From the NCBI RefSeq assembly GCF_000025945.1, contig NC_006138.1, positions 180,001-212,000 on the forward strand: a stretch of 32,000 nt of DNA. The letters run 5' to 3'. Numbering within the stretch: the first letter of the stretch is position 1; every line of letters begins with the position of its first letter. Source of the DNA: Desulfotalea psychrophila LSv54 (lineage in GTDB: Bacteria; Desulfobacterota; Desulfobulbia; Desulfobulbales; Desulfocapsaceae). The notes under the pieces were generated by a model. It saw nothing but the letters and a program-made list of their open reading frames with translations, had not been told where the DNA came from and ran no database searches. The translations under genes and the position numbers were made by a program. Positions 1 through 32,000 of the stretch are shown one piece after another.

Positions 1-1
1 A

Positions 2-946
2 AAGGATGAGATAGGCATCCTTGGACATAATTTCAACCACTTTCTCAGCCAACTCCACGACATAATGCAAAACATTGCCCGACAGATAGAAACCCTCAAA
101 GGTGCATCGGGTTCACTGGAAAATGTCGCGGCAGAGATGTCGAAAGGGGCCGAAGAGATGACCCATAGATCTCATAGTGTGGCCTCGGCAAGCGTGGAGA
201 TGAGTTCAAACATGACCCTTGTCTCGGAGGCTATGACAGAGGCTAACAGCAATATCAATATAATGGCGGCATCCACTGAAGAGATGACTGCAACCATCAA
301 TGAAATTGCCAAAAATGCGGCGAATGCAAAAAGCATATCCGAAACAGCGGTGACAGAGGCAAGCCATGCCACCCAAAAAATGAAACATCTAGGGAACTCT
401 GCTCAGAATATTGGCAAGATCACAGGGACAATCACAGAAATATCGGCACAGACAAATCTCCTTGCCCTCAACGCTACCATTGAAGCGGCCAGAGCAGGTG
501 AGGCTGGCAAGGGTTTTGCCGTTGTTGCAGCTGAGATCAAACAGCTTGCCAATCAGACCTCTGCTGCAACCATAGAGATTACCAGCAGCATCTCTGAAAT
601 ACAAACTGATACAGCTGGGGCCATTGAGGAAACCGAGCATATCGGTCAGGTAATCAGTCGTATCGATGATATTATCTCGACAATAGCCTCGGCGGTAGAG
701 CAACAATCTGCAAGCACACGAGAGATTGCCACCAGCATAAATCAGGCATCCAGCGGTCTTAAGGAAATTAGCTGCAATATCCAATCCAGCTCTGCGGTAG
801 CGGAAGAGATCAGCAAAGACATCAACAGCGTTGACAGCACTGCCAGCCATATTGCCAGCAACAGTAGCAGTGTTGAAAAAAATGCCAAGGATCTGGCCGG
901 ACTTGCAGAACAACTCAAGGATCATGTTGAGAGGTTCCAAATATAG
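2..946 (+). CDS. Methyl-accepting chemotaxis protein, C-terminal part (5' end lies outside the window)
   Basis: The frame is open from base 2 ([22 protein letters not shown]-like). It contains the MCP signalling hairpin motif [34 protein letters not shown]. Stop at 944-946. Confidence 0.9.
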
Positions 947-1104
947 TCCTCTTCTCTTGGACGGACAGACCTACCCGAGAGAAAGAGCGAGGGGGCGTTG
1001 ACCGACCAGACTAACCCACCTTCGTTACAAGCGAAAGATGGTGCATACGTATTTACGCCAAGATAGATAACGGCCCAATGGGGTTTGGTAAAGAGGGCAA
1101 AAAT

Positions 1105-1127
1105 CCCCTTGCTACAAGGGGTTTTTT
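1105..1127 (+). terminator. Intrinsic terminator-like hairpin plus T-run, about 150 nt downstream of the MCP stop
   Basis: CCCCTT-gctac-AAGGGG stem-loop followed by TTTTTT. Confidence 0.5.
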
Positions 1128-1409
1128 GCTATATATACAGATTATATTTTACTGGAAAACTGAAAAGAAAGCAGTTCTCCTTAACATCTGCGGTACTCAA
1201 ATCATCAGTATAAATGATGATTTAGCAACACAGTTTCATTGAATTATTTAACGCATTAAATGATGGGCAATATTTGGGCAAATACTTCTTAAGCTATACC
1301 TAGCACAAGAAGACATCACTCTGGCAGGTACAGAGTACTTGCCCTACTATATCCTCAATGCGATGGTCCGTCTTCCTGAGACAGGTATCATTTAGGTAAT
1401 GAATATTTC

Positions 1410-3053
1410 ATGAAAAACAACTTCTCTCCAAAGCTCTTTTCCATATTAAAATTAGGCTACTCAAAAGAGCAATTTATAAACGATCTATTCTCAGGTTTAG
1501 TCGTGGCTGTTGTTGCCCTGCCGCTGGCAATCGCCTTTGCCGTTGCCTCGGGAGTCTCTCCAGAAAAGGGCTTGGTTACTGCCGTTGTCGCAGGATTAAT
1601 TATTGCTATCCTGGGTGGTAGTCGCGTCCAGATAGGCGGCCCGACCGGGGCCTTTATTGTCATTGTCTTTGGCATACTGCAACAGTATGGAATGGACGGA
1701 CTGATAATTTCAACAATAATGGCAGGATGTTTTCTGGTCCTCTTTGGAGTATTTGGTCTTGGTTCTCTCCTCAGCTATTTCCCCTATCCACTGATCGTCG
1801 GCTTTACCAGCGGCATTGCCATTGTTATATTTACCACTCAAGTAAAAGATGCTCTGGGGCTCACCATCTTCGCCATGCCCGGTGATATGGTTGGCAAGTG
1901 GCATACCTATTTTGCCAACATCTCCTCGACAAATATCTCTGCTGTAAGTATCTGCATAATCACCATACTCATTGCCACCTGTTCTGGCCGATTTATAAAA
2001 AAAATACCGGGATCATTTCTGGCAATCATTTTCATAACCGTAGCAGTTCAGGTATTTAAGCTACCGGTAACAACCATTGAAACCTTTTACGGTGAAATCC
2101 CCTCTTCAATTAGTTTTTGCCTGCCGCATGTCAATCTGGCCGACCTGCCCCACTACCTGCGACCGGCCATCACCATTGCCCTCTTGGGAGCCATAGAATC
2201 CCTACTCTCAGCAGTTGTGGCAGACGGCATGATCAGCGGCAACCACAGATCAAATACAGAGCTGATCGCCCAGGGTATCGCTAATATTGTCACCCCGTTT
2301 TTTGGTGGTATTCCTGCAACAGGCGCCATTGCCCGAACAGCAACCAATGTGAAGAATGGTGGCCGCACCCCCGTAGCCGGCGTTATCCACGCAATAGGCC
2401 TCTTCCTTATTATGATCTTCTTCGGCCAATATGCAAAACTCATCCCCATGAGTTGCCTGGCCGGTATTCTTATCGTTGTCTCCTACAATATGAGTGAATG
2501 GCGTACATTTCTTTCCATACTAAAGATGGGTACATTTGACCGTTTCATCCTCCTCACCACCTTCCTCCTCACCGTTTTTGTCGATCTAACCGTAGCAATC
2601 GAGGTCGGTATTGTTCTGGCAGCCCTGATATTTATGAAGCGAATGGCCGATGCCGGCAATAGCTCCCTTGAAACATTTGACAAAGATATCATTGACGATT
2701 ACTCAAGCCTTCCTCAAGGAGTCTCTATCTATGAGATATCGGGACCGTTCTTTTTTGCCTCAGCAAAAAAATATGCCAGCCTTATCACAACAACGGGCAT
2801 GGATTCAGATGTGCTTATCATTAGAATGCGTCATGTACCGTTCATTGACTCCACCGGGCTGAAAAACCTACGCGCTGCTCTGCAAACATTAAATCGTCTG
2901 GAGATTAAGGTCATTATCAGCGGCCCCAGAGATGCACTGGTCAAAGTGATCAAAAGCAATATCCCAGCCACCCCCCAACTGCAGTATAGCCTGGCCACAA
3001 ACTTTAATGAGGCCATGAAAAAAGCAACCCTCCTCCTCAATGTAAATAGCTAA
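1410..3053 (+). CDS. SulP-family anion (sulfate/bicarbonate) permease with C-terminal STAS domain
   Basis: 547-aa ORF with a multi-span hydrophobic N-terminal region typical of SulP (GLVVAVVALPLAIAFAVASG; GIANIVTPFFGGIPATGAIARTATNVKNGGRTP). The C-terminal STAS-like segment reads VLIIRMRHVPFIDSTGLKNL. Confidence 0.85.
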   Translation: MKNNFSPKLFSILKLGYSKEQFINDLFSGLVVAVVALPLAIAFAVASGVSPEKGLVTAVVAGLIIAILGGSRVQIGGPTGAFIVIVFGILQQYGMDGLIISTIMAGCFLVLFGVFGLGSLLSYFPYPLIVGFTSGIAIVIFTTQVKDALGLTIFAMPGDMVGKWHTYFANISSTNISAVSICIITILIATCSGRFIKKIPGSFLAIIFITVAVQVFKLPVTTIETFYGEIPSSISFCLPHVNLADLPHYLRPAITIALLGAIESLLSAVVADGMISGNHRSNTELIAQGIANIVTPFFGGIPATGAIARTATNVKNGGRTPVAGVIHAIGLFLIMIFFGQYAKLIPMSCLAGILIVVSYNMSEWRTFLSILKMGTFDRFILLTTFLLTVFVDLTVAIEVGIVLAALIFMKRMADAGNSSLETFDKDIIDDYSSLPQGVSIYEISGPFFFASAKKYASLITTTGMDSDVLIIRMRHVPFIDSTGLKNLRAALQTLNRLEIKVIISGPRDALVKVIKSNIPATPQLQYSLATNFNEAMKKATLLLNVNS

Positions 3054-3059
3054 AAAAAA

Positions 3060-3088
3060 GAGCCGTAGATCAAATTGATCTACGGCTC
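3060..3088. terminator. Bidirectional intrinsic terminator between convergent genes
   Basis: Perfect 12-bp stem GAGCCGTAGATC-aaatt-GATCTACGGCTC. It is preceded by A8, which reads as a T-run for the minus-strand gene, and followed by TT..A6. Confidence 0.7.
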
Positions 3089-3122
3089 TTCCAAAAAACG
3101 CAAAAAACATACTCACAAATAA

Positions 3123-3320
3123 CTAGGCTCTGACATCTTCACAGTCAAGCGTTGCCATCAACTCACCCTGAAAATCTCCATCGGTCATCAATTTCTGGGC
3201 AATTGCACTACAGATAGATGCCGTTACGCCCTGATGATCTCCCGAAGCTACATGAACTTCCACCTCACCATTATCATCAATTTCTAAAACGAGTGCTGAT
3301 TGATTCTCTTTAAGTTTCAT
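3123..3320 (-). CDS. Small hypothetical protein (65 aa)
   Basis: ORF in the track. The internal ATG at 3320 (MKLKENQ...) is preferred because AAGGA lies 6-7 nt upstream; the longer 3365 start has no RBS. No family recognised. Confidence 0.45.
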   Translation of the reverse strand: MKLKENQSALVLEIDDNGEVEVHVASGDHQGVTASICSAIAQKLMTDGDFQGELMATLDCEDVRA

Positions 3321-3506
3321 AGCAGATGTCCTTTTGATGTTTAATAAAAAAATCCATATATGCATGTAGATTACTCTTATAATACCTCACAAACAAGCAG
3401 AGATTTACCCCTGGCTACCACCTAAAAATATTGAACAGATTGCCCCCTTGACCTATTAATAATACATCTATATTAAAATAAATAAACAGGAAGAGAGAGG
3501 TACCCC

Positions 3507-4121
3507 ATGAAGCAACCGAACAACAAAGAGATAAGCAGATGCGCCTGGTGCCAGGGCAATGAGCTTTACCAAGAGTACCATGACAGAGAGTGGGGAGTAC
3601 CCTGCACAGATGATAAAAAACTTTTTGAATTTATTATTCTGGAATCAGCTCAAGCGGGACTCAACTGGCTCACCATCCTCAAACGCAGAGAGGCCTACAG
3701 ACAGGCCTTCGCCGATTTTAAGCCAGAGATGGTCGCCAGATTTACTGAAGAAAGAGTGGATGAAATCATCCTGGCAGGCAAGGTTGTTCGGCACCGAGGC
3801 AAGATCAACAGTGCCATAAATAACGCTCAGGTATTTCTTAAAATTCAGGAGCGGGAAGGTTCCTTTGCCAACTACCTGTGGCGCTTGGTAGATTACCAAC
3901 CCAGCCCCAACTCGTACCGGGACCCCGGTAAAATACCCACCACCACAGAAACATCAATAAAGCTGAGTCGTAGCCTCAAGGCAGAGGGAATGACATTTTT
4001 CGGTCCGACCATAGCCTACGCTTACATGCAAGCCATGGGGTTGGTAAATGACCATCTTATCTCTTGCTTTCGTCACCAACAGTGCGCAGAATATGGTCAC
4101 AAAAGCTTACGCAGACAATAA
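3507..4121 (+). CDS. tag: DNA-3-methyladenine glycosylase I
   Basis: Carries the Tag signature RCAWCQGNELYQEYHDREWGVP...LFEFIILESAQAGLNWLTILKRREAYRQAF. GAGAGAGG RBS lies upstream. Confidence 0.9.
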   Translation: MKQPNNKEISRCAWCQGNELYQEYHDREWGVPCTDDKKLFEFIILESAQAGLNWLTILKRREAYRQAFADFKPEMVARFTEERVDEIILAGKVVRHRGKINSAINNAQVFLKIQEREGSFANYLWRLVDYQPSPNSYRDPGKIPTTTETSIKLSRSLKAEGMTFFGPTIAYAYMQAMGLVNDHLISCFRHQQCAEYGHKSLRRQ

Positions 4122-4329
4122 GTATATTTAATACCCCGGATTACCGGGTTAAGCAGATATACACCTTCAACTCTTACCCTGTTCAGGTTAGAGTTGCTTC
4201 CATTTGAAAAAAGTGTATATTCGTTTCTGTTTTTTTGGCGGACGAGTGGAATCCCGCCTCTATAAATTCTCCCTCACTCTAAATCAATAAAGGCGTATTG
4301 GATATTAATCACAATATGCAGAGGTGGCT

Positions 4330-4734
4330 ATGCTTACTATAACCAAAGAGTTCAGATTTGATGCAGCCCACAAGCTGTTTCTAAAAGACCTGACAGATCA
4401 AGAAAACCGTGAAGCCTTCGGTAAATGCAGCCAACTTCACGGCCACACCTACTGTCTCAGAATCACCATCACCGGCAAGGTGCAACCAAACGGAATGGTT
4501 CTTAACTTCACCGATCTTAAGCAGATTGTTGAAGAGAAAATCATTGCAAGATATGACCACTCCCATCTCAACGAGCTTGAGGAATACCGGGACCTGCCCA
4601 CCACCGCAGAAAATATGTCCCTCTATATTTTTAAGGTTCTTGCCGCCTGCCTGAAAAAGCAGAAGGTGACGCTCACCGAGGTTCAGCTCTACGAGACCCC
4701 AACCTCCTGGGCAACGGTGAGCCACGATGCCTGA
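4330..4734 (+). CDS. queD: 6-carboxy-5,6,7,8-tetrahydropterin synthase
   Basis: PTPS/QueD-like sequence (FRFDAAHKL...CSQLHGHTY...DHSHLNE). The ATG at 4330 sits 5 nt after GAGG; the track's GTG at 4324 is less likely. It heads the que gene cluster. Confidence 0.85.
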   Translation: MLTITKEFRFDAAHKLFLKDLTDQENREAFGKCSQLHGHTYCLRITITGKVQPNGMVLNFTDLKQIVEEKIIARYDHSHLNELEEYRDLPTTAENMSLYIFKVLAACLKKQKVTLTEVQLYETPTSWATVSHDA

Positions 4735-5365
4735 TATCATCCTCGATGTTCATGAGATATTCACCTCGATCCAGGGGGAAGGCCCCCTTATGGGCAGACC
4801 GGCCTCCTTTCTCAGACTGAGCGGATGCGTGGAACCACTCTGCCCCTGGTGCGACACCAAACAGGCCTGGGGGCCGGGCAAAACCATTTCAGTAGAAGAG
4901 GTCGCTTCCAGGTTAATCGCCCTGGGCAACAGACTCTGCATTATCACCGGCGGAGAACCATTTCTCCAGTGGGAGTCGGGCCTAAATCTCCTGGAAAGGC
5001 TTCTTCTGACAGAGGGAATCGAGATTCAATATGAGACCAGTGGCAAGGTACTGATTCCGGCTGATTGCAGAGGTTTCAAAGTTTGCTCGCCCAAATACCT
5101 GGCGAACATTTGGCACTACCTGCCTGAGAACAGCGAACGGGCTGACTGTTTTAAATTTGTGGCAGGAGATGAATTAAAACCTGTCCAGGAGTTTATCACA
5201 AAACACAATCTTGACCAGGATAGGGTGTGGATCATGCCCATGGGTACCGGCAGGGACGAGCAACTGACTCGCTCCCCAAAAATATGGGAATTTTGTGTAA
5301 AGCACCACTACAATTTTTCCCCGCGCCTGCACACCCTCTTCTTTAACAACCAACAGGGAGTTTAA
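4727..5365 (+). CDS. queE: 7-carboxy-7-deazaguanine synthase (radical SAM)
   Basis: N-terminus EIFTSIQGEGPLMGRPASFLRLSGC....CPWCDTKQAW matches QueE. It overlaps the queD stop by 8 nt and lies between queD and queC. Confidence 0.85.
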   Translation: MPDIILDVHEIFTSIQGEGPLMGRPASFLRLSGCVEPLCPWCDTKQAWGPGKTISVEEVASRLIALGNRLCIITGGEPFLQWESGLNLLERLLLTEGIEIQYETSGKVLIPADCRGFKVCSPKYLANIWHYLPENSERADCFKFVAGDELKPVQEFITKHNLDQDRVWIMPMGTGRDEQLTRSPKIWEFCVKHHYNFSPRLHTLFFNNQQGV

Positions 5366-5366
5366 C

Positions 5367-6026
5367 ATGGTTGATTCTATTATCGTATTATCCGGCGGAA
5401 TGGACTCGGCCGTACTTCTCGCCCAGACCCTAAAAGAGGGCAAAACTGCCCAGGCCATCAGCTTTGACTACGGTTCAAAACATAATGATCGAGAGCTGCC
5501 CATGGCCGTGGGGCTCTGTGAAGAGTTTGCCATAAAGCACCAGATCATCAAACTTCCCTTTATAGGTGAGCTCTTCTCATCCAGCCTCCTCACAGGCGGG
5601 GAAGAGATTCCGGACGGCGCTTACGGGCAAGAGAACATGAAGAGCACCGTGGTCCCCTTTAGAAATGGAATCATGCTCGCCATCGCCGCCGGATATGCTG
5701 AATCGGTACAGGCCGGTGAGGTACTTCTTGGCTCCCATTCAGGCGATCATCATATCTACCCCGACTGCCGACCGGAGTTCAACAACGCCTTTGCCGAGGC
5801 CGTTAATCTAGGAACAGACGGACAGGTAGCGATCCGCTTCCCATTTTCTGAAATGACTAAAAGAGATATCGGCGACCTTGGCAGAACACTTGATTTGGAT
5901 TTTGCCAAGACATGGACCTGTTACAAGGGCGGAGAGTTGCACTGCGGCGTTTGCGCGGCCTGTGATGAGAGAAAAGAGGCCCTGCGCCACCCCGAAGGGC
6001 TCGATGTAACAAAATATCTGGTATAG
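5367..6026 (+). CDS. queC: 7-cyano-7-deazaguanine (preQ0) synthase
   Basis: PP-loop VLSGGMDS at the N-terminus and a C-terminal Zn cysteine cluster (CYKGGELHCGVCAACDERK). Confidence 0.9.
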   Translation: MVDSIIVLSGGMDSAVLLAQTLKEGKTAQAISFDYGSKHNDRELPMAVGLCEEFAIKHQIIKLPFIGELFSSSLLTGGEEIPDGAYGQENMKSTVVPFRNGIMLAIAAGYAESVQAGEVLLGSHSGDHHIYPDCRPEFNNAFAEAVNLGTDGQVAIRFPFSEMTKRDIGDLGRTLDLDFAKTWTCYKGGELHCGVCAACDERKEALRHPEGLDVTKYLV

Positions 6027-6036
6027 GTTTAAGATA

Positions 6037-6867
6037 ATGACAGAAAACATAAATGCAGGCATTCCTCTCGGCAAGCAGGTCGGTCACAGTGAAACCTACG
6101 ACCCCAGCCACCTCTTCCCTGTCGCACGCAGAGAGGCTAGAAAAAGCCTCGGTCTCGCCGACGACCTGCCCTTTAGCGGCCCCGATATCTGGAATGCCTA
6201 CGAGCTCTCTTGGCTGGACAGTAAGGGTAAGCCCTGCGTTGCCCTGGGCGAGATCACCTTCCCCTGCACCAGTGAAAATATCATCGAGTCCAAGTCACTG
6301 AAGCTCTACCTCAACTCCTTTAATCTCACCCGCTTTACCTCAACTGCAAGAGTTAAAGAGATCATCAGAGAGGATCTCAGCCGGGTGGCTGGCGCAGAGG
6401 TGGAAGTAAAAATCCTCACGCCGGAAGAGTTTACCGAGGTGACAATCTCTGCGCCTGAGGGCAGCTGCATAGACGACCTTGAACTTGAGGAGGAGATCAA
6501 TGCCTACAGGCCGACGGCCAATTATCTGAGCACGGGCCCGGAAGAGACAGAGGAAGAGCTCTATACCAACCTCCTGCGCACCAACTGTCCGGTAACCGGA
6601 CAACCAGACTGGGCCACGGTAATCATTAACTACAGGGGCAAGGCCATCGACCAGAGAGGACTTCTCCGCTATATCATCTCCTTTCGCCAGCACGAGGGTT
6701 TTCACGAGAACTGCGTTGAACGCATCTTCATGGATATTCTGAACAGATGCGCCCCCGCCAGGCTGACAGTCTATGCCAGGTTCACCCGCCGGGGCGGACT
6801 CGATATCAACCCCTACCGTACAACCCATGCAGAACACTTCGTAAACCTCAGACTGGCCAGACAGTAA
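6037..6867 (+). CDS. queF: NADPH-dependent 7-cyano-7-deazaguanine reductase, long (two-domain) type
   Basis: 276 aa, the size of bimodular QueF. Contains SKSLKLYLNSF and FHENCVERI motifs. It is the last gene of the que cluster. Confidence 0.85.
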   Translation: MTENINAGIPLGKQVGHSETYDPSHLFPVARREARKSLGLADDLPFSGPDIWNAYELSWLDSKGKPCVALGEITFPCTSENIIESKSLKLYLNSFNLTRFTSTARVKEIIREDLSRVAGAEVEVKILTPEEFTEVTISAPEGSCIDDLELEEEINAYRPTANYLSTGPEETEEELYTNLLRTNCPVTGQPDWATVIINYRGKAIDQRGLLRYIISFRQHEGFHENCVERIFMDILNRCAPARLTVYARFTRRGGLDINPYRTTHAEHFVNLRLARQ

Positions 6868-6892
6868 AACCTATCGGTTAACTACCCACAAT

Positions 6893-6917
6893 GGAGGATG
6901 GGTACAATCCATCCTCC
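6893..6917 (+). terminator. Stem-loop after queF (possible terminator, no clear T-run)
   Basis: GGAGGATGG-gtacaat-CCATCCTCC, a 9-bp perfect stem 26 nt after the queF stop. Confidence 0.35.
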
Positions 6918-7210
6918 TGCCAAGAAAAAAATGCCCTCTCATATTTGCGCCCAAAAGAAAGCAGATCAGGGCGCATTTTCAAAAGACCATCTCCCGGATT
7001 CCACCATCTGGCAAAGAAACACCCATCCAACCGCCATCACGCCATTTTCCCAGGCCACCTTTTCTTAAATATCTTGAATTTCAAGCAGGGAAGAATACAC
7101 TATAAGATATGACTCAGGCGAAAGTAGACATTTTCCCCGGGTTCCTGCAGGATAAAATAGGGTGCACTCTAGCCAAGGTGAGGGGTGCTCTTAAAAAGGG
7201 GGCGGCAACC

Positions 7211-7570
7211 ATGACTACCTTAAGATCAGGCGATACCACTATCATCCTTGACGAGTACGGTTTTCTTGACAAGGACCAGGTTTGGAACAAGGAGGTGGCA
7301 ATGATCATCGCTGAACATGAAGGCTTCACAGAACTCAACGAAGAGAAGATGAATATCATCAACTTCATGCGCAAGTACTATACCGAAAACCATAACTTCC
7401 CCATCCTTGCCGAGGTCTGCAAGAAAACCGGTGATACCTGCAGGGACTGTGTGGCCCGCGAGTTCACCGACCCCATGCGAGCCTGGAAGATCGCTGGCCT
7501 ACCGAAGCCACCGAGTATCTTCTTTACCACCTTTGACGGCAAGAAGTATAGCCCGAACCCTTTTTACTAG
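7211..7570 (+). CDS. DsrC/TusE-family protein lacking the conserved C-terminal cysteines
   Basis: DsrC-like core (LDEYGFL..W...A..IA..EG..L.E.H..II.FMRKYY....FP) and the ..KIAGLPKP motif near the C-terminus. The ATG at 7211 follows AAGGGGG; the track's 7109 start adds 34 aa with no RBS. Confidence 0.7.
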   Translation: MTTLRSGDTTIILDEYGFLDKDQVWNKEVAMIIAEHEGFTELNEEKMNIINFMRKYYTENHNFPILAEVCKKTGDTCRDCVAREFTDPMRAWKIAGLPKPPSIFFTTFDGKKYSPNPFY

Positions 7571-7578
7571 ACCCGTGA

Positions 7579-7615
7579 ACAGAGGGGGAAACTGCCCCCC
7601 TGTCCACTTTTTTTT
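7579..7615 (+). terminator. Intrinsic terminator after the DsrC-like gene
   Basis: ACAGAGGGGG-aaact-GCCCCCCTGT imperfect stem followed by T8. Confidence 0.6.
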
Positions 7616-7649
7616 AATCCCTTCGTTCCCCCTCTCATCAGGAGATAAT

Positions 7650-7904
7650 ATGTTTAATGCCAATGAGCTATGCAACAAAATAACCTCCCTCCATCCAGAG
7701 CTTGGTGCCTGTGGCATCGATATCACTGTTACAAAAGATGATAAAGAGAACAGATGGTTGGTCCACCTTAACAAGGGAGAGCATAGCCTAAATCACTTTC
7801 TCGAAATGCCGGATGCAGACCACTGCATGGAGGGTCAACAGTGTCTCTCCTTAGGGCTCGAAATTGCCCAGCTACAAAAAAACATCAAAGGAGAGCAGTT
7901 CTAG
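7650..7904 (+). CDS. Small cysteine-containing hypothetical protein (84 aa)
   Basis: The ATG at 7650 is preceded by AGGAGA at good spacing. The longer track ORF from 7407 runs through the upstream gene and terminator. No family recognised. Confidence 0.5.
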   Translation: MFNANELCNKITSLHPELGACGIDITVTKDDKENRWLVHLNKGEHSLNHFLEMPDADHCMEGQQCLSLGLEIAQLQKNIKGEQF

Positions 7905-7987
7905 AGCAGTGCCCCAGTCGCCAAGCGACACCATTGTCTCAGCCATTGGTGAAACAAAAAGTTTCCTCTAGGGCAATTGGAGAAAAA

Positions 7988-8317
7988 ATGCATAAACGAC
8001 GTTATCCCCGAATGGGTGGGAAAAATCTAAGGGTCGATATTTCAGATGGCAGAGGCTTCTACTCAGGGTACATAAGCGATGTCTCCCGTTTCGGCATGCA
8101 ACTAAATAGTATTGCGATAAAGCTCAATCAAGATGTCAAGACGCTCTCGGTGGTTGTTACTGTAAACGGAAAAAACTTCAAAATGATGGCCATACCAAAA
8201 TGGGAGGTCAAGGAGGGGGGCAGTAAAACGATGGGCATGGAACTGATAAATGTCCCCTATAGCTGGGCCGGCTTTATCCGGGAATTTGATCAAAAAAAAG
8301 CACAGGGCCACCCTTAG
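7988..8317 (+). CDS. Single-domain PilZ (c-di-GMP-binding) protein, paralog 1
   Basis: 109 aa from the ATG at 7988. Carries the PilZ motifs RRYPR (RxxxR) and DVSRFG (DxSxxG). Confidence 0.75.
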   Translation: MHKRRYPRMGGKNLRVDISDGRGFYSGYISDVSRFGMQLNSIAIKLNQDVKTLSVVVTVNGKNFKMMAIPKWEVKEGGSKTMGMELINVPYSWAGFIREFDQKKAQGHP

Positions 8318-9034
8318 GGAACGGCCCTGTCCCCTAAACAATAGATGAGGCCTTGAGCGGGCACCTCGGTGAATTTTTCATATCATCCATTTTTTTTACA
8401 CTGGACCATGCCATTCACCTGCCTGCTAACAGAAGACGGCCCCTTCTTTGGCCCTTAAATAATGGCCTTTGGGAGCGCAAGGCGTCTCGCCCGTCAAGCC
8501 CCTTTGCTCAGCACTTATTAAAGTCTCTTACCATTATTGCCCCGCTTTAATGCAAGCGGCACAATCACGCTCCAGGTAGGTGGTGCCGTTTGCACCCCAT
8601 AATATCAATGGCCAGATTAATGTTTTTTCCATGGCAGGAACAAGATACATTGTAAAATAGCTTAAAACTGTAGCCGCCCTACCCCTTACCACTGCACCGA
8701 GTCCACAACTGCCCCGGATCAATTTCAAGCACCGAACAAACCAAGCTGAGAGAGAAGCTCTATAGCGAACCTGAGCCACATAGCCTTCAAGATGAAACTC
8801 TGGATAGATAGGCGACAAGCTAAAGCTCAAGATAGCTACTCAGCGGAACGCCTAAGAGTCGCGGAGCCCGGACAGACCAGAGACTAAAAAAGGAGTGGAG
8901 TGAAACGTAAAATGCTGGTATCTTGGCAAAGATTACCGTAACATTTCAGCTAAATGATCTGACACAACAGGACCACCCCAATAGCTGAAACAGCGGTGAA
9001 ACAAAAACTCTCTTCCAGGGCAATTAGATAAAAA

Positions 9035-9364
9035 ATGAATAAACGACGTTACCCCCGAATGAATGGGAAAAACCTAAGATTCGATATTTCAGATGGCAGT
9101 GGCTTCTTTTCAGGGTATGTAAGCGATATCTCCCGTTTTGGTATACTACTAGATGACATTCCTCTAAAACTCGATCACAGTGCGAAGACACTCTCATTGG
9201 TTGTCTCTGGAAATGGAAAAAACTTCAAAATGATGGCCATACCCAAGTGGACAGTTGAAAAGGGGATCAGCAAAACGATAGGCATGGAACTGATCAATGT
9301 CCCCTATATCTGGGCCGGATTTATCCGGGAATTTGCTCCAAAAACATCACTGACCCACCCTTAG
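9035..9364 (+). CDS. Single-domain PilZ (c-di-GMP-binding) protein, paralog 2
   Basis: 109 aa, colinear with the 7988-8317 product at about three quarters identity by eye. Carries RRYPR and DISRFG motifs. Confidence 0.75.
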   Translation: MNKRRYPRMNGKNLRFDISDGSGFFSGYVSDISRFGILLDDIPLKLDHSAKTLSLVVSGNGKNFKMMAIPKWTVEKGISKTIGMELINVPYIWAGFIREFAPKTSLTHP

Positions 9365-9764
9365 GGCAGGCCCTGTCCTGATCATTAGCTCGGCTACGCC
9401 TTGTTTTTTTTTGGGAAGTACCTTCTCTTCAGCAACAATGCCTTTGCATGGTAGAGAAATGAGTTCACCGTTTTTTAGAATATTCTTGTAGTAAAGAATC
9501 TTATTCTCATTTTTTTCTTAAATGAATAAGTAAGCCAAACTGTAAGCAGCTGCAGGATCTCCCCTCCCTCCTCCCCCTTAAAAGTTGATGGCTTTTGCTC
9601 CAGAGATATCACAAACTTTTCTATCTTACGAATAGGCTTTGTTGTACCAGACATGTATCATAGGACTTTGCTGAAATAACTGAAGAGTTCAGGGAATGTC
9701 GGCACCTCTCAGGTGAAAGGTATCGTTCAGCCTCAGACATATATATTTAATTGGAGTGTTGAGT

Positions 9765-10124
9765 ATGGATCATAATTTTATCCAGGAAAAACTGCGTGTC
9801 TTTGCTCAAGAGCGTAATTGGGATCAGTTTCATAGTCCCAAAAATCTTGCCATGGCCCTGGCAGGCGAAGCAGGAGAACTCTTAGAAATTTTTCAATGGC
9901 TCACAGAAGATGAATCAAAAAAAGAAAATATCAAGGCGAAGGATAAGCAGTTGGCGGCAGAGGAGCTTGCCGATATACAACTCTACCTCCTGAGGATCGC
10001 TGATAAACTGGATATTAACCTCGAAGAGGCTACCTTCGCTAAATTAGAGAAAAATGCGGAGAAATATCCTATTAGTTTAGCAAAAGATAATGCCATCAAA
10101 TACAATCGGCGCGATGAAAGATGA
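9765..10124 (+). CDS. MazG-like nucleotide pyrophosphohydrolase (small all-alpha NTP-PPase)
   Basis: F..ER.W.QFHSPKNLAMALAGEAGELLEIFQWL ... EELADIQLYLLRIADKLDINL matches the MazG/YpjD-type EExxE/D pattern. The ATG at 9765 is 8 nt after GGAG. Confidence 0.8.
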   Translation: MDHNFIQEKLRVFAQERNWDQFHSPKNLAMALAGEAGELLEIFQWLTEDESKKENIKAKDKQLAAEELADIQLYLLRIADKLDINLEEATFAKLEKNAEKYPISLAKDNAIKYNRRDER

Positions 10125-10440
10125 TCTTATCTTGCAAGCTACGGTAAGCAAGGGCACGCCAGCATTAGAAGAATACTATTCCCACCCTGCTACCCTTGAG
10201 ACTACTCCGTCTCTTTCTGCTGTGGATTCAAAAGCTGGCAAACTGCCCCCCCCCTGAGCCTTTTAATAATTCTTACGAGAAGCGCAATGCCCCATGATAC
10301 CAAAGGGCAGATTAATGACTTAGGGGGGGGAATGCTCATATGGCCTGTTCAAAATGAGATAAGATCAGTTGGTTATAATTGTTGAGGCACAAAACATAAC
10401 CAACTGTTTTAGTTCCGGTTAAGGACCTTGTTATGCATGT

Positions 10441-11055
10441 TTATTTCACAGCCCTCACTACAATATTCTTTCTATCAAGTCTTGTTTCTAACAGGCTAAT
10501 ATTATTAGACACTGACTTTTTCAATATATCTTTATGAAAATCGGAGGCTCGTACTCCAAAATACACAGCAGTAACGCGCCCTTTAATTGGGTAGTATTCG
10601 TCCTGTCCGATGATTCTGTATTCATTTTCATACCTCCAATGCTCTGTTTTATATGATAGAACTTCATTAGGAGTTGCACCTGCAAGGATGGTTGTCCCAT
10701 GCTTTTTCAAGCCACTATCATAATTCACCTCTGTAACATCAGCCTCATAATCAGAAAACTCAATTTCTATTGCCACACCAGTATGTCCATTTGCATAGTG
10801 TGACCACATCCTTATGTCCTCAAGTGATTTTGATAAGCTACATATTTTCAGATCAGAGTTGAACGTTGGTAGATCATCAATGCTTTTATATTGCCTAACC
10901 CTCTTTTGGTTGCCCCGGGGACTAATTATTGTATAAAAAAGCCCCTCAAGAGGGTCATTTAGAGAATCATAACTAGAACAGTACAGTCTTTGGTTTAATA
11001 GAATATCTAAAACAAACTCTAAGTTATCTAATGATCTGAATTTGTAAAGTTTCAT
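10441..11055 (-). CDS. DUF2971-family protein
   Basis: N-terminus LYKFRSLDN......L.NQRLYCSSYDSLNDPLEG and the later MWSHYANGHTGVAIEF are typical of DUF2971. The gene is markedly AT-richer than its neighbours. Confidence 0.7.
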   Translation of the reverse strand: MKLYKFRSLDNLEFVLDILLNQRLYCSSYDSLNDPLEGLFYTIISPRGNQKRVRQYKSIDDLPTFNSDLKICSLSKSLEDIRMWSHYANGHTGVAIEIEFSDYEADVTEVNYDSGLKKHGTTILAGATPNEVLSYKTEHWRYENEYRIIGQDEYYPIKGRVTAVYFGVRASDFHKDILKKSVSNNISLLETRLDRKNIVVRAVK

Positions 11056-11670
11056 CTACGCCTCGTGATAAATGCATAACAAGTTATTATCCGGTTTCCT
11101 GATATCATCGCAAAACACAATTTGACAACGCTTTTTCATCCATGACACCCAGTTTTTAACTGGATATCTCCTACATAATCCAGATCCCTTCCAGCCTTAC
11201 CGATCAACTTACAGCACTCCAACCTAAACGCCCACGGCTACTCCCCCTTACAAAGGGGTGTATTGACGATCTCCAATCATCTTCCTACACTATTTCTTTG
11301 TTATGAGCAATGATTAAGGATTGTTAGATGTACGTGTTGGGGGCCTATGAGTGGTTATCGGAAATTCTGCAGAGCAACATTGGACAATGGCGAAAAAGAG
11401 AGGCACAGGCGCTAGCAGGATTGAAATATAGGAAAGAGTTGTGCTGGTGACAGCTTATTGAATGAGGCCAGCGTGGTGAAGAAAAGAGTATGGGAGCAAG
11501 CAGGGTGCTGTGCTGCAGGTAGAGATGCCGATAAAGCGCATGATTCTTCACACGGAGGAGACACAGGGCGCCCAAACGGTGTAGGCCGCTCACGGGGCCT
11601 CTCCGAGCTAACAGAACTGGCTTTTAAACTTTTGCTGCTTGCTGAAGGAGAGGGAATCTACAGAAGCGGG

Positions 11671-11884
11671 TATCTAGCTCCAGAGGAGATGAAACAGGGG
11701 ATTGGTGGCACAGGAGGGTGAAAATTCTTGTCTGCCCTTGAGTGGGGCGGGGATCGCTGCTCGAAACATTCCTTCAATCTGCTTACATAGTAGTTACACA
11801 GCCACATTGCCACATTGCCTACCAGTTCACAGGACAAAAAAAAAGGTCAATATCACTCAAAGAGTAATATTGACCTTTCTAATT
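11671..11884. repeat. Diverged copy ('arm A') of the sequence that follows the tRNA-Met 3' end; homologous to 24687-24873
   Basis: By-eye alignment shows long identical blocks (TATCTAGCTC.AGAGGAGATGAAACAGGGGATTGGTGGCACAGGAGG; GGGCGGGGATCGCTGCTCGAAACATT; AATCTGCTTACATAGT). Each copy ends in a different terminator hairpin next to the tRNA-derived core. Confidence 0.8.
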
Positions 11885-11935
11885 TGGTGGCGATACAGGG
11901 AATCGAACCCCGGACACTACGGATATGAGCCGTAT
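11885..11935 (-). repeat. Partial tRNA-Met copy (3' 51 nt): distal att core of the island
   Basis: 51/51 identity with 24874-24924 (CCA end back to the anticodon stem of the intact tRNA). Identity ends abruptly at ..GAGCCGTAT. Confidence 0.9.
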
Positions 11936-12108
11936 CGTATGCTGTTTTGATTAACATTGATTAATATTGATTTAACACCTAATTTCAGGTATAAATACAG
12001 AATCGACACATACAAATCAACATCTACAAATTGATTAATATTGACCAAATTTGCTTACATAGTGCTTACACAGTGCTTACACGGTGTCTAGCTCCAGAGG
12101 AACCGGCC

Positions 12109-13428
12109 ATGCCACGATTGACATTAAATAGAATTAGAAACGCTAAGCTCCCACCTAATAAAAAACAGATTTTTCTCTGGGATGAAGATGCCAAGGGCCT
12201 GGGGGTACGTATCACTGGAAGCGCAAAAGTGTTCATCTTCCAAAGTCGCATGCTGATGCCTGATAAAAATGGCATCCTGAAACCATCTACTTTCAGAATA
12301 AAGATAGGCGGATGTGATTCAGTCCTCCTGGAAGATGCACGCAATGTGGCCAGGCGTTATGCGGCACAAGTGGCCGAGGGGATAGATCCACGCCAAGCAC
12401 GTCAACGGACTGCTGAGAACGAAGCCACGGAGAGACAAGAAAGGAAACGACAAGATGTGACTATTGGCAAAGCATGGCCAACCTACATGGAAGAACGTCG
12501 CCCAAACTGGTCAACAAAATACTACTCCGACCATGAGCGCATTATCTCTCCAGGCGGCAAACAGAAAAAGAGAGGCAAAGGCCTGACTGTAGCGGGCCCC
12601 TTAGCCAGTATTGCCAACCTACCTCTTTCAAGTGTGACAGCCGATTCTATAAAAAAATGGTTGGCAGATGAACAGCCCAAGCGCCCGACAGAAACCAGAC
12701 GAGCTTTTGAAATGCTTCGAACCTTCCTGAATTGGTGCGAAGCTGACAAACGCTACCACGGCCTTGCTCCCCCTAATGCATGCTCTGCCAAAATCAAGAA
12801 AGACAACTTGACTAAAAAGAACTCACGGGACGACGCCCTGCAACGAGAGCAGCTTTCTGTCTGGTTTGCTTCAGTACGGCGCTATGAAAATAAAGTTCTA
12901 TCAGCATACGTCCAAATGCTCTTCCTTATAGGTGCCAGACGTGAGGAGCTGCTTTCACTTAAATGGTCTGACGTAGACTTCCGCTGGAAAAAAGTACACA
13001 TCCTTGGCAAAGGCGCTGTGCCGAGAGACCTTCCACTAACCCCATATGTTGCAGCCCTATTATCCAAACTGCCTCGACGTAATGAGTGGGTTTTTTCCTC
13101 AACGCGTGGGAAAGAAGGCCGCCTACAAAGCCCCACCAAAGCTTTTCAAAAGATGATGAGCAGGGCTGAGATTGACGACATTACTCTACATGGGTTACGC
13201 CGATCCTTCTCCACCTTGTCGGAGTGGTTGGAAACGCCGGTTGGGATCGTCTACCAGATCCAAGGGCACGAACCATCAGCCACAGCAGAAAAACATTACA
13301 AGAAGCGACCTGTTGACCTGCTCCGCAAATGGCACATCAAGATTGAAGCCTGGATATTGGAAGAGGCTGGAGTTGAAGTGCCTGGAGCGGATCAAGAAAC
13401 AGGTTTTCGATTAGTAAAAATCGTTTAA
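12109..13428 (+). CDS. int: Tyrosine site-specific integrase, P4-like (N-terminal DUF4102-type arm-binding domain)
   Basis: N-terminus LPPNKKQIFLWDEDAKGLGVRITGSAKVFIFQSR is DUF4102-like. The catalytic region has ..ARREELLSLKWSDVD.., HGLRRSF and a terminal ..EKHY. The ATG at 12109 is 7 nt after AGAGGA; the track's TTG at 12031 is unlikely. Confidence 0.9.
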   Translation: MPRLTLNRIRNAKLPPNKKQIFLWDEDAKGLGVRITGSAKVFIFQSRMLMPDKNGILKPSTFRIKIGGCDSVLLEDARNVARRYAAQVAEGIDPRQARQRTAENEATERQERKRQDVTIGKAWPTYMEERRPNWSTKYYSDHERIISPGGKQKKRGKGLTVAGPLASIANLPLSSVTADSIKKWLADEQPKRPTETRRAFEMLRTFLNWCEADKRYHGLAPPNACSAKIKKDNLTKKNSRDDALQREQLSVWFASVRRYENKVLSAYVQMLFLIGARREELLSLKWSDVDFRWKKVHILGKGAVPRDLPLTPYVAALLSKLPRRNEWVFSSTRGKEGRLQSPTKAFQKMMSRAEIDDITLHGLRRSFSTLSEWLETPVGIVYQIQGHEPSATAEKHYKKRPVDLLRKWHIKIEAWILEEAGVEVPGADQETGFRLVKIV

Positions 13429-13442
13429 GAGGAGATAGGGAT

Positions 13443-14132
13443 ATGAAGTGGATGCCCGTTGTTTCAGAGATTCCTTGGCCAGATGATAACGGAGAAGTGA
13501 TCGGTACGAGGAAGTATATAAGCTGTTATTTTGCTCATTTTTCCGATGATGAAGAGAAAAGGATCTTCAATATCTTAGAGAAATATCCGGTTAGTGAAGT
13601 CAACTTATTCACAAGTATGCTTGCCAAGATATGTACTGATTACGGCGTATTTTTAAAACAGAAAAGAGACCATCAAATACGGAAAGAGATCGACGATAAG
13701 CTCCCGATACTGGAAAAAGCGCACAGTCAGTTAAAATTGCTACAAAAACAAGGACTACCTATAGAACACATAAAATCAGTTCCAGGGGTTTGCCACAGTG
13801 AAGAAGAAAAATCACGACATTATGCTGACAAACATATCAACAAAAAGGCATACTGCGACCTCCCCGTGTGTGCCCGCCGCGCAGAGGAGGCACTGGAGTC
13901 TCTTCTAGGGGTACTGCGAGATCTTCAGCCCGATAAGCCTGGACGTGGCAGAGTAGAAACAGAAGGGGGGTTTGCGCAAGCTATTGCAGACGCTTTTGCA
14001 GAAGTATTCAATAAAAAACCATCGACATGGAGAGAAGGGGTTCTTAGCCAGATATTGGCAATTTGCCTCGAAGGGTTAGGAATTCCACACGAGAATCCAG
14101 AACGGCGCTTAAAAAACCTCGTACATAAATAG
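13443..14132 (+). CDS. Hypothetical protein (229 aa), island-encoded
   Basis: Clean ORF with GGAGATAGGG upstream, starting 14 nt after the int stop. No family recognised. Confidence 0.55.
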   Translation: MKWMPVVSEIPWPDDNGEVIGTRKYISCYFAHFSDDEEKRIFNILEKYPVSEVNLFTSMLAKICTDYGVFLKQKRDHQIRKEIDDKLPILEKAHSQLKLLQKQGLPIEHIKSVPGVCHSEEEKSRHYADKHINKKAYCDLPVCARRAEEALESLLGVLRDLQPDKPGRGRVETEGGFAQAIADAFAEVFNKKPSTWREGVLSQILAICLEGLGIPHENPERRLKNLVHK

Positions 14133-14242
14133 CCTTTTTTTCTTTATTAATGTCTCCTGTATTCCCCACTCATTGCAAGTAATCATACCTCATAACAATG
14201 GCAAATCGTGAATAACCACGAGCCAAAATTATGAGGTAAGCC

Positions 14243-14431
14243 ATGAAGAAAGCATCCTGCTCTAAGCAATTCATTACCACCAACAAATTTTCTGAAATCT
14301 TCGGAGTGAAACCTGATACAGTTCGCAGGAACCTTTGCACCAAAGGTCATTTCTTAGGTATGAAGCCATTAAAGCTGGCAAACGGGCGCTTACTTTGGCC
14401 AGCAATCACCCCCGATCAACTAAAAGGGTGA
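14243..14431 (+). CDS. Small helix-turn-helix DNA-binding protein (excisionase/AlpA-like candidate)
   Basis: 62 aa with GAGG RBS. The segment FITTNKFSEIFGVKPDTVRRNL...GRLLWP resembles the HTH of small island/prophage regulators. Its position between int and the replication genes fits this role. Confidence 0.5.
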   Translation: MKKASCSKQFITTNKFSEIFGVKPDTVRRNLCTKGHFLGMKPLKLANGRLLWPAITPDQLKG

Positions 14432-14435
14432 TTTC

Positions 14436-15353
14436 ATGAATACCAAAAGAAAAGCGGTCCCTCCCCAAAAGGTTGGCGCCATGGGAGAAACCGCTTCAAA
14501 TCAACAAGCCAAGTATAGTTCTTTTCCTGACAATCAGCAAGGACCGACCGACAATCCTGCAGCCAGTCAGCGGCAACGTATTTTTCCCCACCCGAAAGCA
14601 GACGAGCCGACGACAGACATTGCTTTCACAATCATCACCAACCACGACGGCCCACTGACAAAGACGATCCGGCCAGATGGCCAAGGCGGGATCATCAAGA
14701 AGCCTGCTGCAAATCTCGTCAGAGGTGTAACGAAAAGGGTTACCATGCCCTTTAGGAAGTTTGGCCCTTTTCTGCGGACATTGCAGAATAATCAGGCCCT
14801 CTGCCACGGCGTCAGTGATTATCCCCAAGCCAACATTACCTCAAGAGCCAAGTTTAACGGGGAGCCGGACACAATCACAAGGACATCGGAATATTTCCAC
14901 TATCCAACAGGTGCCGGTATCGGCATGTTCGACCACGACCCGAAACCTGGGCAGAAAACGTTGAGCGCAGATGAGTTGCTTGACATTATATATAGTGTCT
15001 GCCCTGATTTTCGCCGCCTGTCGACATGGTGGACGCCGTCAACGAGTTCCTGCATTTTTGATAACAACAAAAATGAGCTGACGGGAATTGGAGCCGGTTT
15101 CCACCTGTACTTCCCGTTTGAGCCTGCAGATAAATTACCGGAATTTGCTGACTGGCTGTCCAGGCAACTTTGGTTAGCAGGCCACGGCCACATCTTTATT
15201 AGCCGAACCGGTTCACTACTTACCCGGACCGTCTTCGATCTGACAGTTTTCTCCCCGGAACGATTGGATTTCGTAGCCGGGGCCGACTGTATTGACTGCA
15301 ATCAACGGTTGCCGGAACCTGTGTACCGCAAAGGATTGGAGGTGTGGGCATGA
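14436..15353 (+). CDS. Hypothetical protein with a weak AEP (primase-polymerase)-like motif pattern
   Basis: 305 aa. Ordered motifs GIGMFDHD (hhhDxD), GAGFHLYF (sxH) and ERLDFVAG (hD). The stop overlaps the helicase start (ATGA at 15350-15353). Confidence 0.4.
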   Translation: MNTKRKAVPPQKVGAMGETASNQQAKYSSFPDNQQGPTDNPAASQRQRIFPHPKADEPTTDIAFTIITNHDGPLTKTIRPDGQGGIIKKPAANLVRGVTKRVTMPFRKFGPFLRTLQNNQALCHGVSDYPQANITSRAKFNGEPDTITRTSEYFHYPTGAGIGMFDHDPKPGQKTLSADELLDIIYSVCPDFRRLSTWWTPSTSSCIFDNNKNELTGIGAGFHLYFPFEPADKLPEFADWLSRQLWLAGHGHIFISRTGSLLTRTVFDLTVFSPERLDFVAGADCIDCNQRLPEPVYRKGLEVWA

Positions 15354-17302
15354 TAGAGTTTACACCGCTAACTGAAGCGCAAAACATGCTGTATGAGGCC
15401 ACCGTTTCGGTTGCGAAAGAAGAAGTCCACGCGGAAGCTGACAGAATCAGACAACAGTACATGTCAGTTGAAGCTATCAAGCTGGCAGAGAAAACTGGTG
15501 TCGATGTTGAGCATGCTGAAGAGACTGTCCGCTTGCGATGTAACGGACACTTGAGCCCAGAGGATATCATTTATTTCCAGAACGGTAGCACGGCCACGGT
15601 GGAAGAAATGCTTGCGGACAGAAGCAAATATGACGGCACGCCCTGTGCTGACCCGCTTGAACGTGAAGAAGGGTTGAATCGGGCAATGTTCTACGCCAAC
15701 GCTGATACCGGCAAGCCACTCATCCACTCTTTCCTTCATGGTGGCCAGATACACCACTTGACCGGCCGACAGGAAGAGCCGGTGGAAGAACATGCACCAT
15801 CCTTTAGCGAACTGCTTGAACGCGCAGCTACCCTGAAGGCAGGAGATACAAAGGGCATGAAAGATATTCTCGAACTTGCGACAGCCCTAGACTCAATCGA
15901 GGAACAGGAACTTTTGCGCAAAATCAAGAAAAACACAGGGATGCCCCTGCAGGCCATGCGCTCGTACACACGCAAGGGTCAAGTGGATTCCAAGGATTTG
16001 GATCACCTCGATATCGCACGTAAGCTCCTGGAAGAGATCGGTAAAGAGAACGTACTGAACTGCGAGGATGGAGTTTTTATATGGCGAGAAAAAGGAGTAT
16101 GGGAGCCGATGAGAAAAGGCGAACTTAAGCACCGATTGCAGAAACTGATAGAGGGGAAGATGCGGGTTATGTCTCAGTGGGTTGTGGGGGCAACAGAGGT
16201 GTTCACAAATGACGTGTATCGGGCGAATCATGAATTCAATATTGGTGATCCGAATGTCATTAACTGCCTTAACGGGGAACTGCACCTAAATCACAAAACC
16301 GGTTCGTGGGAGCCGAAGTCTCATGATAAGCTGGCCTATCGGACTAGTCAGATTCCTGTCGAGTTTGACCCTACTGCAACTGCACCACGATTTAAACAGT
16401 TCTTGAATGAGATATTCGAAACTGATGAGGATAGCCAAGACAAGACAAGAGCGCTGCTGGAAATGTGTGGTTACACGATGGTGGCCCACTGCTCGTATGA
16501 ACTGTTCGTCATCCTTATAGGTACTGGCGCGAACGGTAAAAGCGTTTTTCTTTCGCTACTAGAGGCCATTGTCGGGCCGAAAAACACAGTAGGGGTTCAG
16601 CCAAGCCAGTTCGACAACCGGTTTCAGCGAGGGCACATGCGCCATAAACTCGCCAATATCGTGACGGAGATCAAGCAAGGCGAGGTCATTGCCGATGCAG
16701 AGCTAAAAGGGATTGTCTCAGGTGAACCGTCGACGGTCGAGAACAAATTCAAAGACCCTTTCACCATGCGGCCCCATGTAACGTGTTGGTTTGCGACAAA
16801 TCATATGCCACATACCCGTGACTTTTCGGAGGCGCTGTTCAGGCGCGCCTTGATCCTGAAATTCAACCGCGTCTTCTCAGACGAGGAAAAGAACCCGAAG
16901 CTCAAGGATGAATTGTTTGCAGAATTGCCAGGCATCCTGAATCTGGCTCTCCATGCTTACGCTAATGCTGTTTTGAATGGTTTTACAAAGCCTGACAGCA
17001 GTGAACAGGCGAAAGAAGAATGGCGACTTGAAGCAGATCAGGTTCAGCAGTTCGTTGAGGATTGCTGTGAAAAATCGCCTTACGAGGAAATTGAGTCTTC
17101 AACGCTATTCAGAGCATATCGATCATGGGCAGAGACGAACGGTATACGAAAAATGTTGAGCCAAAAGAGTTTCAGAGACAGGCTCACACGCCTTGGATTT
17201 GGCAGCAAACGGAATAAACAGGCTAGGCTTGTCACAGGGATTGCCATGGCCAACAATTTCCCTGGTAGTGCTGCCGATCTGTTGGGGGAACTTCTCTCTT
17301 GA
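15350..17302 (+). CDS. Phage/plasmid primase P4-family C-terminal domain / D5-like SF3 helicase
   Basis: Walker A ILIGTGANGKSVF, Walker B-like LANIVTEI and motif C WFATNHMP, followed by FRRALILKFNRVF. The ATG at 15350 is 7 nt after GGAGG. Confidence 0.85.
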   Translation: MIEFTPLTEAQNMLYEATVSVAKEEVHAEADRIRQQYMSVEAIKLAEKTGVDVEHAEETVRLRCNGHLSPEDIIYFQNGSTATVEEMLADRSKYDGTPCADPLEREEGLNRAMFYANADTGKPLIHSFLHGGQIHHLTGRQEEPVEEHAPSFSELLERAATLKAGDTKGMKDILELATALDSIEEQELLRKIKKNTGMPLQAMRSYTRKGQVDSKDLDHLDIARKLLEEIGKENVLNCEDGVFIWREKGVWEPMRKGELKHRLQKLIEGKMRVMSQWVVGATEVFTNDVYRANHEFNIGDPNVINCLNGELHLNHKTGSWEPKSHDKLAYRTSQIPVEFDPTATAPRFKQFLNEIFETDEDSQDKTRALLEMCGYTMVAHCSYELFVILIGTGANGKSVFLSLLEAIVGPKNTVGVQPSQFDNRFQRGHMRHKLANIVTEIKQGEVIADAELKGIVSGEPSTVENKFKDPFTMRPHVTCWFATNHMPHTRDFSEALFRRALILKFNRVFSDEEKNPKLKDELFAELPGILNLALHAYANAVLNGFTKPDSSEQAKEEWRLEADQVQQFVEDCCEKSPYEEIESSTLFRAYRSWAETNGIRKMLSQKSFRDRLTRLGFGSKRNKQARLVTGIAMANNFPGSAADLLGELLS

Positions 17303-17426
17303 TGAACGCGTATTGACTTCGTCATATAGACCTGGGTTACTGAAATGGTCCCCATTATTATACGACTGAGCTTTCCCACATTTGGGCATCAGCACCATTT
17401 CCCTTCCTATTTACGGGTGGGCACAT

Positions 17427-17590
17427 GGTGATGGGTGACGGGTGGTGACGGGTGGTGACGGGTTTTTCCACATTACCCAACTTTCAGAAAAAATAAAGTT
17501 CAGTAATTCAAAATCTTCTTTTTCTCATAAATATATCCATGTTATAAAAAGCGTCACCATCCGTCACCACATGGGAAGCATTCTCACCAC
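17427..17590. repeat. Iteron cluster flanking an AT-rich stretch: putative replication origin of the island
   Basis: GGTGATG GGTGACGGGT GGTGACGGGT GGTGACGGGT at 17427-17463. An AT-rich stretch of about 85 bp follows. Inverted copies GTCACCATCCGTCACCAC lie at 17553-17570, plus CTCACCAC at 17583-17590. Confidence 0.55.
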
Positions 17591-17828
17591 GACACATATA
17601 GAAAGCACAAAATGACATAAGAGTAAGGGGATATACAATACTATAGCCTGAGCTTCCCTACTCTCCTTTACTCACTTGTCCTGGTGGAAGGGGGGGGGTA
17701 AAAGTTTGGGGCTTAATTACCTAAGACCGGGATTGCCCTCTAACGTTAACACTAACTCTGAATAATCCACGACAACAACCTTCAGGAATCGTTGTGCGCG
17801 CGCGAGGCGAATTGAAGTTTTCCGGGTA

Positions 17829-18109
17829 GTGCTTGACGCCTCTTTATGGATTTTAAGCAAGGCCGAAGAAAAGCACAGGACCCCCCATCAAAGGTCACTG
17901 GCTGAAACGGCGATGTATCGCTACAAGCAGTTGATCAGCGACAAACTGAACCTTCGCGAATACAACGGCCAAACAGGTAAGTCAGCTTGCGTCCAAGGCT
18001 TTGAACAAAATCAATGCTTTCGGAATACCTGTTCGAGAGGTTTTTTAGTAAAATGGAATGGAGCAGAGAGGAACTGATTTTCTTCTCTCATGATTTATGC
18101 AACAAGGCC
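17829..18109 (+). mobile_element. IS5-family (IS903-like) remnant: frameshifted 3' end of the transposase gene plus the terminal inverted repeat
   Basis: The translated ..HQRSLAETAMYRYKQLISDKLNLREYNGQ.. matches the C-terminus of IS903-group transposases, and ALNKINAFGIPV continues in another frame. GATTTATGCAACAAGGCC (18092-18109) matches 16 of 18 positions of my recollection of the IS903 end (GATTTATTCAACAAAGCC). No 5' part of the IS is present. Confidence 0.75.
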
Positions 18110-18141
18110 CCAACCTACTCCAATTTCACCCTTACCAAGAT

Positions 18142-19100
18142 CCTTCAATGCAGTCACCCCTTTCGAGGTGATTGATACTCGCTCAGGGTTGCTCATATGC
18201 TCCTGCAGGGTCCTTCAATGTAGTCACCCCTTTCGAGGTGATTGATACATTTTTTCAGGTCGATATAGCGCATATCTTTGGCGCTTCAATGTAATCACCC
18301 CTTGCGAGGTGATTGACACGCAGACCTGCAGGCCGACCGTTATAACAGTCCTTGCTTCAATGCAGTCACCCCTTTCAAGGTGATTGATACCGTTTGCCAC
18401 AGGAAAGAGCATCGGCGGTTGATCGCTTCAATGTAGTCACCCCTTTCGAGGTGATTGATACTTCCCGAGATCGGTCAGGTCATAGACGCCAAACTGCTTC
18501 AATGTAGTCACCCCTTTCGAGGTGATTGATACGTCGACAAGGTAGGAGCCGGGCCGAGAGTAGGGGCTTCAATGTAGTCACCCCTTTCGAGGTGATTGAT
18601 ACTCGTCGTCCCAATCCATTCCGCTTGCAACAAACTGCTTCAATGTAGTCACCCCTTTCGAGGTGATTGATACGTACAGACAGGCTTATCATCAGAGTAA
18701 TAGGTGGCTTCAATGTAGTCACCCCTTTCGAGGTGATTGATACATGGGCCGAATGGCAACTCTACGAGTTCTATCCTGCTTCAATGTAGTCACCCCTTTC
18801 GAGGTGATTGATACTGTCTATCGCCTTGATAGCGGTAGATCCCTTGATGCTTCAATGTAGTCACCCCTTTCGAGGTGATTGATACCCGATGATCGGGCAA
18901 TACGTCACTTGTATCGGGTCGCTTCAATGTAGTCACCCCTTTCGAGGTGATTGATACAACCTCGGTCGATGTTTGTGGGGCTGTGTTGATTTGCTTCAAT
19001 GTAGTCACCCCTTTCGAGGTGATTGATACCAGCTCAAACTGATTTTGAGGACAGTGATAAACAGCTTCAATGTAGTCACCCCTTTCGAGGTGATTGATAC
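18142..19100 (-). CRISPR. CRISPR array, 14 x 37-bp repeats and 13 spacers (33-35 bp)
   Basis: The plus-strand repeat is GCTTCAATGTAGTCACCCCTTTCGAGGTGATTGATAC. Repeats start at 18142, 18212, 18283, 18354, 18425, 18496, 18566, 18637, 18707, 18778, 18849, 18921, 18993 and 19064. Repeats 5-14 are identical and repeats 1-4 carry 1-3 substitutions, so the low-coordinate end is the trailer. The minus-strand form GTATCAATCACCTCGAAAGGGGTGACTACATTGAAGC has a 7-bp stem with a GAAA loop and an ATTGAAGC 3' end. Confidence 0.97.
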
Positions 19101-19249
19101 TGCCAGTTAACTAACATGCTAAAAACACATATTCATCCAAGGTGTTTCCGCGAACACACTCAGAAGAACATTACAAGTTGCTGTGAATATATGCGAAAAC
19201 AGAAAATCCTTTATAATATCAATAAGTGCGAACAAGGCCACTTTCCTTG
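19101..19249 (-). promoter_or_regulatory. Putative CRISPR leader
   Basis: AT-rich 149-bp non-coding stretch between the last cas-linked ORF and the conserved end of the array. Confidence 0.5.
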
Positions 19250-19933
19250 CTAGTGAGACCTTCGCGCAGGCAGTAAATATCCCATCTGACCGTTGCGCTG
19301 AATAGTAGCCTCATAAAGATCCCCCCCCCACTCAGTACTCTTTGATTGTACAACTGCCCAAACCCCACTTATGTCTAAAGGAACTGACCATGTTACCCAC
19401 TGATAAAATCCCTTTCTAACACCTAAGCTCGTAACAGGGAGTGCTTCTGCGGCAAGCCACTGCCCAGCAATAACCCCGCGATGTGGAGAAGATGTTGGCG
19501 CCTTCATACCACCAACTTTTGCGGCCATTTTGTTAGCACCAACATCCCAACCCAGACTTGTTATGTTATCTTCGTTCATCCATGGGAGGTTGAGGGCATT
19601 TAAAATATCATCTCGCGTAACACTTATCAGCATTGTTGTAATAACATTGCTAAAACTCACTCTTCCTGCTGTGAGATCTAACGGTATTTTTTCTGCTGTC
19701 TTACTTTTGGGAAGTTCCTCCAAAAGAGAACTCCCCTCTGCGAGATACCTTGACAAGCTCTCTAAAACAATATTTTCATCTACACCAAGTAAAACAGGAT
19801 GCTGATGCTCCCACAATAAATGAGCTTTATGCCCCATACGAGATACAATTGAAAAACACCCCACTGCCGCCATCCAAGCCTGAGCATTTGTCTCAAATAA
19901 ACCTTGCATTTTATATTGCACGTTATTCCTCAC
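19250..19933 (-). CDS. Cas-linked protein of unknown family (up to 227 aa); positional candidate for a Csb3/Cas8g2-like or small-subunit component
   Basis: The ORF overlaps the cas3 stop, is on the same strand, and is the last gene before the leader. The start is uncertain: GTG at 19933, GTG at 19921 (5 nt after GAGGA) or ATG at 19909. No motif recognised. Confidence 0.45.
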   Translation of the reverse strand: MRNNVQYKMQGLFETNAQAWMAAVGCFSIVSRMGHKAHLLWEHQHPVLLGVDENIVLESLSRYLAEGSSLLEELPKSKTAEKIPLDLTAGRVSFSNVITTMLISVTRDDILNALNLPWMNEDNITSLGWDVGANKMAAKVGGMKAPTSSPHRGVIAGQWLAAEALPVTSLGVRKGFYQWVTWSVPLDISGVWAVVQSKSTEWGGDLYEATIQRNGQMGYLLPARRSH

Positions 19934-22184
19934 TTTTACTTTGTACCCAATCTGCTAGCCGAACCATTGCCTCAAGATATGCCAACTGCCATGCCCCATA
20001 TTCTTCATTCAACCTACAGGTCATACTTCCCCAATCTGATCCCCCTGCTTTATGCCACAGGGCAAAGTCTCCGCTTATTGACAAGACACTTCTGTTGTAT
20101 CCATGATGAGTCCCAACAAGATACTTCAACAAGTCGCTCACCTCATCTGACAACATTGATACAGATGCAACTTCATGCCGCCAACCCTTGGGCAAACCGG
20201 ACATACTACGAGCAACCTTCGCTGCCCATGGAGAAATGTGATTTGACTTTGCCAAGGGTGTGGAACATGCTCCAAGCATAGTTTGAAACCGAGGATCTTG
20301 CTTGCCGATATCATGCAAGCGGGCTGCTTGTCGAACAGCCTCATCTGCTGAGAAATTTTTTGCGACTTCAAACACATTGTCTAAGTGGTCACTCAAAGCA
20401 ACTTCATCACCAGATCGTTTTCTTCGTGGAGTTTCTGTAACTATAACTCCTGCTGGATAAAAGGTGATTAAAGGCTTCACAAAAGGTGCATTGGCTTCTT
20501 TGAGAAGCTCGGGAATGTCAGAATCTTCACCTGCTCCTACTAATCTAAACTTTGCTCCTACTTGATTACCTAGATCCTTAACAGGGTCACATTTCTGAGG
20601 CATCCATCCCCACTCATCATAGCCACCATACCGCGTCGGTATGACAATCATACACCCACCGCGTATGCTGTCACCCCTTACAACCCTATCGCCTACAACA
20701 ACAGACCGACGCCCTAGCCAACGTACAACCTCATAAATAGGACATGGCATAGCTTCTGCCATTACTGGAGGTGCTGCTTGAACAATTTCAACCCATTGCT
20801 CAGTTTCACAGGGAAGGTCTTCACGCCACACTACCTGAACAGTGATATTGTCTTTATCGTCACCATGGAGCCAAGGACTAATATCCATATCGACAGATGG
20901 CATGGTTTGCCTCAAACAACGAAGATCTGTATGACTCAAAGGGAAAGGAAGGGAAATTTCTCGCATTGGGGGGCTGCTTGCTTCTATAGCTTTTTTTATT
21001 GCAAGTACGCCAAAATCAACCCGCTTATTTTTACCCTTACCGTGTTGTATTTTTTTGAGCCATGACCATGTACTTTTTAGAATTTTCTTCCCATAAACTT
21101 TGCAATCCTGATCCTTTCCCAGATCAAGATAAACAATCGCCCCCTGACATGCCTGTAATTCTCCAAGCCGATCTAGTCGCCCAAATCTTTGTTGCAAGGC
21201 ATCAATTGGTGCATTTTGAGTTACAAGGGCATCAAAATCTAAATCCGCCCCCACCTCAATGGTTTGTGTTGCCACCACAAAAAGAGGCTGCCTCCCTCGT
21301 CCTCTACTACCACTGAGCATTTGCGGAAGGTATTGATTAAGTATTTCATCTTTATCAGCTGGTCTCACGCGACCTGTGAGGAGAATCTTCTCGCCTGGCA
21401 ATTTAGCAAAAATTGCTCGTGCATGTTTAGTGGTGTTGCATACCACGGCCACAACGCCTTTTACATCCGCCATTAGAAGGTTCGCTTCTTTCACCATTGT
21501 TGACAAAAATTGCTCGTCCGATGGTTTGACCAACTTAACAATCTTTTTACTGGCTAATCTTTTCTTGAGGACAGGATGAGCATAATCTTTAGCAGACAAA
21601 GTCATAGTCCTGTCATCTGTTACAGGTGTCGCTGTCATTGTAACAACGTGCCAGGGTAATATTGAGGGGGGGCGAAGATTCATAATCTGCTTTAAAGTCT
21701 CCGCAAATGGGGTAGAGATATGCGCCTCATCTAAAACAATCATCGCGTCATTCCCAATCAAAGCAGCGTGAATAGGAGCTGACTTCGGACTGACACCATA
21801 CCCGCGCCATAAAAGACGTGAACCAGCTTGGTCTACTGTGGAAACAATAACAACAGGCTCATGTGGATTCAGCATCCACGAGTCATCAATTGTTACTCCA
21901 CCTCTCATTTTTATTACGGTACAACCGATTTTCTCTGCATACTCAGTAACAGAATCTACAATAAGGCGACGATCCACGATATAAATAAGGCGAGTAGGGA
22001 CTTTCGCTCCAATCTCCACAGCATAATGCCAGGCAGCGATTATGGCGGTTTTACCTGAAGCAGTAGGGGTTGATATCGACTCAGGTGGTTGACCTGCTAA
22101 CACCCTTTCTGCAAGAGACAATTGCCAAGGAAATGGACTATATCCATGTTTTCCCTGATACCACTCATCAAATTTGAGAGACAT
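19923..22184 (-). CDS. cas3: Cas3 helicase-nuclease with C-terminal HD domain (type I-G/I-U architecture)
   Basis: SF2 helicase motifs TPTASGKTA (I), VLDEAH (II), MTATP (III), VATQTIEVGADLDFD (V) and QQRFGRLDR (VI). The C-terminal HD-like region has ..LSDHL.., RLHDIGK, WRHEVAS and GTHHG. Confidence 0.9.
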   Translation of the reverse strand: MSLKFDEWYQGKHGYSPFPWQLSLAERVLAGQPPESISTPTASGKTAIIAAWHYAVEIGAKVPTRLIYIVDRRLIVDSVTEYAEKIGCTVIKMRGGVTIDDSWMLNPHEPVVIVSTVDQAGSRLLWRGYGVSPKSAPIHAALIGNDAMIVLDEAHISTPFAETLKQIMNLRPPSILPWHVVTMTATPVTDDRTMTLSAKDYAHPVLKKRLASKKIVKLVKPSDEQFLSTMVKEANLLMADVKGVVAVVCNTTKHARAIFAKLPGEKILLTGRVRPADKDEILNQYLPQMLSGSRGRGRQPLFVVATQTIEVGADLDFDALVTQNAPIDALQQRFGRLDRLGELQACQGAIVYLDLGKDQDCKVYGKKILKSTWSWLKKIQHGKGKNKRVDFGVLAIKKAIEASSPPMREISLPFPLSHTDLRCLRQTMPSVDMDISPWLHGDDKDNITVQVVWREDLPCETEQWVEIVQAAPPVMAEAMPCPIYEVVRWLGRRSVVVGDRVVRGDSIRGGCMIVIPTRYGGYDEWGWMPQKCDPVKDLGNQVGAKFRLVGAGEDSDIPELLKEANAPFVKPLITFYPAGVIVTETPRRKRSGDEVALSDHLDNVFEVAKNFSADEAVRQAARLHDIGKQDPRFQTMLGACSTPLAKSNHISPWAAKVARSMSGLPKGWRHEVASVSMLSDEVSDLLKYLVGTHHGYNRSVLSISGDFALWHKAGGSDWGSMTCRLNEEYGAWQLAYLEAMVRLADWVQSKSEE

Positions 22185-23457
22185 TGTTTAGCTCCTCTGA
22201 GTAAAAGGGTCTACATAAACCACTGCCAAAATACCGATCGGCACCGATTATAATTGGCCCTATTATATATGATGACCATACTATAACGACATGGCACATA
22301 TATCGCCTGTTCTTCCTTGAGGGATATTTTCTTGCATCTATAGTGCCTTTTATCGGGGAGGTATTGCCACAAGAAATGTACGCAGGCAAAGGTAAGCCCA
22401 TTTTAGCCAAGCTTTCAGCAACAATGCTTTCAGGAGAAACCTTCTTTGTAGGCCAACGATCAAGAGCTACAGGGGTAACAGTTGCAAAAGATTTTGAGGC
22501 CTTATTCCAAGCACTACTTTGTAAACCCTTCAAACCAACATTGTCTAGCTCTAGCTCAACCTCTCCAAGATTTCTTACCCTCATCAAAGATGCACCTACA
22601 ACTCCAACCTCTAAGTCACTTACGTCTGACGGAAGCCAACAACCTAGCCCTAGGATATGTCCCTTTGCATACTTATGACCAACATCAGGAATTGCCGCCC
22701 AAGCAACATGACGATAATCTCCGTGACCATGTACAAGTGGTGGCAAGGATGAATCTTCAGCCTGACTTATAACTGCCCTCCGTAACTTATCTGTCCAATA
22801 CGTTGTTTGGTGGATATCAAGCTGTCTTTGAGGACGTAGTACAAAAAGCTCCCCCCATCTTTCATTAGAGACAAGAGTCTTCTTTTCTCTATACGAGGTA
22901 TAAGGCGCAGCAGGGCTTCTCGCACCTACTTCAAAATGCGCTATAAGTTCTTGCAACCTACCCGTATATGGAGTCCTAACCCGTAAACCTCCATCTTTAT
23001 CTGGTACCCAATTAAACTTAACACTATCAGCAGGAACAACCCTTCCGATAACAAGACTTGTGGCTCTGCCGATGTGAGTCAGTTGTTCAACAATTTTTGT
23101 AAGAGGAGCAATACATTTTTCGGGAACATCTCTCCAAAGATAACTCACGATATTATTCTTTGGATGAACAACTGGGAGATGTCTTGCTGTACCCGTATGA
23201 TAATCTTTTCCTCTACGAAAATTTTCCGGCACATATTGCAGCGGGGCTCTAGGACACAATGCTTCTTCAAATTGCATCAAAGGAGGCGATTCAAGGTACT
23301 TTAACACCTCCAGATCTTCGCCTATTTCAGCGGCTGTTGCGACCATGGCTTGAAATTTTCGATCTGGGGCCGGAGGCCATTCACCTCTTTGAGGTGATGC
23401 TGGATCTGATAACTGCGGCTTAACCAGAAATTCTATCTGCGCCGCAAAGTCACTCAT
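22168..23457 (-). CDS. csb2: Csb2-like (GSU0054-family, Cas5/Cas6-type RAMP) protein of type I-G systems
   Basis: The N-terminal GEWPPAPDRKFQAMVATAA and C-terminal ..IGPIIIGADRYFGSGLCRP resemble the Csb2 family as I recall it. The ATG at 23457 follows GAGGAGAGGA and overlaps the cas7 stop (ATGA). Confidence 0.65.
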   Translation of the reverse strand: MSDFAAQIEFLVKPQLSDPASPQRGEWPPAPDRKFQAMVATAAEIGEDLEVLKYLESPPLMQFEEALCPRAPLQYVPENFRRGKDYHTGTARHLPVVHPKNNIVSYLWRDVPEKCIAPLTKIVEQLTHIGRATSLVIGRVVPADSVKFNWVPDKDGGLRVRTPYTGRLQELIAHFEVGARSPAAPYTSYREKKTLVSNERWGELFVLRPQRQLDIHQTTYWTDKLRRAVISQAEDSSLPPLVHGHGDYRHVAWAAIPDVGHKYAKGHILGLGCWLPSDVSDLEVGVVGASLMRVRNLGEVELELDNVGLKGLQSSAWNKASKSFATVTPVALDRWPTKKVSPESIVAESLAKMGLPLPAYISCGNTSPIKGTIDARKYPSRKNRRYMCHVVIVWSSYIIGPIIIGADRYFGSGLCRPFYSEELNNVSQI

Positions 23458-24490
23458 TCCTCTCCTCGTGGAAGAAGACCCACCAGAGCACTCCCAGCCG
23501 TCAAACATATCGGCTCTTGGTTAAAAGAAAGACCATGTTCTTTTGCCACAGCCAATGCTTCTTTTAGCTTAGCGGTTGACGAAGGAAGATTGAATGCTAC
23601 CTGCTCGCCATTCGATCTTAAAACATAGGACTCACGACTAGCTGTATAAAGCTCACAACCAGAACGTAAATCTAATTTGTCCATGACCAGAGAAACTCCT
23701 AGTAAAGCTAACTGTATGAGTACCTCACGGCCTGCTTGATCTCGTTCTGGGCTAGATGTACCAGCTTCATCAGGAAAACTATAGCGGCTTAACCGCGTCA
23801 GAGATATTGCTCCGTTTAACTCTATACGTCCTGCAAAGACACCTTTATCCGCTGTATCTGGAATATCACTATGCCCCAATTTAGAAGGGTTTTACCACCT
23901 TCTGGATCGGGAGTAATTGTTCCATCCTTCAATGAATGGAGGGGCAGAGTTAGCTTTGATCCCCAAGGGGGTCAATTCTTTGGGCTTGTATGCTGAGCCA
24001 CAAAAACATCATATCCCCATATTTCGCATGACACTGATCGAGATATCTTCACTCCTTTTACACTTTTTCCAGCATGAGAATCCCAGCCACCTAAAGAAGT
24101 GTCATGGAGCATAAGTAAAAGAGCAGTTGCATTCTTTGTGGTACTACTGAGTAATTGATGTCCTATATCAGAATTTCTCCATGAGTCTTCCCCCAAAAAG
24201 GAGTCACGAAGAATGGCATCATATATCCTATGAGGCAACTCATTCACAGAGAGCGTTTGATTGGCAACAGATGTTGTTATCTCTGGAAGGATGCCAAGAG
24301 CGGCAAGCTCTGCTTCAATACGATTTGCAAATGATCCCACAGAATCAACCTGCACAGCCTTAGCTTTGCCCGTCCCTTTATCTAAAGCAACAAAGTTGTG
24401 ACCTACACCTGCAAATGTTGGTGGGTATATGTGATCACTACCATTAACATTCTTGAGGTTTGCTTTAATAGAAATAGCGACATCTGACAT
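23454..24490 (-). pseudogene. cas7: Cas7 (Csb1/GSU0053-like RAMP) gene, interrupted
   Basis: The N-terminal piece (24490 to 23972) starts at MSDVAISIK... with AAGGAG 7 nt upstream and contains ..LGGWDSHAG... The C-terminal piece (23879 to 23454) is in a different frame. The 23880-23975 interval has stops in all three frames. The combined length of about 340 aa fits a single Cas7. Confidence 0.6.
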
Positions 24491-24686
24491 ATTCTTTCTC
24501 CTTAAATGGGTGGTACAAACATGGATGACAACCAACTTGATTTCGAGGCGTCTATATGATAGGAGCAATAGACATTATTCCACTATTTCATTCAAGTCTT
24601 TGTTTTTAAAAAAGAATAAAAGTTACTGAGTCTTTATGAGACGGAGAGAGAGAGAAAGACTCTACCTCAAAGAAGGGGTTGAGCCG

Positions 24687-24873
24687 TATCTAGCTCAAGA
24701 GGAGATGAAACAGGGGATTGGTGGCACAGGAGGTAAAAACTCTTCGTTTGCTCTTGGGGTGGGCGGGGATCGCTGCTCGAAACATTGATCCAATCTGCTT
24801 ACATAGTGCTTACACGAGCAAAAGACACAAAAAAAGGGTTACAGCCGAATGACTGTAACCCTTTGGAATAACT
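24687..24873. repeat. 'Arm B': island sequence immediately downstream of the tRNA 3' end, homologous to 11671-11884
   Basis: See the 11671-11884 entry. It lacks the CCACATTG-repeat segment of about 27 bp that is present in arm A. Confidence 0.8.
24829..24862 (-). terminator. Intrinsic terminator of tRNA-Met
   Basis: On the minus strand, AGGGTTACAG-tcattcgg-CTGTAACCCT is followed by T7, 11 nt after the CCA end. Confidence 0.75.
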
Positions 24874-24950
24874 TGGTGGCGATACAGGGAATCGAACCCC
24901 GGACACTACGGATATGAGCCGTATGCTCTAACCGACTGAGCTACATCGCC
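24874..24950 (-). tRNA. tRNA-Met (anticodon CAU; elongator type, though Ile2/lysidine identity cannot be excluded)
   Basis: Hand-folded 77-nt cloverleaf: GGCGAUG UA GCUC AGUCGGUUA GAGC A UACGG CUCAUAU CCGUA GUGUC CGGGG UUCGAUU CCCUG UAUCGCC A CCA. The G1-C72 pair and the absence of a 3xGC anticodon stem argue against an initiator tRNA. Confidence 0.9.
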
Positions 24951-24968
24951 GCGCTGTGAAGCAAGGAC

Positions 24969-24997
24969 TTTATACTTAATTACCCTCTTGCTGTCAA
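24969..24997 (-). promoter_or_regulatory. Sigma70-type promoter of tRNA-Met
   Basis: On the minus strand, TTGACA (24997-24992), a 17-bp spacer and TATAAA (24974-24969), about 19 nt upstream of the mature tRNA 5' end. Confidence 0.7.
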
Positions 24998-25181
24998 CAT
25001 ATTTTCCCTGTTTCTTTTGTTAAATTTCGTTTTCCAGGGCCTTTTTTCCTGAGACAAAAGGAGGGCCTGCCTAAGCCACTATTGTTGCGAAATAAAACGA
25101 TAGATGCGACAGGGCAGCGAAGAGATCTCTCCGACAAGAAAAAAGAACCGACACGGACAAGGGGAGAAGCAGAGAGGGTAC

Positions 25182-25218
25182 AAAAAAAGGGGGGACAGAC
25201 ATAAAGCCGGTCCCCCCC
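25182..25218 (-). terminator. Intrinsic terminator after groEL
   Basis: On the minus strand, GGGGGGAC-13 nt loop-GTCCCCCC is followed by T7. Confidence 0.7.
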
Positions 25219-25256
25219 AGGTACAACTAAAGCAAATGTGCTTCAGGTACGGCTGA

Positions 25257-26968
<1,712 letters not shown>

Positions 26969-27027
26969 TCAGCGGGGCAAACAACTTCTAAACAATCAGT
27001 GTAGCTGTATCATCAGGAAACTGATGA

Positions 27028-27315
27028 CTACTCCATGATGCCGAGGATATCGTCTTCACGCATGATGAGAAAATCTTCTCCATCAAGCTTCACATCGGTT
27101 CCACCATACTTGGAGAAGAGTACAAGATCGCCCTCTTTTACCTGCAATGCAACACGCTCACCACTGTCGCTAACCTTTCCAGGTCCTACAGCTACAACCT
27201 GACCTTCAGCTGGCTTTTCTTTAGCGCTATCAGGAATGATGATACCACCAGCGGTTTTCTCTTCTTCAGCCAGTCTCTTCACCAAAAGCCGATCATTCAA
27301 GGGACGAATTTTCAT
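27028..27315 (-). CDS. groES: Co-chaperonin GroES
   Basis: 95 aa reading [14 protein letters not shown]...[23 protein letters not shown]. It lies directly upstream of groEL. Confidence 0.95.
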
Positions 27316-27420
27316 TACTGCCTCCTGCGTTACATATATGTTTTTAGTTATCCTCGTCTATCTAGACGATTTTTCATCATAGTTACCTATGTCGTTAGGT
27401 AGTCATTTAAACTCGCAAAA

Positions 27421-27452
27421 ACTATAGGTTCGGTTTAATAAAAATCAAGGGG
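27421..27452 (-). promoter_or_regulatory. Candidate sigma32-type heat-shock promoter of groES-groEL
   Basis: On the minus strand, CTCCCCTTGATT, 13 nt, then ACCTATAGT. The consensus is CCCTTGAA-N13-15-CCCCATNT. No CIRCE (TTAGCACTC-N9-GAGTGCTAA) was seen. Confidence 0.4.
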
Positions 27453-27460
27453 AGTTTTAC

Positions 27461-27500
27461 AAAAAAACAAGGCCCCTATCGAATATCTCGAAGGGGCCTT
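27461..27500 (-). terminator. Intrinsic terminator after ilvE
   Basis: On the minus strand, AAGGCCCCTT-cgagatattcgat-AGGGGCCTT is followed by a T-run (GTTTTTTT). Confidence 0.75.
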
Positions 27501-27546
27501 TAGACTAGATTTCAATTCCTTAGATGAGAGAAATCAGAGGAAGATG

Positions 27547-28629
27547 CTAACCCACACGCTCAACCCATTTGAATGGATCTTCCAGCTCGCCATACTGAAT
27601 ACCCTGAAGCTCGGCATAGAGTCTCTGCGAGAGTTCTCCAGCCTTACCAGCATTAATGATATAGCTCTTATCCTTATAGACAATTTCACCTACAGGGGAG
27701 ATTACAGCAGCCGTTCCTGTGCCAAAGGATTCCAGCAGAGTACCGTCTTCACTTGCCCGTAAAACTTCCTCTATGGTGATCTTGCGCTCGGAGACATTGA
27801 GGCCCCAGCTTCTGGCAAGTTTCAAAATAGAATCTCTGGTGATACCGCCAAGAATTGAACCTCCAAGCGGAGGAGTGATAAGCTCATCGCCAATACGGAA
27901 GAAGATATTACTGGTGCCCACCTCTTCCACATACTTAAACTCTTTCGCATCGAGCCAGAGGACTTGGCTACAACCTTTTTTCCTTGCAATCTCAGCAGTA
28001 TAGAGAGATGCTGCATAATTTCCGGCAGTCTTAATATTGCCAACGCCACCGGGAACTGCACGGGCCTGCTCATCACTTACGTAGATCTTGGTAGGGTTAC
28101 AACCCTCCTTATAGTATGCGCCCACGGGACTCATAATAACAAAGAAGTAGTACTTCTCGGAAGGACGGACACCAAGACTGGGCTCTACCGCAATCATGGT
28201 CGGACGAATATAGAGAGATGAACCGGGGGCCTCGGGAATCCAATCCTTTTCGAGATAGAGAAGGGCCTTCAAGCTCTTCAACACCTTGTCCACGGGCAGG
28301 CGGGGCATACAGAGACGTACTGCAGATTGATTCATCCGCTCAAGGTTATCCGTCGGACGAAACATATAGGTCTGCCCATCCTTACCCTTATAGCCCTTCA
28401 TCCCCTCAAAAATTGCCTGGCCGTAATGGAAGACCATTGCCGCAGGATCAAGGACCAAATTATGATATGGACAAATTTTTGCGTCATGCCACCCGTTCTC
28501 TCTGCTCCATGTCATCGCAAACATGTGATCGGTAAAGTCACTACCAAAACAAAGGTTCTCACTTGAAGGTTTTTCCTTTAAATTTTCGACAGATACTTTT
28601 TCAAGTGCAACATCAAGATTTTCCCACAT
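27547..28629 (-). CDS. ilvE: Branched-chain amino acid aminotransferase (long, about 360-aa form)
   Basis: Fold-type IV aminotransferase features: ..HYGQAIFEGMKGYK.., ..IRP.., ..GVGNIKTAGNYAASL.., ..EEVGTSNIFF.. and ..LGGITRDS... Confidence 0.85.
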   Translation of the reverse strand: MWENLDVALEKVSVENLKEKPSSENLCFGSDFTDHMFAMTWSRENGWHDAKICPYHNLVLDPAAMVFHYGQAIFEGMKGYKGKDGQTYMFRPTDNLERMNQSAVRLCMPRLPVDKVLKSLKALLYLEKDWIPEAPGSSLYIRPTMIAVEPSLGVRPSEKYYFFVIMSPVGAYYKEGCNPTKIYVSDEQARAVPGGVGNIKTAGNYAASLYTAEIARKKGCSQVLWLDAKEFKYVEEVGTSNIFFRIGDELITPPLGGSILGGITRDSILKLARSWGLNVSERKITIEEVLRASEDGTLLESFGTGTAAVISPVGEIVYKDKSYIINAGKAGELSQRLYAELQGIQYGELEDPFKWVERVG

Positions 28630-28809
28630 AGCTCCGGCCTCCAGGCAGTACTTATTTTTCTTTTCTTAATTTATCATACGATATATACTTCACATAAGGA
28701 GTGAACATCCTACCAGAAATTCATCTTTTAGCAAAGTTCCCCGAATGTTTCGGCGAAAAAGTTAGCCTCTCCGATATATTTTCACCTTTATTTACGAGTA
28801 AGACCGCAG

Positions 28810-29907
28810 ATGAATCAACTCCCGCCACAACAGTCAGACGGAAAGCCCCTTCCCGGCCCCATGCGTATCAAGTATTTTTTGTTGGTCTTTGCCATAGCCT
28901 TCTTCTTTTTGGGCAGAATTCTATGGCCATTCTGGTCCATCCTTGTCCTCTCCTTCCTTCTGGTAAATATATTCCAGCCCGTATATCTTTTTCTAAGTAA
29001 ACAGCTACCCAGATCCGTTGCCTCCGGCCTCACCTGCCTGATGATTATCGCCTTGGTCTTTTTTCCACTCCTTTTTTTTACAGGAGCACTCACCGGCGAG
29101 GCGCTCTCCTTCTACAACTGGGTTCGAGACAGCCAAGTATGGATGCGCTTTCAGGACTTTATTCAACAGAGCCAATTTATCACCAGGATGCAGGCACCAC
29201 TGAAGGATTTCGGCATTGATTTCCAACCTGCCCAAATAACGGCCAGCCTGGCCTATTTTGCCAAGGCAGGTGGCCTTTTCCTCTACGACCAGGCCTCATC
29301 CTGGGCAGCTAATATCCTCCAGTCCGTCGCCCTCTTCTTCATCATGATCCTGGTTATATTCTTTCTCTTTATGGATCTACTAAGGCTCAAAGAGTTTCTC
29401 TTCAAACTCTCACCCCTGCCAGAAGATGAGAACAGACTACTGGTAAAAAAGTTTGAAGAAATTGCCAACGCAATCCTCAAGGGCAGTGGCATCTGTGGAA
29501 TTATTCAGGGCATCATAGGCGGAGTGCTGTTTTCAATAATGCACCTCCCCTCGCCAATACTCTGGGGTTGCATCATGTCGGTACTGGCCTTTCTCCCCAT
29601 CTTTGGTATTGGCCTGGTTATGCTACCCGCCGCCCTGGCCCTGGCCATCGATGGCCAGACGGCAACGGCCAGTAGCCTTGTCATTTCCTACTTGGTCCTC
29701 TCCCTCGGCATGGAATATCTGATAAAACCTAAGCTCGTGGGCTCACAGGTAGAGATGCACACCCTCTTGGTCTTTCTTTCCATTATTGGCGGCATATCCG
29801 TTTATGGTATTTTAGGCATCATCTACGGACCACTTATCATCACAGCATTCCTTACATTATCAAATATATACCTCAGGCGTTACGACCAATATGTACAGAT
29901 AATGTAA
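28810..29907 (+). CDS. AI-2E family (UPF0118/PerM-like) integral membrane transporter
   Basis: 365 aa with about 8 hydrophobic segments. The overall pattern (central loop ...LKGSGICGIIQGIIGGVLF..., C-terminal GGISVYGILGIIYGPLI) resembles the AI-2E family. Confidence 0.55.
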   Translation: MNQLPPQQSDGKPLPGPMRIKYFLLVFAIAFFFLGRILWPFWSILVLSFLLVNIFQPVYLFLSKQLPRSVASGLTCLMIIALVFFPLLFFTGALTGEALSFYNWVRDSQVWMRFQDFIQQSQFITRMQAPLKDFGIDFQPAQITASLAYFAKAGGLFLYDQASSWAANILQSVALFFIMILVIFFLFMDLLRLKEFLFKLSPLPEDENRLLVKKFEEIANAILKGSGICGIIQGIIGGVLFSIMHLPSPILWGCIMSVLAFLPIFGIGLVMLPAALALAIDGQTATASSLVISYLVLSLGMEYLIKPKLVGSQVEMHTLLVFLSIIGGISVYGILGIIYGPLIITAFLTLSNIYLRRYDQYVQIM

Positions 29908-29985
29908 GTGAGGGGAGAGGGGGGCTGAAAAAAGTTTACCAGAGCAGTAACAACGATAACCAGATAGAGATTAAAAGGAGATAGT

Positions 29986-30561
29986 ATGCCCAAAATTCAA
30001 GGAACCCGGACCGAACAAAATCTACTCAAATCCTTTGCCGGTGAAAGCCAGGCAAGAAATCGCTACACCTACTTTGCCAGTATCGCTCGCAAGGAAGGCT
30101 ATGTACAGATTGGTGACATCTTTGAAGAGACATCCAATCAAGAAAAAGAACATGCCAAACGTTTTTTTAAATTTCTAGAGGGTGGCAATGTAGAGATAAC
30201 GGCAAGCTTCCCTGCCGGAAGACTCGGTAACACCTCCGATAACCTTCTGGCAGCAGCAGAGGGTGAATTCGAAGAGCACTCCTCCCTCTATCCCGGCTTT
30301 GCCAAAATCGCCAGTGAAGAGGGCTTTGAAGAGATTGCCGCAGCCTGGTTGGCCATCTCCGTTGCTGAAAAACAACATGAGAAACGCTACCGTGACCTAT
30401 TGGCCAACATCAAGAGCAGCCAGGTCTTTGAACGAGCCACGGAGCAAAGCTGGCGCTGCCGTAACTGTGGCTATATCCACCATGGAACCCAAGCCCCTGA
30501 ACTCTGTGCAGCCTGCCTTCACCCCAAGGCCCACTTTGAAATACTAGGCGAAAACTGGTAG
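29986..30561 (+). CDS. rbr: Rubrerythrin
   Basis: The N-terminal ferritin-like di-iron domain has TEQNLLKSFAGESQARNRY, EEKEHA and EKQHEKR. The C-terminal rubredoxin-like domain has WRCRNCGY...CAAC. Confidence 0.9.
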   Translation: MPKIQGTRTEQNLLKSFAGESQARNRYTYFASIARKEGYVQIGDIFEETSNQEKEHAKRFFKFLEGGNVEITASFPAGRLGNTSDNLLAAAEGEFEEHSSLYPGFAKIASEEGFEEIAAAWLAISVAEKQHEKRYRDLLANIKSSQVFERATEQSWRCRNCGYIHHGTQAPELCAACLHPKAHFEILGENW

Positions 30562-30583
30562 GTTCAGCTAAACACAGCCACAA

Positions 30584-30611
30584 GGACCGGGGAGACGAAA
30601 ATCCCCGGTCC
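30584..30611. terminator. Hairpin between convergent rbr and merR-like genes
   Basis: GGACCGGGGA-gacgaaaa-TCCCCGGTCC, a 10-bp perfect stem with weak T tracts. Confidence 0.5.
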
Positions 30612-30649
30612 ACCCCTTTCAGACCTACCCCAGCCCGACCCTAAAAAGC

Positions 30650-31444
30650 CTACTCAACCATGACCTGAAGCTCGACCAAAAACTCCTGCTCATCTGCCAC
30701 GGCAAAGGCCCCCAGTAACATCTTTTCAAGGCAGGGACCAATCGCCCGCAGCCCAAACTTATCCAAATACGCATAGAGCTGTAGCCAGGATGCTGGCAAC
30801 TCGCCATAGGGACCCTTATGATAAAGATAGGCATAGTTCCCCCCGGGCATAGATTCTGCTGCCCTCCCAGGCCTAGGCACCTCCACCGCCACCCCCTTAA
30901 ATAGCTCAACCTCATCCTTCGGCTCGACAAAGATCAACAGGTCATTTATCTCCAATTTCTGGTCGGGCAGGGAGGCGTTGATGAGCTTCTTGATGGCCAC
31001 CTCCAAGGAGTAAAGGTCAAAGGGAGGTAAAACTGGCTCAGCTACAATATGCCTCTTCGGCAAGACCTTGACCCCCATTTCAAAGGGGATCAAGGCATTA
31101 TTTGCCCTCATCGACTCTATTATTGCCTTAAGATGCCTGTCGGTCTGCCTAAGTTGTTCCATCTTCTCCTGAATAAGCTGTTCCTGCCCCTCCAGCTTCT
31201 CCATACGCTCCTCAATAGAGGAGGTGTCCAGATAGTCCTTAATCTCCTTGAGGGAGATACCCAGATTTTTCAGATAGAGAACCAGCTCCAGCTCCTCAAA
31301 TTGATCCAGGGTATAGTACCTGTAGCCGCTGAGCCTGCACTTCTCCCTTGGCTGCAAGAGGTTGATCTTATCGTAATAGAGCAGGGTCTGCTTAGAAATA
31401 CCATGCAGGCGCGCCATCTCCCCTGCCATAAATCTTATCTCCAT
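30650..31444 (-). CDS. MerR-family transcriptional regulator with C-terminal GyrI-like effector-binding domain (BmrR-like)
   Basis: The N-terminal MerR HTH reads GEMARLHGISKQTLLYYDKINLLQP......GYRYY. A coiled-coil linker follows, then a C-terminal domain of about 150 aa. GGAGGA lies 3-4 nt before the ATG at 31444. Confidence 0.8.
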   Translation of the reverse strand: MEIRFMAGEMARLHGISKQTLLYYDKINLLQPREKCRLSGYRYYTLDQFEELELVLYLKNLGISLKEIKDYLDTSSIEERMEKLEGQEQLIQEKMEQLRQTDRHLKAIIESMRANNALIPFEMGVKVLPKRHIVAEPVLPPFDLYSLEVAIKKLINASLPDQKLEINDLLIFVEPKDEVELFKGVAVEVPRPGRAAESMPGGNYAYLYHKGPYGELPASWLQLYAYLDKFGLRAIGPCLEKMLLGAFAVADEQEFLVELQVMVE

Positions 31445-31462
31445 TGTTCCTCCACAATTGTC

Positions 31463-31493
31463 TTGACCATATAGTTACTATATACCGTATAAG
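31463..31493 (+). promoter_or_regulatory. MerR-type promoter/operator for the MATE gene
   Basis: TTGACC (31463-31468), a 19-bp spacer and TATAAG (31488-31493). The spacer contains the palindrome ATATAG-tta-CTATAT. Confidence 0.65.
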
Positions 31494-31540
31494 GGTGTCT
31501 CATCAGCAGGGCAACCTTTATCCGCATAGGGGAATTTTTA

Positions 31541-32000
31541 ATGAACAGCTTCTTCAGTCGACCATGGTCGAAATTTGATTTTATAAAATTTGTCACACCA
31601 TCAATCCTCAGTTTAGTCTCCATCTCCCTCTATATGGCGGTGGACGCTATTTTTATCTCCCGCTTCATCGGCACCCTGGCCATGGCAGCGGTGAACATCA
31701 TCATGCCGCTCTTCAGCATTTCCATAGGAATAGGGGTGATGGTAGCCACGGGAGCCAGCGCCACCATTGGCATAGAACTCGGCCAGGGGAAACGTGACAG
31801 AGCCAACGCTCACTTCTCTTTTGTATTTTGTTTTCTCTTCCTTGTTTTCATAGGCCTGATTATCTCTCAATGGGCCATTGGCCCGGAAAGACTGGCGCTC
31901 TGGCTCGGGGCGAGCAAGCTGCTACTGCCATACTGTGTCCAGTATCTCAACATCTTTCTCTTTGGAATCAGCGCCCTTGTTCTGCAGATGTTTTTCGAGT
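31541..32000 (+). CDS. MATE-family efflux transporter, N-terminal part (3' end lies outside the window)
   Basis: My own translation from the ATG at 31541: MNSFFSRPWSKFDFIKFVTPSILSLVSISLYMAVDAIFISRFIGTLAMAAVNIIMPLF... The frame stays open to the window end. It is absent from the ORF track because it has no stop. Confidence 0.7.
   Translation, partial: MNSFFSRPWSKFDFIKFVTPSILSLVSISLYMAVDAIFISRFIGTLAMAAVNIIMPLFSISIGIGVMVATGASATIGIELGQGKRDRANAHFSFVFCFLFLVFIGLIISQWAIGPERLALWLGASKLLLPYCVQYLNIFLFGISALVLQMFFE

What the first reader, a model, noticed from the sequence alone, without database searches (positions are those of the whole stretch)
11885..24950. CRISPR-Cas is cargo of a tRNA-Met-integrated, P4-like (integrase plus primase/helicase plus origin) island bounded by a perfect 51-bp repeat
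Directly visible:
- The 3' 51 nt of the intact tRNA-Met (24874-24924) recur exactly at 11885-11935 in the same orientation.
- Between the copies lie a DUF4102-type tyrosine integrase, a small HTH gene, an AEP-like ORF coupled to a P4/D5 SF3 helicase, an iteron/AT-rich region, an IS remnant and the CRISPR-Cas locus.
- There are no capsid, tail or conjugation genes.

This is the layout of a satellite-like or mobilisable integrative element. P4-like satellites are known to carry defence cargo, but a full type I CRISPR-Cas interference module on such a replicon is unusual as far as I know.

The integrase sits at the end distal to the intact tRNA, which is less common than the tRNA-adjacent arrangement.
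Basis: partly seen in the sequence, partly recalled or inferred. Interest (0 to 1): 0.78.

Follow-up and report, generated by a model that had tools for sequence, protein, structure and literature searches.

The report
CRISPR-carrying replicative island at tRNA-Met
A 13-kb mobile-element-like island with its own integrase, primase, helicase and replication origin sits in a tRNA-Met gene of Desulfotalea psychrophila and carries a compact CRISPR-Cas cassette that has no spacer-acquisition genes; islands of this kind are known, but this cargo on so small an element is uncommon.

Summary
The last 51 nt of tRNA-Met (24874-24924) recur exactly at 11885-11935, and nowhere else in the window. The window is from Desulfotalea psychrophila LSv54.

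The 12,938 bp between the copies hold:
- a DUF4102-type tyrosine integrase
- a small HTH gene
- a primase split from a P4/D5-type helicase
- an origin of inverted iterons around a 76% AT spacer
- a transposase remnant
- a 14-repeat CRISPR array
- a compact type I-G cassette (cas7g, csb2, cas3g, small cas8g) with no cas1, cas2 or cas4

As sequenced, cas7g has about three frame changes.

Related islands share the backbone and carry other cargo. One, at tRNA-Gln (L102), has nearly identical attachment-site geometry, with 11-bp tandem units at both ends and the integrase beside the partial tRNA copy.

Homology continues past the left repeat for 131 nt at 88%. This stretch carries the island's own arm motif, so I read it as the relic of an earlier sister island, not an unrelated duplication.

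The island is not a P4-like satellite in the strict sense, because no capsid-hijacking genes were found. No empty site or excision junction could be tested. It is a new member of a known kind.

The parts
11655..11799 (.). Relic of the tRNA-proximal end of an earlier sister island (copy D3'). It has two degenerate 11-bp arm units (11780-11799) and motif B (11669-11687), and lies outside the island proper.
   Evidence: 131 nt at 88% identity to 24686-24815. Motif hits. The same motif follows tRNA-Met in L030 and L026.
11840..11880 (-). Terminator-like hairpin downstream of the partial tRNA copy.
   Evidence: 19-pair stem followed by a T run. Its sequence is unrelated to the hairpin at 24833-24864.
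11885..11935 (-). Distal attachment-site copy: the 3' 51 nt of tRNA-Met, from the anticodon stem to CCA.
   Evidence: Exact copy of 24874-24924.
11936..12108 (+). Integrase-proximal arm. It has three tandem 11-bp units TGCTTACAYAG (12052-12084) and motif B (12083-12101) overlapping the int ribosome-binding site.
   Evidence: Tandem Repeats Finder period 11; motif search gave 4 hits against 0 expected; families D4 and D9. Same geometry as L102.
12109..13428 (+). Tyrosine integrase with an arm-binding N-terminal domain (DUF4102 type).
   Evidence: PF13356 E 6.5e-14 and PF00589 E 2.4e-17; phrog_1 integrase E 5e-35. ARREE, HGLRRS and KHY motifs are visible in the translation.
13443..14132 (+). 229-aa ORF of unknown function. 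Relatives have an ORF of similar size at the same position.
   Evidence: No Pfam, NCBIfam, PHROG or PADLOC hit. ORFs of 225-245 aa occupy this position in L082, L100 and L102 but are not sequence-similar.
14243..14431 (+). 62-aa putative HTH protein, a candidate AlpA- or excisionase-like regulator.
   Evidence: Only weak hits: PF08220 E 0.0098 and phrog_4779 E 0.0048. The equivalent position holds AlpA in L100 and a weak HTH_17 hit in L081.
14436..15353 (+). Primase, AEP-like, split from the helicase. The first ~55 aa are low-confidence, so the true start may be further downstream.
   Evidence: Invariant D166xD168, D268 and near-invariant H223 in 38 homologues. Model pLDDT 86. phrog_16593 'DNA primase' E 3.4e-37. 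TM 0.71-0.74 to N-termini of large phage replication proteins. Weak best PDB hits are AEPs, LigD-pol and Prim-PolC. 57 phage records match, several of the listed ones annotated DNA primase.
15344..17302 (+). P4/D5-type SF3 helicase. Its N-terminal ~180 aa continue the primase protein.
   Evidence: PF08706, PF19263, PF03288; TIGR01613 E 8e-66. Its N-terminus hits the next segment of phrog_16593. The N-terminal domain is conserved while the helicase is swapped in L100-L102.
17427..17568 (.). Putative replication origin: four direct GGTGAYGG iterons, an 89-nt spacer of 76% AT, and two inverted iterons.
   Evidence: 5 of the 9 window hits cluster here against 1.6 expected window-wide. The same architecture sits at the same place with different iteron sequences in L082 and L081.
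17829..18077 (+). Remnant of an IS transposase C-terminus, at the junction between the replication module and the CRISPR array.
   Evidence: phrog_2262 transposase E 3.5e-5 and phrog_33026 E 2.5e-9.
18142..19100 (-). CRISPR array: 14 repeats of 37 nt and 13 unique spacers. The four cas-distal repeats are degenerate.
   Evidence: (Rfam CRISPR-DR53). Orientation is inferred from homologous arrays downstream of cas genes in L093-L095.
19250..19933 (-). Small Cas8g-type large subunit (227 aa).
   Evidence: PADLOC Cas8g (CAS-I-U effector_LS) E 2e-18. NCBIfam NF049934 scores 57.8 bits, below its cut-off of 65. Homologues of 227-251 aa hold the same position in L093, L094 and L103.
19923..22184 (-). 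Cas3g helicase-nuclease with a C-terminal HD domain.
   Evidence: TIGR02621 E 2.6e-184; PADLOC Cas3.
22168..23508 (-). Csb2 (Cas5-Cas6 fusion), the type I-G signature protein.
   Evidence: PF09609 E 2e-207; TIGR02165 E 2.5e-111. 100% identical to the D. psychrophila Csb2 entry P0211.
23454..24490 (-). csb1/cas7g, disrupted by about three frame changes between codons ~170 and ~200.
   Evidence: tblastn with intact 344-aa homologues switches frames. The N-terminal part matches TIGR02570 E 3.9e-62.
24686..24815 (.). tRNA-proximal arm (copy D3), with motif B (24685-24703) and two 11-bp arm units (24796-24815).
   Evidence: The units end 58 nt before the core, against 57 nt in L102.
24833..24864 (-). 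Island-supplied terminator-like hairpin for the reconstituted tRNA.
24874..24950 (-). Intact tRNA-Met(CAU). Its 3' 51 nt (24874-24924) form the proximal attachment-site copy.
   Evidence: The groES-groEL-tRNA-Met order is conserved across Desulfobulbales loci.

Best explanation
A 12,989-bp element (12,938 bp plus one 51-bp core) entered the chromosome by tyrosine-integrase recombination between its attP and the 3' half of tRNA-Met. The crossover probably lies in the anticodon loop; that point is an inference from the extent of the identity block.

The element restores the tRNA and gives it a terminator of its own. The integrase, which has an arm-binding N-terminal domain, would bind the 11-bp units found at both ends: three copies just upstream of int and two copies 58 nt from the core at the other end.

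After excision, probably helped by the small HTH protein, the circle would replicate from the iteron origin. It would use its own two-part primase-helicase, which is of phage origin.

The cargo is a compact type I-G CRISPR-Cas effector cassette with its array. It has no spacer-acquisition genes, so any new spacers would need Cas1, Cas2 and Cas4 supplied from elsewhere.

No transfer genes are present. Spread would therefore depend on a helper phage or another vehicle, which is inferred and not shown.

The stretch just left of the island is the decayed end of an earlier, related island at the same site, so this tRNA-Met acts as a recurrent landing pad.

Shown here: the anatomy, the protein families, and the conservation of the design in relatives. 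Inferred: excision, replication, current activity and the transfer route.
For: **Repeat and recombination genes**
- An exact 51-nt direct repeat of the tRNA 3' half, with no third copy.
- An integrase with PF13356 plus PF00589, and catalytic motifs visible.
- The 11-bp motif occurs only at the island ends and in the relic: 4 hits against 0 expected.

**Independent relative L102**
- Intact tRNA-Gln, a 47-nt partial copy, and the integrase beside the partial copy.
- Five 11-bp units lie 26 nt upstream of int and about 120 nt from the core. Two units lie 57 nt from the core at the other end.
- The window has 24, 116 and 58 nt at the same places.
- L082 shows hairpin, partial tRNA, two 11-bp units, then int.

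**Origin**
- The origin architecture is conserved in position, with different iteron sequences, in L081 and L082.

**Primase-helicase**
-.

**Backbone with other cargo**
- L100 has SNF2, DUF4391, a methyltransferase and a restriction endonuclease. L102 has small ORFs.

**The cas cassette is itself mobile**
- The same four genes plus an array, with no cas1, cas2 or cas4 within 10 kb (as far as each contig extends), occur beside a D5 helicase and an integrase (L093).
- They also occur directly after tRNA-Arg (L094), beside a resolvase and Wadjet genes with an IS in csb1 (L095), and beside an integrase fragment and a large serine recombinase (L103).

**Site is a hotspot**
- tRNA-Met follows groEL in most of the 80 Desulfobulbales loci, but none carries the window's genes beyond it.
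- L030 has the same motif plus a truncated integrase there.
Against: - No empty site or circular junction could be examined. The closest relatives fetched are only about 80% identical in groEL DNA, and synteny ends at the tRNA in all of them.
- There are signs of decay: an IS remnant inside the island, and cas7g with about three frame changes.
- The HTH protein and the 229-aa ORF have no secure assignment.
- No packaging, capsid-redirecting or conjugative-mobilisation gene was found, so the transfer route is open.
- The arm-site role of the 11-bp units rests on position and analogy only.
- The integrases of the window and L102 are not detectably similar by BLAST.
Confidence: 0.8

Rival explanations
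1. Composite origin. The cas cassette plus array and the integrase-replication module were separate elements: two tandem islands, or an IS-mediated insertion. They fused, so CRISPR-Cas is a late passenger rather than original cargo of this island family.
For: - The IS remnant lies exactly between the origin and the array trailer.
- None of the other primase-family islands examined carries cas genes.
- The cassette stands next to unrelated recombinases or alone beside a tRNA elsewhere.
- Tandem accretion happened at this very site, as the relic at 11655-11799 shows.
Against: - No internal copy of the core exists between the two modules.
- The matching arm motifs lie outside both modules, so the present att-bounded unit includes the cassette.
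- In practice this concerns history. It does not change what would excise today.
Confidence: 0.25
2. Fixed relic. The island integrated once but is now immobile and decaying, so the CRISPR-Cas is chromosomal in practice and probably inactive.
For: - cas7g has about three frame changes within ~100 nt.
- There is an IS remnant.
- The neighbouring sister island has already decayed to a stub.
- No spacer matched anything searched.
Against: - The integrase, primase and helicase ORFs are intact and full-length relative to homologues.
- The two core copies are 51/51 identical.
- Ten of the 14 repeats are identical.
- groEL, an essential gene, also shows a single frameshift in this sequence. Some of the frame changes may therefore be sequence errors.
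Confidence: 0.3
3. The 51-bp repeat is part of a larger segmental duplication unrelated to integration.
For: Homology does extend beyond the 51 bp: 131 nt at 88% to the left of both copies.
Against: - Identity is discontinuous. It is 100% in the tRNA part, the hairpins in between are unrelated in sequence and differ by 27 nt in length, and the next block is 88%.
- The extra block carries the same 11-bp motif that is tandemly repeated upstream of int.
- L102 has the same design with its motif only inside the island.
- The motif also follows tRNA-Met in two other MAGs, one of them beside an integrase fragment.
Confidence: 0.03
4. A true P4-family phage satellite that hijacks a P2-like helper.
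For: - The size of 13 kb is close to P4.
- It has a DUF4102-type integrase, a helicase in the P4 primase C-terminal family (TIGR01613), and an origin next to it.
Against: - No ORF matches Psu, Sid, Delta or any capsid, terminase or packaging family.
- The primase is a separate ORF of a phage primase family, not the N-terminal part of a single primase-helicase protein as in P4 alpha.
- Published surveys report that P4-like satellites lack CRISPR-Cas (PMC9122126).
Confidence: 0.05

Closest known systems
Tycheposons and related cargo-carrying, tRNA-targeting replicative islands (Hackl et al., bioRxiv 10.1101/2020.12.28.424599)
   Same: Tyrosine integrase plus primase/helicase, flanked by a full and a partial tRNA. 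Variable cargo. Successive integrations at one tRNA push older elements outward and leave degenerate remnants.
   Different: Tycheposons were described in Prochlorococcus, with their own integrase clades. No CRISPR-Cas cargo is mentioned in the passages I read. Lineage membership was not tested here.
Satellite phage P4 and P4-like satellites
   Same: About 12-13 kb, tRNA-integrated, with a DUF4102-type integrase, a P4/D5-family SF3 helicase and an adjacent iteron origin. They are known to carry defence cargo (PMC9122126).
   Different: No Psu, Sid, Delta or epsilon hijacking genes. The primase is a separate ORF. P4-like elements are reported to lack large systems such as CRISPR-Cas because of the ~12 kb capsid limit (PMC9122126).
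PICIs and marine virion-encapsidated integrative mobile elements (VEIMEs, PMC9618062)
   Same: Backbone of integrase, AlpA-type regulator, primase-helicase and origin, at a similar size.
   Different: No terS, capsid-morphogenesis or other packaging genes were detected here.
Vibrio genomic islands carrying CRISPR-Cas, such as VPI-6, GI-24 and islands at tRNA-Met (PMC6360697)
   Same: CRISPR-Cas lies inside integrase-bearing islands with att sites, some next to tRNA-Met.
   Different: Those islands are 25-30 kb. In the passages I read, the canonical type I-F systems there include cas1. No self-replication module is mentioned there.
Adaptation-less CRISPR-Cas on mobile elements (Tn7-associated mini type I-F; PMC6360697)
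   Same: A compact effector module with an array but without cas1 and cas2, carried by a mobile element.
   Different: The Tn7-associated mini I-F system also lacks Cas3 (PMC6360697) and, to my knowledge, guides transposition. This cassette keeps a Cas3g with both helicase and HD nuclease domains, so it looks like a DNA-destroying system.
Canonical type I-G (formerly I-U) CRISPR-Cas, e.g. Thioalkalivibrio sulfidiphilus (PMC9638904)
   Same: Csb2 signature protein, Cas7g, Cas3g, a Cas8g-family subunit and 36-37-nt repeats.
   Different: Gene order is cas7-csb2-cas3-cas8g. Cas8g is very small (227 aa) and Csb2 short (~420 aa). There is no cas4-cas1 or cas2. The paper notes that Cas8g size variants exist.

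Membership tests
tRNA-integrated genomic island made by a tyrosine integrase | Direct repeat of the tRNA 3' part bounding the element, with one intact tRNA | tested here: met
   51/51 identity between 11885-11935 and 24874-24924, with only two copies.
tRNA-integrated genomic island made by a tyrosine integrase | Integrase gene inside the element, with catalytic and arm-binding domains | tested here: met
   PF00589 plus PF13356. R, HxxR and Y motifs are visible.
tRNA-integrated genomic island made by a tyrosine integrase | Absent from related genomes (empty site) | tested here: inconclusive
   80 Desulfobulbales loci keep groES-groEL, and most also keep tRNA-Met after it. None has the island or the window's left flank, so no direct empty-site join can be shown.
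tRNA-integrated genomic island made by a tyrosine integrase | Excision to a circle (attP junction) | not testable with these tools
   This needs reads or PCR from a culture.
P4-like satellite | P4-type integrase and alpha-type primase-helicase with an origin | tested here: inconclusive
   The integrase domain type and the helicase (TIGR01613) fit. The primase is a separate ORF of phrog_16593 type.
P4-like satellite | Helper-hijacking genes (Psu, Sid, Delta, epsilon) | tested here: not met
   No such family hit any of the 10 main island ORFs in Pfam or NCBIfam, nor any of the six backbone ORFs and small Cas8g scanned in PHROGs. The 229-aa ORF is unassigned.
PICI | int, alpA-type regulator, pri-rep and ori module | tested here: met
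   The layout is present, although the regulator assignment is weak.
PICI | Packaging or capsid-redirecting genes (terS, ppi, cpm, capsid) | tested here: not met
   No hit.
Tycheposon-like replicative cargo island | Integrase plus primase/helicase, full and partial tRNA flanks, variable cargo, tandem remnants | tested here: met
   Features are taken from bioRxiv 10.1101/2020.12.28.424599.
Tycheposon-like replicative cargo island | Membership of the tycheposon integrase and replication gene clusters | not tested
   No tycheposon sequences were at hand.
Type I-G CRISPR-Cas | Csb2 (Cas5-Cas6 fusion) signature | tested here: met
   TIGR02165 at 373 bits against a cut-off of 45; PF09609.
Type I-G CRISPR-Cas | Cas7g (Csb1) and Cas3g with a C-terminal HD domain | tested here: met
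   TIGR02570 and TIGR02621. cas7g is frameshifted as sequenced.
Type I-G CRISPR-Cas | Cas8g large subunit | tested here: inconclusive
   PADLOC Cas8g E 2e-18 over part of the model. NCBIfam NF049934 is below its cut-off. No PDB sequence match.
Type I-G CRISPR-Cas | Adaptation module (cas4-cas1, cas2) | tested here: not met
   None was found among the island ORFs scanned against Pfam and NCBIfam, and none appears among the genes called within 10 kb (as far as each contig extends) of the four homologous cassettes.

The most novel reading that the evidence does not exclude
The four-gene, adaptation-less type I-G cassette (cas7g-csb2-cas3g-mini cas8g plus a short array) may be a size-minimised CRISPR weapon specialised for life on small mobile elements. 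It would move between satellite-sized replicative islands and tRNA or integrase hotspots. It would borrow spacer acquisition from resident systems and protect the element, or its host, against competing phages or elements. If the island is packaged by a helper phage, it would be, to my knowledge, the first phage-satellite-like element carrying a Cas3-armed CRISPR system.
Probability: 0.2. Interest if true: 0.7.

Novelty: new member of a known kind. Interest (0 to 1): 0.45.

Why it matters
The island shows that a Cas3-armed CRISPR effector module can fit inside a 13-kb self-replicating integrative element. Published surveys of P4-like satellites report no CRISPR-Cas there and attribute this to capsid size limits.

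The work also defines a recurrent island backbone in sulfate-reducing Desulfobulbales. Its attachment-site geometry is strikingly conserved, and that gives concrete, testable integrase-binding and origin sequences.

The compact, adaptation-less I-G cassette recurs next to recombinases and tRNAs in five genomes, which marks it as mobile cargo. It is also small enough to be a candidate for engineering.

Tried and rejected
**Empty-site comparison**
- A groES-anchored scan of one genome per species returned 80 Desulfobulbales loci.
- Neither nucleotide nor protein searches found the island or the window's left-flank genes beyond tRNA-Met, so there is no usable comparator.

**Exact-protein look-ups**
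- Look-ups of window proteins (GroES, Cas3g, the helicase) found nothing on record.

**Wider database scans**
- A plasmid DNA search with the backbone gave no match.
- A metagenome scan with the helicase gave only distant relatives at 41-54% identity.
- Csb2 had no relative in viral contigs.

**Spacers**
- No spacer matched the window, any fetched locus, or viral contigs (two spacers tried there).

**Third core copy**
- A search for a third, degenerate copy that would bound the relic island found none.

**Unassigned ORFs**
- A profile search of solved structures with the primase family found nothing by sequence.
- The small Cas8g also had no solved-structure match.
- The 229-aa ORF and the positional equivalents in relatives share no detectable similarity.

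**Rejected readings**
- A simple segmental duplication, because the identity is discontinuous and the extra block carries the arm motif.
- A strict P4 or PICI identity, because there are no hijacking or packaging genes.
- The idea that the 227-aa gene is a truncated fragment, because its homologues are 227-251 aa.

Full report
**Source**

The helicase, primase and Csb2 proteins are 100% identical to entries from Desulfotalea psychrophila LSv54, on a 3,523,383-bp contig. The window is therefore a piece of that chromosome.

**Observation**

One tRNA-Met(CAU) lies at 24874-24950 on the minus strand.
- Its last 51 nt, from the anticodon stem to CCA, recur exactly at 11885-11935.
- Sub-patterns allowing three mismatches hit only these two places, with none in shuffles.
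- A whole-window scan found no other 51-mer with at least 30 matches.
- Each copy is followed on the tRNA strand by a terminator-like hairpin of unrelated sequence: 11880-11840 and 24864-24833.

**Contents of the 12,938 bp between the copies**

Reading left to right:
- **Integrase (12109-13428).** It has the arm-binding domain PF13356 and the catalytic domain PF00589.
- **Unassigned ORF (13443-14132).** 229 aa, no family hit.
- **Small HTH ORF (14243-14431).** 62 aa with only weak HTH hits. Its positional equivalents in relatives are AlpA or a weak HTH_17 hit.
- **Primase (14436-15353).**
- **Helicase (15344-17302).** It carries D5_N, DUF5906 and Pox_D5 domains and passes the 'primase, P4 family' C-terminal model.
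- **Iteron region (17427-17568).**
- **Transposase C-terminal remnant (17829-18077)**.
- **CRISPR array (18142-19100).** 14 repeats and 13 unique spacers. The four repeats farthest from the cas genes are degenerate.
- **cas genes on the minus strand.** A 227-aa Cas8g-like protein, Cas3g, Csb2, and Csb1/Cas7g.

No ORF matched a capsid, tail, terminase, relaxase or conjugation family.

**The primase**

- The 305-aa ORF belongs to a family of about 250-aa proteins with no Pfam model.
- Across 38 members the invariant or near-invariant residues include D166xD168, H223 and D268. This is the pattern of archaeo-eukaryotic primases (my reading).
- The model is confident, with pLDDT 86.
- It superposes at TM 0.71-0.74 on the N-terminal domains of 541-1206-aa phage replication proteins.
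- Its best solved-structure hits are weak, but they are AEP enzymes: the LigD polymerase domain and Prim-PolC.
- It matches positions 3-230 of PHROG 16593 'DNA primase'. The N-terminus of the next gene matches positions 263-364 of the same profile. The two genes are therefore a split primase-helicase.
- 57 phage records encode relatives, several of the listed ones annotated DNA primase.

**The origin**

- Four direct GGTGAYGG units (17427-17461) and two inverted units (17551-17568) flank an 89-nt spacer.
- The spacer is 76% AT, against 54% for the island as a whole.
- Directly after the helicase stop codon of two relatives the same design recurs with other iteron sequences. L082 has GGTGACGC with an 85-nt, 74% AT spacer. 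L081 has GGGACRC with an 83-nt, 71% AT spacer.
- Conserved position and architecture with a changed sequence is what a cognate helicase-origin pair predicts.

**Attachment-site arms**

- The 11-bp unit TGCTTACAYAG occurs three times in tandem at 12052-12084. That is 116 nt from the core and 24 nt before the int start codon.
- It occurs twice at 24796-24815, 58 nt from the other core copy.
- A second motif (TCTAGCTCMAGAGGA) is also shared by both ends (family D9).

An unrelated island gives a close parallel. In L102:
- An intact tRNA-Gln and a 47-nt partial copy bound 9.1 kb.
- The order is int, a 225-aa ORF, a 94-aa ORF, primase, an AAA_25 helicase and small ORFs.
- The integrase again lies beside the partial copy.
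- Five tandem 11-bp units (AGCGGTACWGG) lie about 120 nt from the core and 26 nt before int. Two more lie 57 nt from the core at the far end.

L082 shows a hairpin, a partial tRNA 3' end, two 11-bp units, then int.

The repeated units are good candidates for arm-type integrase sites.

**The larger duplication**

- Left of both core copies there is a further 131 nt at 88% identity: 11670-11799 against 24686-24815.
- The left copy lies outside the island.
- It is separated from the perfect core by a non-homologous hairpin, and it carries degenerate copies of the arm motif.
- In L102 the arm motif is found only inside the island.
- In two other MAGs (L030, L026) the same 20-nt motif follows the tRNA-Met terminator. 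L030 also has a truncated integrase there.

I conclude that 11655-11884 is the stub of an earlier sister island. A newer insertion pushed it outward, as described for tycheposons.

The low-GC stretch further left holds a MazG-like gene and a DUF2971 protein. The latter matches the PADLOC candidate defence family PDC-S31 at E 1e-61. No left boundary could be found.

**Relatives of the backbone**

- L082 and L083 have int, a 240-aa ORF, an 84-aa ORF, an HTH, primase and helicase.
- L100 has tRNA-Leu, int, a 245-aa ORF, two AlpA genes, primase and a 742-aa protein, followed by SNF2, DUF4391, a methyltransferase and a restriction endonuclease.
- L102 carries only small ORFs as cargo.
- The primase and the first ~150-180 aa of the next protein are conserved throughout, while the helicase domain and the integrase are exchanged.

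**The CRISPR-Cas cassette**

- The order is csb1 (344 aa when intact), csb2 (~420 aa), cas3g (~755 aa), a 227-251-aa protein (split in L095) and a short array of 37-nt repeats ending in ATTGAAGC.
- This order recurs in Desulfogranum marinum, D. mediterraneum, a Desulfuromonas genome and one metagenome contig.
- None of these has cas1, cas2 or cas4 within 10 kb, as far as each contig extends.

Their settings are all of mobile type:

| Locus | Setting of the cassette |
|---|---|
| L093 | beside a D5 helicase and an integrase |
| L094 | about 600 nt after tRNA-Arg |
| L095 | beside a resolvase and Wadjet genes, with an IS inside csb1 |
| L103 | beside an integrase fragment and a large serine recombinase |

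- The 227-aa protein matches PADLOC's Cas8g model, so the effector gene set is complete. The literature notes Cas8g size variants in type I-G.
- In this window csb1 changes frame about three times between codons 170 and 200, so as sequenced the backbone subunit is broken.
- groEL also shows one frameshift, at codon 442, between two otherwise well-conserved halves (91% and 81% identical to a Desulfosediminicola GroEL). Sequence errors therefore cannot be excluded.

**Comparison with known systems**

- The element works like a tycheposon-, PICI- or P4-type integrative replicon. It fails the strict tests for P4-like satellites and PICIs because no hijacking or packaging genes are present.
- CRISPR-Cas inside integrase-bearing islands, including islands at tRNA-Met, is documented in Vibrio.
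- P4-like satellites are reported to lack CRISPR-Cas, which is attributed to the ~12 kb capsid limit.
- What is less ordinary here is a Cas3-armed, adaptation-less cassette inside a 13-kb replicative island, and the near-identical attachment-site geometry in distant relatives.

**Limits**

- No empty site, excision junction, helper phage or spacer target could be established.
- The closest relatives fetched are too distant to compare directly.
- The exact-protein index did not hold this genome's proteins.

**Verdict**

It is a new member of a known kind and of moderate interest.

Noticed in passing
window 25355-26911 (frame change near 25586-25590): groEL is split by a single frameshift at about codon 442. 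Both halves stay 81-91% identical to a Desulfosediminicola GroEL. This suggests a sequence error or a very recent mutation in an essential gene.
   Followed up: partly
window 10441-11055 (minus strand) and 9756-10124: A DUF2971 protein matches the PADLOC candidate defence family PDC-S31 over its full length (E 1e-61). A MazG-like pyrophosphatase lies next to it. Both sit in the low-GC stretch just outside the island.
   Followed up: partly
window 7928-8227 and 8975-9274: A 300-nt tandem duplication at 78% identity covers two weak PilZ-domain ORFs (PF07238 below its cut-off; 7841-8317 and 9035-9364). Each is followed by a similar A-rich, terminator-like motif.
   Followed up: no
L102 7108-7376 and 16159-16311: A 9.1-kb island at tRNA-Gln has attachment-site spacing almost identical to the window island (120/26/57 nt against 116/24/58 nt). 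Its 11-bp unit, its tRNA and its integrase sequence are all different.
   Followed up: yes
L094 8285-8966: In Desulfogranum mediterraneum the same adaptation-less I-G cassette starts about 600 nt after tRNA-Arg. No integrase and no repeat of the tRNA end occur within 13 kb.
   Followed up: partly
L095 7270-10001: In a Desulfuromonas genome csb1 of the homologous cassette is interrupted by a DDE transposase gene. The cassette lies next to JetD-type (Wadjet) genes and a resolvase.
   Followed up: no
L030 12197-12560: Downstream of tRNA-Met in a Desulfopila MAG, a short repeat of the tRNA 3' flank (CCAATAACGCTA) and a second terminator enclose about 340 bp that contain the window's arm motif. A truncated integrase follows.
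   Followed up: partly
window 24686-24815 and 11670-11799: The ~75 nt between the two shared motifs of the 131-nt repeat are also conserved and have no assigned role. Both copies lie upstream of minus-strand defence genes.
   Followed up: no

Follow-up and report, generated by a model that had tools for sequence, protein, structure and literature searches.

A compact type I-G CRISPR-Cas cassette carried by a tRNA-Met element in Desulfotalea psychrophila LSv54

Type I-G systems and the place of the LSv54 locus

Canonical type I-G CRISPR-Cas systems (formerly I-U, Dpsyc/GSU0054), as found in Geobacter sulfurreducens and Thioalkalivibrio sulfidiphilus (PMC9638904), contain the Cas5-Cas6 fusion Csb2, Csb1/Cas7g, a Cas3g with a C-terminal HD domain and a Cas8g-type subunit. 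There is no separate cas11, and the 36–37-nt repeats have a hairpin and a 3′ end of the form ATTGAA(A/G)C. The N-terminal domain of Cas8g resembles Cas8a and its C-terminal domain is Cas11-like; in T. sulfidiphilus Cas3 joins Cascade via Cas8g, which tethers it to the complex, and the size of Cas8 differs between I-G variants (PMC9638904).

The same components and repeat features recur, with a putative Cas8g-type subunit and likewise no separate cas11, in a 32,000-nt stretch of the D. psychrophila LSv54 chromosome (the window, to which all coordinates refer). The locus is type I-G, in the organism that gave Dpsyc its name; family profiles and RefSeq names both uphold the assignment made in a preliminary description of this DNA, although the novelty claimed there was overrated, as RefSeq already gives type I-G names to Cas3g, Csb2 and Csb1. 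It differs from the canonical form in gene order (cas7-csb2-cas3-cas8g versus cas3-cas8g-cas7-csb2), in the smaller size of every subunit, and in lacking both the cas4/cas1 fusion and cas2. The putative Cas8g, at 227 aa rather than ∼650 aa, would lack the Cas11-like C-terminal domain, which is helical, and the locus as a whole rides a small integrative element. The subtype is a known one, of which this is a reduced form borne by a mobile element.

Minimal I-F2 and phage-encoded compact I-F systems similarly have a reduced Cascade, with the large subunit lost or shrunken, and keep the nuclease; some lie on mobile elements with incomplete gene sets (PMC12956352, PMC10161043). Their subunits (Cas5f/Cas6f/Cas7f, Cas2-3) are unrelated to the LSv54 families, and I-F2 has no Cas8 whatsoever, whereas LSv54 keeps a miniature one.

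The closest relatives lie within a ‘Cas3-extension’ branch of I-G, which comprises 336 clusters at 50% identity, with a fusion to Cas3g in some of them. The gene order described earlier as unusual is standard for this whole branch, including the long-form loci L015, L016/L017 and L018, in which a short cas8g directly follows and overlaps cas3g as in LSv54; in some genomes of the branch the short Cas8g is fused to the Cas3g C-terminus. Within the branch, the LSv54 locus belongs to a compact, interference-only clade, sampled here as eight loci including the window, several of them on short contigs; for four the organism has a name (D. psychrophila, D. mediterraneum, D. marinum and Ca. T. endoloripes). 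The compact cassette is present in all seven other loci (L001, L003/L004, L005, L009, L011, L012 and L014). Its proteins are smaller than the long-form ones throughout: Cas8g ∼225 aa (long form, ∼280–356 aa), Cas3g 753 aa (up to 985–1055 aa) and Csb2 ∼420 aa (up to 483–505 aa), with a Cas7g of 344 aa. Wherever the contig continues (at least six of the seven), the array comes straight after the small gene, with a leader of ∼120–150 nt.

The preliminary description found no cas1, cas2 or cas4 in the island or the window, and this stands. Profile scans found no Cas1, Cas2 or Cas4 among window ORFs of at least 100 aa, and PADLOC reported no Cas match for the 90 ORFs that run from stop to stop over 55 aa or more between 8300 and 25500, cas genes excluded. 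The compact loci likewise gave no Cas1, Cas2 or Cas4 Pfam match in those flanks, reaching at most 10 kb, that had gene calls, whereas the long form can have adaptation genes: one branch member, L018, carries cas4/cas1 downstream of the short cas8g. That relative, together with a transposase remnant beside the trailer end of the LSv54 array, would fit a complete I-G locus that lost cas4/cas1–cas2 in LSv54 alone, through deletion, IS-mediated rearrangement or misassembly. However, the other compact loci also have the array directly after the small gene wherever the contig continues, and no adaptation genes where genes were called, and the loss is therefore older than LSv54; in addition, the locus lies on a finished 3.52-Mb chromosome, and fragments of Cas1, Cas2 and Cas4 are absent from every frame. 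A loss confined to LSv54 is thus highly improbable, being already refuted for the most part.

The cassette and its predicted miniature Cas8g

The cassette comprises the following features.

18142–19100, minus strand: CRISPR array with 37-nt repeats (14) and spacers of 33–35 nt (13)
19101–19249, minus strand: leader, between the first repeat and the mini-cas8g stop
19250–19933, minus strand: predicted mini-cas8g, 227 aa, compact ‘Cas3-extension’ family; hypothetical in RefSeq
19923–22184, minus strand: cas3g (DP0186), 753 aa, intact; SF2 helicase and C-terminal HD nuclease
22168–23457, minus strand: csb2 (DP0187), intact, 429 aa with the RefSeq start; Cas5-Cas6 fusion
23454–24490, minus strand: cas7g/csb1, disrupted, deposited as two proteins
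24490–23972, minus strand: DP0189, cas7g N-terminal fragment, 172 aa
23879–23454, minus strand: DP0188, cas7g C-terminal fragment, 141 aa

Profile searches matched the Csb1, Csb2 and Cas3g families and placed the 227-aa ORF with Cas8g. Cas3g matches TIGR02621 (E = 2.6e-184, 615 bits, the cutoff being 400) and, over its full length, PADLOC PDLC01309 (1201 bits); its HD domain spans residues 597–750, and the helicase and HD nuclease motifs are kept in all loci examined. Csb2 matches TIGR02165 (E = 2.5e-111, 373 bits) and PF09609 (691 bits), and His389 in its Cas6-like C-terminus is invariant in an alignment with eight orthologues. All genes lie on the minus strand, overlapping by 4 nt (cas7g/csb2), 17 nt (csb2/cas3g) and 11 nt (cas3g/227-aa ORF). 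Profiles and coordinates therefore bear out the csb2 gene, the cas3 with a C-terminal HD domain, the co-orientation and the overlaps reported before.

The 227-aa ORF is a miniature Cas8g, judging from its sequence and predicted structure. Its product is 100% identical to a D. psychrophila protein. It matches the PADLOC Cas8g profile PDLC01514 at 2e-18 and NCBIfam NF049934 (‘Cas3-extension family’) at 1.4e-15, the latter with 57.8 bits, under the curated cutoff of 65, and it aligns with its counterparts in related loci as a conserved family. An AF2 model (pLDDT 86, pTM 0.88) found as its best Foldseek match the 649-residue Cas8g chain of 8b2x (E = 5.7e-4, probability 1.00), the likeness being moderate, with a query-normalised TM of 0.51 and 11% identity; the next PDB match was a type I-A Cascade chain. 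Natural fusions point the same way, as P0110 and P0120 are Cas3g proteins with a mini-Cas8g match at residues about 1140–1310. From its size and secondary structure, the protein may correspond to the N-terminal alpha/beta domain of Cas8g alone. These matches overturn the earlier statement that the locus has no recognisable large subunit, while the observation behind it, that there is no ORF of 500–700 aa, holds apart from cas3 and the primase.

The array was reproduced as first described, in counts and in coordinates: 14 repeats (GTATCAATCACCTCGAAAGGGGTGACTACATTGAAGC in minus-strand sense), of which the ten nearest the leader are identical, with the leader lying after the 227-aa ORF. The remaining four repeats, at the trailer (low-coordinate) end, are degenerate, and the 13 spacers, of 33–35 nt, are each unique. 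When six repeat variants of related loci are compared, the 7-bp repeat hairpin shows compensatory changes in six of its seven pairs. The placement of the LSv54 leader agrees with that in related loci, whose arrays begin ∼120–130 nt past the small gene. Promoter prediction called no consensus sigma-70 promoter within 19101–19249. A search with the 13 spacers, proposed in the preliminary description, found neither a target nor any self-targeting.

The carrier element and the state of the LSv54 copy

The cassette is cargo of an element of ∼13 kb (∼12.9 kb), integrated in tRNA-Met and spanning 11936–24868.

11880–11935: left att copy, displaced tRNA-Met 3′ half, at the far end of the island
12031–13428, plus strand: tyrosine integrase (DP0176); PF00589, PF13356; phrog_1 integrase, 3e-35
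14436–17302, plus strand: P4-family primase/helicase in two pieces, DP0178 (305 aa) and DP0179 (652 aa)
17434–17568: iteron-like repeats, downstream of the primase: three copies of GGTGACGGGT and an inverted GGTGACGG
17829–18077, plus strand: transposase C-terminus remnant, adjoining the degenerate array end
24491–24868, minus strand: region upstream of the cas operon, the tRNA-side island arm
24781–24815: putative arm-type integrase-binding repeats, within the arm
24864–24833: tRNA terminator hairpin, within the arm
24869–24924: right att copy, tRNA-Met 3′ half
24874–24950, minus strand: tRNA-Met (CAT), the integration target

The att copies form a 56-nt direct repeat, 98% identical, whose identity ends within the tRNA. 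The primase carries D5_N, DUF5906 and Pox_D5 domains (TIGR01613, 8e-66), and the iteron-like repeats (four matches against 0.41 expected) are possibly the replication origin of the island. The att duplication, the integrase and the primase confirm the mobile-element link drawn earlier, and most compact relatives adjoin integrases or phage-like genes. In T. endoloripes the cassette sits on an island of 13.6 kb that is bounded by a 21-nt duplicate of the 3′ end of tRNA-His. A D5 primase and an integrase lie near the D. marinum locus, an excisionase and an integrase near L011, and Bro/pRha/ANT and YonV_C near L004 and L014. In D. mediterraneum (L001) a tRNA adjoins, but there is no integrase within 10 kb.

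Tn7-like I-F3, I-B and V-K transposons and plasmid type IV systems resemble this locus in lacking cas1/cas2, residing on mobile elements and having short arrays, and they serve transposition or plasmid competition; they are not known to have a target-degrading nuclease. Given the same combination of missing adaptation genes and mobile carriage, and given that L012 has a protein with a TnsA-like N-terminal domain and TraF upstream, the cassette might do a non-immune job for its element, such as guide-directed integration, partition or gene regulation. We consider this improbable. Unlike the transposon-borne systems, LSv54 keeps an apparently complete Cas3 helicase-nuclease, the motifs of which persist in every locus; TnsB, TnsC and TniQ were not found in the window, nor a self-targeting spacer among the 13; and the carriers use tRNA-targeting tyrosine integrases and therefore have no need of RNA guidance.

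A more serious alternative, which we rate only somewhat below an even chance, is that LSv54 carries a dead relic, decaying together with its island, in which cas7g and the primase are truly frameshifted, the array end is IS-eroded and no crRNP forms. The cas7g region had been taken for a single cas7 (csb1-like) gene. Its length is 1037 nt, where four intact orthologues have 1035 nt, and its N-terminal fragment matches TIGR02570 (3.9e-62), but between ∼24130 and 23890 it has an in-frame stop along with about six indels, striking the conserved DPLGI region, and in tblastn the intact 344-aa orthologues map to it only across two frames. Similarly, the primase is one 1003-aa ORF in D. marinum (L005), with tblastn matches collinear with the LSv54 pair, both members of which are covered by phrog_16593. 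The frameshifts are identical in the deposited genome and the RefSeq proteins, and the four degenerate repeats lie beside the transposase remnant (phrog_2262 transposase, 3.5e-5, profile positions 248–285 of 309; no Pfam match within 17829–18077). With two split genes and this remnant at the array end, the earlier argument that identical repeats speak against an old relic was overstated.

Nevertheless, the ten leader-proximal repeats are identical, cas3g, csb2 and the predicted mini-cas8g retain their full length and conserved motifs, and the cas7g indels are bunched within about 250 nt rather than scattered along the gene. Moreover, the deposited sequence has a frameshift in groEL too, another gene of the window, whose true GGM-repeat C-terminus lies in another frame. 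This is hard to square with viability, so indel errors in the 2004 assembly are plausible, and the cas7g and primase splits could be sequence errors too. Because the deposited cas7g is frameshifted, the LSv54 copy may be inactive, and CRISPR activity in this strain is doubtful.

Proposed action and role of the compact cassette

Our preferred reading, to which we give a probability of roughly 0.75, is that the organism behind the Dpsyc name carries a compact, interference-only I-G cassette on a tRNA-Met element, working as follows. The leader would drive minus-strand transcription of the array. By analogy with the I-G system that has been studied, Csb2 would use its Cas6-like C-terminal domain to cut each repeat beside the 7-bp hairpin, leaving an 8-nt 5′ handle (AUUGAAGC). 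Cas7g subunits would then coat the guide, with Csb2 remaining on the 3′ hairpin. The mini-Cas8g, homologous to Cas8g, probably bridges the Cas7 filament and Cas3g, a role suggested by the Cas8g-dependent binding of Cas3 in T. sulfidiphilus, the 11-nt gene overlap and the natural Cas3g fusions. Cas3g, with its helicase and C-terminal HD domain, would then degrade matching DNA. Acquisition genes are absent at the locus. Being cargo of the tRNA-Met element, the cassette most likely guards its carrier and the host cell from competing phages or elements, with spacers that are fixed or acquired in trans.

Identity of the cas genes

The four cas genes lie on the minus strand and are translationally coupled. 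Reading away from tRNA-Met, they run cas7g/csb1, csb2, cas3g and a 227-aa ORF, whose product we refer to as mini-Cas8g, and are followed by the leader and the array.

24490-23454, minus strand: cas7g/csb1 (TIGR02570, 3.9e-62; 52-61% identity to intact orthologues)
23457-22168, minus strand: csb2, DP0187 (TIGR02165, 2.5e-111, 373 bits against a cutoff of 45)
22184-19923, minus strand: cas3g, DP0186 (TIGR02621, 2.6e-184, 615 bits against a cutoff of 400, full-length match)
19933-19250, minus strand: mini-cas8g (PADLOC Cas8g PDLC01514, I-U large subunit, 2e-18)
149 nt between the 227-aa ORF and the array, minus strand: leader
18142-19100: CRISPR array, fourteen 37-nt repeats with a period of 70-72 nt

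The profile matches for csb2, cas3g and csb1 confirm the assignment to type I-G (Dpsyc) made in the preliminary description. Csb2, the Cas5-Cas6 fusion whose gene is the signature of the subtype, also matches PF09609 (691 bits) and PADLOC Cas56g (760 bits), and in an alignment with orthologues a histidine in its Cas6-like C-terminus is invariant. Cas3g has the C-terminal HD nuclease domain expected of a type I-G Cas3 (residues 597-750; TIGR01596, PF18019), and both its helicase and HD motifs are conserved. The adjacent array shows a further trait of the subtype, hairpin repeats of 36-37 nt ending ATTGAAxC; it has 14 repeats with a covarying 7-bp stem and ATTGAAGC as the 3' end.

Proteins of the region match LSv54 entries exactly (DP0176, DP0178, DP0179, DP0186, DP0187, DP0188, DP0189 and CAG34919; 3,523,383-bp chromosome). 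RefSeq already gives type I-G names to the LSv54 Cas3g, Csb2 and Csb1, and the TIGRFAM names as copied in PADLOC also read 'subtype Dpsyc'. The TIGRFAMs 'Dpsyc' subtype was named after D. psychrophila. Since the LSv54 locus is thus the namesake and carries type I-G names in RefSeq, the preliminary description had rediscovered the prototype of the subtype; the subtype, the locus and models related to each of the proteins are already in public resources. The term 'Dpsyc' does not occur in Haft 2005.

The cas7 gene, which had been described as a single gene, is interrupted. Its length, 1037 nt, is close to the 1035 nt (344 aa) of intact orthologues, with which it aligns only if several frame changes are allowed from ∼24130 to ∼23890; a MAFFT alignment with four orthologues indicates about six indels, and there is an in-frame stop at 23972-23974. 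As a result of the frame changes and the stop, the gene was deposited as two ORFs of 172 and 141 aa (DP0189/DP0188). The interruption reflects either decay or sequencing error, and the window copy of the locus may be non-functional. Of the ∼344 residues of Csb1/Cas7g, the public models TIGR02570 and PF09617 span just the N-terminal 168-178, which nearly equals the 172 aa of the truncated DP0189 (23972-24490), and we speculate that a frameshifted DP0189 seed shaped these models.

Other genes of the window are also affected. The groEL gene (ORF 25355-26911, minus strand; region 25250-25620) is frameshifted near 25590, with its true C-terminus in another frame, where a 9-nt tandem repeat, CATTCCGCC (25263-25304), encodes the GGM repeats; the deposited GroEL (CAG34919, Swiss-Prot Q6ARV6) is a 518-aa protein with an out-of-frame tail. 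Because a broken groEL is biologically hard to accept, indel errors in the 2004 assembly are plausible. The gene for a P4-family primase/helicase (14436-17302) is broken into two ORFs, DP0178 of 305 aa and DP0179 of 652 aa, which overlap by 10 nt, its homologue in D. marinum (14321-17332 of locus L005) being a single ORF of 1003 aa; the split is due either to a frameshift or to a sequence error. At 7109-8317, three overlapping plus-strand ORFs in different frames, a DsrC-like N-terminal ORF followed by two with no family match, may represent another frameshifted gene. Close by, a 300-nt segment is duplicated at 81% identity, the copies being ∼1 kb apart (8000-8299 and 9047-9346). The LSv54 frameshifts, including that in groEL, need checking.

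The large subunit and the order of the operon

The preliminary description had found no recognisable large subunit. On the PADLOC Cas8g match of the 227-aa protein and the structural comparison below we rejected that reading; a miniature large subunit is probably present. Mini-Cas8g also matches NCBIfam NF049934 ('type I-G CRISPR-associated protein, Cas3-extension family') at 1.4e-15, residues 78-174 aligning with positions 127-222 of the 299-position profile. The score of 57.8 bits is below the curated cutoff of 65 bits, which accounts for the RefSeq label 'hypothetical', so that the gene is under-annotated in the LSv54 records. The reading frame overlaps cas3g by 11 nt, the placement expected of an NF049934 member, and does likewise in all related loci. 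Within its own family of ∼225-residue proteins, mean column identity is 59% and the GWD and QWLAAE motifs are invariant.

A confident AlphaFold model built on the family alignment has a mixed alpha/beta fold (pLDDT 86, pTM 0.88). Compared with the PDB in Foldseek, it matches best a chain of 649 residues in 8b2x, the entry for the I-G effector of T. sulfidiphilus (E 5.7e-4, probability 1.00, TM 0.51); as that entry models only Cas7, crRNA and Cas8g, the chain must be Cas8g. The second match is a type I-A Cascade chain (7tr6_C). A sequence search of the PDB with the family profile returned no match even at E = 10, and only the fold comparison succeeded. Cas8g consists of an alpha/beta N-terminal domain like that of Cas8a and a Cas11-like helical C-terminal domain, and it is solely through Cas8g that Cas3 joins the I-G complex (Shangguan et al., PMC9638904). 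The size of Cas8 differs greatly between I-G variants (PMC9638904). Compared with Cas8g1, mini-Cas8g is one third the size and lacks the Cas11-like domain; judging by its size and secondary structure, it is probably the equivalent of the Cas8g N-terminal domain alone.

The family profile was also searched against 1.84 billion representative proteins. It reached the ∼300-aa Cas3-extension family with E values down to 3e-31, and 336 clusters of that family were found, mostly of 280-335 aa. In a few clusters of 1306-1367 aa the match lies at the extreme C-terminus, implying fusion to Cas3g and hence the name 'Cas3-extension'; the proteins P0110 and P0120 are such natural fusions of Cas3g and a short Cas8g. 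The window locus and its reduced relatives (the compact clade) are the short end of this branch, with a Cas7g of 344 aa, a Csb2 of ∼420, a Cas3g of 753 and a mini-Cas8g of ∼225, compared with 414-419, 411-505, 752-1055 and 309-356 aa, respectively, in the long form. The gene order, previously considered unusual, is shared with long-form loci: csb1-csb2-cas3-short cas8g in L015, and csb2-cas3-short cas8g in L016 and L017, whose contigs begin in or just ahead of csb2. L018 has an order of the same csb2-cas3-short cas8g type, beyond which lie toxin-antitoxin genes as well as a Cas4-Cas1 fusion.

Absence of adaptation genes and the content of the arrays

The adaptation genes of type I-G (Cas4-Cas1 and Cas2) are missing from the window, as had been noted at the outset: no ORF of the window or the island matches Cas1, Cas2 or Cas4, and neither does any of the 90 stop-to-stop ORFs, each 55 aa or longer, from 8300-25500 that were scanned with PADLOC. 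An NCBIfam scan of all 95 ORFs listed the top 25 families only and was therefore not used to establish absence, for which the PADLOC scan served. The same cassette was found in each of seven other compact loci, namely those of D. mediterraneum (L001), Ca. Thiodiazotropha endoloripes (L003/L004, two assemblies) and D. marinum (L005) and the metagenomic L009, L011, L012 and L014; we left two contigs out of this count, L008 for its shortness and L010 as a distant relative rich in errors, in which the gene order is nevertheless the same. In the latter (metagenomic contig PYLN01000150.1) frameshifts break every gene, so that an assembly with many errors seems likelier than a divergent family. Wherever the contig continues, the array of a compact locus starts ∼120-150 nt past the small gene, and where gene calls existed no adaptation genes were seen in flanks of up to 10 kb. 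Loss of an adaptation module through misassembly was therefore rejected, Cas1, Cas2 and Cas4 being absent both from the window ORFs and from these flanks, and the proposal of an interference-only module is supported by all seven other loci, again where flanking gene calls existed.

The array that had been described is real. The ten repeats adjoining position 19101 are identical, degeneracy is confined to the four at the low-coordinate end, and the 13 spacers are all unique and 33-35 nt long. Across six repeat variants from related loci, the 7-bp hairpin shows compensatory changes in six of its seven pairs and the 3' end, CATTGAAGC, is invariant. A degenerate repeat pattern searched against species-representative genomes found only two Desulfogranum arrays, each beside its own cassette, in a search that did not return the LSv54 and Thiodiazotropha genomes themselves.

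The suggested spacer searches gave no targets beyond chance-level matches. None of the 13 window spacers matches the window or any retrieved locus; the whole array gave nothing against plasmids and a single chance-level match of 22 nt (E = 1) against phages; and an exact scan of IMG/VR with three spacers, and a phage search with 51 spacers from six related arrays, were likewise empty. When all 64 spacers were compared with each other's loci, only one 18-nt match, again at chance level, was seen. Viral contigs scanned with the profile of mini-Cas8g gave nothing either.

Lacking acquisition machinery, such a locus should have a spacer set that is static or refreshed in trans. The two near-identical T. 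endoloripes assemblies have their leader-proximal spacers in common and, an assembly gap in one of them aside, differ by one internal spacer, which is compatible, as weak evidence, with a static array. The literature searched lists three I-G large-subunit variants (M. barkeri Cas8, Csx17 and Csb3); it describes no adaptation-less or island-borne I-G system, and no compact clade that combines both properties with a one-domain Cas8g.

Carriage by integrative elements

The proposed link to a mobile element is supported by the structure of the island.

24874-24950: tRNA-Met, integration target
12031-13428: tyrosine integrase, DP0176

The 3' half of the tRNA is repeated at 11880-11935 (56 nt, 98% identical), the identity stopping within the tRNA, so that an integrase and a tRNA 3'-end direct repeat are both present, as in tRNA-integrated islands. 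The ∼12.9 kb between the copies hold the integrase, a 229-aa ORF, the primase/helicase, iteron-like repeats, a transposase remnant, the array and the cas genes. The primase/helicase is of the P4 family (TIGR01613 8e-66, D5_N, DUF5906, Pox_D5). We rejected the label of P4 satellite: the capsid-hijack genes psu, sid and delta were not found, and the one further ORF in the island that reaches 100 aa, that of 229 aa, has no Pfam, PHROG or PADLOC match. Since no genes for capsid redirection or helper exploitation were found, we call the island an integrative element. A Tn7-like CRISPR-associated transposon was rejected, given the intact Cas3g with its HD motifs and the lack of TnsA, TnsB, TnsC and TniQ in the window.

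Just downstream of the primase, three tandem GGTGACGGGT units (17434-17463) and an inverted GGTGACGG ∼100 nt away (17561-17568) make four matches to the iteron motif where 0.41 are expected; these repeats may be the replication origin of the island. Motifs resembling TGCTTACATAGTGCTTACAC recur near both island ends and just inside the 5' region of the integrase gene (11765-11799, 12037-12082 and 24781-24815) and may be arm-type integrase binding sites. To the left of the island, 8300-11880 is lower in G+C (0.40-0.44) and contains a MazG-like pyrophosphatase (9756-10124) and, on the minus strand at 10441-11055, a DUF2971 protein with a match to PDC-S31, a candidate defence system in PADLOC (1.4e-61). 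About 190 nt by the left att copy (11670-11879) are 86% identical to the inner island arm (24686-24868), which suggests that a second, related element had integrated in tandem at tRNA-Met and is now a remnant; a third copy of att was not found.

Related loci have comparable surroundings. In T. endoloripes (L003), a 21-nt repeat of the tRNA-His 3' end (3654-3674 and 17289-17309) brackets a 13.6-kb island with an integrase, the compact cassette, an 18-repeat array and phage-like genes (YonV_C); in the sister assembly (L004) three more integrase genes lie upstream. The D. marinum locus has a D5 primase and an integrase upstream. About 2 kb downstream of its array ARAGORN calls a tRNA-Pyl (CTA anticodon, 13621-13704), and farther on the locus encodes a second primase-like protein of 1003 aa and another integrase, suggesting two adjacent elements. 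Of the metagenomic loci, L011 has an excisionase and an integrase after the array, L014 has Bro/pRha/ANT and YonV_C, and L012 has a TnsA-like protein and TraF. D. mediterraneum alone has nothing of this kind but a tRNA-Arg 600 nt upstream, with no integrase within 10 kb. The carrier backbones are non-homologous (the primases are ∼29% identical) and the orientation of the cassette within the island differs; the cassette thus behaves as cargo moved between elements.

If the locus works as its counterparts in T. sulfidiphilus and B. animalis do, Csb2 would cleave the repeat so that an 8-nt AUUGAAGC handle is left and would stay on the hairpin, six to seven Cas7g subunits would coat the guide, mini-Cas8g would dock Cas3g, and Cas3g would degrade PAM-flanked DNA. 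A more far-reaching reading is less likely than not, with a probability of roughly 0.3. It holds that the compact clade is at once the smallest Cas3-bearing type I effector (∼1,750 aa, four genes, 5.2 kb) and a dedicated cargo weapon that moves between unrelated ∼13-kb integrative elements, satellite-like or prophage-like. Mini-Cas8g would then be a detachable C-terminal 'extension' of Cas3g, with the nuclease arriving pre-docked on the Cas7 filament, and the arrays would gain new spacers only in trans or when the cassette is exchanged as a whole.

The practical message of the window itself is modest, as this is the known Dpsyc prototype locus. Should the compact clade prove active, it would represent a naturally minimised Cascade-Cas3 of four genes and ∼5.2 kb that lacks a Cas11 domain and has a Cas8 of one domain. 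It would then be suited to asking what minimum large subunit type I systems need for PAM reading and Cas3 loading, and would be a compact candidate tool for long-range deletion. An active clade would also add a nuclease-proficient type I case to the acquisition-less CRISPR-Cas systems carried by mobile elements.
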